Assembly: GCA_963695025.1 (NCBI GenBank)
Contig: CAVOFQ010000003.1
Span: 1,437,538 to 1,501,537, forward strand
Direction: 5' to 3'
DNA length: 64,000 bases
From: an uncultured Actinomycetes bacterium
Lineage (GTDB): Bacteria > Actinomycetota > Thermoleophilia > Gaiellales > JAICJC01
Below the pieces are notes generated by a model. The model had not been told where the DNA came from, did no database searches, and was given only the letters and a program-made list of their open reading frames with translations. This document shows positions 1 to 64,000 of this stretch, in pieces (the stretch's first letter is position 1; each line of letters begins with the position of its first letter). Position numbers and translations under genes: made by a program.

Positions 1-995
1 ACAGCACCCCCGCCCGTAGCATGCAGCCCGGCGTGTCGCCGTCGTCCTGCTGGGTGAGCGAGTTCTGCAGCGTGCCGGTGTTCGGATCGAAGGCGCTGAC
101 GTTGTACGACGTCCTGGTGCCGTTGACCTTCCAGTAGCCGCCGCAGGTGTAGATGTGGGACGGCGTCGCGATGAGGTGGTAGACCCGGCTGGTCTCGACC
201 GTCGTACACGCCGGGCAGTTGGCCGCCGCGTAGATGTTCGGGTTGAACGCGAGCACCTGGGAGCTGTTGGTGATCGGCACCGCCGCGGCCTCGTTGCGGG
301 CGACGCCGTTGACCAGTCCGAAGTGGCCGCCGAAGTAGACGCGCTGGCCGCAGGAACGCGATCGTGAAGATCCGCGGCGAGCAGCGCGGCGGGCAGGCAA
401 ACCCCGTGACCTGGCCGATCGCCGGCCCCCAGGCCGCGACCGGGGCACTCGCCGACCGGCCGATCTCAGCCAGGTGCCGGGCGCAACTTGCCGCCGATCC
501 TGGTGAAGTCGCCGCCGGCGAAGAGCTGGCCGTTCGGCCCCAGCCGCAGGACGAACACCGACCGGTTGGCACCCGGGTTCCACTTGCTCACAACTCCGCC
601 GAAGGACACCGCGGCCACGTTTGAGCGGGAGCGGCCGCCGACCGTGGTGAAGCTGCCGCCCAGGTAGACCCGCGTCGAGGTGACCACGATCGTCCGCACG
701 GTGCCGTTGGGGCCGGGATTCCACTTCAGGACCGCGCCGGTCTTGGTGTTGAACGCGGCGACGTTGTGGCGCGCGACCTCCTTCGGTGCCCGCCGCGGCG
801 CCCGGCGGGCGAACCGAGGTGAACTGGCCGCCCACGTACACGACGTTGCCGCGGAACGCGATGGCGCGCACCGTGCCGTTGGTCTGCCAAAACGCGGTCG
901 GCGGGAACGGGTTGGCCGCAAGCGCCTGCCCCGTCGCCCCCCCGATCATCCCCGCCACCGCGAACGCAACTGTGAGAGCCAGTCTCGAGTCGCAC
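1..995 (-). CDS. Secreted beta-propeller repeat protein (truncated by window edge, several indels)
   Basis: Joining frames gives a signal peptide (RLALTVAFAVAGMIGGATGQALAA) followed by repeats such as NGTVRAIAFRGNVVYVGGQFT, NGTVRTIVVTSTRVYLGGSFT and QLFAGGDFT with WNP linkers. Confidence 0.7.
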
Positions 996-1120
996 GGGAG
1001 GCACCCTAGCCGAGAGCCGTCCCAAAGCTTGGGTACGGGCTTGAATACTGGCATTTCCTTAACGAAATCGAGCACAGGCCGGTGCAGGGGAAGGGGAGGA
1101 GGCGCCGAACTTGCTCCTCG

Positions 1121-3439
1121 ATGACAAGGGCAACGACGCGAGCACGAAGTCGCGCCGCTGGCTCTCGCACGAAGACTCGGCGCCCGAGCACCCCCACCCG
1201 CCATTCGCCCCCCCGGCGGAAACGGGCGCCGAGTCGTTCGGCGCGCCAGCAGCGCACCGACCTCGTCGGAGGCGGCCTCCTCGCGCTGGGCGCGTTTCTG
1301 GGCTTCGTCGAGTACCTGGGCTGGGACGGAGGCGTCGTCGGCCTCAAGATCGATACCGCCATGCACCTGGTCATCGGCCGCGCGGGGGTCGTGGTGCCGC
1401 CGCTGCTCGTGGCGGTCGGGGCTGCCATTTTCCTGCACAGCCCGCTGACGCGGCTGCGGCCGCTGCGCACCGGGGCGATCGTGTGCCTCGGCACGCTGGT
1501 GCTCGCGCTTTCGACGACTGATACGAGCTCGGCCGAGCACCACGGCGGCCTCGTTGGCGCGTATGCGCGGGTCGGGCTCAACGGGCTCGTCGGCCCGATC
1601 GGCGTCTCGATCCTGGTCGTCCTCGGCGCGCTCGTCGGCGGCGTTCTGGTGACCGGCGCTTCCCTCGGAGTGGCGATGCGCGCGTCCGGCCGTCACGTCG
1701 CCCGCGCCGCGGGCGCCGGGATGCGGCTGTCGGAGGAGGTCGGGCGGCGCTACCGGGAACGCCCCGGGACGCGGCCGGTGCTCCACGCGGTGCCCACGCC
1801 GGAGCCCTCGCCGCCGCCCGTCGACGGGTCGCACGCATTCGCCGACCTCTACGGCCAGGTGCCCGAGCTCGAGGAACCCCCCGTACCGCCGTCCCTCGAG
1901 TACGACGCAGCGGCCGCGGAGGACGACGATCCGCTCGACGAGCCGACGCCCGTCCTGCCGCCGCCCGCGCCCGCCGCCGGCCGCGTGCCCTACCGGCTCC
2001 CGCAGCCGTCGATTCTGAAGCGCAGCGCGGCCGCCCGCGGATCCGCGCAGGACCACGACCGGGTCGCCCGCCAGCTGGTCGAGGCACTCGCGAACTTCGG
2101 CGTCGAGGCCCGCGTCATCGGCATGGTCAACGGGCCGCGCGTGACTCGCTACGAGCTGCAGCTCGCCCCGGGGATCAAGGTCAGCCGGGTGTCGCAGCTG
2201 CGCGACGACCTGGCCTACGCGCTCGCCACCACCGAGATCCGCATCCTCGCGCCCATCCCGGGCAAGCAGGCTGTGGGCGTCGAGGTCCCCAACCTGTCGG
2301 CCAACCTGGTCACGCTCGGTGACATCTACGCCGAGCCGCCCGCCGGCTCGAGCCCGCTCACGGCCTGGCTCGGCAAGGACATCTCCGGCCAAGGAGTCGC
2401 GTGCGACCTGGCCCGGATGCCGCATCTCCTGATCGCCGGCACGACGGGCTCGGGCAAATCGGGCTGCATCAACGCGATCCTGTGCTCGATCCTGCTGCGG
2501 GCCTCGCCCGACCAGGTGCGCATGATCCTGGTCGATCCCAAGCGGGTCGAGCTGAACCACTACGAGGCCATCCCGCACCTGCTGACGCCGGTGGTCACGA
2601 ACATGAAGAACGCGTCGCTGGTGCTGCAGAACGTCGTGCGCGAGATGGAGACGCGCTACGAGACCATGGGCGTCGCCAAGGCTCGCAACCTGGCCGAGCT
2701 GAACACGTCCCGGGCCGCGCTGGGGCGCGACACCCTGCCGCACGTGCTGGTCGTGATCGACGAGCTCGCAGACCTGATGATGGTCTCGCCGGCCGAGGTC
2801 GAAGACGCGATCATCCGCCTGGCCCAGAAGTCCCGGGCTGTCGGCATCCACCTGGTGCTGGCGACGCAGAGCCCGCGGGTCGACGTCATCACCGGCATGA
2901 TCAAGGCCAACGTCCCGTCCCGGATCGCGTTCGCCGTCTCGTCGCAGACCGACTCGCGGGTGATCCTCGACACCGGCGGCGCCGAGGCGCTCCTGGGGCA
3001 GGGCGACATGCTCTACAAGCCGCTCGGCACGTCCAAGCTGCAGCGCATCCAGGGCGCGTTCATCTCGGAGGGCGAGACCCAGAAGATCGTCGAGGCGTGC
3101 CGCCGCCAGGGCGAGCCCACCTTCGAGGAGGAGCTTCTGGAGCTGCCCGCCGACGTCGAGCCCGAGAGCCTCGATGCCGACGAGGACCCGGTGCTCGAGG
3201 ACGCGATCCGGCTGGTCGCCCAGCACCAGACCGCATCCGTGTCGCTCCTGCAACGGCGGCTGCGCGTCGGGTACACCCGCGCGGGCCGGCTGATCGACAT
3301 GCTCGAGCGGCGTGGAATCGTGTCCGGGTACGAGGGCTCCAAGGCCCGCAAGGTGCTGATCGCAGACACCGATCTGCATCGCATCCTCGGCGAGAGCGCG
3401 ACGCCGCTGCCCGAGCCGGTGGACGACATCACCGGCTGA
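1121..3439 (+). CDS. ftsK: DNA translocase FtsK/SpoIIIE
   Basis: N-terminal TM helices, Walker A GTTGSGKS, VIDELADLMM, C-terminal gamma domain (SLLQRRLRVGYTRAGRLID). Confidence 0.97.
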   Translation: MTRATTRARSRAAGSRTKTRRPSTPTRHSPPRRKRAPSRSARQQRTDLVGGGLLALGAFLGFVEYLGWDGGVVGLKIDTAMHLVIGRAGVVVPPLLVAVGAAIFLHSPLTRLRPLRTGAIVCLGTLVLALSTTDTSSAEHHGGLVGAYARVGLNGLVGPIGVSILVVLGALVGGVLVTGASLGVAMRASGRHVARAAGAGMRLSEEVGRRYRERPGTRPVLHAVPTPEPSPPPVDGSHAFADLYGQVPELEEPPVPPSLEYDAAAAEDDDPLDEPTPVLPPPAPAAGRVPYRLPQPSILKRSAAARGSAQDHDRVARQLVEALANFGVEARVIGMVNGPRVTRYELQLAPGIKVSRVSQLRDDLAYALATTEIRILAPIPGKQAVGVEVPNLSANLVTLGDIYAEPPAGSSPLTAWLGKDISGQGVACDLARMPHLLIAGTTGSGKSGCINAILCSILLRASPDQVRMILVDPKRVELNHYEAIPHLLTPVVTNMKNASLVLQNVVREMETRYETMGVAKARNLAELNTSRAALGRDTLPHVLVVIDELADLMMVSPAEVEDAIIRLAQKSRAVGIHLVLATQSPRVDVITGMIKANVPSRIAFAVSSQTDSRVILDTGGAEALLGQGDMLYKPLGTSKLQRIQGAFISEGETQKIVEACRRQGEPTFEEELLELPADVEPESLDADEDPVLEDAIRLVAQHQTASVSLLQRRLRVGYTRAGRLIDMLERRGIVSGYEGSKARKVLIADTDLHRILGESATPLPEPVDDITG

Positions 3440-3475
3440 TCCCGCAGGCGCCGGGCGCGGTTACGATCTGGCGCG

Positions 3476-4339
3476 GTGACCGACGACTGGTATGCGCGCC
3501 TGCTCGCGACGGGCCTGCTCGACGTGCTGGCGCCCTACCAGCCGGCGCTCGTCGGTGTGTACCCGCTCGGGATCGCGCCCGAGGGGGCTCCGGTCGAGGT
3601 CGTGTGCCGCGCGACCGACCTGCCCGCGTTCGGCCGGGTGCTCGAGAGTACCTACGGCGACCGCGAGGGCTTCGCGCTGTACGGGGGCCGGCTCGACGAA
3701 GAGCCGGCCGTCTTCGCGGAGTTCGCGCTCGACGGCCTCAAGCTCGAGGTCTCGGCACAGGCCGAGCATCTGCACCGTCGCCTCGGGGCCGCCACGCTGG
3801 GAATCTCCCGAGCGCTCGAAGAGGCCGGCCCGGTCACCCGGGCGCGGGTCGCGGCCATGGTCGCCGGCGGTACCGACTGGCTCGAAGCGGCAACCGCACA
3901 GCTCAACCTCAGCCGCTCGGCGCTCGAGTCGCTCTCGACCGCGAACCCGGTGCTGGTCGCGCGGGTCATGGGCGTGTCCGGGCCCGGGCCGAAGGCGCGC
4001 GAGTACACGATCGCCCTTCTGGTGGGCATCATCGCCGACCTGCTGATCGTGGCGGCCGGCGCGGCTCGCGGCTCGCAGGAGTACACCGGGATCATGTTCC
4101 TGATCGAGGCTGGGATCATGGGCGTGATCTTCGGCGCCCGGCTGGCCGTGCTCGCGTCGCTGACCCCGCTCGTCGCGATCGGCCTTCTGATCGGCGCGAG
4201 CGTGGCGGTCGGCAGCGAGACGTGCAGCCCGGACTGCGCCCAGCAGGTGGTCGACTACGTGTTCGTGGCCGTGATCGTGGGCAGCGCCGCCGGAGTCACC
4301 GGCCTGCTGCGCGACCGCTACTTCCCGCGGGCTGCGTGA
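3476..4339 (+). CDS. DUF4269-like domain fused to a C-terminal ~4-TM membrane domain
   Basis: LAPYQPALVGVYPLGI...VVC pattern resembles DUF4269; hydrophobic C-terminus; TACGAT -10 element just upstream of the GTG. Confidence 0.55.
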   Translation: MTDDWYARLLATGLLDVLAPYQPALVGVYPLGIAPEGAPVEVVCRATDLPAFGRVLESTYGDREGFALYGGRLDEEPAVFAEFALDGLKLEVSAQAEHLHRRLGAATLGISRALEEAGPVTRARVAAMVAGGTDWLEAATAQLNLSRSALESLSTANPVLVARVMGVSGPGPKAREYTIALLVGIIADLLIVAAGAARGSQEYTGIMFLIEAGIMGVIFGARLAVLASLTPLVAIGLLIGASVAVGSETCSPDCAQQVVDYVFVAVIVGSAAGVTGLLRDRYFPRAA

Positions 4340-5145
4340 TCCGCGCCGCGGCCCTCGTGCTCCTGGCCGCCGCGGCCGCCGGTTGCGGGTCCGACCTGGG
4401 GCCGGCTTCGACGGCGCCGGCGGCTCCGGTGCGGATCCTGCTCGTCGGGGGCTCGCCCGGGTTGGCCCAGGGCGTTCGCGACGCGATCGCCATGATCGGT
4501 GCGAAGAGGGTGACCGCCGTCTCGCGGGCCGATCTGGTGGTGACCGCGCAGCAGTCGGCGGCCGCCACGGCAGCCCGCGAGAACACGGGCACCCACGTGC
4601 TCGTGGTCGGTCAGCCACCCGCCGGGGCGGTGGCGGCCAACGTCCGCGTCGTCGAGTTCGACCGGGGGCAGCTCGCCTACCTGGCGGGCGCGCTCGCCGC
4701 CCTCCGCAGCGGCGACGTCGCGGTCGCCGAGCCAGGGTCGACCCTCGCTGCCGCATTCGCGGCCGGCGCCCACGCGGCGGACGGGGGTGCGCGGGCGACA
4801 TCGGTCACGTGCGGCGCGACGACCGCAGCCGCGGTCGTCTACATCCCCGACACGGCCTGCCGCCCACACGCGCCGGCCGCGCAGCTGATCGCGCCCGCGA
4901 ACCTTCCCGGTGCCACGATGCTGGCGGTCCTGCGGACGCGCCCCGAAGTGGTCGTCGCGGCGGCGGCCCGAAGCGTCCAGGACGGCGCGTTCACTCCCGG
5001 GATCGCGCTCGAGGGGCTGGGCGAGGATGCCATCGGGTTCGTCTGGGTCTCGGCGGAGGTCGGGCAGGGCGCAAACGCGCGGCTGCAGTCGATCGAGGAC
5101 CGGGTGCGCGCAGGGACCGCCAACGTCCCTTCCGTGGCGCCGTGA
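4336..5145 (+). CDS. Lipoprotein, divergent BMP/PnrA-like substrate-binding protein
   Basis: GTG overlaps the previous TGA; lipobox AAAGC; BMP-like motifs THVLVVG..NVRVVEFDRGQLAYLAGALAA. Confidence 0.6.
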   Translation: MIRAAALVLLAAAAAGCGSDLGPASTAPAAPVRILLVGGSPGLAQGVRDAIAMIGAKRVTAVSRADLVVTAQQSAAATAARENTGTHVLVVGQPPAGAVAANVRVVEFDRGQLAYLAGALAALRSGDVAVAEPGSTLAAAFAAGAHAADGGARATSVTCGATTAAAVVYIPDTACRPHAPAAQLIAPANLPGATMLAVLRTRPEVVVAAAARSVQDGAFTPGIALEGLGEDAIGFVWVSAEVGQGANARLQSIEDRVRAGTANVPSVAP

Positions 5146-5214
5146 GGTCTCACTGCAACGCTGCCGCCGACCGGAGTACACTGGCGGAACCGCCGCACAC
5201 GCGGCGTCTTTGTC

Positions 5215-6007
5215 ATGTTCGAGATCGGGAGCTCACTCAGGGAAGCCCGTGAACGCAGGAGCCTGAGCTACGGCCAGGTCGAAGCGGACACGGCTATCCG
5301 CACGCGCTACATCCGCGCTCTCGAGGACGAGGACTTCCACATCCTGCCCGGCCCGACGTATGCGAAGGGCTTCCTGCGGGCCTACGCGGAATACCTCGGC
5401 CTCGACGGCCAGCCGTTCGTGGACGAGTTCAACTCCCGTCATCACGACCCCCGCGGAGCCATCGAGCACCAGCCGATCACGTCGCGGCCACGCTCGCGTC
5501 CGCAGCAGCGGCGGCGCCAGCGGCGCGAGTCGAACCTGATCATGATCGCGCTGGCGGCCATCGTGGCGGTGTCGTTCCTGGTCGTGCTGGCCCTGCGCTT
5601 CCCGCCGCAGCCGACCGCTCCGTACAACACGAACACCGGCCCCACGACCTCGAGCACGCCCGCCACCACGAGCACTGTTCCCAGCCACGGCCCGTCGGGC
5701 CAGTCGAAGCTGTACTCGAGTCACGCTCACGCTCAGCGCGACGACCTGGGTCGAGGCGACCACCGGGTCACCGAACGGGCCGCCCGTCATCGCCGCCGGC
5801 GGCCTCGACCTGGGGGCCCCACACGGCCTCACGGTCGACCCGGCCAGCCATCCCACCATCACGTTTTCCTCGCGCAAGGCGATCTTTCTCGCCCTGGGCG
5901 CCCCGGGCAACGTGACGCTCGCAATCGACGGCCGCCAGGTGTCCCTGCCCAACGTGGCCTCGCCGCACCGGGTGCGCCTGACCGCCTCGGGCGCCCATCC
6001 GGCTTGA
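5215..6007 (+). CDS. RodZ-like HTH-TM-DUF4115 protein (indel near 5715)
   Basis: IGSSLREARERR...YAKGFLRAYAEYLGLD HTH and a TM helix; a shifted frame gives TWVEATT...LGAPGNVTLAIDG ending at TGA 6005-6007. Confidence 0.8.
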
Positions 6008-7281
6008 GCAGGCCTGCCGCCTCCATCCTGCTCACCGGCAATGAGCTCCTGCGCGGAGTGATCGCCGACCAGAACGGGTCATATCTGGCAGCCGCGCTCG
6101 AACGGCAGGGCTTTTCGGTGCGGCGCACGCTGGTGGTGGGGGACGATCTCGAGGACATCCGGGCGGGCCTGCGCCTGGTGCTCGAGGCCTCCGATCTCGT
6201 CGTGACATCGGGCGGCCTCGGCCCGACCCACGACGACCGCACGGTCGAGGCGCTCGCGCAGGTCGCCGGGGTCGAGCTCGAGCTCGACCCCGAGGTGCTG
6301 GCCCGGATCGACCGGTGGACAGACCAGGTCGCCGTGCGCTACGGGCTCGACCGCGACCGGTTCGACGCGGGCAACCGCAAGCAGGCGCGGATTCCCGCGG
6401 GCGCGGAGGTGCTGGGCATCGCCGGCACGGCACCGGGGCTCGTGATGACGATTGCCACGGCCCGGGTGGTCGTCCTCCCGGGCGTCCCGTCCGAGCTGCG
6501 GCGGCTGTGGGCCATGGCGCCCGACCATCCCTCGCTCGGGCCGCTGTTCGCCCGCTCCGAGCCGCGGCAGCGGTGGCTGATCCGCACCTACGGGATCGGG
6601 GAGTCGCACGTCGCCGACCTGTTCGCCGCGGCCGGCGGCGACCCGCCCGGTGTCGAGACGGGCATCTGCGCCCGCAACTTCGAGATCGAGATCGACATCC
6701 GCGCCGAGGCGGACGCGGCCGCGCCCGCCGCCACGCTGGCCGAGCGGATGACCGCCGGCCTGGGCGAGTACGTGTTCGCCACCGACGAGCGCCCCCTCCC
6801 CGAGATCGTGCTCGACCTGCTGCGGGCCCGCGGCTGGACGGCAGCCACGGCCGAGTCGTGCACCGGCGGGATGGTGGCCGCGCGTCTGACCGACGTCGCC
6901 GGCAGCTCCGAGGCATTCGTGGGCGGGGTGGTGGCCTACTCGGACGGACTGAAGCAGGGGCTCCTGGGGGTTCCGGCCGACCTGCTCGCCCGCCACGGTG
7001 CCGTCAGCCCGGAGGTTGCGCAGGCCATGGCCATCGGCGCCCGGGAGCGTCTGGGAGCCGATGTGGCCGTGTCTGTGACCGGCGTCGCGGGCCCGGGCGG
7101 CGGCAGCGAGGACAAGCCGGTGGGGCTCGTGTACCTGCACGTCTCGTCCCCTGCGGGCGAGGACGAGCGCCGGATGGACGTGCCGGGCGGCCGTGACATC
7201 GTCCGCTCGCGGGCGGCCACGGCTGCTCTGCAGATGCTGCGTGCGCACGTCGTGGCAGCTTCGGCGCACGTACGGCCTTGA
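6004..7281 (+). CDS. cinA: Competence/damage-inducible protein CinA (MoCF-like domain plus PncC NMN deamidase)
   Basis: TTG start overlapping the rodZ stop; GNELLRG, SGGLGPTHDD, AESCTGG, TGVAGPGGG motifs; lies upstream of recA. Confidence 0.93.
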   Translation: MSRPAASILLTGNELLRGVIADQNGSYLAAALERQGFSVRRTLVVGDDLEDIRAGLRLVLEASDLVVTSGGLGPTHDDRTVEALAQVAGVELELDPEVLARIDRWTDQVAVRYGLDRDRFDAGNRKQARIPAGAEVLGIAGTAPGLVMTIATARVVVLPGVPSELRRLWAMAPDHPSLGPLFARSEPRQRWLIRTYGIGESHVADLFAAAGGDPPGVETGICARNFEIEIDIRAEADAAAPAATLAERMTAGLGEYVFATDERPLPEIVLDLLRARGWTAATAESCTGGMVAARLTDVAGSSEAFVGGVVAYSDGLKQGLLGVPADLLARHGAVSPEVAQAMAIGARERLGADVAVSVTGVAGPGGGSEDKPVGLVYLHVSSPAGEDERRMDVPGGRDIVRSRAATAALQMLRAHVVAASAHVRP

Positions 7282-7324
7282 ACCGCGTCCGACCGGGGCT
7301 CTAGTATCTACGAACATCTGTTCG
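7278..7324 (+). promoter_or_regulatory. recA promoter with Gram-positive-type LexA (SOS) box
   Basis: TTGAAC (7278-7283)-N18-TAGTAT (7302-7307), followed by CGAACATCTGTTCG (7311-7324), matching GAAC-N4-GTTC. Confidence 0.85.
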
Positions 7325-7406
7325 GGAGCCGGCACGACGTCGGCCCCGGCTGCGACAATACGAGCGGCGCGCCGCGGGGACGCGCCGAGAGGAAGGTGGA
7401 GAACGC

Positions 7407-8537
7407 ATGGAGCGAGATAAAGCCCTCGAGGCCGCAGTCAGCCAGATCGAGCGCCAGTTCGGCAAGGGCGCAATCATGAAGATGGGAGACTCCCCGGCGG
7501 TGGCGATCGACGCCGTCTCGACCGGCGCGCTCTCGCTCGACGTCGCCCTGGGCATCGGCGGGCTGCCACGCGGCCGTGTGTGCGAGGTGTTCGGGCCGGA
7601 GTCCTCGGGCAAGACGACGCTGTGCTACCACGTGATCGCCGAGGCCCAGCGCCGCGGAGGACTGGCCGCGTTCATCGATGCCGAGCACGCCATGGACCCG
7701 GCGTACGCACGCCGCATCGGCCTCAACGTCGACGACCTGCTGCTGAGCCAGCCCGACAACGGCGAGCAGGCGCTCGAGATCGCCGAGCTCCTGATCCGGT
7801 CGGGTGCGCTGGATGTGCTCGTGATCGACTCGGTGGCCGCGCTCGTGCCCCGGGCCGAGATCGAGGGCGAAATGGGCGACTCCCACGTCGGCCTGCAGGC
7901 CCGCCTGATGAGCCAGGCGCTGCGGAAGATCGCCGGCACGCTCAATCGCACCGGCACGATCTGCATCTTCACCAACCAGCTGCGCGAGAAGATCGGGGTC
8001 ATGTTCGGGTCGCCCGAGACGACCCCCGGCGGCCGGGCGCTCAAGTTCTACTCGTCGGTGAGGCTCGACATCCGCCGCATCGAGACCCTCAAGGAGGGCA
8101 CCGAGGCGGTCGGCAACCGGGTGCGCGTGAAGGTGGTCAAGAACAAGGTGGCCCCTCCGTTCAAGCAGGCTGAGTTCGACATCGCCTATGGAGAGGGCAT
8201 CTCCTGGGAGGGATCCGTGCTCGACGTCGCGCTGGAGCACAAGCTGATCCAGAAGGCCGGCTCGTATTTCTCGTTCGACGATGAGCGGCTCGGACAGGGC
8301 CGCACCAACGTCAAGGCGTTCCTGGTCGAGCACCCCGACGTCACCGCCAAGCTGCTCGACGGCATCCAGGCGGCGCTGCCCGATACCGTCATCCCGCGGC
8401 GCGAGAGCGCCACCGGCGCCACGCCGTCGCCGGTGAAGCTTCCGACGACCGGATCGGGGGCGGGAGGCGACGAGGAGGACGACGACGAGCCTGCGGCCGC
8501 CAAGGCAAACGGGGCGTCGCTGGCTCCGGTCGAGTAG
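7407..8537 (+). CDS. recA: Recombinase RecA
   Basis: [35 protein letters not shown]. Confidence 0.99.
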
Positions 8538-8576
8538 CGAACGACCGGAGCGGAGCCAAGGCGGGCCGGGAGGAGC

Positions 8577-9197
8577 TTGATGGACACCGTCGTTGTCGGC
8601 CTACGCCGGCCGCGGGCCGGTGACCCCAGCGTCGAGGTGGAGTTGGACTCGGGCGAGCGGGTGCGGGTGCACGACCGCCGCCTGTCCGAGCACGGCCTGG
8701 CCGTGGGCGCATCCCTCGACCCGGCCACGCACGCGGCCCTCGTGCGGGCCGGCGCCGCCGATGCGGCCGAGCGGCGCTCGCTTGGCCTGATCGGCCGCCG
8801 GCCGCGATCACGGGCCGAGCTCTCCCGCCGCATGCGGGCGTGGGGGGTCCCGCGGGAGGATGCGGTGCAGGTGCTCGAACGCCTGCAGGGGATGGGAGTG
8901 CTCGACGACGCCGCACTGGCCTCGGCGATCGTCTCGAGCCGGCGCGCCCGCTCGTACGGGAGGCTGCGGATCGAGTCCGAGCTCGCCCGCCTCGATCTCG
9001 ATCCCGACGTCTCCGCCGCGCTGGCCGAAACGTCGCCCGGCGCCGAGGTCGACCGCGCCCGGGCGGCGCTTGGCGCCAGGCAGTCGGCGCGCACGAGCGA
9101 CCCGGCGGATCTGCGCCGCGCCGCGCAGTTTCTGGCCCGCCGCGGCTTTGACGGCGACACGGTTGCGGCCGCACTCGGCTTCGACGACGTCGGCTGA
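8577..9197 (+). CDS. recX: Regulatory protein RecX
   Basis: RPRSRAELSRR, LDDAALA, YGRLRIESEL, FLARRGF motifs; follows recA. Confidence 0.85.
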   Translation: MMDTVVVGLRRPRAGDPSVEVELDSGERVRVHDRRLSEHGLAVGASLDPATHAALVRAGAADAAERRSLGLIGRRPRSRAELSRRMRAWGVPREDAVQVLERLQGMGVLDDAALASAIVSSRRARSYGRLRIESELARLDLDPDVSAALAETSPGAEVDRARAALGARQSARTSDPADLRRAAQFLARRGFDGDTVAAALGFDDVG

Positions 9198-9254
9198 CCT
9201 CCGACCGGAGCGGCGGCCGTTGCCCAACCGGCCGCCCGTCGTCTACGATCCAAG

Positions 9255-9465
9255 CCGAGTCCGGCTTTACCAATGCCAAACACCCTCTCCTGCCGAAAGG
9301 CGGGTTGATTTGCACCGGTTCGCGTCCTCGATCAGTTCGGGTCCAACCTTCGCCTCGCGGAGACGGCCCGAGCCTCGGCACGCCCCGGTGGGCTGCGGGA
9401 CGCCGGGCGCGCATCCCTGATTCGATGACGGCCGCCGCTGCGGCGACGGCCACGCATAGAAGGAG
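9255..9465 (+). ncRNA. Candidate structured RNA / long 5' leader of rny (possibly 6S-like)
   Basis: Promoter TTGCCC-N18-TACGAT (9220-9249); nested pairings TCCTGC/GCGGGA, CACCGG/CCGGTG, TTCGGGTC/GGCCCGAG, CTTCGC/GCGGAG; alternative GAAA tetraloop hairpin. Confidence 0.35.
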
Positions 9466-9470
9466 ACCCG

Positions 9471-11001
9471 GTGGAGCAATTGCTGGTCGCGCTCGCGCTG
9501 ATCGCTTGGCGTGGGGGCCGGATTCGCCGTGCAGAGTCGGCGCCGGCGTCCCCAGATCGCCGATGCAGAGCGACAGGCGCAACGAATCGTCGAAGACGCC
9601 GAGCGACAGGCCGGCGCCCAGCTCAAGGAGGCCCAAGTGGCGGCCCGCGAGGAGCTGCTCGCCCAGCGCACCGAGCAGGAGCGCGACCTGTCCGAACGGC
9701 GCGCGGAGCTCGCCAAGGCCGAGGAGCGCGTCTCGGCCGCGCAGGCCCAGGCCGATCTGCGAGCCGATGAGCTCGGCCGGCGCGATCAGTCGATCGCCGA
9801 CCGCGAGGTGCACGCCAAGCAGCTGCAGGAAGACCTGAAGGCCGCGCGCGACGCCCAGCTGACATCGCTCGAGCGGATCGCCTCGATGACCGCGCTCGAC
9901 GCCCGAGACGCCCTGCTCACCCGCGTGGAGCAGGAGGCACGGTCGGACATGGCGAGGCTCGTACGCCAGATCGAGGAGGAGGCCCGCATCGACGCCGACA
10001 AGCGCGCCCGCAACATCCTCTCGGTCGCGATCCAGCGGACGGCCTCGAGCCACACCGCCGAGACGACCGTCTCGGTCGTCCAGCTCCCCTCGGACGACCT
10101 GAAGGGCCGCATCATCGGCCGCGAGGGACGCAACATCCGCGCCCTCGAGAACCTGACCGGCGTCGACGTGATCATCGACGACACGCCCCAGGCGGTGGTG
10201 CTCTCGGCCTTCGACGGCGTCCGCCGCGAGATCGCGAAGCTGACGATCGAGAGCCTCATCGCCGACGGCCGCATCCATCCCTCGCGGATCGAGGAGATGT
10301 ACTACCAGTCCAAGGCCGCCATCGAGCTGCAGATCGTGCAGGCGGGCGAGCAGGCATCGTTCGAGGCCAACGTCCACGGGCTGCACCCCGAGCTGATCAA
10401 GATCCTGGGCCGGCTGCGCTACCGCACGAGCTACGGCCAGAACGTGCTGAAGCACTCGGTCGAGTGCGCCCACCTGGCGTCGATCATGGCGGCGGAGCTG
10501 GGCGCGAGCCAGAAGACGGCCCGCCGGGCGGCGCTCTTGCACGACATCGGCAAGGCGGTCACGCACGAGGTCGAGGGCCCGCACGCCGTCATCTCGGCCC
10601 AGATGTGCAAGAAGTACCGCGAGTCGCCGAGCGTCTGCCACGCCATCGAGGCCCACCACCACGACGTCGAACCGCAGACGGTCGAGGCGGTGCTCGTGAT
10701 CGCCGCGGATGCGATCTCGGCGTCGCGCCCGGGCGGCCGCGGCGAAGCGCTCGAGCACTACATCAAGCGGCTCGAGACGCTCGAGAAGATCGCGACCGCG
10801 AAGGACGGCGTCGAGCGCTGCTACGCCATGCAGGCGGGCCGGGAGATCCGGGTGATGGTCAAGCCCGAGGAGGTCGACGACGACACCGCCGTCCTCCTGA
10901 GCCACCAGATCGCCCGCGAGATCGAGGACCAGCTCGAGTATCCGGGCCAGATCAAGGTGACGGTGATCAGGGAGTCGCGCGCCACCGAGATCGCGAAGTA
11001 A
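9471..11001 (+). CDS. rny: Ribonuclease Y (indel near 9510)
   Basis: SD AAGGAG, N-terminal TM helix, coiled coil, KH domain ([13 protein letters not shown]), HD domain (LLHDIGK), QAGREIRV. Confidence 0.96.
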
Positions 11002-11070
11002 ACCCGAGCACCCTGCGACGTTTACAGAAGGCTTACTGGACTCGGCCGAGCGCATGCCGATACACGTGAC

Positions 11071-11533
11071 ATGCGAAAAATTGCCCTCATCACCGCCCTT
11101 CTCGCGGCCCTGGCCGCCGCCGCGCCGGCGTCCGGCGCGCTGATGCTCGCCAAGTCCTGCGGCAACAGCTGCGCGCAGTTCACCGCGTCGGGAAGTGGCG
11201 CCCTCGGCGTGATGGGCTCCGGCGCCGAGTGGGGCAGCATCTCCAGCGGAATCATCTGGGTCCGCGACCGCACGGGCAAGTCCAACGCCAAGAACTGGGT
11301 GCACGGCTCCGGGATCCACTGGAAGTCGCTTGGAGATGACGGCTGGAAGGCGATGTCCATCCACGCGGATGACGTTCTCGGCCACCAACAAGTTCTGGGT
11401 CAAGCTGCAGGGCCCGGGAGTGCAGTTGAGCGGCGTGTTCGACGGAACCGGCAACATCGCGGGCAACGGGAATTACACGCTGAACGGCCACAGGAAGAGC
11501 TGGCCGCAGTCGTCCCAGTCCCTGCGCTTCTAG
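11071..11533 (+). CDS. Secreted hypothetical protein (indel near 11365)
   Basis: Signal peptide MRKIALITALLAALAAAAPASG; continues in a shifted frame as MTFSATNKFWVKLQG...YTLNG. Confidence 0.65.
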
Positions 11534-11562
11534 GCGCCCGCCACCCCAGGCTGTAACCTACG

Positions 11563-12261
11563 ATGATGGCCGAAAAGATCCTCGTGGTCGAGGACGAGCG
11601 AAATATCGCCTCGTTCGTGGCCATGTATCTCAAGAACGCGCGCTACCAGGTCGACATCGCCCGCGATGGCGCCGAGGCGCTGCAAAAGGCCGACAGCCTC
11701 AAGCCCGACCTCGTCGTGCTCGACCTGATGCTGCCCGACATCGACGGCCTCGAGGTGTGCCGGCAGATCCGGTCGACATCCGACGTGCCGATCCTCATGC
11801 TGACAGCCCGCGACGACGACGTGGACAAGATTGTCGGCCTCGAGGTGGGCGCCGACGACTACCTGACCAAGCCGTTCAACCCGCGGGAGCTCGTCGCGCG
11901 CATCAAGTCCATCCTGCGCCGGTCGACCCAGACCGCCCGCAGCTCGCGGCCGCAGGAGGCGGCGATGGAGCACGGCCAGCTGCGCATCGACGCCGGCCGC
12001 CGCGAGGTGACGGTGTCCGGCCGGCAGGTGCAGCTGGCTCCGAAGGAGTTCGATCTCCTGTGGGAGCTGCTCGACCACCGCGGGCTGGTGCTGACCCGCG
12101 ACCAGCTGCTCGAGCGGGTCTGGGGATACACCTTCGCGGGGGACACCCGCACGGTGGACGTGCACGTGCGCCAGCTGCGGCGCAAGCTCGGTGATGACTG
12201 CCCGGTGGCGACCGTATGGGGCGTGGGATACAAGGTCGCTGACGATGCTGCAGTCACTTAG
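11563..12261 (+). CDS. OmpR/PhoB-family response regulator
   Basis: VVEDE, LDLMLP, GADDYLTKPF, winged helix (RTVDVHVRQLRRKL, VWGVGYK). Confidence 0.96.
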   Translation: MMAEKILVVEDERNIASFVAMYLKNARYQVDIARDGAEALQKADSLKPDLVVLDLMLPDIDGLEVCRQIRSTSDVPILMLTARDDDVDKIVGLEVGADDYLTKPFNPRELVARIKSILRRSTQTARSSRPQEAAMEHGQLRIDAGRREVTVSGRQVQLAPKEFDLLWELLDHRGLVLTRDQLLERVWGYTFAGDTRTVDVHVRQLRRKLGDDCPVATVWGVGYKVADDAAVT

Positions 12262-13653
12262 AGCACGCCTCGCCTTTCTCTTCCTCGGCACCCTCGTGCT
12301 CGCCACGGTGATCGCGAGCGTGGTGGTCGTGAGCCTGTACCAGTCGTACAACCGCAACCAGACGGAGGCCGCGCTGCGCAAGCAGGTCGAGGGGGTCGCG
12401 AGCTACTACCAGCAGGCGTTCAACGGCACGTACGGGCACGGCAAGAAGGCGGCGCCCAGGCAGCATCACGGTCAACGTGTTCAACCAGGTGAGCGACGCC
12501 AAGCTCTACTACAACGGGGTCGGAGCTGTTCCCGGGCATACCAGGGGCTCGAGCGCTCAAGAGCGTCGTCCCGAACTTCAAGCCGGACAACCTGACGCCC
12601 AAGTCGCGCCCGGTGTACCAGTTCCCGGTCGACGGGACGACCTACATCGGCGTCGGGGCGCCCATCTTCAGCGGCGATCAGGCGATCGGCGCGGTCGTGC
12701 TGGCAAAGCCGCTGACGGACGTCAACAACGCCTGGAAGAACGTGATCGGCCTCGTGGCCGCGGGTGTCGCCGTCGGCCTCGTCGTCGCCGTCATCCTGGC
12801 AACCTATGTCGCCCGCCGCATCACCCAGCCGCTGCGGGTGATCGGGAGCGCCGCTGACAAGGTCGCCCGCGGCGACCTGGACGTCAACGTGATCGGCAAG
12901 CGCACATCCGACGACGAGCTCGGACAGCTGGCGACCCGCTTCCAGGGCATGGTGGACAGGCTGCGTGAGGTGGACGAGCTCGAGCGCAACTTCCTCATGC
13001 GCGTCACCCACGAGCTGCGAACGCCCCTGACCGCGATCTCCGGCCACGTCCAGGCGCTCAACGAGGGCGTCGTCGGCCCCGACGACCTCGACGAGTCGCT
13101 CGGCGCCGTGAACGAGGAGGTGCGCCGGCTCGACCGCCTCGTCGGCGACCTGCTCGACCTGACGCGGCTCGAGGCCCACCAGTTCCGGGTGGTGAGCGAG
13201 GAGGTCGGCCTGAACGCCCTGCTCGAGCGTGCCGCGGCGTCGTTCCGCGAGAAGGCACGCACCAACGACGTCATCTTCCACACACCGATCGAGGACGCGC
13301 CGACGATCATCACCGACGGCGACCGCGTCCTGCAGATCGTGAACAACCTGCTCGACAACGCGTTTCGCTGGACGCCCAAGGGCGGGACGGTCCAGCTCGG
13401 CTGCAACAACTCGAACGGCATCGCCGCGATCACCGTGTCCGACACCGGCCGCGGCATCGCTCCGGCCGAGCGGGAGGCCGTGTTCCACCCCTTCTACAGC
13501 CGCCGCGGCGAGGGCGGCACCGGCCTCGGCCTCTCGATCGCCCGCGAGCTTGCGACGGCGCTCGGCGGCCGGCTTTCGGTCGAGAGCGAGCCCGGCCAGG
13601 GAACGACCTTCACGCTCTCGCTGCCCCGCAAGCGGCGCCGGCGGGCGAAATGA
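12245..13653 (+). CDS. HAMP sensor histidine kinase (indels near 12460 and 12530)
   Basis: Two TM helices, HAMP (DELGQLA), H-box THELRTPL, NLLDNA, DTGRGI, GTGLGL. Confidence 0.92.
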
Positions 13654-14091
13654 GGATCCGGCTGTGCGACACCGAGCAGGACGTCTCGGGCATCAGCGTG
13701 GAGCTCGTGATCACGGCCGAGCCGTTCGCCGAATCGGTGCCGTACTCCCTGACGCTGCACGCCGGCGGATCGCCTGTCGCACACGTCGCCGAGGCGGAGC
13801 TGACGCCGGCCGAGCTCTTCGCGCTCGGCCACGCCCTGCTGGACGCTGCCGCCGACGGCTTCGGCCACTTCGTCCCCGCCGACGAGGTGTTCGGGCTCGA
13901 CCTGGCACCGCCGAGCGTGCCGCGAGCCATCGAGGAGGTCGGGCCTGGCCGTGTGGGTCGATGCCGGCCGGGCGCAGGCCGCGACACCAACGCGAAGCGG
14001 CGTCGCGGTGCAGCTGATCGTGGACGCTCCCGCCCTGGCCGGCGTCGCCGAGGCGGTCTGCGACCAGGCCGCCCGCGTTCTCAACGCCTAG
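13650..14091 (+). CDS. Hypothetical protein (indel near 13955)
   Basis: ATG overlaps the kinase stop; coding-like composition; the shifted frame ends at TAG 14089-14091. Confidence 0.5.
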
Positions 14092-14600
14092 AGCCGCTCC
14101 GCCGCGCGCTGAAACGTGGCCAGGTCACGGTCGGAGTAGAGCACGAAGACCAGCCGGCGCACGTGCGCCGACGCCTCGGCGGCAGCCACCGCCGCGGTCA
14201 GCGCAACGTCGGCGGCCCGCTCGACGGGATAGCCGTAGATCCCGGTCGAGATGGCCGGGAACGAGACCGACTCGCAGCCGAGCTCGTCGGCGATCTCCAC
14301 CGAGCGGCGGTGCGCCGACGCAAGCGCGTCCGGCTCGCCGGAGGCGCCGCCGCGCCACACGGGGCCGACGGCGTGGATGACGTGGCGCGCGGGCAGGTCG
14401 CCGGCACCGGTCGCGCGCGCGTCGCCGGTGGGGCACCCGCCCAGCCGCCGGCACTCCTCCATGATCGTGGGGCCGCCGGCGCGGTGGATGGCGCCATCGA
14501 CACCGCCGCCTCCCGCCAGAGCGCTGTTGGCCGCGTTCACGATCGCATCGACCGGGACGGTCGTGATGTCGCCGGCGACGAGTTCGAGGGTGACGTCCAT
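14088..14600 (-). CDS. Macrodomain O-acetyl-ADP-ribose deacetylase (YmdB-like)
   Basis: GDITT, IVNAANSALAGGGGVDGAIH, FPAISTGIYGYP. Confidence 0.93.
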   Translation of the reverse strand: MDVTLELVAGDITTVPVDAIVNAANSALAGGGGVDGAIHRAGGPTIMEECRRLGGCPTGDARATGAGDLPARHVIHAVGPVWRGGASGEPDALASAHRRSVEIADELGCESVSFPAISTGIYGYPVERAADVALTAAVAAAEASAHVRRLVFVLYSDRDLATFQRAAERL

Positions 14601-14647
14601 CGAGCGCACGATAGCTACGCTCTTTTGCAACCTAGAAGGAGGCTCGG

Positions 14648-15170
14648 ATGGACCTACGTGCGCTGCAGGAACCGCTCAAGGCCGGCTATCGCAGCGACCC
14701 GGAGAGCGGCCGGATCACGCTCACGGCCCGTGGTGCTCAGGTCGACCAGCCGATCGGGTGCTCGATCGACCTCGGCCGGGCCCAGTACGAGGCCCAGGCA
14801 CACGCCGGCGTGGGGGGCGAGGGCACGGGCGCGTGTTCCGGCGATCTGCTGCTGGGCGCGCTTGCGGCCTGCGCGCAGATCACCTGCCAGATGGTGGCCG
14901 CAGCGATGGGGCTCGACGACGCGGGACATCGCGGTCACGGTCGAGGGTGACCTCGACCTGCGCGGTACGCTCGGCGTCGACCGGGAGGCGCCCGTCGGCT
15001 TCACCGACATCCGGCTCTCGTTCGCGATCGACGCGCCCGGGGCGACGGCCGAGGAACTCGAGGGGCTCAGGCGCCGCACGGAGCGCTACTGCGTCGTCAT
15101 GCAGACGCTCACTCGGCCGCCGGCGATCGCCACGACCTGGGGTGAGGCACCGGCGGCCCAGGTAGGCTGA
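14648..15170 (+). CDS. OsmC-family protein (indel near 14920)
   Basis: CSGDLLLGALAACAQIT, then VEGDLDLRGTLG...TERYCVV in the shifted frame. Confidence 0.88.
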
Positions 15171-15174
15171 CGGC

Positions 15175-15429
15175 ATGTGGCTCCTCGAGGCGATACTGGT
15201 CGGGCTCGTGGTGGGCGCAATCGCCCGCCTGCTGGTGCCCGGCCGCCATCCCCGGGGGCTGATCGTGACCGTGATCGTCGGCATTGCCGGCTCGGTGATC
15301 GCCACCGGGGTGGGCAAGGCGGCCGGCGTATACCACTCCGGCCAGTCGGCCGGCTTCCTCGGCTCGATCGTCGGCGCCGTGATCCTGCTCCTCGCGCTGC
15401 AGGCGCTGAGCGGAGGCTTCAAGAAGTGA
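15175..15429 (+). CDS. GlsB/YeaQ/YmgE transglycosylase-associated membrane protein
   Basis: GLVVGAIARLLVPG...GIAGS...SIVGAVILL. Confidence 0.88.
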   Translation: MWLLEAILVGLVVGAIARLLVPGRHPRGLIVTVIVGIAGSVIATGVGKAAGVYHSGQSAGFLGSIVGAVILLLALQALSGGFKK

Positions 15430-16747
15430 AGCGCTACCACGTCACGACGTTCGGCTGTCAGATGAACGTGCACGACTCCGAGCGCATCAAGGGCCTGCTC
15501 GAGTCGGTCGGACTGGGGGAGGCGGCCGAGCCGGACGACGCCGACTTCCTCGTCTTCAACACCTGCACGATCCGCGAGAAGGCGGACGATCGCCTGGTGG
15601 CGCACCTGATGGACGCGCGCGCGGCCAAGCAGCGCGACCCCGACAAGGTGATCGTGGTCGGCGGGTGCTGGTCGGAGTCGATGAAGGACGAGCTGTTCGA
15701 GCAGTTCCCGTTCGTCGACCTCGCCTTCGGCCCCGGCAACATCCACCGGCTCGGCGACTTCATCGAGGCGGGCGGCGCGATCGCCCGCGGCCACTTCTCG
15801 ACGTTCGACAGCTTCGCGGGCGACCTGCCGCTGAAGCGCGACCGCCACCATCAGGCCTGGCTGCAGATCTCGACCGGCTGCAACTGCAACTGCTCGTACT
15901 GCATCGTCCCGAGCGTGCGCGGCCGCGAGCACAGCCGCCACCCGGACGACCTGCGGTACGAGGCGGAGCGGTACGCCGCCGACGGAGTGCGCGAGCTGAC
16001 CCTGCTCGGCCAGAACGTCAACTCCTACGGCCGCGACCTGCGACCGGGGACCGTGGCGAGCTTCGCGGCCCTCCTGCGCACCCTCGACGCCGTCCCCGGG
16101 ATCGACCGGATCCGGTTCACGAGCCCCCATCCCAAGGACATGCGCGACGACGTGATCGCCGCCATGGCCGAATCGCCCGCGGTGTGCGAGCACCTGCACC
16201 TGCCCGTGCAGTCCGGCTCGACCCGGGTGCTCAAGGCCATGCGCCGCACCTACTCACGGGAGCGCTACCTGACGCTGGTCGAGCGCATCCGCGCTGCCAT
16301 TCCCGGGATCGCGCTCACCACCGACATCATCGTGGGCTTCCCCGGCGAGACCGACGCCGAGTTCGAGCAGACGCTCGCGCTGGTCGACGAGGTCGGCTAC
16401 GACCACGCATTCACGTTCGTGTACTCGCCGCGCCGGGGCACCGACGCGGCGCGCATGGACGATCAGGTGCCCGATCCGGTCAAGAAGGAGCGCATCCAGC
16501 GGCTCGTCGAGCGAGTGCAGCACCACGCCGCCGCCCGCAACGCGGCGCTCGTCGGGCAGCGTCCAGGAGGTGCTGGTGGAGGGTCCGAGCCGCACCGATC
16601 CGGCGGTGCTGCGGGGGCGCACGCGCACGAACAAGGCGGTCAACTTCGGCGGCGATGCACCGCGCCGGTGCGCTGGTGGACGTGCGGATCAGCGCGTCGA
16701 CCTCGCAGACGCTGGCCGGCGACCAGGTCGCCCTCGCCGTCGCCTAG
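15426..16747 (+). CDS. miaB: tRNA-2-methylthio-N6-dimethylallyladenosine synthase MiaB (indels in TRAM domain)
   Basis: TFGCQMNVHDSE, NTCTIRE, radical SAM CNCNCSYC, HLPVQSGS, DIIVGFPGET. Confidence 0.95.
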
Positions 16748-16757
16748 CGCCAGGGCC

Positions 16758-17661
16758 GTGGACGTCGTGGCCATCTTCGGGCCGACCGCATCGGGCAAGA
16801 GCGCCGTGGCCCTCGAGGTGGCCGAGCTCGTCGGTGGCGAGATCGTCTCGTGCGACGCGATGCAGCTCTACCGCGGCCTGCCGATCCTCACCAACCAGCC
16901 GGGCGCCGCCGAGAAGGTGCGGGCGCCGCATCATCTGATCGGGGTCTGGGGCCTCGACCACTCGGGCTCGGTCGCCGAGTATGCCGCGCTGGCCCACGCG
17001 GCCATCGACGACGTGCTCGACCGGGGCCGGGTCGCGGTGGTCTGCGGAGGGAGTGGCCTCTACCTGCGTGCGGCCCTGGCCGAGATGCCGCTCCCGCCGC
17101 AGGTGCCGCCGGCCGACCGGGAGCGCTTCGAGCAGCTGTACGATCGGGAGGGAGCCGGTGCGGCCCACGCAACGCTTGCGGCCGCCGACGCCCGGGCCGC
17201 GGCAGCGGTGCACCCGCACGACCGCCGCCGGGTCGTGCGGGCGCTGGAGCTGCATGCGGCCGGCTCGAGCCTGGCGCCCGCGCACGACCGGCTGTGGGCG
17301 GCCGATGCCCGCCGCCCGACGGCGATCGTCGGCCTGGACGTGCCCGCGGAACTCGTGATCGGGCCGGATCGCGCGCAGGACGGAGGCGATGTTCGCGGCC
17401 GGCGTGGTGGACGAGGTGCGCGCCGCCCGGGCCGAACACCGGTTTTCGGCCACCGCCGAGCGCATTCACGGCCTTCAGGACGTGACCGCGCTGCTGCACG
17501 GCCAGATCGGCCAGCCCGAGGCACAGCGGCGGCTGAACGTGCGCACGCGCCGGTACGCAAAGCGCCAGCGCACCTGGATGCGGCGCCTGCCGGAGGTCGC
17601 GATGGTCGCCGCCGACCGCGACCCCCGGGCGATCGCCGCCGAGATCGTGGCGGCGCGGTGA
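16758..17661 (+). CDS. miaA: tRNA dimethylallyltransferase MiaA (indel near 17360)
   Basis: GPTASGKS, DAMQLYRG, GGSGLYL, RRVVRALE, TRRYAKRQRTW. Confidence 0.94.
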
Positions 17662-18065
17662 GGACAGGCCGCCGCGAGCACGACGCGGTGCGCGAGGCCC
17701 GCGATGCTCTGGTGATCGTGGCCGCGGCGGCACCGGTGACGGCCGCGGTGGCCGTGCTCGCCGGGATCGCGGCCGGGGACGTGCGCGGATGGGCCGAGTG
17801 GGTGATCGGCCCCCTGGTGGTCGCCGTCCTGCTGCTGGGGACGCTGGGCTCGGCGCTGCTCCTGGCCGACCGGCTGGGGAGCCGCTACCTGAGCGCCAGG
17901 CCGCACACCGTCAGCCGCCTGCGCCTGGTGACGATCGCGCTGGTCGCCGGCCTGGCGCTCGTGGCCGGCCTGCCGACGACCTGGCCGGTGGTGATCGGCT
18001 TCGGGCTGGTGTGCGCCCTGCTCGTGGCCGCGATTCTGCTGGGCGCGCTGCTCGGCACCCACTGA
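17658..18065 (+). CDS. Small multi-TM membrane protein
   Basis: GTG overlaps the miaA stop; about four hydrophobic helices. Confidence 0.6.
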   Translation: MRTGRREHDAVREARDALVIVAAAAPVTAAVAVLAGIAAGDVRGWAEWVIGPLVVAVLLLGTLGSALLLADRLGSRYLSARPHTVSRLRLVTIALVAGLALVAGLPTTWPVVIGFGLVCALLVAAILLGALLGTH

Positions 18066-18092
18066 ACATTGGCGCCGGTATCCTCTCGCGGC

Positions 18093-18896
18093 ATGCGGTT
18101 TGAGAAGTGGCAGGCGGCCGGGAACGCCTACCTGGTGATCGAGCGAACGGACCTCGTGCACCCGCTCACGCCCGCACGGGTGCAGCGGATCTGCCACCCC
18201 GACCTGGGCGCCGGGAGCGACGGCATCCTCGTGCTCGACCCGATCGGGCCCGGCCATATGCGGGTGCAGATCCTGAACCCCGACGGCGGCGAGGCCGAGT
18301 TTTCGGGCAACGGCAGCCGCATCGCGGCGGGCTACGTCGCCGGCCGTGACGGCACCGCCGAGATGGTGCTCGAGACGCTCAAGGGCTCCATCGCCGGCAC
18401 GGTCGACGGCGGATCGGTCACCATCGACGCGGGTGCCGCCGCGCTGGATGGATCCGACCACGCCCCGAATGGCGGCCCGGCTCCCGCGGCGGCCTACACA
18501 TTCGTGTCGCTCGGAAACCCGCACTGCGTGATCGAGACCGAGGAGGTGGACGGGCTCGACCTGGCCGCGGTGGGAGCGCCGATCGAGCACCACCCGTGGT
18601 TCCCGAACCGCACGAACGTCGAGTTCTACCGCCCCCTGGGGGACAACGACATCCGCATGCGCGTCTGGGAGCGCGGGGCGGGGGAGACGCTCTCGTCCGG
18701 CTCCGGCTCGAGCGCGGCCGCGGTGGCGGCGGTGGTCGCCGGGCGCGCCCGGAGCCCCGTGACGGTGCACACCGACGGCGGCGAGCTCGTGGTCGCGGTC
18801 GACGAGCACCTGGCCGTGCGGCTGACGGGGCCGGTGCTGTGCGTCCACCGGGGCGAATTCTCGGCCGACTTCGTGGCCGCCCTGGGGGAGCTCTAG
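18093..18896 (+). CDS. dapF: Diaminopimelate epimerase, Ser/Ser active-site variant
   Basis: GNAYLV, GSDG, NPDGGEAEFSGNG, GNPHCV, NVEF, VWERGAGETLSSGSG; miaA-dapF-hflX synteny. Confidence 0.92.
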   Translation: MRFEKWQAAGNAYLVIERTDLVHPLTPARVQRICHPDLGAGSDGILVLDPIGPGHMRVQILNPDGGEAEFSGNGSRIAAGYVAGRDGTAEMVLETLKGSIAGTVDGGSVTIDAGAAALDGSDHAPNGGPAPAAAYTFVSLGNPHCVIETEEVDGLDLAAVGAPIEHHPWFPNRTNVEFYRPLGDNDIRMRVWERGAGETLSSGSGSSAAAVAAVVAGRARSPVTVHTDGGELVVAVDEHLAVRLTGPVLCVHRGEFSADFVAALGEL

Positions 18897-18899
18897 GCG

Positions 18900-20069
18900 A
18901 TGCGGGTCGCCGCACGCGTCGAGGCATTGCCGCCGTACCTGTTCGCCGAGCTCGAGCGCAAGATCGAGGAGCGCCGGCGTGCGGGCGTCGAGGTCATCTC
19001 GCTGGGCATCGGCGACCCCGACGTGCCGACACCCGCGGACGTGGTCGAGGAGGCGCAGCGCCAGCTCGCGCGGCCCGACACGCACCGGTACCCGTCCAAC
19101 CGCGGCCGGCCGGAGTTCCGGGAGGCGGTGGCGGCCTTCTATCGCAGCCGTTTCGGGGTCGAGCTCGACCCCGATACCGAGATCCTGCCCCTGCTCGGCG
19201 GCAAGGAGGGGGTCGCGCATGTGTGCTTTGCGATGCTCGACCCCGGCGACGCCTGCCTCGTCGCAGACCCCGGCTATCCGGTCTACACGTCCGGGACGCT
19301 GCTGGCAGGGGCGGAACCCGTATTGATGCCACTGACCGCTGAGCGGGCGTTTCAGCCCCATCTGGAGGCGATTCCCACGCAGGTGTCGGCCCGCGCGAAC
19401 CTGCTCTTCTGCAATTACCCCAATAATCCGACAGGTGCGGTCGTGGATGTGGCGTTCTTCGAGCGGCTGGCCGCGTTCGGGCTCGAGCGCGATGTCCCCA
19501 TCGTGCACGACAACGCCTACTCCGAGATCACGTTCGACGGCTACACGGCGCCGAGCTTCCTGCAGGCCCGCGGCGCTCGCGAGGCCGGCGTCGAGATGTT
19601 CTCGCTGTCGAAGACCTACAACATGACCGGCTGGCGCGTCGGCGCGGCGGTCGGCAACGCCCAGATGATCCAGGCGCTCTGGAAGCTCAAGACGAACATC
19701 GACTCGGGCGTCTTCGAGGCCGTCCAGATGGCGGCGGTGCGCGCGCTCACCGGCTCGCAGGAGCACGTGGCCGAGATGTGCGCGGTCTATGCGCGGCGGC
19801 GCGACCTCGTCCTGGCCGCGCTCCACGCGGTCGGGATCGACGTGCCGCCGCCGCGGGGCACGATCTATGTGTGGGTGCCGGTGCCGCCCGGCCACACGTC
19901 GGTCTCGTTCGCCGAGCTGGTGCTCGACCAGGCCGCCGTGGTCGTGTCGCCCGGATCGGCCTACGGGCCCAACGGCGAGGGCTACGTGCGCCTCTCCCTG
20001 ACGGTGCCCGACGACGAGCTGGGCGAGGCGATGTCGCGCATCGAGCAGCATCTGAGAGTCACCGTCTAA
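18900..20069 (+). CDS. dapL: LL-diaminopimelate aminotransferase (class I/II PLP enzyme)
   Basis: LPPYLFA, LGIGDPD, NYPNNPTG, SLSKTYNMTGWRVG, KTNIDSG; adjacent to dapF. Confidence 0.8.
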   Translation: MRVAARVEALPPYLFAELERKIEERRRAGVEVISLGIGDPDVPTPADVVEEAQRQLARPDTHRYPSNRGRPEFREAVAAFYRSRFGVELDPDTEILPLLGGKEGVAHVCFAMLDPGDACLVADPGYPVYTSGTLLAGAEPVLMPLTAERAFQPHLEAIPTQVSARANLLFCNYPNNPTGAVVDVAFFERLAAFGLERDVPIVHDNAYSEITFDGYTAPSFLQARGAREAGVEMFSLSKTYNMTGWRVGAAVGNAQMIQALWKLKTNIDSGVFEAVQMAAVRALTGSQEHVAEMCAVYARRRDLVLAALHAVGIDVPPPRGTIYVWVPVPPGHTSVSFAELVLDQAAVVVSPGSAYGPNGEGYVRLSLTVPDDELGEAMSRIEQHLRVTV

Positions 20070-20093
20070 ACGCAAGTTCTTATACTCCTCCTC

Positions 20094-21359
20094 GTGGCAG
20101 TGAACACCCCTCGTGACCAGGATCCCGAGCGCGGGGTGGTGGTGGCGTCCCTGCTGCCGGGCACCGACGGCGCGGACGACCTGGGGGAGATGCGCGAGCT
20201 CCTGCGGACCGCGCGCGTGCGGACGGTCGCAACGCTCGTCCAGCACCGCCGCCGGCCCGATCCGCGCACCTACCTCGGGCCGGGCAAGCTCGACGAGCTG
20301 CGCGAGCTGCTGGCAACGGTCGATGCCGAGGTGGTCGTCTCGGACGACGAGCTTTCGCCGCGCCAGCAGCGCACGCTCGAGGATGCGCTGCAGATGCGGG
20401 TCGTCGACCGCACGGCGGTGATTCTCGACATCTTCGCCCAGCACGCGCACACCGCCGAGGGCAAGCTCCAGGTCGAGCTGGCCCAGCTCGAGTACTCGCT
20501 GCAGCGCATGCGGGGGATGTGGAAGCACCTCGAGCGGCTCGGGGGCGGCGTCGGCACCCGCGGCCCGGGCGAGACCCAGCTCGAGTCCGACCGCCGCATG
20601 GCCCGGCGGCGGCTGGCGCTCTTGCGCACGCGCCTGCGCGACGTCGCCGCCCAGCGCAGCGTGATGCGGCGCCGGCGCACCCGCTCGGCGGTGCCGGCCG
20701 TGGCGCTCGCCGGGTACACGAACGTCGGCAAGTCGACGCTCCTGAACGCACTCACCGGCTCGGAGGTGAGCGTGGACGATCGCCTGTTCGAGACGCTCGA
20801 CCCCACGACGCGTGCGTTTCGCGAGGAGGGCCGCACCTATGTCGTCACCGACACGGTCGGGTTCATCGGCAAGCTGCCGCACATGCTGGTCGAGGCGTTC
20901 GCCGCAACGCTCGAGGAGACGCTCGCGGGCGATCTCGTGCTCTTGGTGGTCGACGCCTCCGCCGGCGAGGACGGCCTCGGCCGGCAGCTGGCCGACGTAC
21001 GGGCTGTGCTCGGCGAGATCGGCGCCGACGAGATCCCGCAGATGCTGGTGGTGAACAAGATCGACACGGTGGACGCGCTCTCCCGCCGGCGGCTGGCCAA
21101 CCGGTTCCCCGACGCGATCCAGATCTCGGCCCAGACCGGCGAGAACCTCGAGGAGCTCAAGCACCGCGTGGCCGCCTTCTTCAGCGACCGCTACGTCGAT
21201 GTGCGCCTGCTGGTGCCGCACGGCCAGGGCGGTGAGCTGTCGGCGCTGTACGCCAGCGGGGCGCCGATCACCGCGCGTGAGGATGCGGCCGAGGGCGTGC
21301 TCGTGACCGCCCGCCTGCCCCGCGACCTCGTCGGACGGTTCGCGGCGTTCCGCGTATGA
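20094..21359 (+). CDS. hflX: Ribosome rescue GTPase HflX
   Basis: GTRGPGETQLE, GYTNVGKSTL, DTVGF, NKID. Confidence 0.97.
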   Translation: MAVNTPRDQDPERGVVVASLLPGTDGADDLGEMRELLRTARVRTVATLVQHRRRPDPRTYLGPGKLDELRELLATVDAEVVVSDDELSPRQQRTLEDALQMRVVDRTAVILDIFAQHAHTAEGKLQVELAQLEYSLQRMRGMWKHLERLGGGVGTRGPGETQLESDRRMARRRLALLRTRLRDVAAQRSVMRRRRTRSAVPAVALAGYTNVGKSTLLNALTGSEVSVDDRLFETLDPTTRAFREEGRTYVVTDTVGFIGKLPHMLVEAFAATLEETLAGDLVLLVVDASAGEDGLGRQLADVRAVLGEIGADEIPQMLVVNKIDTVDALSRRRLANRFPDAIQISAQTGENLEELKHRVAAFFSDRYVDVRLLVPHGQGGELSALYASGAPITAREDAAEGVLVTARLPRDLVGRFAAFRV

Positions 21360-21805
21360 CCGAACTGCTCGTCCGGCGCCTGCACCCCGACGCGCTCGTG
21401 CCCGCCGGGGCCTATCCGGGCGACGCGGGGCTCGATCTGGCCAGCGTCGAGGAGGTCGTGCTCGAGCCGGGCCAGCGCCGCACCGTGGCCACCGGCCTTG
21501 CGGTGGCGATCCCGGCCGGCCACGCCGGCTTCGTCCAGCCGCGCTCGGGCCTTGCCGCCCGCCACGGCATCGCCGTCGTCAACTCGCCCGGCCTGATCGA
21601 CTCCGGCTACCGCGGCGAGCTGAAGGTCGTTCTGCTGAACACCGATGCGTCCGACCCGTTTCACATCCGGCCGGGCGACCGCATCGCCCAGCTGGTGGTG
21701 CTGGCCCTGCCCCGGGTGACCGTGACCGAGACCCTCGACCTGCCGCCGTCGGAGCGGGCCGGGCGCGGCTTCGGGTCGTCGACGGTGAGACCGGGCGCGT
21801 CGTGA
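21356..21805 (+). CDS. dut: dUTP diphosphatase
   Basis: GDAGLDL, PRSGLA, GLIDSGYRGE, GFGSS. Confidence 0.96.
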   Translation: MTELLVRRLHPDALVPAGAYPGDAGLDLASVEEVVLEPGQRRTVATGLAVAIPAGHAGFVQPRSGLAARHGIAVVNSPGLIDSGYRGELKVVLLNTDASDPFHIRPGDRIAQLVVLALPRVTVTETLDLPPSERAGRGFGSSTVRPGAS

Positions 21806-22254
21806 GCGAGCCCCGCATCCGCGTGGGCGCGCTCCTGCGCTCGGGCGACTCGGTGCTGCTGCTGCGGCAGGAGAAGGGCGGCCGCTCCTACTGGCTGCTT
21901 CCCGGGGGCGGGGTCGAGGAAGGGGAGTCGCTGCACGTCGCCCTGGCCCGCGAGCTCGCCGAGGAGTGCGGAATCGAGGGGCTGATGCTGGAGGGCCCGA
22001 TCGCGATCGTCGAGTCGATCGCACCGGCGGGCATGCGGCCGCGCAAGCACGTGGTGCACATGATCTTCCATGCCGACATCTCGGGCCGCAGCCTCGAGCA
22101 GGTCTCCTCGACCGACGGCGCGATCCATGGCCACCGGCTGATGCACCCCGCCGAACTGGCCGCGATCGACCTGCGCCCGCCGATCCACCGCTTCCTGGAG
22201 CGCTGGCGCCCGGGCGACCCGTTCGTCCACCTCGGCGAGCTGTGGTCGCGCTGA
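21802..22254 (+). CDS. NUDIX hydrolase
   Basis: Nudix box PGGGVEEGESLHVALARELAEECG. Confidence 0.9.
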   Translation: MSEPRIRVGALLRSGDSVLLLRQEKGGRSYWLLPGGGVEEGESLHVALARELAEECGIEGLMLEGPIAIVESIAPAGMRPRKHVVHMIFHADISGRSLEQVSSTDGAIHGHRLMHPAELAAIDLRPPIHRFLERWRPGDPFVHLGELWSR

Positions 22255-22260
22255 GCGCAT

Positions 22261-22283
22261 CAACCGGGGACTGTCCCCGGTTG
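22261..22283. repeat. REP-like palindrome
   Basis: CAACCGGGGAC-T-GTCCCCGGTTG, a perfect 11-bp inverted repeat. Confidence 0.6.
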
Positions 22284-22296
22284 GTCTCGGTGCGAG

Positions 22297-22845
22297 TTGC
22301 GTGACATTTTTGTGACACGTGGGGACGCGGTTCCCGCCAAGGATCCCGCCGTCCGTCCCGCCACCATCGCCGACGCGTATCCGATCGGGGCACTGGCCGC
22401 CCGCGCATGGCGGGCGGCATACGCGGGTCTCCTTGCCCCCGACATCCTCACCCACCTGGACGCCGAGGAGCAGGCGCACGAGTGGGCCGGCTACCTCTCC
22501 GGACTGCCCACGCCCGACCGGGTGTGGGTGATCGATCTCGCCGGCGCCGTGTGTGGGTTTGCGCGCACCGGACCCTGCCCGGATGCCGACCTGCCCGCCG
22601 GCGCGGGCGAGGTGCACGGTCTCTACCTCGACCCCGACCGGATCGGCACCGGCCTCGGCAGGCGCCTGTACGGCCACGCCGTCTGCGATCTCATCGAGCG
22701 AGGGCACGAACCGATCGCCGTCTGGCACTTCGCCGAGAACCGGCGGGCCGCCCGGTTCTACGAACGGGCAGGATTCGCCCTCGACGGCGCCAGCCGGCCG
22801 AGCGGATTCGGCATCCCCGAGGTGCGCCGGCGCCGCCCGCTTTAG
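22297..22845 (+). CDS. GNAT-family N-acetyltransferase
   Basis: GEVHGLYLDPDRIGTGLGRRL, ENRRAARFYERAGF. Confidence 0.88.
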   Translation: MRDIFVTRGDAVPAKDPAVRPATIADAYPIGALAARAWRAAYAGLLAPDILTHLDAEEQAHEWAGYLSGLPTPDRVWVIDLAGAVCGFARTGPCPDADLPAGAGEVHGLYLDPDRIGTGLGRRLYGHAVCDLIERGHEPIAVWHFAENRRAARFYERAGFALDGASRPSGFGIPEVRRRRPL

Positions 22846-23570
22846 CTGCCGGCGATCGCCACCGCAACCCCGTGCGCCGAGGTCTCGAGCCGGTCGTCGA
22901 GCGGCTCGAGATCGACCGCGCCGTGGCGCCGCCGCAGGGCCTCGCCGATCAGCAGGTCGGCCAGTGGCGGGTTCTTCGGGAGCAGCGGGCCGTGAATGTA
23001 GGTGCCGAGGATGCGGCCGGCATGCACGCCCTCGCCGCCGTCCCGGCCGTTGTTGCCGTGGCCGTGGAGCACCCTGCCGAGCGGTCGCACACCCTCGCCG
23101 AGCCGGGTGCGGCCGGCGTGGTTCTCGAATCCGACCACGGTCATCGGCTCGCCCGGCCGAAGCTCGCAGTCGACGGTGATGTTGCCGATCATGCGCGTCT
23201 CGCCGGCCTCGGTGACGAGATCGACGAGCCCGGTGCCGCGCATCTCGTCGCCGCGGTGGCCACGGTAGTAGTGGCCGAGCATCTGGTAGCCGCCGCACAC
23301 CGCGAGCAGCCAGGCGCCGGCATCGATCGCCGACCGCAGGCCTGCCGAGCGCCCGACGAGGTCATCCGCGATCAGGAGCTGGTCGCGGTCCTGGCCGCCG
23401 CCGATGTAGTACAGGTCGGCGTCGGGCAGCGCATCGCCCGGCCCGCAGCCGGTCGCCTCGAAGCCGATGCCGCGCCACTCGCAGCGCGCCCGCAGCACGG
23501 CGATGTTGCCGCGATCGGCGTAGATGTTCAGGTGCTCGGGGTAGAGGTGGCAGACGCGCAGGCCGGTCAT
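22842..23570 (-). CDS. gatD: GatD/CobQ-like glutamine amidotransferase (lipid II isoglutaminyl synthase subunit)
   Basis: LYPEHLNIYADRGN, GGGQD, VCGGYQ, GFENH, TYIHGPLLPKNP. Confidence 0.9.
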   Translation of the reverse strand: MTGLRVCHLYPEHLNIYADRGNIAVLRARCEWRGIGFEATGCGPGDALPDADLYYIGGGQDRDQLLIADDLVGRSAGLRSAIDAGAWLLAVCGGYQMLGHYYRGHRGDEMRGTGLVDLVTEAGETRMIGNITVDCELRPGEPMTVVGFENHAGRTRLGEGVRPLGRVLHGHGNNGRDGGEGVHAGRILGTYIHGPLLPKNPPLADLLIGEALRRRHGAVDLEPLDDRLETSAHGVAVAIAGS

Positions 23571-24928
23571 GCCGCCTCCCAGTACGGACGCACGACGCCG
23601 CGCCGGGTCAGCACCGCACGCAGCTCGAGCATCGCCGTATAGGTGCCGAGCAGGTAGACCGGCCCCTCGCCGCCGGCAAGCGCCCGGTCGAGCGCTTCGG
23701 CGATGCCGGCCGCGACGATCAACCGCTCCGGCTCGACCCCGCCGTACTTGAGCCGCATCGCCATCTCGGCCGCCCGCGTGCCGGCGGTGACGACCTCCTG
23801 CACGTTGCCGGCGAGGAGCTCGAAGTCGACGTCCCAGATCCACGAGACGTCGCGGCCGTCGGCGATGCGGTCGTTGAGGGCCAGGAGCAGCTGTTTGGGG
23901 CGCGCATCGGCCGCGAGCGTCCGGATCAGCTCGTTGGCGCCCGCCGGGTTCTTGGCCAGCAGCAGGACGGCGTCGCGATCGCCCACGCGCAGCCGCTCGA
24001 ACCGGCCGAAGGCGGCGTCGAACCGCTCGAGCCCAGCCGCGATGCGATCGATGTCGACGCCGCCCACCGCACACGCGGCGGCCGCCGCGGTGAGCGCGTT
24101 GTAGACGTTGTAGAGCCCGGGCATCGGCAGCCGCACCGACGCGGCGCCGATCGGCGTCTGCAGCTCGAAACGGGTGCCGTCGAGGCCCTGGGGCACAAGC
24201 GCGGTGGCGGTCACGTCGAGCGGCGGCCGCCGCCGGCCGCAGTTGGGGCAGCTCCACGCGCCCAGATGGCCGAGATAGACATGCGCGTACGCCAGCCGTG
24301 TGCCGCAGGCTGGGACACCATTTGGAATCGCTGGCGTGCGGCATGGCAGGGAGCGCGGCGGCGGGATCGTCGATCCCGAACGTGAGGGTCGGGCCGGCGG
24401 TGCTCGAGCGAGGCGAGCAGAGGGTCGTCGCCGTTTCGGACGAGCTGCGCGTCGCCCGGCAGCTCGGCCGTCATCTGCTGCCAGCGGGAGGCGATCGCCT
24501 CGAGCTCGCCGTAGCGGTCGAGCTGGTCGCGGAAGAGGTTGCCCAGCACGGTCACCCGCGGCCGCAGGGCGTGCGCGACGCCGGGCAGGGCCGCCTCGTC
24601 GACCTCGAACACGCCGAGATCCGCGCCCGGGACAGGCCAGGAGGGCCGACGCGACCCCCGACGAGAGGTTCGCCCCGGCGGTGTTGCGGCACAGATGCCG
24701 CTCGGGAGACAGCATCGAGGCCAGCATCTTGGCGGTCGTCGTCTTGCCGTTTGTGGCCGAGATCACGACCGAGCCCTCGGCGAGCCGCCGAGCCATGCGC
24801 TCGATGGCGTCCGGTGCCATCCGCAGCAGCAGTTTGCCCGGCAGCGTGGTGCCGCCGCCGGCGCGGGTCCGCCGCGAAAGTCCGGCCGCCGCGCGGGCGG
24901 CGGCGACCTTGGCAGGAAAGGCGGTCAC
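23567..24928 (-). CDS. murT: MurT ligase (Mur ligase plus DUF1727), indels around 24340-24640
   Basis: TNGKTTT, FEVDEA, NLFRDQLDRYGE, LAKNPAG, DGRDVSWIWDVDFE, TYTAML. Confidence 0.92.
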   Translation of the reverse strand: MTAFPAKVAAARAAAGLSRRTRAGGGTTLPGKLLLRMAPDAIERMARRLAEGSVVISATNGKTTTAKMLASMLSPERHLCRNTAGANLSSGVASALLACPGRGSRRVRGRRGGPARRRARPAAAGDRAGQPLPRPARPLRRARGDRLPLAADDGRAAGRRAARPKRRRPSARLARAPPARPSRSGSTIPPPRSLPCRTPAIPNGVPACGTRLAYAHVYLGHLGAWSCPNCGRRRPPLDVTATALVPQGLDGTRFELQTPIGAASVRLPMPGLYNVYNALTAAAAACAVGGVDIDRIAAGLERFDAAFGRFERLRVGDRDAVLLLAKNPAGANELIRTLAADARPKQLLLALNDRIADGRDVSWIWDVDFELLAGNVQEVVTAGTRAAEMAMRLKYGGVEPERLIVAAGIAEALDRALAGGEGPVYLLGTYTAMLELRAVLTRRGVVRPYWEAA

Positions 24929-24953
24929 CGGCCGAACTCTAGCCAGCGGGCCG

Positions 24954-25012
24954 TTGACTCCCGCTTCAAGTCACCGTACTTCACTTGCACTTTCGCCAGG
25001 GTTTGCTATAAC
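24954..25012 (+). promoter_or_regulatory. Divergent promoter region with extended -10
   Basis: TTGCAC (24985-24990) and TGcTATAAC (25004-25012); upstream inverted repeat TGACT-N9-AGTCA. Confidence 0.45.
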
Positions 25013-25050
25013 TTGCCGGGGGCGAAACCGAGCGTTGGGGAGTCCATAGC

Positions 25051-25734
25051 ATGAGACGCAAGACGGTGTACCGGGCGATCGAGGGCATCGATCGGGGCCA
25101 GCTTGAGCAGTTCCAGGCCGGCATGCGGAAGCGCTACTCGGACGACCATATCCTGGAGGAGTTGCGCGCATGCGCCCATCGCCTCGGGCGGTCGCCGACG
25201 ATGCGCGAGTTCGAGGCCGATGCGGGTACCACGGTCCATCCGCAAACTGTGATCGAGCACTTCAAGTCGTGGAACCGAGCCAAGCGGCTCGCCGGTCTGG
25301 TACCGCGCAGGTTCGCGACCCAGGACGAGTTGCTGCGGCTGCTGCGCGACCTCGGCGACGAGCTCGGGCGCGTGCCGACGGCCAAGGACATCGAGGCCCG
25401 CAAGGGTGCGATGCCCTCGAAGTCGCTCTACTGGCACACCTTCGGGTCGCTCAACAACGCCCTCAAGCAGGCCGGCTTCGACGTGCCGGTGGGGGAGGAG
25501 CGGCTGGAGCGGGCGGTCGAGCAGGGCGCGGCCCTGTCGTTGCGCAGCGGGCGCCTGCCCAAGTTCGCCGACTGGGCGCAGGCCCGGCGCACGGATCCGA
25601 CGATGCTCACCGAGTGGCAGGTGTACCGCATGTTCGATGCCCGCCGGGGGGCGTGGTCGACCTTCCAGTACCTGATCCGCAAGCGGCTCGAGCAGCGCGG
25701 AGTGTCGATCTCGCCCGAGGGCCGCGTCAGCTGA
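25051..25734 (+). CDS. Homing-endonuclease-associated repeat protein without a nuclease domain
   Basis: Repeats LGRSPT...FKSWNRAKRLAGL and LGRVPT...FGSLNNALKQAGF, plus a degenerate third copy. Confidence 0.8.
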   Translation: MRRKTVYRAIEGIDRGQLEQFQAGMRKRYSDDHILEELRACAHRLGRSPTMREFEADAGTTVHPQTVIEHFKSWNRAKRLAGLVPRRFATQDELLRLLRDLGDELGRVPTAKDIEARKGAMPSKSLYWHTFGSLNNALKQAGFDVPVGEERLERAVEQGAALSLRSGRLPKFADWAQARRTDPTMLTEWQVYRMFDARRGAWSTFQYLIRKRLEQRGVSISPEGRVS

Positions 25735-26152
25735 CCGGACCGCAGACGGGGCACGACGAGCGCTCGAGCAGATCGAGCGCCGCCACCTCGGAAAGCGCGG
25801 TTGCCAGCAGCTCGGCCCAGACGCCGGAGCACAGGTCGACGTCGAGGAGGCGCTCCCAGTGGAGCGTGTTCAGCCCCACCGACACGCGCACCTGCGCCAC
25901 CGCGGGCGCGCCCGGCTCGGCGTCGGAGGCCGACGTGAACTCGAGTGGCGCGTACAGGGTGACGGCGGCGCAATGGTCGCCGGAGCGGAGGCGGGCGATG
26001 TAGAACGGCGGCTCGGAGCCGCCGAGGTCGACGTAGCGGTACCCGCGCATGGCGGGCTCGAGCGGGACGATGGCGTGCGAGCAGCCGGAACGGATGCGCT
26101 CGGCATCGACGGGACTGAGCCCGTCGGGGGTGGGTGCGGAGGCGTGATGCAT
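25727..26152 (-). CDS. Hypothetical protein with C-terminal CPVC
   Basis: Open frame with plausible codon bias; stop overlaps the end of the neighbouring gene. Confidence 0.45.
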
Positions 26153-26250
26153 ACCTTGGTAGTCGGCGCGCGGACACGGCTCGCCATCCCCCGACGGCGC
26201 TAACGCACAACAGTTGGGATGCAAACCAGCCCCATCGCTTCCACCGCCCC

Positions 26251-26278
26251 TCAAGAGATGGGTCGCGGGCGCCGATTC
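26251..26278 (+). promoter_or_regulatory. Sigma28 (WhiG/FliA)-type promoter
   Basis: TCAAG-N15-GCCGATTC upstream of the sigma factor gene. Confidence 0.65.
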
Positions 26279-26340
26279 ACTGGTGGAGAGTAGTTGTACG
26301 TGCCCGTCGCCGGATCCCAAGAGAAAGCCCGCCCCCAACC

Positions 26341-27285
26341 ATGTCCGCCATGCCAGACGACGATCCCATCGCGGTGCCCGGCCCGGTTCCGGCGCAGTCG
26401 GAGTTCGACTCGCCCGAGGTGGTCGAGGAGCTCGATCTGAGCGACGGTCCGGCCCCGGCGGTCGACCTGCTGCACACCTACGTGCGCCAGATCGGCGACG
26501 GCGCCCTGCTGACGAGGGCCGAGGAGCTCGAGCTGGCCCGGCGCAAGGACCGCGGCGACAACGATGCCAAGCACCGCCTGGTCGAGGCCAACCTGCGCCT
26601 CGTGATCAGCATGGCGCGGGCATACTCGTCGGCCGGCGTGCCGCTGCTCGACCTGATCCAGGAAGGCAACATCGGGCTCATGCGCGCCGTCGAGAAGTTC
26701 GACCACACCCGCGGCTACAAGCTCTCGACCTACGCGACCTGGTGGATCCGCCAGTCGATGTCACGGGCGATCGCCGACCAGGCCCGCACCATCCGGCTCC
26801 CGCTGCACGTGCTCGACGTGATCAAGAAGCTGCACCGGGCCAGGCGGTCGCTCACCCAGAAGCTCGGCCGCGACCCGCTCATCGAGGAGCTCGCAGCCGA
26901 GCTGAAGCTGCCCGCCGAGCGCGTGCTCGAGCTGCAGCGGATCATCGAGGAGCCCGTCTCGCTCGAGGGCCCCGTCGGCGACGGCGAGTCGAACTTTTCG
27001 GAGCTGGTGGAGGACACCACGATCCGCGGGCCCGAGACATGGCTCGTGCGCCGCGAGCGCGAGCAGGAGCTGCAGACCGCGCTCGAGGAGCTGTCGGAGC
27101 GCACCCGGCAGGTGCTCGAGGCCCGCTTCGGCCTCGGCGACCGCGACCCGGCGACGCTCGAGCAGGTCGGCGCCGAGATCGGCGTCACCCGCGAGCGCGT
27201 CCGCCAGATCGAGACGCGCGCGTTGCGCGAGCTCGAGTCGAAGAACCCCGGCCTGCGCAACTTCCTCCGCGGCCAGGAGAGCTAG
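26341..27285 (+). CDS. RpoD/RpoS-family sigma-70 factor lacking region 1.1 (group 2)
   Basis: [50 protein letters not shown]. Confidence 0.93.
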
Positions 27286-27333
27286 CCGCGGCGCCCGCGC
27301 GGGCGCTCATCCGAGACTGGCAGACTTCGGCCC

Positions 27334-28335
27334 GTGAGTTCGCTCCAGTCGTTCTGGCACGCCACAACGGATTTCTGGTCCCAGATCACCGATGTGCGCT
27401 TCTCGGCACTCCTGATCGCGGTCGGATTCACGCTGGCGAACCTGACCCTGCGGGCGAGCGCCTGGCGGATCATCCTGCAGGCCGGCTATCCGGAGGGGCG
27501 CGTCCGCTGGCGCAGCATCCTCGGCGCCTATCTCGCCGGGGTCGGGGTCAACAGCATCGTGCCGGCACGCGGCGGCGACGTGATGAAGGTCTACCTGGCG
27601 CACCGGTCGATGCCCAAGGCGGCCTACACGACGATCACCTCGAGCCTGCTGGCCGAGACGCTGGTCGACGTCGTGATCGGCCCGGCGCTCCTGATCGCGG
27701 CCTACCTGACCGGCCGGATCCCGCACCTGCCGGCGCTCGGCCATCTCGCCGCGTTCGAGTGGAGCTTCTTCGCGTCCCACGCCCGCTGGTTCATGCTCGG
27801 GGTGGCGGTGATCCTGATCCTGCTCGGCGTGTTCTTCACCTACGTGGAGCGGCACGTGGTCGCGTTCTGGGAGCGGGTGCGGCTGGGGCTCGCGATCCTG
27901 ACCACTCCGCGCCGCTATTTCCGCACCGTGGTGCCGCTGCAGCTCCTCGGCTGGTGCTGCCGGATCGCGGCCATGTACTGGTTCCTGGCGGCCTTCCACG
28001 TGCCGGCGGGGGTGGTGACCGCCGCGCTGGCGCTCGCGGCCCAGAGCGCCTCGACGCTCCTGCCGCTGACGCCCGGCGGCGTCGGCACCCAGCAGGCGCT
28101 CCTGGGCTACATGTTCCGGAACGCGGCCCCAACCAGCCGCGTGCTCGCCTTCAGCGTCGGCATGCAGTTCGTGACCACGCTTGCAAACGCCGTCGTCGGC
28201 GGCCTCGCGATCTGGCTCACGCTGCGCCGGCTGCCGTGGAAGGCGCGGCCCGGCAGGGCCCGCCTCGGGCGTTGCCCCCTCGGGATAATCCCGGTCCCTC
28301 GTCCACGCACGATAATGCTGGTTATGTCAAGTTGA
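27334..28335 (+). CDS. Lysylphosphatidylglycerol synthase TM / flippase-like membrane protein
   Basis: NSIVPARGGDVMK, LPLTPGGVG; the true stop may be TAA at 28286-28288 after an indel. Confidence 0.85.
   Translation: MSSLQSFWHATTDFWSQITDVRFSALLIAVGFTLANLTLRASAWRIILQAGYPEGRVRWRSILGAYLAGVGVNSIVPARGGDVMKVYLAHRSMPKAAYTTITSSLLAETLVDVVIGPALLIAAYLTGRIPHLPALGHLAAFEWSFFASHARWFMLGVAVILILLGVFFTYVERHVVAFWERVRLGLAILTTPRRYFRTVVPLQLLGWCCRIAAMYWFLAAFHVPAGVVTAALALAAQSASTLLPLTPGGVGTQQALLGYMFRNAAPTSRVLAFSVGMQFVTTLANAVVGGLAIWLTLRRLPWKARPGRARLGRCPLGIIPVPRPRTIMLVMSS
28305..28332 (+). other. dif site (XerCD chromosome dimer resolution)
   Basis: ACGCACGATAA-TGCTGG-TTATGTCAAGT: 11-6-11 layout with the actinobacterial XerD arm; gene strand bias changes around it. 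Confidence 0.88.
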
Positions 28336-28378
28336 AGTAAAACCGGCCAACACCGGTGGACTGTGGGGACGCAGTGTT

Positions 28379-28410
28379 GGGGTCTGTCCCCTCTCGGGGG
28401 GACAGACCCC
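28379..28410. repeat. REP-like inverted pair / bidirectional terminator
   Basis: GGGGTCTGTCCCC-tctcgg-GGGGACAGACCCC, a perfect 13-bp stem between convergent genes. Confidence 0.65.
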
Positions 28411-28419
28411 CGCTCCGGT

Positions 28420-29147
28420 CTAGCCGGCCAGCGGGTGCGTCGGATCGACCGGGGCCAGGTAGGCCCGCCGCATCCGCGCCTGCATCTGGCGCTCGCGCGC
28501 CTCGGCCAGAAGCTCCGCACCGGTGCCGCCGTCGGCGAGCTCGGCAAATCCGGCCGGGCCGAACGACAGGTCGCGCGACATGCGCTCGCTCGCCGCCAGC
28601 GCGTCGCGCACCCGCTTGAACGCCGAGCGGGCCTCGAACGTGCCGGCGCGCGGGAAGATCAGCGCGAACTGGCCGGCGCCCAGGTGTGCGACGCGGTCGT
28701 CCTGGCGCACGGCGCTCAGCGCCAGCGCACCGATCTGGCCGACGATGTCGGCCTGGTCGATCATGCCGGGGCCCATCTCGAGCCCGTTCAGCTCGAAGAC
28801 GGCCACGGCCAACGGCTGGCTGCGCCAGCGCGCGACGGACGGCCACCCGCTCGAGCTCGAGCGCGAACCCGTGCGCATCCAGCGTCAGGCCGGCCGAGAC
28901 GCCGGCGGCCGCCAGCGCCAGCTTGGCGCAGTCGGACAGCACCGTCACGAATGCCAGTTCGAGCCGGCCGGGAGTGCGACTGCAGTCGATCTCGATCCCC
29001 GTCGCGCGTCGGCCGCAGCGTGCACGGCACGGCCGCGCGCGCCACCGCGTCTGCGAGGATGCGCTCGATCTCGTGCGCATCGGCGTCCGGGGCCGTGAGG
29101 GCGGCCGCGGCCTCGGACAGGATCTCGATCAGGCGAAGCTCACGCAT
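28420..29147 (-). CDS. Degenerate GGDEF-domain protein (indels near 28880 and 29000)
   Basis: GGDEF fold motifs (LELER, LAVAVF, RQDDRVAHLGAGQFALI, LSFGPAGFA, ELLAEA). Confidence 0.7.
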
Positions 29148-29155
29148 TTGTCAAC

Positions 29156-29183
29156 GTATCGGGCGACGACGGCGATGTCTTGA
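29156..29183 (-). promoter_or_regulatory. Sigma28-type promoter, probably leaderless
   Basis: TCAAG-N15-CCCGATAC, with the ATG 8 nt downstream. Confidence 0.65.
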
Positions 29184-29194
29184 GCGCCCGCGGC

Positions 29195-30625
29195 TCAGGC
29201 GGCCGCGCGCGGGGTCATGGACCACCGGATACTCCATGGTCTCGACCGCGCGCGAGGCCGCCGGCGTCGATCGCGAACTGCCCGCGGCGGTACCACCCCG
29301 GCGCCCGCTCGAGCACGCGCAGGAAGGCGTCGACAGGTCCGGCCTCGTACTGGCTGCCCTTGCCCAGCACGAGCTGCTCGATGGCGCGCTCGGGCGACAT
29401 GCCGCCCCGGTACGGGCGGTTCGAGGTCATGGCGTTGTAGGAGTCGGCGACCGCGATCACCCGGGCCAGCTGCGGGATCTCCTCGCCGCGCAGGTTGTCG
29501 GGATAGCCGGCGCCGTCCCAGCGCTCGTGGTGGCTGCGGACGACCTCGGCCATGTCGGCATAGCCGGGAACCTCGAGCAGGATCGCCTCGCCGATCGCCG
29601 AATGGCGGCGCATCTCCTCCCACTCGCCCTCGTCCAGGGCAGCCTGCTTCTCGAGCACCTCCGCGCGCACGCCGATCTTGCCGATGTCGTGCACGAGCCC
29701 GCACAGATGGATCCGGGCCGACTCCTCCCGGCTCATGCCGAGCTCGCGGGCGATGTCGCGTGAATACTCGGCGACCGCCTTGGAATGGCCTGCCGTGTAG
29801 GCGTCGCGCCCGTCGATGGCCTTCACGAGCGCCTCGGCAAAGCTCATGTTGATTCGCCGCAGCTGACCGTTGGCGGCCTCGAGATCGGCATTGGCCCGCT
29901 CGAGCGCGCCGATCAGGTGCTCCTTCGGGGCGTGCATGCCGAACGCATACCTGGTCGCCGCCACCGGGATCGCGAAGAAGACCAGCACCCAGACCCCCGA
30001 GCCGCGATAGGCATAGGCGAACAGGGCGCCGATTGGCGCGCACAGGGAGACGGTGATGAGCGCATGGACGCGCACCTGCCGCCACAGCTCGACGATCGAA
30101 CTGCGGTGGCGCAGCCACAGCGTCACCGCCGGTGACGCCGAACTCCACCGCCGAGGCCACGATCGCAGCGACACAGGCGATGGCGAACAGGTGCCCCAGG
30201 CCGGCGTCGGACACCGGCGCCTGCGCCTGCACGGCCATCGCGGCCAGGCCCGCGCACGCGCCCGCGGCGGCGCGCCCGCACGTGAAGATGACGAACCTCT
30301 CCACCGGTCCGCGACGGTCTGACAGCATCGCCCCGAGCCCCACGATCGCCGCCGCGGCCGGGCCGAAGAGGACGGCGGCCATCACCAGCGGGATGAGCGA
30401 GCCGGACAGTTCGACCCGGGTCGAGATCCTGACCGTGCGCGACTCCGCGACGTACGCGACGACCCCCAGGATCAGGACTGACTCCCACCGCCCCATCGCC
30501 ATGCGCAAGGGCGCAGTAAAGGACAAGCCCCAGCGACGCGGCCGCAAGAACGGCTGCGTACGCCCGGACTGCCCTTCGGGGATCTGGGGTGGAAATATGT
30601 ATCGCTCATACAGGTGATTTGACAT
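29195..30625 (-). CDS. Membrane-bound HD-GYP c-di-GMP phosphodiesterase (MASE9-like N-terminus; indels near 30560, 30492, 30130)
   Basis: Multi-TM N-terminus; DAYTAGHS, LVHDIGK, HHERWDGAGYP, VADSYNAMTSNRPYR. Confidence 0.9.
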   Translation of the reverse strand: MSNHLYERYIFPPQIPEGQSGRTQPFLRPRRWGLSFTAPLRMAMGRWESVLILGVVAYVAESRTVRISTRVELSGSLIPLVMAAVLFGPAAAAIVGLGAMLSDRRGPVERFVIFTCGRAAAGACAGLAAMAVQAQAPVSDAGLGHLFAIACVAAIVASAVEFGVTGGDAVAAPPQFDRRAVAAGARPCAHHRLPVRANRRPVRLCLSRLGGLGAGLLRDPGGGDQVCVRHARPEGAPDRRARAGQCRSRGRQRSAAANQHELCRGAREGHRRARRLHGRPFQGGRRVFTRHRPRARHEPGGVGPDPSVRARARHRQDRRARGGAREAGCPGRGRVGGDAPPFGDRRGDPARGSRLCRHGRGRPQPPRALGRRRLSRQPARRGDPAAGPGDRGRRLLQRHDLEPPVPGRHVARARHRAARAGQGQPVRGRTCRRLPARARAGAGVVPPRAVRDRRRRPRARSRPWSIRWSMTPRAAA

Positions 30626-30647
30626 CCCTTGACTGAGCGGCTATGCT
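30619..30647 (+). promoter_or_regulatory. Near-consensus sigmaA promoter
   Basis: TTGACA-N17-TATGCT. Confidence 0.65.
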
Positions 30648-30690
30648 CTCCCTCGTTCGGGGTACTGAGATTCGCAAGGGGGAACAGGCA

Positions 30691-30711
30691 ATGCCTATCA
30701 AGGGTTGGTAA
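30691..30711 (+). CDS. Candidate micro-ORF MPIKGW
   Basis: SD-like AAGGGGG (30676-30682), 8-nt spacer, ATG CCT ATC AAG GGT TGG TAA. Confidence 0.25.
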   Translation: MPIKGW

Positions 30712-30733
30712 TACCACACCGGTGCTGATCGGC

Positions 30734-30761
30734 TTATCGACAGTTCGGAGGCCTTTGGTTA
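30734..30761 (-). promoter_or_regulatory. Sigma28-type promoter for the HD-GYP gene
   Basis: TAACC-N15-GTCGATAA. Confidence 0.55.
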
Positions 30762-30823
30762 GCCCGAGTTTGGGGTTGGTCAAGCCACAAACACCGATAG
30801 TCAACAAGCCGACAAGTTCTCGC

Positions 30824-30868
30824 CGCGCCCTTGCAAGACGGTCGTTCGCCACCGTCGTGCAGGGGCGC
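30824..30868 (+). terminator. Long hairpin (possible terminator or processing site)
   Basis: GCGCCCTTGCA/TGCAGGGGCGC outer stem and GACGG/CCGTC inner stem; no U-tract. Confidence 0.4.
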
Positions 30869-30923
30869 TGCGCGTTGAACCCGCAGTCAGCCCACTTGCG
30901 CCCGCCCAATTCCGCCCCCATGC

Positions 30924-30951
30924 TCAAGGCGAGGCCCTCCCACGCCGATAC
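30924..30951 (+). promoter_or_regulatory. Sigma28-type promoter for the coiled-coil gene
   Basis: TCAAG-N15-GCCGATAC. Confidence 0.65.
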
Positions 30952-31044
30952 AAACCGCGGAGAGCACGGCGCCCCGCCGGCTCGCCGCCTGGAGGCGCTG
31001 GTCAAGCCTTCGCACCGATCACCCCACGGGAGAGGTATGAGCAT

Positions 31045-33204
31045 ATGAGCGACGCCCCGACGCCTGCGAACGAAGACGCCCCCAGTGGGCTTAGGCGCGC
31101 CATGGAGGATCGGCTGTCGTCGCTTCGCCAGGCCGAGGAGAGGCTCCAGCGCGAGCAGTCTGCGCTGCAGGAGCAGGCGAAGGTCGTCTTCGCCGAGCGC
31201 GAGGCGCGGCTCGCGCGCCGCGAGCGCGAGTTGTCAAAGCGCGAGGCCGCCCTGGCCGTGAGCGAGGGCATCGCCTCATCGCACGCATCCGGCGGCGGCG
31301 ACGCCGACCGCATCCATCTCGAGGAGCGCGAGGCCGAGCTCCAGCGCCGCGTCGACGAGTTGGACGGGCGCGAGCAGGCACTCCACGCCCGCGAGAGCGA
31401 GGCCCCCGACCCCGACTCCGTGCCGGCTGAAGCCAGCGTCGACCCCGCCGTGACCGCGCGCCTGGCCGAGCTGGAAGAGGCGACCCAGACGCTCGAGCAG
31501 CAGGTCGACCACGAGCAGCGCCAGCGCGAGCAGGTCGAGCGCGAGCGCGACGATCTCGTCGAGCAGCTTCGCGACCGCGGAGCGATCGGCTCTGTGGAGC
31601 TCGCCGAGCGCGAGGCCCGCATGACCAAGCTCGAGGCCGAGCTCACCGACCGCGAGCACCGCACCAAGAAGGTCGAAAAGGTGCTCACCCAGAAGGAGCT
31701 CTCGATCGATGCCGTGCGCGCCGACATGATGCAGCGCACCGAGGAGATCGAGGCGGCCGAGCGCAGGCTGGCCGAGGTACAGGCATCGATCACGGAGCGC
31801 GAGACGGCTGCGGCCACGCTGGCGGCAGAGGCCGCCGAGAAGCTCGCCACGATCGGCGCGCGAGAGGCCGAGCTGGCCCGGTCGGTGGACGAGCTCGCAG
31901 CGCTCCAGGCGGAGCTGCACGAGACGTCCGCGTCGGTCGAGGAGCGGTCCGCAAACATCGAGAAGACCCAGGAGCGCGCCGCGGCGCTGCACGCCGAGGC
32001 CGAGCGCCGCAAGGCCGAGGCCGAGGAGCGGCTCACCCAACTCGCCGACCGCGAGCGCGAGCTGGCCCTGGTCGACGGCAAGCTGGTCGAGCTCGAGCAG
32101 GGAACCGCCGCCGTCGAGGCCACCAAGGCCGATCTCGTCGCCCGCGAACAGGCTCTCGAGAAACGGGCCGAGGAGCTCGCAACGTTCGAGAGCCAGCTCG
32201 CCGACCTCGATGACCAGCGCGCCCGCGCCGAGCAGGCCGCACAGGTCGCCTCGGCCGAACGCGAGCGCCTGAAGACCGAGCGCAACGCCACTGACAAGCG
32301 CCGCACCGAGCTCGCCGAGATGGAGCGGCGCCTGGTGGGCATGGACGCGCGCATGGAGGAGATCGACCTGCGCCACAAGCAGGTCGAGCAGGACGAGCGC
32401 GAGGTCTCCGAGGCACGGGTTGCCGCGGAGCGCCTCCACAGCGAGGCGGACCGTCTGCGTGTGCAGGCGGAGCGAGCCATCGCCGAGGCCGACGAGCGCG
32501 CCTCCGTCGAGGTCAAGCGCCTGTCCGCCGACCTGCGCGAGCGCGAATCGCGGCTGGGCGCCAACGAGAGCGACGTCGCCCGGCGCGAGAGCAGGCTCGA
32601 CCGGCGTCAGGACTCGCTCGACACGCGCGAGCGCGAGCTCGACACCCGCCACGACGCCATGGAGCTGCGCGAAGCACAGTTGCGCGAGCGCGAGGCGGAC
32701 GTTGCCCGGCTGACGGTGCGTGCCGACCGGATCGAGACCGATCTCGAGGCCCAGCACGCTGCCCTGGCCGATGCGGAGGAGGCGGTCGCCCGCGAGCGGG
32801 CGGTGCTCCAGCGCCAGAAGGCCGCGATCGAGCAGCGCGAGAAGGATGCACGCGAGGATCTCGACCGGGCCGTGCGCACCGCGATCTCCGACGACGGCGG
32901 CCGGCGCGGCAAGGCCCCCGACGCCAAGGCGCTCGAGGAGCTGCACGCAGCATTGCGGAGCCGCGAGGCCGAGCTGAAGGCGCAGGAGCGCCGGCTGGCC
33001 GAGCGCCAGGCGTCCCTCGTCCGCCGCGAGGCCGACCTCGAGACCTACGCCGGCAATCTCCAGCGCGAGGGCGGTGCAACCGGACCGGTCCTGCCGCCGG
33101 CGGTGCCCGAGCAGAACGGCAACGGCGCCTCGGATGACGCCCACGACGGCCAGCCGGCCGAGTCGGGCAGCGGCGCCAGCCGTCTGAACTTCTGGTCGCG
33201 CTAG
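31045..33204 (+). CDS. Large coiled-coil protein
   Basis: 719 aa, E/R/A/L-rich heptads (RExEL repeats), no ATPase motifs, ends SRLNFWSR. Confidence 0.85.
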   Translation: MSDAPTPANEDAPSGLRRAMEDRLSSLRQAEERLQREQSALQEQAKVVFAEREARLARRERELSKREAALAVSEGIASSHASGGGDADRIHLEEREAELQRRVDELDGREQALHARESEAPDPDSVPAEASVDPAVTARLAELEEATQTLEQQVDHEQRQREQVERERDDLVEQLRDRGAIGSVELAEREARMTKLEAELTDREHRTKKVEKVLTQKELSIDAVRADMMQRTEEIEAAERRLAEVQASITERETAAATLAAEAAEKLATIGAREAELARSVDELAALQAELHETSASVEERSANIEKTQERAAALHAEAERRKAEAEERLTQLADRERELALVDGKLVELEQGTAAVEATKADLVAREQALEKRAEELATFESQLADLDDQRARAEQAAQVASAERERLKTERNATDKRRTELAEMERRLVGMDARMEEIDLRHKQVEQDEREVSEARVAAERLHSEADRLRVQAERAIAEADERASVEVKRLSADLRERESRLGANESDVARRESRLDRRQDSLDTRERELDTRHDAMELREAQLREREADVARLTVRADRIETDLEAQHAALADAEEAVARERAVLQRQKAAIEQREKDAREDLDRAVRTAISDDGGRRGKAPDAKALEELHAALRSREAELKAQERRLAERQASLVRREADLETYAGNLQREGGATGPVLPPAVPEQNGNGASDDAHDGQPAESGSGASRLNFWSR

Positions 33205-33237
33205 GGCACCGTCCGCCGGCACGAATAGGGTCCCGCC

Positions 33238-34050
33238 ATGCGGGGACGGGCCGGCCATGTTCGTCAGCTCGCGGTGGTCGGCGCGGTTGCGCTGGCCGCC
33301 GCGGCGTGGCTCCTGCCTCCCCCGCTTCGGCCGGGCGCACTCGCCATCGCTGCGCTTCTGGCCTCCACGGAGGGTCGAGCCGGCGGCGTCACCGCCGCCG
33401 CCGTGGCGGCCGTCACACCCGTCCCGGGTCCCGTGCGGGCCGCGATCGCCGTGACGGCCGTCGTCGCGGCCGAGCTCGAGCATCGCCACCGCACCGCCCG
33501 GCGAACATTGCGCGCGCGGTCGTTCACCGACCGCCTGACCGGTCTTCGCAACTACGACTACTTCTCGGAGGTGCTGCGCAGTGAGCTGGCACGCGTGCGC
33601 CGCTACGGCGGCTGTGTCACGCTGGTCATGATCGACCTCGACCGCTTCAAGACGTACAACGACAGCCACGGTCACGCAGCCGGAAACCGGCTGCTGGCAG
33701 AGGTCGGCCGTACGCTTGCCCGCGAGAAGCGCGACGCCGACATCGCCGCCCGCTTCGGCGGCGAGGAGTTCGCGCTGCTCGTGCCCGGCCGGGGCACCGA
33801 CGCGGTGATCGTCGCCGAGCGGGTGCGCCAGGCAATCGCCGAGATCTCGACCGCCGGTCTCGACCGCCACCATGTACCCGACATCGTGACGGTCTCGGCC
33901 GGAATCGCAACGTTCCCGGTCGATGCCCGCGACGCCGAGGAGCTGTTCGAGGAGGCTGACCGGGCGCTCTACGAGGCGAAGCGCCGGGGCCGTAACCGCG
34001 TCGTCTGCGCCGAGCAGGCGCGCGACGGCGAGCGCCGCCTGGTTGGCTAA
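33238..34050 (+). CDS. Membrane-anchored diguanylate cyclase
   Basis: DRLTGLRN, DLDRFKTYND, RDAD I-site, RFGGEEF, ADRALYEAK. Confidence 0.93.
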   Translation: MRGRAGHVRQLAVVGAVALAAAAWLLPPPLRPGALAIAALLASTEGRAGGVTAAAVAAVTPVPGPVRAAIAVTAVVAAELEHRHRTARRTLRARSFTDRLTGLRNYDYFSEVLRSELARVRRYGGCVTLVMIDLDRFKTYNDSHGHAAGNRLLAEVGRTLAREKRDADIAARFGGEEFALLVPGRGTDAVIVAERVRQAIAEISTAGLDRHHVPDIVTVSAGIATFPVDARDAEELFEEADRALYEAKRRGRNRVVCAEQARDGERRLVG

Positions 34051-34667
34051 CTCAGGTCGGCGCGCTCGCTGTCGAAGCGGGCGGAGTGCAGTTGGTGGTG
34101 GAACCGCTCGACCGTCAGGTCGCGACCGTCACCGAAGGGGCGGTGCACGTAGCGGACGACCTTGTCGTGGTAGAAGGGCACGTCGAGGTGGGCGCCGCTC
34201 ACGAGGTTCAGCGACACCTCGCCGCAGCCGGGGCAGCTCATCGCGACGCCGAGCACGCCGTCGCGGCCGGAATCCGCCGGGGCGACCATGGCCAGGGTCG
34301 ACGGCCACACCGGCCGCATGCGGGCCTCCGGCGAGCAGTACAGCCGCCAGGGCCAGTTGCCGCGCTGCACCTCGCACCGGGCGAGCTCGGCCAGCTCGTC
34401 GCCGACGGGCTCGGTGCGGCCCGTCAGCAGGTTGCGGAACTCGACCTCGACCGTGCTCAGAGGGCCGTAGTCGAGGTCGTCATGCGACACGAGCCCGAGG
34501 TGCTGTTCTCCGCACGAGCAGTCGTAGGTGACGCGGTAGACGGCCGGATGGACGGCGCCGGGAAGCCGCTCGAGGCGCCGGAACGACGACAGCGGCACGC
34601 GGGTCAGCTCGCCGTCGGGACGGCGGGGACAGTGAAACCGGTAGCTGGCTCGCAACACGTCGTACAT
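34047..34667 (-). CDS. Cys/His-rich hypothetical protein, probably Zn-binding
   Basis: SD GGGAG, ATG at 34667; HCP, CSCGEQH, YC, CPGC, HLD motifs. Confidence 0.7.
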
Positions 34668-34680
34668 GGTTCTCCCGGGT

Positions 34681-34708
34681 ATATCGACCGGTCCGGCCCT
34701 GCGTGTTA
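34681..34708 (-). promoter_or_regulatory. Sigma28-type promoter
   Basis: TAACA-N15-GTCGATAT. Confidence 0.55.
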
Positions 34709-34722
34709 GCATCGCCGCGCCG

Positions 34723-35253
34723 GTGACACGCATCGATCTGCGCACGCATATCCGCGATATCCCCGACTTCCCGAAGCCGGGAATCGTGTTCAAGGACATC
34801 ATGCCGCTTCTGGCGGACGCCACGGCGCTGCACCAGGCGGTGGACGACCTGGCCGCGTGGGCCGAGCCCCGCCAGGTCGACATCGTCGTCGGGGCCGAGG
34901 CCCGCGGATTCATCCTGGGTGCCGCGATGGCCTACCGGCTCGGGTGCGGGTTCGTCGCCGCCCGCAAGCCGGGCAAGCTGCCGTACCTGACGGTCGGCGC
35001 CAAGTACGCGCTCGAGTACGGCTTCGACGCGCTCGAGATGCACGTGGACGCGCTCAAACGGGGCGCCCGCGTGCTCATCCACGACGACCTCCTGGCCACC
35101 GGCGGCACCGCCCGGGCCAAGATCGATCTCGTGGAGCAGCTGGGCGCCAATGTCGTCGGGCTCGCCTTCGTGGTCGAGCTGGCGTTCCTCAACGGCCGCG
35201 ACAAGCTGTACGGCTACGACGTCCACTCGCTGATTCAGTACGAATCCGAATAA
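34723..35253 (+). CDS. apt: Adenine phosphoribosyltransferase
   Basis: [35 protein letters not shown]. Confidence 0.97.
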
Positions 35254-35255
35254 CC

Positions 35256-35461
35256 AGGTGGTTCATCCCCAATCCCCGCGCGCCTGGTCGCCATGTCGGC
35301 TGGCGGTCAGCGTGAGGTTGGTGGCGCTGCGGCTGCGAACCGTCGCCTCGCGACGTCCTCGGTCGCGCCCATACGCTTAACCGGTATGAACGCTCCCTGC
35401 GTCCTTGCGAGGCTCGGTTCTCGCCGCCCAGCGCATCACGGGGATCGGGGATAAACCACCT
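35256..35461. mobile_element. MITE-like element (206 bp)
   Basis: 23-bp terminal inverted repeats AGGTGGTTCATCCCCAATCCCCG / CGGGGATCGGGGATAAACCACCT (2 mismatches), internal hairpins, non-coding. Confidence 0.7.
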
Positions 35462-35465
35462 ACCG

Positions 35466-36161
35466 TTACCGCGCGACGTCGCGCAGGTCGCGCACCAGGA
35501 GCAGGTGGGCGAGCTGGCTGGTCAGCTCGGCCAGCGCCTCGAGCTCCTGCAGCCCCGCCTCGCGCCGTTCGGGGTTCTGCGACCGCAGCGCCGGGGCCAT
35601 GATCTGCTCGAGCAGCCCCGCCTCCCGCTCGACCGCCGACCGGAATGCCTTCAGGTGCCGCGCGTTGACGCCGTAGCGGGCCAGCCGCTGGCAGATGATC
35701 ACGATCTCGACGTCGGTGCGGGTGTAGGTCGCGTGCGCCTCACCGGCGTGCCGGTCGACGAGCTGGAACTCCTCGAGCTCACGGACGAAGGTCGGGTCGG
35801 AGTCCGCCGCCCCGAGCAGCTGGTCGAACGTCAGCCGGTCCTCCACCCCGCCCACGAGCCGCGGCCGGCGGCCGGTGCCCGCGGCCGATCGGCCCTGCGC
35901 GATCACCTGCCGGATCACCCGCAGCGGCAGGAACTCGTCGCGCTGCATCCGCAGGATCGTGCGGAGCTGCTCGACATCCTCCTCGCCGTAGAGGCGATAG
36001 CCGCCGGGCGTGCGCCGGGGCGTGATCAGCCGCTGGTCCTCGAGGAACCGGATCTTCGAGATCGAGATGTCGGGAAACTCCTCACGCAGTGACTTGCACA
36101 CCGTGCCGATGGTGAGCCTCGAGGTCGAGCTGCCGCGTCCTTCGGTGGCCTCTGCCGACAC
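35466..36161 (-). CDS. MerR-family regulator (FtsR-like)
   Basis: EFPDISISKIRFLE, PRRTPGGYRLY, FLPLRVI; follows an FHA gene. Confidence 0.9.
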   Translation of the reverse strand: MSAEATEGRGSSTSRLTIGTVCKSLREEFPDISISKIRFLEDQRLITPRRTPGGYRLYGEEDVEQLRTILRMQRDEFLPLRVIRQVIAQGRSAAGTGRRPRLVGGVEDRLTFDQLLGAADSDPTFVRELEEFQLVDRHAGEAHATYTRTDVEIVIICQRLARYGVNARHLKAFRSAVEREAGLLEQIMAPALRSQNPERREAGLQELEALAELTSQLAHLLLVRDLRDVAR

Positions 36162-36162
36162 G

Positions 36163-36624
36163 TCAGGCCCCTCGCTCGATGTAGGTCAGCCGGTACTTGC
36201 CGATCTGCACCTCGTCGCCGTCGGCGAGGCGGACGCTCTCGATCCGCTGCCGGTTCACGTAGGTGCCGTTCAGGCTGCCCGAGTCGGACAGGTGCAGCCC
36301 GTCGTCGCGGCGGTCGAGCACGGCGTGCTCGCGCGAGACGGTGATGTCGTCCAGAAAGATGTCGGCGTTCTCGGCCCGCCCGATCGCCATATGGTCTGAC
36401 CCGAGCAGAAACTGCTCCCCCGCGCGGCCGCCGCCGATCCGGATCACCAGCATCGCCCCCTCGGGCGTCTCGTCGCCGGCCTCCGCGTCACCCTCCTCGT
36501 CGACGAACGCCGTGAAGGCCTGCGTCACCTCGCCGCCGTCGGGTTCGAGCAGGCTCGCGCCGCAGCGTCCGCAAAAGCGGGCCGCCTCGCGGTTGTGATG
36601 ACCGCACTCAGGGCAGTACGCCAC
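36163..36624 (-). CDS. Zinc-ribbon plus FHA protein (GarA/OdhI-like)
   Basis: CPECG...FCGRCG; GR..DIFLDDITVSREHA, DSGSLNGTYVN. Confidence 0.92.
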   Translation of the reverse strand: MAYCPECGHHNREAARFCGRCGASLLEPDGGEVTQAFTAFVDEEGDAEAGDETPEGAMLVIRIGGGRAGEQFLLGSDHMAIGRAENADIFLDDITVSREHAVLDRRDDGLHLSDSGSLNGTYVNRQRIESVRLADGDEVQIGKYRLTYIERGA

Positions 36625-36626
36625 CG

Positions 36627-36914
36627 CTACCCGCTGGACGCCGCGCCGGGCTCGTCATCGAGGCCCGGCGGCGGCCCCCGGTGGGCGAGGATGTCCGTCA
36701 ACCTGTCGATATCGATCTCAGACAGCGTCGAGGGGCTGCCGGTCTCGCGGCGTTTGACCCGGTCGACCAGCTCGGCCCGGAGGATGTCGATCTTGCCGTG
36801 CAGCAGGCGCCGCCGGTACGACACCTCCTCCTCCTCGCGCACGAAACGCTCGATGAGGGTTTTCAGCTCGTCGTCGGAGATGGTGGTGAAATCGGGCAGC
36901 ACATCCATTGGCAT
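36627..36914 (-). CDS. rsiG: c-di-GMP-binding anti-sigma factor RsiG, single-motif (homodimeric) type
   Basis: EEEVSYRRRLLHGKID = E-x3-S-x2-R-x3-(Q/H)-x3-D, flanked by SDDEL and ILRAEL. Confidence 0.85.
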   Translation of the reverse strand: MPMDVLPDFTTISDDELKTLIERFVREEEEVSYRRRLLHGKIDILRAELVDRVKRRETGSPSTLSEIDIDRLTDILAHRGPPPGLDDEPGAASSG

Positions 36915-36944
36915 GATCCGTTTCCGTTTCTCTAGACCGGGCGA

Positions 36945-36983
36945 AGTCTACCCACGCATCGGCATTTCCTCAAGCTCTGGTTG
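36945..36983 (-). promoter_or_regulatory. Overlapping sigmaA-like and sigma28-like promoters of rsiG
   Basis: TTGAGG-N17-TAGACT and CAACC-N15-GCCGATGC. Confidence 0.45.
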
Positions 36984-37005
36984 AGGGTTCGGCCGCGGCG
37001 GTGTT

Positions 37006-39504
37006 TCAGACGTTCGCCGAGACGAATCCGTCGAGCATCGCCCGGTACTTCTCCTCGAGCGCTTGAGAGTCCTCCAGCGACGCTCCCTCGGCGTACACGT
37101 GGAAGACCGGCTCGTCGGGGTCGGGCAGCACCTGCACCCAGCCCTCGGGCTCGAACACCTTGATGCCGTCGGTGTTGTCGACCTGCTTACCCTTCACCGC
37201 CTCGATCAGCTGCCGCATCGCGAGGCCCTTTGCCGACCAGGGGCACGGCTCGCGGACGTGCACGAGCGTGCTCCGGGGCAGGCCCTCGACGAGCTCGGAC
37301 AACGTCCGGCCGGAGTGCGCCACCAGCTCGAGCAGCTTCCCGAGCGACATGATGGCGTCGTAGGCGGGCAGGAAGCTCGGGAACACATATCCACCGCCGG
37401 AGGCGCCCGCGAACACGACGCCGTCGGCCGCCGCGGCGGCGAGGAGCGCGCCCAGCGATGCCTTGGTGCGCTCGACGACCACGCCGTGGCCCGCGGCCAC
37501 CTCCTCGACCATGCGCGACTCGGTGATCGGGACGAGCAGCCTGCCGCGCCCGTTCGACGCCGCCAGCTCGCGCACGAACAGGAGCAGCACGGTCTCGGGC
37601 GCAATCTGGTTCCCGCCCTCGTCCACCAGCCACACCCGCTCGGCCGGGTTGTCGATCAGCACGCCCAGGTCGGCGCCCACGCCCTGCACGAGGCCGGCGG
37701 TGTCGTCGAGCGCGCGGTCGGTCTCGAGGTGCGGCGAGACGGACGACGAGTCGATGAACGCGTTCAGCGCGACCATCTCGACCCCCAGCTCGCCGATCAG
37801 CGAGGGGATGACGAGCGATGCCGCCGACATGCCGTAGTTCAGCACGATCCGGAAGTTGCGGCTGCGGATCGCGTCCCGGTCGAGCGACCCCAGGAGCTCC
37901 TGGACGTAGCTCTCGGTGGCCCGGGCCGGATAGGTCAGGCCGCCGATCTCGCCGGGGCTCACACGCCGGAATTCCTGCCGCGAGAACGTCTGCTCGATCG
38001 CCTTGAGGTCGGACCCGGCCACGAGGATCCCCGGCGGCGCGAAGAAACTCACCTGGGTGACGTCGGGATCGTCGGTCGAGACGCGCACGTGCAGGCCGCC
38101 GGCACGCTCCCCCACCTTCAGCTCGTGACGGTTCACCGTCGGCGGCGAGACGCGCAGGTCGGCCACGTTGAGGCCCGTCGAGACGAGCCCGGCGATGATG
38201 GCGCGTTTGACCATCCGTGATGACGGGTGCGCGTCGCGGCTGCAGACCACCCGCGCCCCGCGAGGCAGCGTCGTTCCGTACGCGACGCCGAGCCGCGCGG
38301 CCACCTCGGAGGTGATGTCGACGTTGACCAGCCCGCCCACGCCGTCACGCCCGAACAGCGTTGTGATCCCGCGGGACTCCCAGATCAGGTTCGTGTGGAT
38401 CGCGGCGCCGGCCTCGATGGTCTTGAACGGATACACCTTCACCCCTGGCGCGAGCACCGCCTGGGCGCCGATCGAGCACTCGTCGCCGACGGCGACGCCG
38501 TCGTTCAGGACGGCGTGTGTGCGCACGTCCACGCCCTTGCCGAGGATCGCGCCCTCCAGGCGGGCGCTGCGGCCGATGTAACTGCCGGAGTCGACCATGC
38601 TGCGGATGACGTTGGCGCCCTCCTTGACGACCACGTTCGGCCCCAGCACGGTGTAGGGCCCGATCCGGGCGCCGGCATCGATCTGGCAGAAGTTGCCGAT
38701 GAACGCCGGGCCGTCGATTTGCTCCAGGTCGGGGAGCTGCACGCCCTCGCCCAGCAGCACGTTGTCGCGCAGGCGGATCCCCGACAACTCGAGCTCCACA
38801 CGGCCGTCGAGAGCGTCGAAGTTGGCCTGGCGGTACTGGTCGAGATTGCCGATGTCCTGCCAGTATCCCTGGGAGAGGTGGCCGAGCATCGGCTTGCCCC
38901 GCTCGAGCAGATCGGGGAAGAGCTGCTTGGAGAAGTCATACGGCATCCCCGGCGGCACCGCCCGCAGCACTTCGGGCTCGAGCACGTACACGCCCGTGTT
39001 GATCGTGTCCGAGAACACCTGTCCCCACGACGGCTTCTCCAAGAACCGCTCCACCCGGCCGTCGGAGTCGACGATGACGACGCCGAACTCGAGCGGGTTG
39101 TCGACCGACTTCAGCGCCAGCGTGGCCGCCGCCCCGCTGCTTCGGTGCGCCGAGATGAGCGCATCCAGATCGAAGTCGCACAGGGCGTCGCCGGAGATGA
39201 CCAGGAACGTCTCGTCGAGCAGTTCCTCGGCGTTCTTGACGCTGCCCGCGGTGCCGAGCGGCCGCTCCTCCACCGAGTAATGCAGCTCGACCCCGAGCGC
39301 ACCCCCATCGTCGAAGTAGCCGCGGATCACCTGCGGCAGGTAGGCGACCGTGACAACGATGTCGGTCATGCCGTGCCGCCGCAGGAGCTCGATGATGTGC
39401 TGCATGCAGGGCTTTCCGGCCACCGGCACCATCGGCTTGGGCTGGTTCGAGGTGAGCGGGCGCAGCCGCGTCCCCTCGCCGCCCGCCATGACGACCGCCT
39501 TCAC
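37006..39504 (-). CDS. Mannose-1-phosphate guanylyltransferase / phosphomannomutase-like fusion
   Basis: [19 protein letters not shown], hexapeptide repeats, then a PMM-like domain ([15 protein letters not shown]). Confidence 0.92.
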
Positions 39505-39505
39505 C

Positions 39506-40015
39506 TCAGGCCTCCCTCGGGCTGCGCGTGTACCGGGCGCCCGCCGCGAGCGACAGGAGCAGCCCGACACCAATCAGCACCTGCGGCCACGGGGCCGCGA
39601 CGACCATCACCAGCACGAGCGCGAGCATGATCACCGCCGTGGCGGTCTTGCCGGTCATGTTGACGGCGACGTTCGTGCTCACTCCCCGCAGCCGGAAGAG
39701 CAGCGCGAGCCAGATGTCGCGGCCCAGAACCGGCGCGGCCAGCCACCAGGGCAGCCGATCCTCGTACCAGAGGAGCACGAGCGCCATGTTGATCAGAAGG
39801 CGATCGGCGAGCGGATCGACGATCCTCCCGAACCGCGAGGGGCGGTCGGCGTGGCGGGCGAGGTAGCCGTCCAGGTAGTCGGTCAGGGACGCGACCGCGA
39901 ACACAACCGCCGCCGGCCAGCCCGGATGGTGGCCGGCGGCCGCGAGCAGGATGGCGAACGGGATCACGGCCGCCAGCCGTGCCGCGGTCAGGACGTTGGC
40001 AATCGGCCTCAACAC
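39506..40015 (-). CDS. CDP-alcohol phosphatidyltransferase
   Basis: [18 protein letters not shown]...[10 protein letters not shown]. Confidence 0.92.
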
Positions 40016-40070
40016 GCGGCAGAAGTCTACCGGCGACAGGACGCGCCGATCGGCGCCCAGCCGGCGGCGG

Positions 40071-40469
40071 TCAGCGGGGAACGATCGTGACCCTGATGAC
40101 CTGGGTCAGGAGCCCGCAGCGGCGTGGCCCGTGGATCGTGACGTACGACCACGGCCCCCCCTGGCTGGTGGTGATATGCGGCTCGTGTGTCTGCCACGCC
40201 ACCTCGAACTTGAACGGGTGGCCGGCCACCAGGCGGAAGCGGTAGACGGCGGACGCCGGCTTCTGCACGGTCTCTCCGCGGGGGCAGTTGCAGCCGAGTG
40301 CGAGCCGGTGCGGGTGGATGGCCGGCCGGTTGGCGAAGCACGGCTTGGGAATGGTGCGCGAGTAGTAGTGCGCTCCCTCGTGGGTGCGCAGCGGGGCGGC
40401 GTTGGCCGCCCCGGCCGTGGCCAGCGCGGTTACCAGGGTTGCAGCAGCGATCAGGGCAGAGCGTCGCAT
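40071..40469 (-). CDS. Secreted hypothetical protein
   Basis: SD AGGAGG; signal peptide MRRSALIAAATLVTALATAGAANA. Confidence 0.6.
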   Translation of the reverse strand: MRRSALIAAATLVTALATAGAANAAPLRTHEGAHYYSRTIPKPCFANRPAIHPHRLALGCNCPRGETVQKPASAVYRFRLVAGHPFKFEVAWQTHEPHITTSQGGPWSYVTIHGPRRCGLLTQVIRVTIVPR

Positions 40470-40632
40470 CCTCGAGAGCCTCCTATTCCAGTCTTGACGC
40501 CCTCCGGGACCTGCGCGGCCATGTTAGCGCCGATCTCGGACGCCACGAACGCGCACTTCGGTCGCTCCCCGTGGCCCACGGCCGTTCGACCTTCGCAAGT
40601 ATTGTGTAAAGACAGTTCATACCATGCCCGAC

Positions 40633-40648
40633 AGTTCCATGTGGAACA
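40633..40648. other. parS-like palindrome
   Basis: AGTTCCATGTGGAACA, close to the parS variant TGTTCCACGTGGAACA. Confidence 0.4.
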
Positions 40649-41064
40649 TGTACGGTCAGCGCGGCGGATGACTCCGCCAAGGGAGCCTTGCAAAAACGGG
40701 GATCGGGCGAGGACGCTCGGGCGGTCGCCGGACGGTTTGGAGGGTGGCCGCCGAGAGGCGGCGAACAACCGTCCGGGGCGCCGGGCCAGTCGACGGACCG
40801 GTTTGATCCGCTCCCGGTTCGTCGGCCGGCCGGCCGGCGCCGCGCGGAGGCAGCGGCGTCGGCCGGTTCCGACCACCGCTTCTCAAAGACTCCTGCCAAA
40901 TATTGCCAATAGGCGAAAAGGCAGGGACACTTGAACCGTCGCGGGCGCCGCTCCGGCCGGTTTCTCTCGGGCGTGACCCCTCGGGGGATGCCGAGTGGGC
41001 GCGAGCGGTGCCCGCGGCACCACCGCTCGGCGCGGCGTACCCTCCCGGCGACGACGAGGGAGGG

Positions 41065-41382
41065 ATGATGTTCACGGTGCTCGACGTGGCCTCGCTCGAG
41101 GGGCGGCGAAAGCCCATCGCACGCGCGATCGGCGCAGCGGCCGTCAGGCTCAACCGGTACGACTCCGGGCCCGGCCAGGCCGGATTTGCACATGACGAGC
41201 GCGAGTCGGGCCAGGAGGAGCTGTACATCCCCATCGAGGGCAACGGCGTGCTGCGGGTCGGTGCCGACGCTGTGCCGCTTGCGCCCGGCCGGTTCGTGCT
41301 CGTCACCCCCGACGAGACGCGCCAGGTGATCGCGGGCGACGGCGGGCTGTCCTACATCGTCGTGGGAGCCGTGTGCACCTAG
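41065..41382 (+). CDS. Cupin-domain protein
   Basis: SD GAGGGAGG; HDERESGQEELYIPIEG, VLVTPDETRQV. Confidence 0.8.
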   Translation: MMFTVLDVASLEGRRKPIARAIGAAAVRLNRYDSGPGQAGFAHDERESGQEELYIPIEGNGVLRVGADAVPLAPGRFVLVTPDETRQVIAGDGGLSYIVVGAVCT

Positions 41383-41416
41383 AAATCCGCTGACGCCCGG
41401 CCTCTTCTCCACTTCA

Positions 41417-41698
41417 TGAGTGGAGATACGGGCGGGGGCGGCCATCGCCTCTGCGATCGCGCTGGTCACCACCCCGGCGGGCATATCGGGCGCCGTCCTG
41501 CTTCTACCGGCACCAGGGCACGATCGCCCCGGAGTGGACGACGCTCGGGCTCGCGATGGGCGCCGGCGGGCTGGCGGGGGGCTATCTCGGCGCCCGGCTG
41601 CAGCCGCGGATGCCGGAGGCTCTCATTCGCCGCTTGCTCGGGCTGATGGTGATCGCGGTCGCCGCCCGCTACCTGCTCGAGGGGCCGGGAGCCTCTAG
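41417..41698 (+). pseudogene. Internally deleted TauE/SafE (sulfite exporter) remnant
   Basis: N-terminal TTPAGISGAVLLLP joined almost directly to C-terminal GGLAGGYLGARLQPRMPEALIRRLLG; roughly 170 aa missing. Confidence 0.65.
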
Positions 41699-41889
41699 GC
41701 TCGCGGCCGCTTGAAGATCAGCAGGTGGCCGTCACGTGAGTCGCGCAGGTCGGCGTCGAGTGTCAGGGTCGCGAGCTCCCAGCCGTCACCACCGGCCTTC
41801 TTGAGGGCGTCCTCGAGGTCGCCCACACGCAGCTTGTCGCGGCCGACGATCGACGTCAGCACCTCGGTCTTGTAGTCCCAGGTCGGCAC
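41695..41889 (-). CDS. DUF4177-like small protein
   Basis: SD GGAGG; WDYKT...L..AGGDGWEL...LIFKRP. Confidence 0.75.
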   Translation of the reverse strand: MPTWDYKTEVLTSIVGRDKLRVGDLEDALKKAGGDGWELATLTLDADLRDSRDGHLLIFKRPRA

Positions 41890-41964
41890 GGTCACCTCCG
41901 GTCGTGGTCGGTGACGGAAGTTCTTCGGGCCGGGGCGATTCCCTCTCCCGCTACGATCGCCGCC

Positions 41965-42939
41965 ATGCCGTTTCCCCCAGGGTTTTGGCTGCGGCCGCCT
42001 CGACCGGCCGACGCGGAGCCGATCGTGGCCATGATGAACGCGGAGACCGAGGCGTTCATCGGCGTTCCCATTGCCAGCACCGAGTGGGTCGCGAACATGT
42101 GGACGGCGCCGAGCGCCGATCCCGAGGCCGACTTCGCCGTTGTCCACACCGAGGCTGGGGATCTCGCGGGCTACCTGCTGGTCCAGGGCCATCCCCCGTA
42201 CACCGAGGTGTTCGCGGTCGGCGTCGTGGCGCTGCCCTACCACGGGCTCGGACTCGGGGCCGCGATCGTCGCCGAGACCGAGCGCCGCGCCGGACGCCTG
42301 GTCGATCTGGCACCGCCGCAGCGGCGCGTCGTGGTGCACGCGGGCGCACTGGCGGACGAGCCACGCGCCTCCGCCCTGCTCACCGAGCACGGATACGTCG
42401 AGGTGCGGCGCCTGTCACAGATGCAGATCGACTTCGAGGGGGCGCCGGCGGAACCAGGCCCCGTACCCGGAATCGAGGTGCGCCGGCTTGTGGAGGGCGA
42501 GCAGAGCGCTGTCTATGCCTGCCTCGTCGAGGCCTTCGAAGACGACTGGAGCGAGGGCTTCCCCAGCGAAGAGGACTGGATTCATAGCCACGTGACTGCG
42601 ACCGGAAGCTTTCAGCCGGAGCTCTGGTGGCTGGCCTTCGATGGCCCGCGGCTTGCCGGTGCCCTCATCGGCCAGCCGCACGCCGACGAGAACGCCTCCC
42701 TCGGGTATGTCGGCCTGCTGGGTGTCCGGCGCGCCTTTCGCGGCCGCGGAATCGCCGAAGCGCTGCTGCGCACGAGCTTCGTCCAGTTTCACGGCCTGGG
42801 GCGCCGCGGCGTCTGCCTCCACGTCGACACCGAGTCGACCACCGGCGCGACGCGCCTCTACGAGCGGGTCGGGATGGCGATCCACCCCCGCTTCGCGACT
42901 TGGGAGAAGGAGCTGCGCGCCACCCTCCCGGCCGAGTGA
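41965..42939 (+). CDS. Tandem-GNAT acetyltransferase
   Basis: Two GNAT motifs (YHGLGLG; LGVRRAFRGRGIA, VDTESTTGATRLYERVG). Confidence 0.9.
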   Translation: MPFPPGFWLRPPRPADAEPIVAMMNAETEAFIGVPIASTEWVANMWTAPSADPEADFAVVHTEAGDLAGYLLVQGHPPYTEVFAVGVVALPYHGLGLGAAIVAETERRAGRLVDLAPPQRRVVVHAGALADEPRASALLTEHGYVEVRRLSQMQIDFEGAPAEPGPVPGIEVRRLVEGEQSAVYACLVEAFEDDWSEGFPSEEDWIHSHVTATGSFQPELWWLAFDGPRLAGALIGQPHADENASLGYVGLLGVRRAFRGRGIAEALLRTSFVQFHGLGRRGVCLHVDTESTTGATRLYERVGMAIHPRFATWEKELRATLPAE

Positions 42940-43120
42940 CCGAGCGCTACGCCCGCGTCGTCGGGCAGAAGCTCGCGGTGTTCAGCACAGAGCGAGACGC
43001 CGTCCAAGTCGGCCGCCCTCGTATCGCCGGATGCTGTGTCACGAACGTTACGCGGCGGTGACGGTCCGGTATCCGGGCGGGACCACGATGGGTTGCGCCA
43101 CGTCCAACCTGGAGGCCGTC

Positions 43121-43666
43121 ATGAAGCGATCACGTCAAACCGTCGTTGCCGCAGTGCTCCTCGTCGCTGCGGTGGGATGTGGGGGCACGAGGACCGTGAC
43201 GGTCACCGTGCCCGGCCCAACCCGGACGGTGTCCCTTGCAGCCCCGGCCAAAAGCGGGCTTGGGGCGCCTCGGCAGATGCTCGAGTTCGGGTACGTCAAG
43301 TCGCTGACCCGGACCGGGACGGACTACAAGATGCGGTTCGATCCCGCCTGGTTTCTCACGGGAATCACCGCAAACACCGCCGCTGCTGAGGACGGAGTCG
43401 TCGCACCCGGCCAGCCGGTTCCAAACGACAATTACGTCGTCGACGAAGGCCACCGCCTCCTGACATTCATCGTCCCCGCCACGACGCATGTCACCGTCCT
43501 CACAAACCCCGGTCAGATCACGTCGACGAGCGTCACGGTCGCCCAGCTTGCCGACATCGTGCACGGCCACGGCGACATCAACCTCTTCGAGCCGATCGAG
43601 ACCGGATTTTGGGTCACCGTCAGCGCCGACACCGTCCGCTCGCTCGATCAGCAGTACCGGGCATAG
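43121..43666 (+). CDS. Lipoprotein of unknown function
   Basis: SD GGAGG, MKRSR, lipobox AVGC; FDPAWFLTG, VPNDNYVVD. Confidence 0.75.
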   Translation: MKRSRQTVVAAVLLVAAVGCGGTRTVTVTVPGPTRTVSLAAPAKSGLGAPRQMLEFGYVKSLTRTGTDYKMRFDPAWFLTGITANTAAAEDGVVAPGQPVPNDNYVVDEGHRLLTFIVPATTHVTVLTNPGQITSTSVTVAQLADIVHGHGDINLFEPIETGFWVTVSADTVRSLDQQYRA

Positions 43667-43682
43667 GCGCGCAGCGGACGGG

Positions 43683-43898
43683 TCACCCGTCGCGGGGCGC
43701 GGATCCGGCGCCGCGCCACCGCGGCGGGTAGGGCCGTAACGCCTCCGGCCGGGGGTCGATCGCCCCCCACCGGCGCCGGAACTCACCCGGGTCGTCGAGC
43801 AAGAGCCGTCGGTGCTCCGCGCACAACGCGAACCCCTCCTCGTCGGGAGGCGTCTGCGGCGCCGAACAGCCCGGGAAATTGCATGCCGGAGCTTCCAC
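43683..43898 (-). CDS. Small Cys/His hypothetical protein
   Basis: CNFPGC...LCAEH motif. Confidence 0.35.
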   Translation of the reverse strand: MEAPACNFPGCSAPQTPPDEEGFALCAEHRRLLLDDPGEFRRRWGAIDPRPEALRPYPPRWRGAGSAPRDG

Positions 43899-43920
43899 AA
43901 GCGTGATTCAGCTTACAGTG

Positions 43921-44730
43921 TCAGCACGGCTGGTGGAGGTGACGGCCCGGGAACCGCGCGATCGCCTGGGCGAAGGTGTTGAAGTGCACGAGATACGCCT
44001 TGCTAAGCGACCGCCACTCGCTGTCATCCGCGCAGTAGATCGTGGTCGCCGACGGGTAGGACGACGCGTAGTAGCCGCCCGCGCCGCTCCCACCATCTCC
44101 GGAGCCGCCGGGGGTTGGCCCGGCCGTCGCCGTTGGTGTGCCTCCGACGTACAGCCGGTAGGCCCTCACCCAGTTCCTGGCTTCGATGTGCTGCGCATCC
44201 CGCAGGCTGAGCCTGCCCGTGCAGACCAGGCCGTGCAGGACATTTTCGAGCACATCCTTCGTGCGCGCACCCCAGCGTCCCGCAAAGGGCTCGGGCCAGA
44301 GGTTCGTGATCGCGTTGGAGCCACCCACCTCGAGCGACACGAGATGGTCCACCTCGTGCCTGTAGGCGATGTACGCGATGCCATACCGGGCGTACACAGC
44401 CAGCTTCTCTGAGTAGGGCACGTCTCTGACCCTGGCGGAGTACCCGGGCGTGCACACGCGGCGCGCACTGGTCGTCAAGACCGCTCCGGGTGTCAGGCGC
44501 GGGTTTGGCACGTCCACCGCAGGCACTCGCCGGGGCGGGACAGGGGTGCGGCGCCGCTTCGCCTTGCGGGGAGCACGGTGGTGGTGTGGCGCTGCCTTGG
44601 CGGCCCCCGTCGAATGGGGCGCCGCCGGCGTTGGCGAACGCGGATGGCCCGTCGATGCCGATTCGCCGCTGCAGCTCACCCCGAGAGCGCAAAGCAGCGC
44701 GATCACTCCCACGCGGCCGGATCGGCCCAT
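43921..44730 (-). CDS. Secreted/lipoprotein HNH-like nuclease-family protein
   Basis: Lipobox-like GVSC; PNPRLTPG, EVDHLVSLEVGGSNAITNLWPEP, KDVLENVLHGLVC. Confidence 0.75.
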   Translation of the reverse strand: MGRSGRVGVIALLCALGVSCSGESASTGHPRSPTPAAPHSTGAAKAAPHHHRAPRKAKRRRTPVPPRRVPAVDVPNPRLTPGAVLTTSARRVCTPGYSARVRDVPYSEKLAVYARYGIAYIAYRHEVDHLVSLEVGGSNAITNLWPEPFAGRWGARTKDVLENVLHGLVCTGRLSLRDAQHIEARNWVRAYRLYVGGTPTATAGPTPGGSGDGGSGAGGYYASSYPSATTIYCADDSEWRSLSKAYLVHFNTFAQAIARFPGRHLHQPC

Positions 44731-44753
44731 GCCGCGGACGATAGTCGCGGGCG

Positions 44754-44924
44754 CTACGAGCCCGTGAGCCCGTGCAGCTCGGCGCACCTGTCGCAATAGG
44801 CCGTGAACAGCGGTTTGCGGTGGCCGCAGTCGATACAGCGCCGGCGCATCCACCCGTGGCCAAGACGCGGCGTCCGCCGGTCCGCTCGCCGCCCCGTCCC
44901 GCTCTGTCCGGTGCCGGTGCTCAT
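44754..44924 (-). CDS. Small zinc-ribbon protein
   Basis: CIDC...CDRC in 56 aa. Confidence 0.35.
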   Translation of the reverse strand: MSTGTGQSGTGRRADRRTPRLGHGWMRRRCIDCGHRKPLFTAYCDRCAELHGLTGS

Positions 44925-45203
44925 GATTCCATCGTGCACGTGATTCGGACGGTCCGCTAGCCGTCGCTCATCGGTCGTCAATGCGGCGCCTCGACGGGCG
45001 GCGGCAACCCCCGCCTTGCCGCGCGGTAGGCGAGATCGATGGAGTCGGCGGCGCCCGTTCCAGCTGAACGCGATGGCTCGGCGGCGACGGCATGAGTCGC
45101 GGCTGGGTGCAGCTCGTGTCACCCCGCCACTCGGCGACGGCGTACGGCAGGCCCGTATCGCGGCACCCCGCCCGACCGGACGGCGCCCGCGAGGGCCGCG
45201 GGT

Positions 45204-45746
45204 TCAGCGCGGCAGGAGCAGGAACGTGAGCCGGGTCCGGTGTGGACCGGGATGGACGAACACCTCGCCATGGGCACCGAGGTACTTCCCGGTGCCCCCG
45301 ACGATCCCAAGTGCCGGAGTGGCCGCGTTGAACCGGGTGACGCCGATGCCCGAGATCTGACCACCGGCGAGCATCGCGGTGAAGGTGAGCTGGATCCGTC
45401 CTCCCGTATCGGGCCCGAGGCCCGTCACAATCTCGTGCACCTCGAGGTTTCCGGCGGCCGCCCCGGTCCGGCTGACCAGCTGACCCTCGACCGCGAGTTC
45501 GTCACCCTGGCTTGTGCCGGTTGGCAGGTTGTCGACGTAGGTCGAGGTCGCGCTTTGCAGCCGCACCACGAGCGTCTTTGCGCGTGCGACGCGGGGCACC
45601 ACCAACGGCGCGGCATGGGCTTGATACCCCCACGCCTTGAAGTGCAGCCGGTCGGATGACCCGTTTGCCGCCGACGTCACCCCGATCACGCCGGCGCTGA
45701 TCACCCCGACGAATCCCACCACGAGCCAGCCGCGTCGTCTGTGCAT
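45204..45746 (-). CDS. Secreted dirigent / allene-oxide-cyclase-like beta-barrel protein
   Basis: SD GAGGGG; signal peptide; GTSQGD, LAGGQI, GIVGGTGKYLGAHG. Confidence 0.7.
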   Translation of the reverse strand: MHRRRGWLVVGFVGVISAGVIGVTSAANGSSDRLHFKAWGYQAHAAPLVVPRVARAKTLVVRLQSATSTYVDNLPTGTSQGDELAVEGQLVSRTGAAAGNLEVHEIVTGLGPDTGGRIQLTFTAMLAGGQISGIGVTRFNAATPALGIVGGTGKYLGAHGEVFVHPGPHRTRLTFLLLPR

Positions 45747-45950
45747 GGTTCCCCCTCGAAAATTCGCGCGTTCATGGCGTACGCGGAAGCGCGAGTGCCT
45801 GACCGACGCGCGGCCCATAGCCGCAGCGCCCCTCGCGAGGGTCGGGCGCGTCCGCCCCATTCCCGCAGGGCAGCTTTCGCTCTCGTCCGCCCGCCTCCTG
45901 CATCCGGCACAGCGTTCGATCGAAGATCTGCCGGCTGACGAGCTCCGCGG

Positions 45951-46244
45951 CTACGACCAGTGGGACTCGTCCACCATTCGATGCTTGGCCTCGGACACGT
46001 CGAGGCGTTCCGTTGATTCCGCCTCGACCTTCCACCGGTCGATGTGCTGCGACAGGTTGGTCGCAGCCTCCTTGTCCTCCTGGGCCTGCAGGTCGTCGGC
46101 CACCAGCGGCAACAGCCTCACGAGGCTGCGCGCCAATGCGTGGCGCTCGTCGTCATGCAGCGGCCCGTTCGTCAACCGTTCGAGCACTTCCTTCGACGCT
46201 TCGTCAAGACGACGAATCATCTCACCACGAGACATTTCAGACAT
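45951..46244 (-). CDS. Hypothetical helical protein, copy 2 of a tandem pair
   Basis: SD CAGGAG; MSEMSRGEMIRRLDEASKEV...ERHALARSLVRLLPL. Confidence 0.55.
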   Translation of the reverse strand: MSEMSRGEMIRRLDEASKEVLERLTNGPLHDDERHALARSLVRLLPLVADDLQAQEDKEAATNLSQHIDRWKVEAESTERLDVSEAKHRMVDESHWS

Positions 46245-46536
46245 CGACGTCTTCTCCTGTATCCGCTGACGGCGCCACTTCGCCTCGGACTCGACTCGAG
46301 GTGGTTCGAGGATTTGGCGTCCCACCATTCGGCGTGGTCTGCGACCAGTCGTGGATCCAGCTCCTTGTGGCCCTGGCGGTCGCCGACAGCGAGTAGTGGC
46401 AACAGTCTGATGAGGATCTGCGCCAGCGCATGTCGCTCCTTCCAAGGAATGCCGTGCCATTCGTCAATCCGTCGTGGACTTCCTTGGATGCTGCTTCGAG
46501 ACGACGGATTGCATCGTCGCGGCTCATCTCAGGCAT
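46245..46536 (-). CDS. Hypothetical helical protein, copy 1 of a tandem pair (frameshifted)
   Basis: MPEMSRDDAIRRLEAASKEV...ERHALAQILIRLLPL, clearly paralogous to the adjacent ORF. Confidence 0.5.
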
Positions 46537-46748
46537 CTGCCCATTCCTGTGTTCGCCTACGGATACCGACCAGGAGACTGGGGCCAGCGATGATCACGCC
46601 GAGAGTTGGAACGCGTCATGATCGTACCACCCACGCGGCAGCACACCGATCCGTCGCAGGCGGAGCAGCCCGATACGGGAGACCGTCTTCGCCACCGTCA
46701 GGAACGGAGGATGGCGCCCACTCCGCCGATTTGCAGTCATCTCCGCGA

Positions 46749-46822
46749 TCGGGGCGAGAGGATTTGAACCTCCGACCGCCCGGCCCCCAGCCGGGTGCGC
46801 TACCAGACTGCGCCACGCCCCG
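46749..46822 (-). tRNA. tRNA-Pro(GGG)
   Basis: CGGGGCGTGGCGCAGTCTGGTAGCGCA-CCCGG CT GGG GG CCGGG-...GGTTCAAATCC...CGCCCCGA cloverleaf; CCA not encoded. Confidence 0.97.
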
Positions 46823-46938
46823 CGGGGTCCGAGTATATCGGGGAACCGCTCGCGCCCCCGGGGTGTCATAGAGGGGTGCAGGACGCTCTCACAGTCGAGC
46901 TCCCTCGCCTCGGGGCCCCCTGGGCGTACCATGGTCGG

Positions 46939-47463
46939 GTGCAGATCGTCGCGGACGAGGTGCTGGCCAAGCGGGCGGCGGACGGCGACGAGTCGGCCTT
47001 CGAGGAGCTGGTCGTCCGCTACCAGGACCGCCTGTACACGCTCGCGGTGCGGATCACCCTCTCCGACGCCGATGCCTACGACTGCGTGCAGGAGGGACTC
47101 GTGGCCGCCTGGCGCGGCCTCGGCAGCTTCCGCTTCGACGCGCGCTTCTCGACCTGGATCCACCGGATCGTGGTCCGCAAGGCCTACGACGTGCTCGAGC
47201 GGCGCGCGCGCACGGCCGAGCCAGTCGACGAGGTGCCGGCGGTCAGCGTCGATTCGCCGGCCGACGACCGCCTCGACCTGCTGAGCGCGCTGGCCCAGCT
47301 CGAGCCCGAATTCCGCGTCGTGGCGGTGGCCTGCGACGTCGTCGGCCTGTCGATGGACGAGGCCGCCGCGGTGCTCGATCTCCCGGCCGGAACCGTCAAG
47401 TCGCGCCTGCACCGGGCCCGCGCCCGTCTCGCCGAGGCTCTGCAGGCGGAGGCTGCGCCGTGA
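46939..47463 (+). CDS. ECF sigma factor (SigM-like)
   Basis: GDESAFEELV, DCVQE, ARFSTWIHRI, LPAGTVKSRLHRAR. Confidence 0.93.
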   Translation: MQIVADEVLAKRAADGDESAFEELVVRYQDRLYTLAVRITLSDADAYDCVQEGLVAAWRGLGSFRFDARFSTWIHRIVVRKAYDVLERRARTAEPVDEVPAVSVDSPADDRLDLLSALAQLEPEFRVVAVACDVVGLSMDEAAAVLDLPAGTVKSRLHRARARLAEALQAEAAP

Positions 47464-47969
47464 CCGGCGACCGCCACGACGAAATCGCTCGGCGGCTGCG
47501 TGAGGAGGGCGCCGCCCGCGCTCCCGACCGCCTGCGGGCGGATGTGATGCTGCAGGTGCGGGCCGAGCCACGGCCGCGCCGCATCCGGCCGCGGCGCTCG
47601 TACTGGAGGCCGCTCGGGAGCCTGGCGGCGGCCGCCTGCCTCGTGGCCGCGGCCGCATTCGGGGTGACGCGCATCGACTCCGGGGGCGCGGTATCGGGCG
47701 CCGGCGGGACCAGTGCGGCGGCAGAGCACCTCGCCCCCACGTTCCACACGCCGTCCCCGGCCCAGTCGGCCTCCGCCGGAGGTGCGGCCGTTGTGCCGGG
47801 GGAAAAGACCGCGACCCCCTCCGCGAGTGGCCACTTCGCCAGCGACCTGCGGTCCGTCCCGGCACCTCTGCGCAACGCCTACGCCCACCGCTTCGCGCTC
47901 GCGGCGCCCCTCCGCAGGGCATTTGCACCGCTCGAGCCTTCCCAGGGGCGCGGCACGCACACCCGTTAG
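47460..47969 (+). CDS. Probable membrane anti-sigma factor
   Basis: Overlaps the ECF stop; APDRLRADVM, then a single TM helix (LAAAACLV). Confidence 0.65.
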   Translation: MTGDRHDEIARRLREEGAARAPDRLRADVMLQVRAEPRPRRIRPRRSYWRPLGSLAAAACLVAAAAFGVTRIDSGGAVSGAGGTSAAAEHLAPTFHTPSPAQSASAGGAAVVPGEKTATPSASGHFASDLRSVPAPLRNAYAHRFALAAPLRRAFAPLEPSQGRGTHTR

Positions 47970-49666
47970 GCGGCGTCGATCGCGGCGCGCACGGCCGCAG
48001 GCACGTCGGCGACCGGGACCGCCTGCTGCTCGCGGCCCCGCCGCACCTGCACGTCGGCCGTGCCGTCGGTTGCGGTGCGCTTGCCGACCGTCACCCGTGC
48101 CGGCATCCCGATCAGCTCGGCATCGGCGAACCGCGAGCCGGGACTGGCCGCACGGTCGTCGAAGAGCACGCTCAGCCCGTCGTCCTCGAGTTGCCGCTGG
48201 ATGTCGCGGGCAAGCGCGAACTGGGGATCGCCGGAGCCGCCGATCACGACCATGTGGACATGGAACGGGGCCAGGGAGGCCGGCCACATGATCCCCGCCT
48301 CGTCGTGGTGCTGCTCGACCGCGACCGCCGCAATCCTGGCCGGGCCGATGCCGTACGACCCCATCACGATCGGGTGCTCCTGCCCGGCCTCGTCCAGGTA
48401 GTTGGCGTTCAGCGGCACGGTGTAGCGCGTGCCGAGCTTGAAGATGTGCCCCACCTCGATGGCCGGCTCGATGTGCAGGACGCCGGTGCCGCAGACCGCG
48501 CAGGTATCGCCTTCGGCGACTTCGCGCAGGTCGTGGAACTCGGCATGATGGTCGCGCCCGGCCTCCACCCCGCGCAGGTGCCAGCCGGTGCGGTTGGCCC
48601 CGGTCACGTACTGGCCCTCGCGCAGCGACTCGTCGGCGATCACCGTCACGTCGACGCCGACCGGCCCGATCGAGCCCGGATCGGCGCCGAACGCCGCCCG
48701 GATCTCGTCCACCTCGGCGGGCCGGAACGCCATCCCGAGCGCCTTCTCGGTCTTGAGAGCGTGCAGGCGCTGGTCGCCGCGCACGAGTGCGAGCACCATC
48801 TTGCCGCCGGCGACGATGGGCATCGCCTTGGCCGTCGCCGCCGGGTCGATCCCGAGCAGCTCGGTCAGCCCCTCGATGGTCGTCGCGCCGGGCGTCGCAA
48901 CCTCCTGCGGAGCGTCCAGGTGCGGGGGAAACTCGGCCGGCCGCGGCGTGGAGCGAGCCACCTCGACGTTGGCCGCGTAGTCGCAGTTCGAGCACCGCAC
49001 CAGGTCGGCCTCGCCGTTCGGGCTCGGCGCGACGAACTCCTCGCCGCCGTGACCGCCCATCATGCCGACGTCGGCCTCGATCGCGAACGTCTCGAGCCCG
49101 CAGCGCTCGAAGATCCGCACGTAGACGTCGCGGTGGCGGGCGTAGGAGTCCTCGAGCCCGGCGAGGTCGCGGTCGAAGCTGTAGGAGTCCTTCATGATGA
49201 ATTCGCGCGTGCGCAGGATGCCCCCGCGCGGCCGCGGCTCGTCGCGCTCCTTGGTCTGCTGGTGGTACCAGATCTGGGGCAGCTCCCGGTAGGAGCGGAT
49301 CTCGCGGGCGGCGTGCCAGGTGATGCACTCCTCGTGGGTCATCGCCAGGACGTACGGCTTGCCGGAGGAGTCCTTCAGGTGGAACAGGTTGTCGACCCCC
49401 AGGCGGCCGGTCGCCTGCCACAGCTCGGCCGGCTGGAGCACCGGCATCAGCATCTCGACGCCGATCGTGTCCATCTCCTCGCGGATGATCCCCATCGCGT
49501 GCTGTATCACCCGCCAGCCCAGCGGCAGGTAGGTGTACAGGCCGGCGCCGAGCTGGCGCACGAAGCCGCCGCGGACGAGCAGCTTGTGGCTGATGGCCTC
49601 CGCGTCGGCCGGGTCGTCCTTGAGTGTCGGGATCCGGAAGCGGGAAGCGTCGACGCTGCCGCTCAC
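47966..49666 (-). CDS. proS: Proline--tRNA ligase (bacterial type with editing insert)
   Basis: SHKLLVRGG, THEE, RDEPRPRGG, REFIMKDSYSF, EVGHIFKLG, MGSYGIG. Confidence 0.97.
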   Translation of the reverse strand: MSGSVDASRFRIPTLKDDPADAEAISHKLLVRGGFVRQLGAGLYTYLPLGWRVIQHAMGIIREEMDTIGVEMLMPVLQPAELWQATGRLGVDNLFHLKDSSGKPYVLAMTHEECITWHAAREIRSYRELPQIWYHQQTKERDEPRPRGGILRTREFIMKDSYSFDRDLAGLEDSYARHRDVYVRIFERCGLETFAIEADVGMMGGHGGEEFVAPSPNGEADLVRCSNCDYAANVEVARSTPRPAEFPPHLDAPQEVATPGATTIEGLTELLGIDPAATAKAMPIVAGGKMVLALVRGDQRLHALKTEKALGMAFRPAEVDEIRAAFGADPGSIGPVGVDVTVIADESLREGQYVTGANRTGWHLRGVEAGRDHHAEFHDLREVAEGDTCAVCGTGVLHIEPAIEVGHIFKLGTRYTVPLNANYLDEAGQEHPIVMGSYGIGPARIAAVAVEQHHDEAGIMWPASLAPFHVHMVVIGGSGDPQFALARDIQRQLEDDGLSVLFDDRAASPGSRFADAELIGMPARVTVGKRTATDGTADVQVRRGREQQAVPVADVPAAVRAAIDAA

Positions 49667-51084
49667 CGGGCGGCAGCCTTTGCGCGCGCACGCGGCGGGC
49701 GGCACGTGGAGCGGGCGGCCGAGCGCCACCAGCGCCGCCTCCTTCACCGCCTCCGCGAGCGTCGGGTGCGCGGCGATCGAGTCGCCGATCGTGTCGATTG
49801 TGGACTCGGCCGAGATGCCGATGACGCCGGCGTTGACCAGCTCGGTCGCCTGCGTCCCGACGATCACGAGCCCCAGCAGCTCGCCGTAGCGGTTCTCGTG
49901 GATCGTCTTGGCGAAGCCCGACTTCTCGCCGTACATCTGCGCCCGCGCGGCGCCGCGAACGGGAACCGGCCGGTGACGACGGCATCGCCGTGCTGCTCGC
50001 GCGCCTGGGCCTCGGTCAGGCCGACGGCGGCCACCTCGGGATCGGTGTACACGCATCGCGGGACGGCGGAGTAGTCCATCTCGGCGTCGTGGCCACAGGC
50101 GTTCTCGGCCGCGACCTCGCCCTCGCGGAACGACGTGTGCGCGAGCTGGTAGATCCCCGCCACGTCGCCCACCGCGTAGATGTGCGCAACGTTCGTGCGC
50201 ATGCGCCGGTCGACGATCACGCCGCGGCGCGAGTCGGAGTCGACGCCCGCGCGGTCAAGCCCGATGTCGTTGGTGTTCGGGCCGCGGCCGGTCGCCACCA
50301 GCACCAGATCGGCATCCACGGAGCCCGGTTTGCCGTCGGCGCCCTCGAAGCTCAGGGTGACGCCGTCGCCCGACGGGGCCACCTCGGTCGCACGCGCGCC
50401 CAGGTTGGTCGCGATGCCGCGCCGCTTGAACGCCCGCTCGAGCTCCTTCGAGGCGTCGGCGTCCTCCATCGGGATCAGGTGCTCGAGCATCTCCACGATC
50501 GTCACCTCGGTGCCGAAGTGGCGGAAGATCGAGGCGAACTCGACGCCGATCACGCCACCGCCGAGGATCGCCAGGCGCCGGGGGACCTCGGTGATCTCGA
50601 GCAGCGCGGTCGAGTCGACGCAGGCCGGGCCGTCGATGCCGGTCACAGGTGGCCGCAGCGAGTGCGACCCGGTCGCGATCACCGCCGAGCCGAAGGTGAC
50701 GTCCTCGCCTCCGTCGACCGCGATCGTGTTCGGGCCGGTGAACGCGCCGCGCCCGTTCACGATGGTGATGCCGTTGGTCTTGACGACACCCGTGATGCCG
50801 TTCACGAGCCCGTCGACGATGCCGGTCTTGTTCTTCTGCGCCTGGCCGAAGTCGAGCTCGGGATCGCTCACGCGCACGCCGATCTGGGCGAACGTCTCAC
50901 GCGCCTCCTTCAGCGCGTGCGCCGTCTGCACCCACGTCTTGGTGGGGATGCAGCCGACCGTGATGCAGGTGCCACCCACGCGGCCCTGCTCGATCAGGAC
51001 AACGCTTGCACCCAGCTGCGCGGCCCGGATCGCGGCCGGATATCCGCCCGGTCCACCCCCCAGGACGGCGACGTCACACTCCAT
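49663..51084 (-). CDS. lpdA: Dihydrolipoyl dehydrogenase (indels near 49955 and 49695)
   Basis: GGGPGGY, GGTCITVGCIPTK, GGGVIG, AHPTLAE. Confidence 0.94.
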
Positions 51085-51158
51085 CGGAACCCACTCCCTC
51101 GTGCTCGCTCGTTACGTCGGCGGCATCCTAGTGGATCGTCAGGCGCAGCCTCCCGCGG

Positions 51159-51810
51159 TCACGGGCGCGGCGGAAAGGCGGGGTCGTCCCGGATCGAGTC
51201 GAAGTCGGCGTCGTCCGCCGCCCACCCGGCGGTGCGGGGCTCCCCGGCGACCGCGGTGGCGAGGTGTGCGAGCGCCTCGGCGGGCCGGCCCGCCAGGGCG
51301 TGGTAGCAGGCCAGCTGGTAGTTGATGACCGGATGGTCGGGCCACTCGCGCAGCCCCTGCGACACGATCGCCAACGGCGCCGTCGTAGTCGCCGGAGCGG
51401 TAGGCCGGCTCGGCCGCGAACCAGTACTCGAACGGCGAGGTCGGAAGCGGCGCGGCCGCAGGGGCGCCGATGACCAGCACCGTGGTGTCCGGCTCGCGCG
51501 CGATCGCAGCCCGCTCGGACGCGAGATCGGGCACGAACACCAGTGTCCCCGCCGGCGCGTCGACGGCCTCGCCCGCGACGGTGAACTCGGCCCTGCCGGA
51601 GATCACGAGGTACAGCTCCTCGTGGGCGCCGGCCCCCGCCCCGGTCTCGTTGTGGCGCTCGATCACCTGATCGCCCGCGTTCGCGGCGGTGTAGGCGTTG
51701 ACCCCGAACGCGCGCACGCCCAGGCGGCGCCGGATCGGCATGTAGACGACCCCGGCGGCCTCGATCCGCTCGAGCTCGTCCATGTGCACGACCCGGACGG
51801 CGTCGCTCAC
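51159..51810 (-). CDS. Cupin plus TPR-like protein (indel near 51375)
   Basis: FGVNAY, HEELYLVISG; C-terminal YQLACYHALAG...DADFDSIRDDP. Confidence 0.75.
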
Positions 51811-52064
51811 GCGCCGACCGGCTCGCCCGGCTCGCCGATCCAGGCGATCGTCGCGCCGGGCGGGTACTCGACACCTGCGGTGCCGACGACCTCGAGGAGC
51901 ACGCCGTCGGCCTCGGCCTCGACCTCCTGGGTGACCTTGTCGGTGTCGAGCTCGTACAGCGGGTCGCCGCGGCGGACGGGCTGACCCGGCTCCACGAGGA
52001 AGCGGATCAGCACCGCCGAGACCGCCTCTTCACCGAGCTTCGGAACCTTGACGGCGCTCGCCAT
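51807..52064 (-). CDS. Stand-alone lipoyl-domain protein
   Basis: VPKLGE, GDPLYELDTDKVTQEVEAEADG. Confidence 0.85.
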   Translation of the reverse strand: MASAVKVPKLGEEAVSAVLIRFLVEPGQPVRRGDPLYELDTDKVTQEVEAEADGVLLEVVGTAGVEYPPGATIAWIGEPGEPVGA

Positions 52065-52107
52065 CGCGCGGGCAGCCTAGCGCTTCGCAGCGGGTAAGGT
52101 TTCGGGG

Positions 52108-53184
52108 ATGGCGAAGACCGCCGCAGGCGATGTCTCGGTGCTGGACGACCGCGAACATGCGCTCCGCCTCTTCAGGCAAATGGCCCTGGTGCGCCGCTTC
52201 GAGGAGCGCACCGAGGAGCAGTACACCCGTGCGCGGATCGGCGGCTACTGCCACCTTGCGATCGGCGAGGAGGCCTCCTCGGTGGGCGCGATCGACGCCC
52301 TCGCCGAGGGCGATGCGCTCTACGCCAGCTACCGCGACCACGCCACCGCCCTGGCGGTGGGAAGCCCCGCGGCGGCGGTCATGGCCGAGCTGTTCGGCAA
52401 GGAGACGGGCGCCGCCCACGGCCGCGGCGGCTCGATGCACCTGCTCGACGTCGAGCGCCACTTCTTCGGCGGCTGGGGCATCGTCGGCGCCCACCTGCCG
52501 ATCGCCGCCGGCACCGCGCTGGCGATGGTCTACCGCGACCAGCCCAATGCCGTCCTGTGCCAGTTCGGCGACGGCGCGGTCGCCACCGGCTCGTTCCACG
52601 AGGCGCTCAACCTGTCCGAGCTGTGGGGCCTTCCGATCGTGTTCCAGGTGATCAACAACCAGTACGGCATGGGCACGTCGGTCGAGCAGTCGAACGCCGA
52701 GCCGGAGTTGTGGCGGCGCGCGGCCGCCTACCGCATGCACGGCGAGCGGGTCGACGGCAACGACGTCCTGGCCGTGCGCGAGGCCGCCTCGCGGCTGCTC
52801 GCGCAGGCGCGTGACGAGCGCAAGCCGGCGCTGCTCGAGACGGTCACCTACCGCTTCCGCGGCCACTCGGTCGCCGACGCCGGCAAGGTGTACCGCACCG
52901 CCGAGGAGGTGCGCTCGTGGCGCGAGCGCGACCCGATCACCCGCTACGGCCTGCTGCTGGGCGAGCGCGGCATCGCAACGCCGGCCGACCTCGACTCGGT
53001 CTGGCAGGACGTCGCCGCCGAGGTCAAGGACGCCATCGACCGGGCGTTGGAGGCCTCCTTCCCGCCCCGCGAGAGCCTCTACGACCACCTGTACGGCGAC
53101 GAGAACTGGCACGAGCAGTTCTCGCGCATGTCGGCCGGCGCCCCCTACGGCGAGCGCGGCGAGGAGCAGACATGGCCGACGTGA
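52108..53184 (+). CDS. pdhA: Pyruvate dehydrogenase E1 alpha
   Basis: GYCHLAIGEEA, GRGGSMH, FGDGA...NNQYGMGT, TYRFRGHS. Confidence 0.93.
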   Translation: MAKTAAGDVSVLDDREHALRLFRQMALVRRFEERTEEQYTRARIGGYCHLAIGEEASSVGAIDALAEGDALYASYRDHATALAVGSPAAAVMAELFGKETGAAHGRGGSMHLLDVERHFFGGWGIVGAHLPIAAGTALAMVYRDQPNAVLCQFGDGAVATGSFHEALNLSELWGLPIVFQVINNQYGMGTSVEQSNAEPELWRRAAAYRMHGERVDGNDVLAVREAASRLLAQARDERKPALLETVTYRFRGHSVADAGKVYRTAEEVRSWRERDPITRYGLLLGERGIATPADLDSVWQDVAAEVKDAIDRALEASFPPRESLYDHLYGDENWHEQFSRMSAGAPYGERGEEQTWPT

Positions 53185-54161
53185 CCTACCGCGAGGCGCT
53201 GCGCCAGGCGCTCGATGAGGAGCTCGGCCGCGACCCGGACGTGTTCCTGATGGGCGAGGAGATCGGCCGGTTCGAGGGCTCCTACAAGGTCACGGCCGGC
53301 CTGTGGCAGAAGTACGGCGGCGTGCGCGTGCGCGAGACACCGATCTCGGAGGAGGGGTTCGTCGGCGCGGGCATCGGCGCGGCCATGATGGGCCTGCGGC
53401 CGGTGATCGAGATCATGACGATCAACTTCATCCTGGTGGCGATGGACCAGGTCATCAACCACGCCGCCAAGATCCGGTACATGTTCGGCGGCAAGGTGGG
53501 CGTGCCGCTCGTGATCCGGACGCCGGGCGGCGCCGGCGCCCAGCTGACCGCGCAGCACTCGCAGTCGCTCGAGGCGTGGTTCGCGGGCTGCCCCGGCCTG
53601 AAGGTGGTCGCGCCCGCCACCCCGGCCGACGCCTACGGGATGCTGAAGACGGCCATCCGCGACGACGACCCCGTGCTCTTCTGCGAGAACCTCGTCCTCT
53701 ACAACCTCACCGGCCCGCTGCCCGAGAACGGCGACGGCGCGATCCCGCTCGGCCTGGCCCGGATCGCGCGCGAGGGCGACGATCTGACCCTGGTGGCGCA
53801 CTCCTACACGGTGCAGCGCGCGCTGCGGGTGGCCGACCGGCTGGCGCAGGACGGGATCGGAGTCGAGGTCGTCGACCTGCGCTCGCTGCGGCCGCTCGAC
53901 GTCGACACGGTGGCGGAGTCGGTGCGAAAGACGAACCGTGTGCTGGTGGCCGAGGAGGGCTGGTCGACCTACGGCGTCGGCGCCGAGCTCGCAGCGCGGC
54001 TGCAGCGGGTGTGCTTCGACGACCTGGACGCGCCGGTCGAGCGGGTCGGCCAGGCCGAGGTGCCGATGCCGTACTCCAAGCCGCTCGAGCTGGCCGCGCT
54101 GCCACTCGAGTCCAAGATCGAGGCGGCGGCGCGCTCGCTCCTGCGCGAGTGCGGGCTGTAG
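53172..54161 (+). CDS. pdhB: Pyruvate dehydrogenase E1 beta
   Basis: GEEIG, ETPISE, AQHSQ, DLRSLRPLD. Confidence 0.93.
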   Translation: MADVTYREALRQALDEELGRDPDVFLMGEEIGRFEGSYKVTAGLWQKYGGVRVRETPISEEGFVGAGIGAAMMGLRPVIEIMTINFILVAMDQVINHAAKIRYMFGGKVGVPLVIRTPGGAGAQLTAQHSQSLEAWFAGCPGLKVVAPATPADAYGMLKTAIRDDDPVLFCENLVLYNLTGPLPENGDGAIPLGLARIAREGDDLTLVAHSYTVQRALRVADRLAQDGIGVEVVDLRSLRPLDVDTVAESVRKTNRVLVAEEGWSTYGVGAELAARLQRVCFDDLDAPVERVGQAEVPMPYSKPLELAALPLESKIEAAARSLLRECGL

Positions 54162-54171
54162 GGTTTCGGCG

Positions 54172-55430
54172 ATGTCGGAAGAGCTCACCATGCCGCGGCT
54201 GTCGGACACGATGGAAGAGGGCACCATCGGCCGCTGGCTGAAGCAGGAGGGCGAGAGCTTCCACGAGGGCGACGTCATCGCCGAGATCGAGACCGACAAG
54301 GCGACGATGGACTTCCAGGCCTACGACGACGGAACGCTGCTGAAGATTCTGGTCGCAGACGGCGAGTCGGCCCCCCTCGGCGCCCCGATCGCCATCGTCG
54401 GCGCAGAGGGCGAGGCCGTTCCCGCCGCCGAGGCGGCGCCGGCGGCCGCCCAGCCGGCGAGCGAGGGCGGCAACGGCGCGACCGCAGCGTCTGCCGTCGC
54501 CGACGCGCCGCCCGTGTCCGGCGGCACCCGCGGCGGGCGACGGCGAAGGCCTGCGGGCGAGCCCGATCGCCCGCCGGATGGCCGATGCGGCCGGCCTCGA
54601 CCTGCGGACGCTGGCAGGCACGGGCACCGGCCCGGACGGGCGCATCGTCAAGGCCGACGTCGAGCGGGCGCTGCAATCGGCCACGCCCGCCGCGGCGCCC
54701 ACCCCAGCCACGCCGGCGCCGCCGCCGGCGGCGATCGCCGCCGAGGACGAGGTGCGCGAGCTGACGCCGATGCTGAAGGCGGTCGCAAAGCGCATGGGCG
54801 AGTCGAAGTCGACCGTCCCCCACTTCTACGTCACGTCCGAGATCGATATGACGCGCGCGTTCGAGCTGCGGGCCGAGCTGAACGCGGCACTCGCGGATGC
54901 CGGCGAGAAGGTGAGCGTGAACGACCTCATCGTCCGCGCCTGCGCCCAGTCGCTCATGCAGCATCCGCAGGCGCACCGCTCCTACGTCGACGGCCGTCAC
55001 GTCTACCACGCTCATGTCCACGTCGGCATCGCGGTCGCCCTCGACGACGGCCTGATCGTGCCCGTCCTGCGCGACGCAGACACGAAGGGCGTGCGCCAGA
55101 TCGCCGCTGAGGCGCGCGACCTCGTCGGCCGCGCCCGGGAGGGGAAGCTGCGCCAGACCGAGATCGAGGGCGGCACGTTCACCGTCTCGAACATGGGCAT
55201 GTTCGATGTGGCCGCGTTCTCGGCCATCATCAACCCGCCGGAGTCGACGATTCTGGCGGTCTCGAGCACCATCGAGCGGGCGGTGTTCCGCGACGGTGGC
55301 GTTCGTCCCGCGCAAGATCATGTCGGTGACGCTCTCCTGCGACCACCGCGCCTGCTCCGGAGCCGACGGCGCCAGGCTGCTGCAGACGATCAAGCGGCAT
55401 CTCGAGGCGCCGACCCTCCTGCTGGCATGA
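54172..55430 (+). CDS. pdhC: Dihydrolipoamide acetyltransferase E2 (indels near 54520 and 55295)
   Basis: MPRLSDTMEEG, ETDKA, GTGPDGRI, GGTFTVSN, IINPP, LSCDHR. Confidence 0.92.
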
Positions 55431-55458
55431 GCCCGCCGCCACCCGTACACTCGATCTG

Positions 55459-55921
55459 ATGCAGCTCACCGACGTGATGGCAACCCACGTGGTGTCGGTG
55501 TCGCCCGACACGAAGCTCGGCGACGCCGCCCGGCTCATGGTCGAGACCGACGTGGGCGCGGCCATCGTCCTCGACGAGGCCGGCGACCTTGCCGGCGTGA
55601 TCACCGAGCGCGACCTGATGCGCTGCTGTGAGCGACGGCACCGACCCGGCGACCCCGGTCGATCAGCGCATGACCACCCACGTTCTGACCGCATCGCCCG
55701 ACACGAACATCCCCGAGGCGATGGCGCTGATGGTCGACGGGCACTTCCGCCACCTGCCGGTGGTCAACGAGGGCGGCCACGTGATCGGCATCGTCTCGAT
55801 GCGCGACCTGATGGCCTACACGTCGCTGCGCCTGCGCGGCGGAAACCTCGGCGGCGACGATGACCTCGACCCCGCCGAGGTGATCGCGACGATCTTCCGC
55901 ATGCGCACCGGCGCGGCCTGA
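55459..55921 (+). CDS. CBS-domain pair protein (indel near 55628)
   Basis: GVITERDL; FRHLPVV..GIVSMRDL. Confidence 0.85.
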
Positions 55922-55936
55922 GGCGCCGTCGATACC

Positions 55937-57133
55937 TCAGATCTGCCAGGCGCCGTCGCGCAGCACGGGCACACGCTCGCCCGAGGCCGTGACGCCGGTG
56001 ACATCGACCTCGGGAGAGCCGATCATGAAGTCGATGTGGATCTCGCTGCTGTTGATGCGCTCACGGTCGGCCTCCTCGACGGCCCATTCGAACCCCTGGC
56101 CGAGGGCGATATGGCTGGCCGCGTTCTCGTCGATCAGCGTGTCGTAGAAGACGGTGTCGAGCGGCCCCACGCGGCCGGAGCCGTCGACCAGCGCGAGCTC
56201 GCCGAGACGGGCGGCGCCCGCGTCGCGGTCGACGTATGCCTGCAGCACCTCGGCGTTGGCCGCCGCCGAGATCGCAACCGCCCGTCCGCTCTTGAAACGC
56301 ACCTCGAAGTCGCGGACGATGATGCCGTCGAGCTCGCGCGGCCGGGTCGAACGCACGACGCCCTCGACGCGCTCGGGATCCGGCGACGTGAACACCTCTT
56401 CGGTCGGCAGATTGGGCTGGTGGTCGAGGCCCCACGACGTGGTCAGGCCACCACCGTGCCAGATCGATCCCGGCAGCAGCCCGACGGTCAGGTCGGTGCC
56501 CGGCCCCTCGAGGTGCATGGCGTCGAACCGGCGCTCGTTGAGCGCCGCGCTCGCTGCATGCAGCTGGTCGATCCGCTCCTGCCACGCCGCCACCGGGTCG
56601 TCGTCGTCCAGGCGGCAGACCCGCGCCATCTCCTGCCACAGCCGGTCGAGCGCCTCGGCCGCATCGAGGTCGGAGTGGACGAGGTTCGCCCAGCCCGCGG
56701 TCGGGCAGGGCACGATCGTCCAGTTGTTGCTGGCAGCGTTCAGGTTCTCGACCGACTCCTTGCGCCCCGGTGGGCGGTCACGGCCGATGCGGGCGGGATC
56801 GATCCCCTCCAGCAGGCCCGGCGCGGTCGGTCCGCTGAGCGCGATCGTCGCTCCGTGGTGGATGCCGTGCTGGCGCACCATCTCGACGACCCACTCCGGC
56901 TCGTAGCCCAGCGCGTCCTCGACGCCGTACCGGAGCCGCGCCCGCTGCACGTACGGATCGCGGTAGACGACGTTCACGTACACCGCTCCGGCCTTGTAGG
57001 CGCGCTCGACGACCGCGCGCGTCAGCTCCTCCTGGCCGAGCGAGGCCACCACATGCACCCGCTGCCCCGGCTGAACGTTGGCCCCGAACCCGACCGCCAG
57101 CTCGGCCATCCTGTCCAGCGTGGCGGAATCCAC
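55937..57133 (-). CDS. Aminopeptidase, M29 (AmpS/PepS) family
   Basis: GANVQPGQ, NLPTEEVFT, LGELALV, DENAASHIALG, HIDFMIG. Confidence 0.93.
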   Translation of the reverse strand: MDSATLDRMAELAVGFGANVQPGQRVHVVASLGQEELTRAVVERAYKAGAVYVNVVYRDPYVQRARLRYGVEDALGYEPEWVVEMVRQHGIHHGATIALSGPTAPGLLEGIDPARIGRDRPPGRKESVENLNAASNNWTIVPCPTAGWANLVHSDLDAAEALDRLWQEMARVCRLDDDDPVAAWQERIDQLHAASAALNERRFDAMHLEGPGTDLTVGLLPGSIWHGGGLTTSWGLDHQPNLPTEEVFTSPDPERVEGVVRSTRPRELDGIIVRDFEVRFKSGRAVAISAAANAEVLQAYVDRDAGAARLGELALVDGSGRVGPLDTVFYDTLIDENAASHIALGQGFEWAVEEADRERINSSEIHIDFMIGSPEVDVTGVTASGERVPVLRDGAWQI

Positions 57134-57170
57134 GGCGGCAATATACCCACCGCTGCGATACTCCCACCCC

Positions 57171-57734
57171 ATGCCCACGCACACGCTCGCCCGCGGGTCC
57201 GCGCTCGCCGGCCTGGCCGCGGCCTCCGCGACCGTCGCGCACGGTGGTACGGCGGCTCTCTTCGATCCCGACTGGTCACTCCCCGCCCTGGTCGCCGCGG
57301 CCGCGGGAACGGCCGCGCTCCTGCGGCTCACGGCGTCGGCCCGCCGCGCCCGCGTCGCGGCCGCGCGTGTACGCGCGGGCGCTGCGACGCTCCCCGCTCA
57401 CACGCCGCTCGGCCTCGCCGAGACGATCGCGATCATGCTCGCCGGCCAGGGCTGTGCGCATCTGGCGCTGCTCGCCGCCGGCGCGAGCGCCCATCCGGGC
57501 CAGTTCGGCGCCGTTGCATTGCACGTTGCCCTGGGAATCCTGGGGGCGGTTGCGGTGTGGGCGGCCGACCGCACGCTTTCGCGCTCGCTCGGCGAGCTCG
57601 ACACGGCAGTCGCCGCAGCCCGCGAGCTCTTGCTCGCCGTGCTCGCCGTGGCGTATCGCCCGCCGGCCGGAGCGCCGGCCGGACATCTGCCCCTCGCCGG
57701 CCGCCACGGCCGCGCACCGCCCGCCCCCGCCTGA
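57171..57734 (+). CDS. His-containing membrane protein ending in a RAPP motif (candidate arrest leader)
   Basis: About four TM helices with VAHGG, QGCAH, ALHV; C-terminus GRAPPAPA; directly upstream of copC-copD. Confidence 0.7.
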   Translation: MPTHTLARGSALAGLAAASATVAHGGTAALFDPDWSLPALVAAAAGTAALLRLTASARRARVAAARVRAGAATLPAHTPLGLAETIAIMLAGQGCAHLALLAAGASAHPGQFGAVALHVALGILGAVAVWAADRTLSRSLGELDTAVAAARELLLAVLAVAYRPPAGAPAGHLPLAGRHGRAPPAPA

Positions 57735-57790
57735 CCCGACCGCTCCGGCGGTTCCTGCGCCGGTCTCAGATCAGGAGGTTTGTGCTCGAC

Positions 57791-60221
57791 ATGCGCGTGC
57801 GCGCGCTCGCGATCTTGGTGCTGCTCGTGCCCGCCGCGTTCCCGGCGGCGGCGCAGGCGCATGCCACCCTGCTGCGCACCGATCCGGCCGCCGGAACCGA
57901 GGTTGCGCATGCGCCGGCCCGGATCGTCCTGCACTTCGACCAGCAGGTCGCCGACGCCGGCACCACCGCCGTTTCGAACACGGGGGCCTCGGTGCTGTCC
58001 GGCGCGCGCACATCCCTCGCCGGGTGATTCGACGGCGCTGATCGTCCCCCTGAAACCGCGGCTCAAGGACGGCGACTACACCGTCCGCTGGAAGGTCGTC
58101 TCGGCCGACGGCCACATCGTTTCCGGCGTGATGGCGATCGGCGTCGGCCTCAACCGCCCTCCGCCCCAGGCGGCGTCGACCGAGACGTCGGCGCTCGACT
58201 GGCCCTTCCTGATCGCGCGCTTCGTGTACTACTGCGGCCTGATGCTGCTGGTCGGCGGGGCGGTGTTCCGGGTGTGGGTCTTCCGGCCCGTGATGGCCAC
58301 GCTGGCGGGGCGGCCGCGTGAGATGGCCGAGCTGCGCGAGCGGGCGCGGGCCAACTCGGTGCTGCTCGCGTCCGCGGCGCTGATGCTGGCCGGTGGCTGG
58401 GTGGCCTTGACGCGTGAGGGCGCCGAGGTCGCGGGCGTCTCGTTCTGGCAGGCGTTCAACCACCGCGGCCCGATCGGATCCGCGCTGCAGGCGACCCGCT
58501 TTGGCCGCGAGTTCGGCCGCGGCATCGACCTCGGCGCCGCGTTCTGCGTCGTGACCGCGGCCGCCTTTGCCGTGTCGCGCCGCAGCCGCATCGCGGCGGT
58601 CGTGCTCGCCGTGCCGGCAGCGCTGCTGGGCGCGTGGGCCGTGATCGTGCCCGGCCTGTCGGGCCACGCCGGCGACCCTGGCCTCGGCTTGCCGGCCGTG
58701 GTCGTGGATGCGGTGCACACGGGGGCCGCGGCGGTGTGGATCGGTGGCCTCTTTCAGCTCGTCGTGGTGACGCCGCACGCCACCCGCGGCCTTCCCGACG
58801 CCGACCGGGCGCGCGTGCGTGCGACGGTGGCGGGGCGGTTCTCCCGCATCGCCCTCGGCAGCATCGTGGTGCTCGCCGCGACCGGCACCGGACGCGCGCT
58901 GTGGGCGGTGTCGTCGCCTGCGGAATTGTGGCAGACGGGATACGGCCGCGCCCTGCTGGTGAAGACCGCGCTCCTGGCCTGCCTCGTCGTCCTGGGATAC
59001 CGCAACCGCCGCAACCTGACCGCCTTCGGCTCGATCCGCCGCCGCGGGATGATCGAGATCGGCCTGCTCGGAGCGTTGCTGGCCGTCGTCTCGCTCCTGA
59101 CCGACCTGCCGCCCGCCAACACACCGGGGTTCGCCACGGCCGCCCCGCAACAGGTGCCCGCCGGAGGCCCCGTCAGCCTGCCGCTTGGAAGGACGGGGCG
59201 GTTCGCGCTCTGGCCGGGCTACGCCGGCCGCAACGTGATCGACCTGCGACTCCCGGGGCACGCCCGCACGGCGAGTGTCGTCACCGGAAGCGGAGGCGCC
59301 CGAACGACGCTTCGGCGGGCGCCGGACGGTACCTATGCGGGCATCCTGCCCGCACTCCCGGCCGGTCGTGTCGCCTTCGTGATCGCCGCCGGGAGCGGCC
59401 GGTTCGGGGCGACGGCGACACTGGGCGCACATAGCAGCGCGATTCCGGTGCCCGCCGCGCCGGCGGTGACGGGCGCGGTCGCGGCCGGCGAGGCCGCCGA
59501 CCTCGCCGTGGGAGCCCAGCGGGTCGGCCTCCACGGCGTGCGGCTGACACTGCTTTCGCCGACGGGCGGTGCGACGGCCGACGCGCTCGCGCTCGTCGAC
59601 GGGCATGTGGCGACGCCATGCGCCGGCGTGCGCGGCGTCTGCTATCAGGCGCCCGTCACCGCCAGGGCGGCGACGGTGGTCGTGTCCGTGCGCCGGCCCG
59701 GCCGGGCCGCCGTGACCGCCCACCTGCAACTGCCGGCCGCGAACGCCCCATCGGCGACCGGGCTCGTGACCGTCGCGAGCCGCAACTTCGCCGCTCTCCG
59801 CAGCCTGCGGGCGGTCAACGTGCTGAAATCGGCTCCGGGCCGGTCGGTGACGACCCACTACACCACGCAGGCCCCGAATCGGCTGGCGATCACCGTGCTC
59901 GGAGGCGAGCACGCGCGCATCATCGGCTCGACGCGCTGGGACCTGCAGGCCGACGGCACCTGGAAGCGCTCGGTGACGTTCCCCGTGCACCAGCCCGACC
60001 CGTACTGGGCGCCGACCTCACAGGCCGCATACATCGCGGGCCATGGCCACGGCATGATCGAGGTGACGCTCGTGCAGCCGGGCGGGCCAACGTTCTTCCG
60101 GCTCTGGATCGACCGGCGATCGCACCAGGTGGTGCATCTGGAGATGATCACCAACGCCCACTTCATGACCGAGCGCGAGCTTGACCTCAACCATGCTCCG
60201 CCGGTCGTGCCGCCCACGTAG
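57791..60221 (+). CDS. CopC-CopD copper uptake fusion with large extracellular C-terminus (indel near 58020)
   Basis: SD AGGAGG; AQA-HATLLRTDP, WKVVSADGHIVSG, SGHA, DAVH..AAAVWIGGL, YGRALLVK. Confidence 0.88.
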
Positions 60222-60241
60222 AAACAGTACGATCCCGCGCG

Positions 60242-60568
60242 ATGCCGGCTTTCGTGGACCAGTGGGACGCCATCGTGACGGCGCAGCCGCCGGACTGGTC
60301 GTCGCTCTTCCTCGAGCTGCGGCTGCGCGACGCGGTCCAGTCCGAGGAGTGCGCCCTGGTGATGTCGCCGCTCAACCCGTGGCACGAGGAGGACTGGCGC
60401 AGCGGCGTCTTCCACTTCCGCGCGGCCCGCACGTTCGGCTACGGCGCGGCGGCCCAGCTCGTGAGGAAGCGACTGGAGACACTCGACAGCGTGGGTATCA
60501 TCGGCGCGCTGAAGCTGGAACGGCGGCTCTCGGACGTCCGCCCGGTCGCCACCCAGGGCGTCGTCTGA
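60242..60568 (+). CDS. Hypothetical protein
   Basis: TACGAT -10 then a leaderless ATG; typical codon bias. Confidence 0.65.
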   Translation: MPAFVDQWDAIVTAQPPDWSSLFLELRLRDAVQSEECALVMSPLNPWHEEDWRSGVFHFRAARTFGYGAAAQLVRKRLETLDSVGIIGALKLERRLSDVRPVATQGVV

Positions 60569-60611
60569 CCGAGGCGACCGATTCGCCCCGGAACGGTAAC
60601 GCCGTTCGTGA

Positions 60612-60785
60612 CGGTGCCAGGCACCGCCCTCTCGGCCGGCACACGGTTGACACCTTGGCGTGACGCGGTGCTGGGCGCGAACGGCTCCGGAAGAACGATC
60701 GGCGAAATACGCTGTCTGAGATCGCCGAGACCGGTGCCAGGCACGGACATGCCGGCCGCGACTGCGCTGTCACGCTGGCGTGACG
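60612..60785. repeat. Two 54-bp imperfect direct repeats with a GGTGCCAGGCAC palindromic head
   Basis: 60612-60665 and 60732-60785 (120-bp period) share CGGTGCCAGGCAC, CGGCCG and TGGCGTGACG. Confidence 0.65.
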
Positions 60786-60792
60786 TTGACCG

Positions 60793-61641
60793 CTACTTCG
60801 GCCCGTCGGCGATGAACTCGGCCTCGAGGCCGGCCGCCCGGAACCACTCGACCATCGCCAGCTGCGGCGGCTTCTCGGTGCCGTAGTGGGTGCCGTCGAT
60901 GACGGCCACGCCGGCCTCGTCGGCCAGCGCGAGAAACTCCGCCGCCCAGCGGGTGAAGACCCCGCCCGTCACGAACGTCTGGCAGCCACGCTCGAGCGAC
61001 GCCTGGAGGGCGTCACGATCGGCGCCGCCGCCTCCGACCACGGCGACCCGGCCGGCGCTGTCGCCGTCGCGCCGCCGCCGCACCACCTGCACGGGTACCT
61101 CGGCGCCGAGTTCGGCCTGGAGCCGGGCGGCCAGCTCGTCGAGGGAGGCGTCGCTGGCCCCGATCACCGCCGCGCCGCCGGGGATGCCCTCGGCGATGGG
61201 GAGATACTCCTCCTCCACCGAGACCCCCATGGCCGCAGCACACAGCCGCGATGGGGACACCTCCGGGTGGTGGTCGATCGGCGCGTGGACGTGGTAGAAG
61301 CCGATCCCGCCGGCCCGCATGCGCTCGAACGTCTCCCGCGCGAGCGGCAGGAAACCGGCCTCGTCGCCGTAGTCGATCGGATGCTCGGAGAAGAGGAACG
61401 TGCCCGGCGCAAGCAGGCCGACGACGCGATCCGAGGGAAACACGCACGTCGCCACGCTCGTCACATCCTCGCCTCCGCGCACCAGCAGGCCGTTCCAGCG
61501 CCCCTCGTAACCGGGTTCGGCGAACTCGCGCCAGTACGGATCGGGATAGACCAGGTCGAACAGGTCGCTCCAGTCGTCACCGCGGACTTCGCGGGTCCCG
61601 AAGTAGGCGTCGAGCAGCTCGACCAGGCGCTCGCTCCTCAT
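60793..61641 (-). CDS. Nif3-like dinuclear metal centre protein
   Basis: NGLLV, EHP, HAPIDHH, GGGG, DGTHYGTE. Confidence 0.85.
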   Translation of the reverse strand: MRSERLVELLDAYFGTREVRGDDWSDLFDLVYPDPYWREFAEPGYEGRWNGLLVRGGEDVTSVATCVFPSDRVVGLLAPGTFLFSEHPIDYGDEAGFLPLARETFERMRAGGIGFYHVHAPIDHHPEVSPSRLCAAAMGVSVEEEYLPIAEGIPGGAAVIGASDASLDELAARLQAELGAEVPVQVVRRRRDGDSAGRVAVVGGGGADRDALQASLERGCQTFVTGGVFTRWAAEFLALADEAGVAVIDGTHYGTEKPPQLAMVEWFRAAGLEAEFIADGPK

Positions 61642-63995
61642 GCCCGCAGCTCGCCCCCGACCTGCGCGGAGAGCGCGGCCACGACGCGCGCGCGCAGGGC
61701 GTCGGCTTCGGCATCGGTGAGTGTGCGATCGGCCGCCTGGAACACGAGATGCAGGGCGAGGCTCTTGCGCCCCTCCCCCACCTGCGGCCCGCGGTAGACA
61801 TCGAACACCTCGACCGCGGCGAGCTCGGCGCCGGCGGCCTCGCGCACCACGGCCACGATCGTGCCCGCGGGCACGTCCTCGGCGACGACCACCGCGATGT
61901 CCTGCCGCAGCGGCGGGAAGCTGATCACGTCGCGGTAGAGCACCTCCTCGGGCGGACGCCCCTGCAGCCCCTCGAGTCCGAGCTCGAACACGGCAACGAC
62001 GCCCTCGAGGCCGAACGCCTCGGCCACGAGCGGGTGCAGCTCGCCCACGAACCCGTCGGCGAACGCGGCGGCCCGGCCGGGATGCAGGAACGGCTCATCC
62101 GCCGGCGAGAACTCCGGCGGCTCGATGCGGGCGGCCGCCACCAGCGTCTCGACCACGCCCTTGGCGGCGAAGAAGCCCGCCCCGGCACCGGCCAGCACCC
62201 CCGCCACCCGCGCCGGCTGCTCGGGGAGCTTGCCGTCGCCGCGCAGGAAGACATGGCCGATCTCGAACAGGTCGACGCGGGGCTGCGACATCGCCAGGTT
62301 GCGGCGGGCGGAGTGCAGGAGCCCGGGGAACACGAGCGTGCGCATCGCCGTCCACTCCGCGCTCATCGGGTTTTGGAGCTCGACCAGCCTGCGCCGGTGG
62401 TCGTCGGGGCCGAGCCGCAGCCGGTCGGGGACGCCCTTGTCCCAGAGCGTCAGCGTCGCCGCCTCCGACATGCCGGCGCCCCGCAGGGCGTCGGCAACCA
62501 TGCGCCGCAGCCTCTCCTCGCCGCTCAGCCGGCCGCCCGTCGGCGCCCCGCCGGGCATCGCGATCGGCACCCGCTCGAGGTCGTACACCCGCGCGACCTC
62601 CTCGATCAGGTCGATCTCGCGGGTCGTGTCGGCGGCGCGCCATGTCGGCACGCGCCAGCCCCCGTCCGCGGGCTCGTACCCGAGCCGGGTGAGCGCCCGG
62701 TCGATCTCGGCGTCGGTGTAGGCGACCCCGATCGTCTCCTCGAGCCGGCGCCTGCGCAGGGGCACGACCGGCGGCTCGGGCAGGTCGCCGTGCAGGTCGA
62801 TCGTGCCCGGCACCAGCTTGGCGCCGGCCAGCTCGACCATCAGCTGCGAGGCCAGCCGGAGCGCGATCGGCGGCAGATGCGGATCGAGGCCCTTCTCCCA
62901 CCGGCTCGACCCCTCGGTGCGAAGGCCAAGCCGCGTCGACGCGTTCTGGATGGACGGCCCGTCGAAGTTCGCGCACTCCATCAGCACGGTCGTGGTCTCG
63001 TCGGTGACCTCGCTCCACTCCGACCCCATCAGACCCGCGATCGCCGAGGGCCGCTCGGCATCCGCAATCACCAGCGTCTCGCCGTCGAGCACGCGCTGCT
63101 GGCCGTCGAGTGTGGTCACGGGCTCGCCGGCGGTCGCCCTGCGGACGATGATCTCGCGGCCGGCGACGCGGTCGAGGTCGAACGCGTGGGTCGGCTCGCC
63201 GACGGCCAGCATGACGTAGTTGGTGATGTCGACGACGTTCGAGATCGGGCGCATGCCGGCGGCGGCAATGCGCGCCTTCAACCACGGCGGGGACGGCCCG
63301 ACCTTGACGTCGGTGAACATGCGCGCGGCCCAGCGCGGGCACATCTCGCGGGCGTCGATCCGGGCGCGGACGTGGTCTGTGACCGTGCCGGCGCCGGTCG
63401 CCTCCGGCTCGGTGCCCGGCCAGGGCGCGAGATCGGTGTCGAGCACGGCTGACACCTCGCGGGCGATGCCGTAGACGCTCTGGCAGTCGGGCCGGTTCGA
63501 GGTGATCTCGAACTCGAGCACGTCGTCGGCGATGGCCAGATGCTCGATCAGCGCGTCGCCGACCTGCCAGTCGTCCGGCAGCAGCATGATGCCGGCGTGA
63601 TCCTGGCCCAGCTCGAGCTCGCGCTCCGACAGCATCATGCCGTGCGACTCCGACCCCCGCAGCTTGGCCACCCGCAGCTCGGTGCCGTCGGGGAGCACGG
63701 CGCCGGGCAGCGCCACCGCCACCGTCGCTCCGGCCTCGAAGTTGCTCGCGCCGCAGACGATCTGGCGGGGATCGCCGTCGCCGACATCCACCGTGCACAG
63801 GCTCAGGCGGTCGGCGTTGGGATGCTGCGAACGGGTGAGCACGCGGCCGACGCGGTAGAGCTCCACGTGGGCGGGCACGCCGCGGTGGTGCAGCGCCTCG
63901 AGCTTGGTGCCGGTCATCGACATCCGCTCGCCGAGCTCGCGCAGGGGCATGTCGAAGGTGACGTAGTCACGCAGCCACGAGACGGGCACCCTCAT
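61638..63995 (-). CDS. pheT: Phenylalanine--tRNA ligase beta subunit
   Basis: MRVPVSWL, HPNADRL, IVCGA, TSNRPDC, VDITNYV, FDVYRG, RTLTD. Confidence 0.98.
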   Translation of the reverse strand: MRVPVSWLRDYVTFDMPLRELGERMSMTGTKLEALHHRGVPAHVELYRVGRVLTRSQHPNADRLSLCTVDVGDGDPRQIVCGASNFEAGATVAVALPGAVLPDGTELRVAKLRGSESHGMMLSERELELGQDHAGIMLLPDDWQVGDALIEHLAIADDVLEFEITSNRPDCQSVYGIAREVSAVLDTDLAPWPGTEPEATGAGTVTDHVRARIDAREMCPRWAARMFTDVKVGPSPPWLKARIAAAGMRPISNVVDITNYVMLAVGEPTHAFDLDRVAGREIIVRRATAGEPVTTLDGQQRVLDGETLVIADAERPSAIAGLMGSEWSEVTDETTTVLMECANFDGPSIQNASTRLGLRTEGSSRWEKGLDPHLPPIALRLASQLMVELAGAKLVPGTIDLHGDLPEPPVVPLRRRRLEETIGVAYTDAEIDRALTRLGYEPADGGWRVPTWRAADTTREIDLIEEVARVYDLERVPIAMPGGAPTGGRLSGEERLRRMVADALRGAGMSEAATLTLWDKGVPDRLRLGPDDHRRRLVELQNPMSAEWTAMRTLVFPGLLHSARRNLAMSQPRVDLFEIGHVFLRGDGKLPEQPARVAGVLAGAGAGFFAAKGVVETLVAAARIEPPEFSPADEPFLHPGRAAAFADGFVGELHPLVAEAFGLEGVVAVFELGLEGLQGRPPEEVLYRDVISFPPLRQDIAVVVAEDVPAGTIVAVVREAAGAELAAVEVFDVYRGPQVGEGRKSLALHLVFQAADRTLTDAEADALRARVVAALSAQVGGELRA

Positions 63996-64000
63996 CCGAA

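What the first reader, a model, noticed from the sequence alone, without database searches (positions are those of the whole stretch)
26251..36983. Terminus-located c-di-GMP / RsiG / sigma28 circuit revealed by a shared promoter motif
Seen: six correctly oriented promoters with identical 15-nt spacers. TCAAG-N15-GCCGATTC precedes the group-2 sigma factor, TCAAG-N15-CCCGATAC the degenerate GGDEF, TAACC-N15-GTCGATAA the HD-GYP, TCAAG-N15-GCCGATAC the coiled-coil gene (with the DGC just downstream), TAACA-N15-GTCGATAT the Cys-rich protein, and CAACC-N15-GCCGATGC rsiG. GCCGA-type -10 elements alone also sit 7 nt before the ATGs at 11071 and 26152. Known: WhiG/FliA recognise TAAA-N15/16-GCCGATAA-like promoters and RsiG inhibits WhiG when bound to c-di-GMP. 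Inference: a self-contained feedback system in which sigma28 drives a cyclase, a phosphodiesterase, a receptor, its own anti-sigma and a second sigma factor. This would be a sigma cascade controlling an unknown developmental or lifestyle switch. The sigma28 gene itself is not in this window.
Basis: partly seen in the sequence, partly recalled or inferred. Interest (0 to 1): 0.8.

Follow-up and report, generated by a model that had tools for sequence, protein, structure and literature searches.

The report
WhiG-type promoters on c-di-GMP genes

Summary
Five are real, conserved sigma-28/WhiG-type promoters (T[CA]A[AC]-N16-[GC][CT]CGAT): 5 matches in the window against 0.21 expected, kept in every covering same-genus locus while the spacers drift. 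They precede a group-2-like sigma, a degenerate GGDEF protein, an HD-GYP phosphodiesterase, a coiled-coil/diguanylate-cyclase operon and a Cys-rich protein.

They are not a self-contained circuit. They are the densest patch of a genome-wide regulon of about 28 intergenic sites. At least 11 of those sites serve c-di-GMP enzymes or receptors; others serve a Tad pilus operon and response regulators.

A WhiG2-type sigma gene lies about 140 kb away. RsiG here is a single-motif form, as expected for Thermoleophilia.

The sixth site, at rsiG, is chance. Its GCCGAT is absent from 13 of 13 relatives. What is conserved there is a sigma-70-like promoter carrying an FtsR-like inverted repeat, in front of an rsiG-odhI-ftsR operon found across the class.

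Frameshifts in whiG, the HD-GYP gene and the GGDEF-like gene look like assembly indel errors.

This scan has already reported WhiG-type regulons in other actinobacterial genomes. This is a new member of a known kind.

The parts
26251..26278 (+). Sigma-28/WhiG-type promoter TCAAG-N15-GCCGATTC, 62 nt before the sigma gene's ATG
   Evidence: Located. Kept in 8 of 8 covering same-genus loci with variable spacer. A like motif stands before the matching sigma gene in 5 of 10 loci fetched from other families of the order.
26341..27285 (+). Group-2-like sigma-70 family sigma factor, 314 aa, regions 1.2 to 4. The LPG_synthase_TM gene at 27334-28335 follows after 48 nt and may be co-transcribed.
   Evidence: Pfam Sigma70_r1_2, r2, r3, r4. 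Best NCBIfam rows are RpoD/RpoS/SigB, all under their cut-offs.
29156..29183 (-). Sigma-28/WhiG-type promoter TCAAG-N15-CCCGATAC; ATG 8 nt after the box at 29147 (leaderless geometry)
   Evidence: Kept in 10 of 10 same-genus loci. ATG at +7/+8 in relatives.
28420..29147 (-). Degenerate GGDEF protein, 241 aa in relatives: GGDEF replaced by GA[GD][QRNH]F, RxxD I-site kept. Reading frame broken twice in this assembly.
   Evidence: Three-frame reading. Intact 241-aa orthologues. R147 and D150 invariant in 24 of 24 aligned homologues. AF2 pLDDT 85.5. Foldseek gave 91 PDB matches at E<=0.001, top rows GGDEF domains with TM 0.63-0.75 over 147-156 columns. Short-read contigs lack one base at 28841 and 29007.
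30734..30761 (-). Sigma-28/WhiG-type promoter TAACC-N15-GTCGATAA, 108 nt before the HD-GYP ATG at 30625
   Evidence: Kept in 10 of 10 same-genus loci.
29215..30625 (-). Membrane-anchored HD-GYP c-di-GMP phosphodiesterase, 467-489 aa in relatives. Frame broken in this assembly.
   Evidence: Pfam HD_5 112.6 bits on the C-terminal frame. HDIGK and GYP motifs. Intact orthologues (Pfam). Short-read contigs lack one base at 30128, 29219, 29251, 30496 and 30596.
30924..30951 (+). Sigma-28/WhiG-type promoter TCAAG-N15-GCCGATAC, 93 nt before the coiled-coil gene
   Evidence: Kept in 10 of 10 same-genus loci.
31045..33204 (+). 719-aa all-coiled-coil protein, first gene of the operon
   Evidence: Only coiled-coil-type weak hits. 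Sequence.
33238..34050 (+). Diguanylate cyclase with N-terminal membrane segment, GGEEF active site and RDAD I-site, 33 nt after the coiled-coil gene
   Evidence: Pfam GGDEF 146.4 bits. TIGR00254 156.6 bits. Motifs.
34681..34708 (-). Sigma-28/WhiG-type promoter TAACA-N15-GTCGATAT; ATG 13 nt after the box
   Evidence: Kept in 7 of 7 covering same-genus loci.
34047..34667 (-). Cys-rich 206-aa protein of unknown function, small actinobacterial family
   Evidence: No Pfam or NCBIfam hit. 239 homologues at E<=0.001 among 1.84 billion representatives. AF2 pLDDT 90.1. No PDB fold match: Foldseek best E 0.04, VIA best Z 4.1.
36956..36983 (-).
   Evidence: GCCGAT in 0 of 13 same-genus relatives. A sigma-28-like motif before rsiG in only 3 of 79 Thermoleophilia loci.
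36945..36986 (-). Conserved rsiG promoter: inverted repeat CCTCAA-N7-TTGAGG (FtsR-like box) whose right arm is the -35, then 17 nt, then TAGACT
   Evidence: Box and TA[GC]ACT kept in 13 of 13 same-genus relatives. Box CT[CA][AGT]A-N7-TTGA present in 69 of 79 Thermoleophilia loci, against 0.0013 per shuffled region and 0 of 2988 other windows. 18 of 25 letters equal the C. glutamicum ftsZ FtsR site quoted in PMC6683498. The same layout stands before ftsZ in this genome. The simple sigma-70 scan did not call it, at 8 of 12 consensus letters.
36627..36914 (-). rsiG: single-motif anti-sigma, 95 aa, motif E(X)3S(X)2R(X)3H(X)3D
   Evidence: PF22802 72.9 bits against cut-off 27. Only copy in the genome. 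Best PDB hit is R. radiotolerans RsiG 7lq2, E 1.9e-10. Sequence.
36163..36624 (-). OdhI/GarA-like FHA protein with N-terminal zinc ribbon
   Evidence: Pfam FHA and Zn_Ribbon_1. NCBIfam OdhI 117 bits, under cut-off 200.
35466..36161 (-). ftsR: MerR-family regulator
   Evidence: NCBIfam TF_FtsR_Actino 200.6 bits against cut-off 150.

Best explanation
The five conserved boxes are promoters read by the sigma-28-family factor WhiG of a Gaiellales bacterium (class Thermoleophilia).

Inferred from the published Streptomyces and Rubrobacter systems: WhiG is held inactive by a dimer of the single-motif anti-sigma RsiG when c-di-GMP is bound. When c-di-GMP falls, WhiG is freed and transcribes a regulon made largely of c-di-GMP machinery.

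Shown here by sequence and conservation, the regulon holds HD-GYP phosphodiesterases, diguanylate cyclases, PilZ and degenerate-GGDEF receptors, a PAS-GAF histidine kinase, two response regulators, a Tad/Flp pilus operon and a group-2-like sigma factor that would pass the signal on.

The window holds the densest patch of this regulon: five promoters in 8.5 kb next to rsiG.

Inferred logic: phosphodiesterase targets give positive feedback, and cyclase targets give delayed negative feedback.

rsiG is not a WhiG target. It is the first gene of an rsiG-odhI-ftsR operon with a housekeeping-type promoter. That promoter overlaps an inverted repeat resembling the binding site of FtsR, so the amount of anti-sigma is probably set by the cell-division regulator encoded in the same operon.
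For: Motif and statistics:. The motif equals the published WhiG2 consensus T(A/C)AA-N16-GCCGA.

Phylogenetic footprints: in all covering same-genus loci the two blocks are fixed and the spacers vary.

Geometry: 9 of 28 intergenic sites (10 counting a doubtful 65-aa ORF) have a long ORF starting 5-10 nt after the box, as expected for leaderless mRNAs starting 6-8 nt after a -10. The degenerate-GGDEF site does too, once read as in relatives.

Regulon content:
- Of 28 intergenic sites (27 units), 9 have a first gene with a GGDEF, EAL, HD-GYP or PilZ domain or the degenerate GGDEF. Two more have such a gene second in the operon.
- The background is about 43 such genes among about 3350.
- Hypergeometric P is 1.5e-11 for the 9 and 4e-15 for the 11.
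- Other targets are CpaB of a Tad cluster with its only nearby T2SSE ATPase, NarL- and OmpR-type regulators and a PAS-GAF kinase.

A second species: G003 (85% DNA identity at this locus) has 21 matches to the N15 pattern against 3 for the reversed control. 13 of the 20 N15 intergenic sites of this genome, plus the kinase site, are kept before the orthologue.

Sigma and anti-sigma:
- TIGR02479 scores 262 bits at C3:1296441, and 230 bits to S. venezuelae WhiG 6pfj.
- The c-di-GMP contacts K57/G61/R62 are present as KYVAGR, and 4 of 5 sigma-4 RsiG contacts are kept.
- A full-length orthologue at 88-99% identity is in 16 of 18 same-genus genomes. One of these is the unpublished G016; without it the count is 15 of 17.
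- RsiG. The Q-to-H change in its motif is described as compatible with binding in PMC8325347 section 5.

Co-loss: G023 has no WhiG, no RsiG and no motif before the sigma gene.

rsiG promoter.
Against: No transcription start, expression or binding data exist for this organism.

In this assembly whiG is out of frame after codon 43, through one extra C. I read this as an assembly error by analogy; the whiG site itself was not checked against reads.

The genome has a second sigma-28 paralogue (C3:616154-616978, 200.7 bits). The published WhiG1 and WhiG2 consensus sequences overlap, so sequence alone cannot assign the boxes to WhiG.

G024 (100% complete, 40 contigs) keeps the motif before its sigma gene and has RsiG, yet shows no FliA/WhiG match over the cut-off.

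Seven of the 20 N15 intergenic sites were not refound in G003 with the strict pattern.

My gene calls come from a crude home-made caller, and indel errors in the assembly blur starts.

The FtsR-box reading rests on likeness to a site quoted from one paper. The two-member pattern was made after seeing both sites. The simple sigma-70 scan found no promoter there.
Confidence: 0.72

Rival explanations
1. The boxes, or a subset such as the TAAC...GTCGATA class, are read by the second sigma-28 paralogue (C3:616154-616978). That paralogue would not be controlled by RsiG and c-di-GMP, so the regulon would be c-di-GMP output without c-di-GMP input.
For: The paralogue passes the FliA/WhiG cut-off at 200.7 bits and is kept in the genus at 38-39% identity to WhiG. 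It has Cys in place of G61 and 1 of 5 RsiG-contact residues, like the published WhiG1 clade. The preprint could not separate the WhiG1 and WhiG2 target motifs. Two box classes, TCAAG/[GC]CCGAT and TAAC[CA]/GTCGATA, are each kept across the genus. G024 keeps a box without a detectable WhiG.
Against: Genome-wide the -35 and -10 variants do not co-vary strictly; TCAAG occurs with GTCGAT and TAAC with GCCGAT. The boxes fit the WhiG2 consensus TCAA/TAAA-N16-GCCGAT better than the reported WhiG1 form CTCA-N16-17-GCCGAACT. The densest patch lies beside rsiG. G024 also lacks a match of the paralogue type over the cut-off.
Confidence: 0.15
2. One reading: a self-contained local loop in which WhiG also transcribes rsiG from CAACC-N15-GCCGATGC.
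For: The string is present, correctly oriented, 41 nt before the rsiG ATG.
Against: The -10 is absent from 13 of 13 relatives. A sigma-28-like box precedes rsiG in 3 of 79 class-wide loci. CAACC is part of a conserved inverted repeat belonging to another promoter. The regulon is genome-wide.
Confidence: 0.04
3. The locus-encoded group-2-like sigma factor reads the boxes itself and autoregulates; WhiG plays no part.
For: Its own gene carries one of the boxes. An earlier finding of this scan, e1-5335081, describes a locus-encoded sigma taking the place of WhiG in another genome.
Against: It is an RpoD/RpoS/SigB-like protein with regions 1.2-4. From general knowledge, that group reads TTGACA/TATAAT-like promoters, not GCCGATAA. 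A canonical WhiG2 and RsiG are present and conserved.
Confidence: 0.04
4. The motif is a compositional or chance pattern without promoter function.
For: A+T-rich words are generally enriched between genes in this 71% G+C genome. The loose published search rule gives much background here: 33 oriented hits at N16 against 20-23 at the in-phase control spacers.
Against. Block-wise conservation with drifting spacers. Start codons pile up at +5 to +10. Strong functional coherence of the downstream genes.
Confidence: 0.01

Closest known systems
Rubrobacter radiotolerans (RsiG)2-(c-di-GMP)2-WhiG switch and its regulon (Schumacher et al. 2021, PMC8325347; I read the abstract and sections 5, 13, 14)
   Same: Single-motif RsiG (best PDB hit 7lq2). 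WhiG with conserved c-di-GMP contacts. The same promoter type. Targets that include several DGC/PDE genes and a pilus cluster. Non-flagellated, as far as this 89%-complete genome shows.
   Different: The pilus target here is a Tad/Flp (CpaB) operon rather than type IVa pil genes. c-di-GMP genes dominate: at least 11 of 28 sites, against 5 of 12 promoters in that paper. A group-2-like sigma, PilZ proteins and a degenerate GGDEF receptor are targets, and five promoters are packed next to rsiG. No start-site mapping exists here.
Phylum-wide predicted WhiG1/WhiG2 regulons (Denis et al. 2026, bioRxiv 10.64898/2026.01.14.699351; I read the abstract and sections 6, 8, 9, 18; supplements not seen)
   Same: The consensus T(A/C)AA-N16-GCCGA. 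DGC/PDE genes as the most widespread predicted targets, with feedback loops proposed. Sigma factors and response regulators among targets. Two paralogue clades told apart by K57/G61/R62 and the sigma-4 contacts.
   Different: The words Gaiell- and Thermoleophil- do not occur in its main text, so this lineage seems not to be treated there. Its supplementary tables, which I could not see, may list related targets. Here a WhiG1-like paralogue occurs without a flagellar cluster.
[quoted passage not shown] 2020, PMC7005675; passages only)
   Same: The same sigma family (230 bits to 6pfj) and the same c-di-GMP contact residues.
   Different: RsiG there is a twin-motif monomer. The regulon there is sporulation genes (whiH, whiI), with few c-di-GMP genes according to the 2026 preprint.
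FtsR (MerR family) and its 25-bp inverted repeat at ftsZ in Corynebacterium glutamicum and M. tuberculosis (Kraxner et al. 2019, PMC6683498; passages only)
   Same: ftsR passes the NCBIfam equivalog cut-off. odhI-ftsR linkage. The box before rsiG shares 18 of 25 letters and both half-sites with the quoted ftsZ site. A like box stands before ftsZ in this genome.
   Different: rsiG as the first gene of the cluster, and a box in front of the regulator's own operon, are not mentioned in the passages I read. No paper in the searched library holds both 'RsiG' and 'FtsR'.

Membership tests
WhiG2/sigma-28-dependent promoter | -35 T(A/C)AA, 16 nt, -10 GCCGA with invariant CGA (rule of the 2026 preprint) | tested here: met
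The two TAAC sites have a -35 mismatch (TAAC for TAAA) and GTCGA, so they fail the preprint's strict -35 rule but are conserved.
WhiG2/sigma-28-dependent promoter | Intergenic, oriented, within 200 bp of a start codon | tested here: met
   Distances from box to start are 62, 8, 108, 93 and 13 nt.
WhiG2/sigma-28-dependent promoter | Transcription start 6-8 nt after the -10, dependent on the sigma factor | not testable with these tools
   No raw RNA reads to lay. Indirect support only: start codons at +5 to +10 at 9 of 28 sites.
Single-motif RsiG anti-sigma | RsiG-like domain above the curated cut-off | tested here: met
   PF22802 72.9 bits against 27.
Single-motif RsiG anti-sigma | One E(X)3S(X)2R(X)3[Q/H](X)3D motif in a protein of about 85-120 aa | tested here: met
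   EEEVSYRRRLLHGKID in a 95-aa protein. S32, R35/R36, H39 and D43 are invariant in 14 aligned homologues.
Single-motif RsiG anti-sigma | Binds c-di-GMP and WhiG as a homodimer | not tested
   No complex prediction was run.
WhiG2 clade sigma factor | FliA/WhiG family above cut-off, with K57, G61, R62 | tested here: met
   262 bits against 189.6. PLVKYVAGR in the upstream frame and in intact orthologues.
WhiG2 clade sigma factor | Sigma-4 residues T235, L236, Y239, E240, L242 that touch RsiG | tested here: inconclusive
   4 of 5 kept (Q for T235), read from the alignment with the numbering. The paralogue keeps 1 of 5.
WhiG2 clade sigma factor | Intact open reading frame | tested here: not met
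   One extra C shifts the frame in this assembly. The gene is intact in the seven same-genus loci in which the script could read it. The same kind of extra base is shown to be absent from short-read contigs at 7 places of the window, so this is probably an assembly artefact.
GGDEF domain (degenerate, receptor type) | GGDEF fold | tested here: met
   AF2 model of the intact orthologue, pLDDT 85.5. Foldseek top rows are GGDEF domains, E down to 4.5e-9. By sequence alone Pfam gives only E 0.011-0.044, under the cut-off.
GGDEF domain (degenerate, receptor type) | GG[DE]EF active site | tested here: not met
   GA[GD][QRNH]F in 24 of 24 homologues, so it is not a cyclase.
GGDEF domain (degenerate, receptor type) | RxxD I-site five residues before the active-site position | tested here: met
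   R147 and D150 are invariant in 24 of 24. Binding of c-di-GMP is not testable here.
HD-GYP phosphodiesterase | HD_5 domain with HD and GYP motifs | tested here: met
   112.6 bits. HDIGK at 162 and GYP at 223 of the C-terminal frame.
FtsR operator | 25-bp inverted repeat AACCCTnAA-N7-TTGAGGGTT near a promoter, bound by FtsR | tested here: inconclusive
   18 of 25 letters shared with the quoted C. glutamicum site. Class-wide conservation. The same layout stands before ftsZ (pattern made post hoc). Binding is not testable.

The most novel reading that the evidence does not exclude
In the deep-branching actinobacterial classes the single-motif anti-sigma gene rsiG is the first gene of the ancient odhI(garA)-ftsR operon. 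It shares with ftsZ a promoter layout built on an FtsR-type inverted repeat. If so, the cell-division and 2-oxoglutarate-node regulators set how much RsiG is made, and with it the c-di-GMP level at which WhiG is released. WhiG in turn rewires the whole c-di-GMP network and a second sigma factor. That would couple the cell cycle and central metabolism to a second-messenger lifestyle switch, a link not found in print by my searches.
Probability: 0.35. Interest if true: 0.6.

Novelty: new member of a known kind. Interest (0 to 1): 0.4.

Why it matters
It adds an uncultured, abundant soil lineage (Gaiellales) to the organisms in which c-di-GMP acts through the RsiG-WhiG switch. In this lineage the switch mainly controls the c-di-GMP network itself, plus a Tad pilus and a downstream sigma factor.

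It gives a concrete, conserved promoter set for testing feedback design. It corrects one attractive but wrong link, WhiG driving rsiG.

The rsiG-odhI-ftsR operon with an FtsR-like box is a testable lead. It would connect cell-division control with c-di-GMP signalling in early-branching Actinomycetota.

Tried and rejected
Pseudogene decay of the circuit (whiG, the HD-GYP gene and the degenerate GGDEF gene all out of frame): rejected. Orthologues are intact. Short-read contigs from four runs lack the extra bases at 28841, 29007, 30128 and four further places. Domain hits split between frames also occur elsewhere in the genome.

Flagellar regulon: no FlhA or flagellin found in this 89%-complete genome.

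RNA evidence: no RNA holder listed among 24 runs. The runs laid were contigs only, so no starts could be read.

Rfam: no riboswitch or other RNA family in the locus; one tRNA at 46749-46822 was the only hit in the window.

Simple sigma-70 and terminator scan of 36800-37100: nothing found.

Perfect FtsR-type palindrome near ftsZ: the strict forms were not found there. Only the looser CCT[AC]A-N8-TTGA layout is shared.

FtsR paper: no passage on autoregulation or on a site before odhI.

Fold of the Cys-rich protein: Foldseek best E 0.04; VIA-align wide best Z 4.1 over 61 residues, of Sso7d type; the protein atlas returned only unnamed clusters. No function assigned.

Published loose search rule: it gives too much background in this genome to define a regulon.

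Earlier notes for this genome: none fit.

Full report
**What the sequence is.** The window is G000:C3:1437538-1501537 of a 3.34-Mb, 71% G+C genome in three contigs, 89% complete. Names attached by public sources to the nearest RsiG and GGDEF-like homologues are 'Gaiellales bacterium'. The organism is therefore an uncultured member of the order Gaiellales, class Thermoleophilia.

**The observation.**
- The tight form TCAAG-N15-SCCGATWC occurs three times in the window, against none in 100 dinucleotide-preserving shuffles.
- The looser form T[AC]A[AC]-N16-[GC][CT]CGAT[AT] occurs five times against 0.21 expected. All five lie between 26.2 and 34.7 kb.
- In the whole genome the same two blocks show a sharp spacing preference. 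Other spacers give 4-16 hits that lie mostly in coding sequence.
- Written as four-letter -35 plus 16, the motif is the published WhiG2 consensus T(A/C)AA-N16-GCCGA(TAA) (bioRxiv 10.64898/2026.01.14.699351, sections 8 and 18).

**Conservation.** A DNA search of 30 relatives found the locus in synteny throughout the genus. In the same-genus loci that cover each site, the -35 and -10 blocks are unchanged while the 15-nt spacers differ:

| Promoter | Kept / covering loci |
|---|---|
| sigma | 8 of 8 |
| degenerate GGDEF | 10 of 10 |
| HD-GYP | 10 of 10 |
| coiled-coil | 10 of 10 |
| Cys-rich | 7 of 7 |

The unpublished G016 locus L021 was fetched but not used. Before the matching sigma gene of other families of the order, a TCAAG-N14/15-GCCGAT box is present in 5 of 10 loci fetched. 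One of the ten was only 186 nt long. In three of the five a GTG follows 7 nt after the box.

**The sixth site fails this test.** In 13 of 13 same-genus relatives the GCCGAT before rsiG is missing.

**The genes.**
- 26341-27285 is an RpoD/SigB-like sigma factor with regions 1.2 to 4.
- The gene after the second box is out of frame twice in this assembly but is an intact 241-aa protein in relatives, with its ATG 7-8 nt after the box.
  - Sequence methods barely see a GGDEF domain in it: Pfam E 0.011-0.044.
  - An AlphaFold model of the orthologue (pLDDT 85.5) matches solved GGDEF domains. There are 91 matches at E<=0.001, with TM 0.63-0.75 to single domains.
  - In 24 of 24 homologues the active-site GG[DE]EF is GA[GD][QRNH]F, while the RxxD I-site is invariant. 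This is the pattern of a c-di-GMP receptor rather than a cyclase.
- The third gene is a membrane-anchored HD-GYP protein with HDIGK and GYP motifs. It is also frame-broken here and intact at 467-489 aa in relatives.
- The fourth box serves a 719-aa coiled-coil protein. A cyclase with GGEEF and an RDAD I-site follows after 33 nt.
- The fifth box serves a 206-aa Cys-rich protein of a small actinobacterial family. It has a confident model (pLDDT 90.1) and no convincing match among solved folds.

**The frameshifts are most likely assembly errors.** Contigs of four soil metagenome runs that hold near-identical DNA lack one base at 28841, 29007, 29219, 29251, 30128, 30496 and 30596. These include the places where the frames break. 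GGDEF and HD-GYP domain hits split between frames also occur elsewhere in the genome.

**The sigma factor and the anti-sigma.** It is at C3:1296.3-1297.1 kb, about 140 kb before the window's start and directly after a xerC-like gene.
- It scores 262 bits on FliA_WhiG and 230 bits against S. venezuelae WhiG.
- It carries the c-di-GMP contacts K57, G61, R62 as KYVAGR, and 4 of 5 RsiG contacts in sigma-4 (residue list).
- In this assembly one extra C puts the first 43 codons out of frame. It is intact in the seven same-genus loci in which the script could read it.
- A full-length orthologue at 88-99% identity is present in 16 of 18 same-genus genomes, or 15 of 17 without the unpublished G016. One further genome has a fragment at a contig end, and in one it was not found.
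- A second sigma-28 paralogue at C3:616154-616978 scores 200.7 bits. It has Cys for G61 and 1 of 5 RsiG contacts, so it resembles the published WhiG1 type.
- The paralogue is flanked by weak FliK-like (28.6 bits, under the cut-off of 29.8) and FlaG-like (24.1 bits) ORFs. Neither FlhA nor flagellin was found in the genome.
- RsiG (36627-36914, minus strand) is the only copy. It is 95 aa with one E(X)3S(X)2R(X)3H(X)3D motif, and is most like the solved R. radiotolerans RsiG.
- A single-motif RsiG is what PMC8325347 reports for Thermoleophilia, and the Q-to-H change is described there as compatible with binding.

**The regulon is genome-wide.** The strict pattern (N14 or N15) has 36 hits, 28 of them intergenic by my own rough gene calls. 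Nine of the 28 (ten with a doubtful 65-aa ORF) have a long ORF starting 5-10 nt after the box, the geometry of leaderless mRNAs.

Downstream genes outside the window:
- two PilZ proteins;
- two HD-GYP proteins;
- a GGDEF-HD-GYP protein, a GGDEF-EAL protein and a GGDEF protein;
- a DivIVA-domain protein followed by an HD-GYP gene;
- an OmpR-type regulator and a NarL-type regulator, the latter with two tandem boxes;
- CpaB at the head of a Tad/Flp cluster that holds one of only two T2SSE ATPases in the genome;
- a PspA-like protein, an aminotransferase, a dienelactone hydrolase fragment, a FlaG-like ORF and several proteins without a family;
- a further site that I had scored as coding, which precedes a PAS-GAF histidine kinase.

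Together with the window, 9 of 27 units start with a c-di-GMP gene and 11 contain one. The background is about 43 such genes among about 3350, giving P = 1.5e-11 and 4e-15. Looser boxes at leaderless distance precede three further c-di-GMP genes.

In G003, which shares 85% DNA identity at this locus, the N15 pattern has 21 matches against 3 for the reversed control. Thirteen of this genome's 20 N15 intergenic sites, plus the kinase site, are kept before the orthologous gene. Seven were not refound.

Five of 28 sites within 8.5 kb is unlikely by chance. It arose in 7 of 200,000 uniform placements, and in 1.7% under a deliberately extreme model that counts only intergenic DNA.

**What stands before rsiG.** The conserved element is CCTCAA-N7-TTGAGG, then 17 nt, then TAGACT. 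It is kept in 13 of 13 same-genus relatives, with TA[GC]ACT as the -10.
- The inverted repeat shares 18 of 25 letters, including both half-sites, with the FtsR site of the C. glutamicum ftsZ promoter as quoted in PMC6683498 (I read passages only).
- rsiG is followed directly by an OdhI/GarA-like FHA gene and by ftsR, which scores 200.6 bits against a cut-off of 150.

Across 80 Thermoleophilia loci found with an RsiG alignment:
- rsiG is followed by odhI in 69 and by ftsR in 79;
- the box CT[CA][AGT]A-N7-TTGA stands before rsiG in 69 of 79 usable loci, against 0.0013 per shuffled region and 0 of 2988 other windows;
- a sigma-28-like box is there in only 3 of 79.

In a sample of the phylum, the same three-gene order appears in 10 of 29 best RsiG loci. 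Five are of the same class and five of one other family. No locus with a twin-motif-sized ORF shows it. The tally of 139 of 201 genomes with RsiG includes seven unpublished genomes; without them it is 132 of 194.

In this genome the layout CCT[AC]A-N8-TTGA[CG][AG]-N16-18-TAnnnT occurs only twice: before rsiG and 109 nt before ftsZ, the textbook FtsR target. I made that pattern after seeing both sites, so it shows specificity, not independent discovery.

Caveats on this element:
- The simple sigma-70 scan does not call the rsiG promoter, at 8 of 12 consensus letters.
- The FtsR paper's text holds nothing on autoregulation.
- No paper in the searched library holds both 'RsiG' and 'FtsR', and none holds both 'Gaiellales' and 'c-di-GMP'.

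**How it most likely works.** Shown: the boxes, their conservation, the genes they precede, and the presence and type of WhiG and RsiG. Inferred from the Streptomyces and Rubrobacter work:
- With c-di-GMP bound, an RsiG dimer sequesters WhiG.
- When c-di-GMP falls, WhiG transcribes phosphodiesterases (self-reinforcing), cyclases (resetting), receptors, a Tad pilus operon, regulators and a second sigma factor.
- rsiG is made from a housekeeping-type promoter that FtsR probably modulates.

The main uncertainty is which of the two sigma-28 paralogues reads which box. G024 keeps a box and RsiG without a detectable WhiG. G023 lacks WhiG, RsiG and the box together.

**Comparison and novelty.** WhiG-RsiG control of pili and DGC/PDE genes is published for Rubrobacter. 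Feedback onto c-di-GMP enzymes is proposed phylum-wide in the 2026 preprint, whose supplementary tables I could not see. This scan has already reported WhiG-type regulons in Gaiellaceae, Solirubrobacterales, Acidithrix and other genomes. The finding is therefore a new member of a known kind. Two additions may be worth follow-up: a WhiG-driven group-2-like sigma factor kept across the order, and the rsiG-odhI-ftsR operon with its FtsR-like box.

**Terminus.** The contig's cumulative GC skew peaks at 1.385 Mb on a flat top from 1.34 to 1.48 Mb, and gene orientation flips around 1.44-1.52 Mb. The locus is therefore terminus-proximal, within roughly 90 kb. I attach no functional meaning to that.

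Noticed in passing
window 35256-35470: A roughly 210-bp miniature inverted-repeat element with 22-bp terminal inverted repeats (GGTGGTT[CT]ATCCCC[AG]ATCCCCG) sits between apt and ftsR. Further copies lie in this genome (C3:22974, 88445, 771489) and in same-genus genomes.
   Followed up: partly
window 28300-30700; G000:C3:1296300-1296450: The assembly carries many single-base insertions. Seven places in 2.4 kb are one base shorter in short-read contigs of four runs, and whiG has one extra C. Gene calls and completeness (89%) for this genome are probably depressed by such errors.
   Followed up: partly
G000:C3:614955-617255 (L065): A second sigma-28 paralogue of the WhiG1-like type is flanked by weak FliK-like and FlaG-like ORFs. 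A sigma-28 box precedes the FlaG-like ORF. The genome shows no FlhA or flagellin, so this is possibly a relic of a lost flagellar cluster.
   Followed up: partly
G024:C11:91727-92164; G020:C2:238730-239164; proteins P0074, P0085: Twin-motif RsiG forms made by tandem duplication occur inside Gaiellales, next to odhI-ftsR, and among metagenome homologues about 51% identical to the single-motif protein. This suggests the duplication happened more than once.
   Followed up: no
phylum sample: The RsiG domain was found in 139 of 201 evenly drawn genomes of the phylum (132 of 194 without seven unpublished genomes). Many sit in ORFs of about 100 aa outside the window's class. That is far wider than the 5 single-motif cases among 673 genomes in PMC8325347.
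   Followed up: no
G000:C3:1080461-1080502 and C3:830170: The genome has two ftsZ genes. The one at C3:1080611 has a CCTAA-N8-TTGACA-N17-TAGTCT promoter layout like that of rsiG.
   Followed up: partly
window 26153-26250, minus strand: A conserved GTTTGCA...TGTGCGTTAGC element lies before the 141-aa gene 25727-26152. In three relatives (loci L013, L018, L019) a TAAC-N16-GCCGAA or GTCGAA box stands there, but in this genome the -35 reads ATGG.
   Followed up: partly
window 34047-34667: The Cys-rich WhiG-target protein has a confident predicted structure (pLDDT 90.1) with no match among solved structures beyond small Sso7d-like beta units at Z 4.1.
   Followed up: yes
window 25051-25734: A protein with two homing-endonuclease-associated HNH repeats (PF18780, 104 bits) lies just before the locus.
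   Followed up: no
G000:C3:162286-163178 and window 30924-34050: Twice in the regulon a coiled-coil or DivIVA-type protein heads an operon whose second gene is a c-di-GMP enzyme: DivIVA-domain plus HD-GYP, and coiled-coil plus cyclase. This hints at localised c-di-GMP turnover.
   Followed up: no
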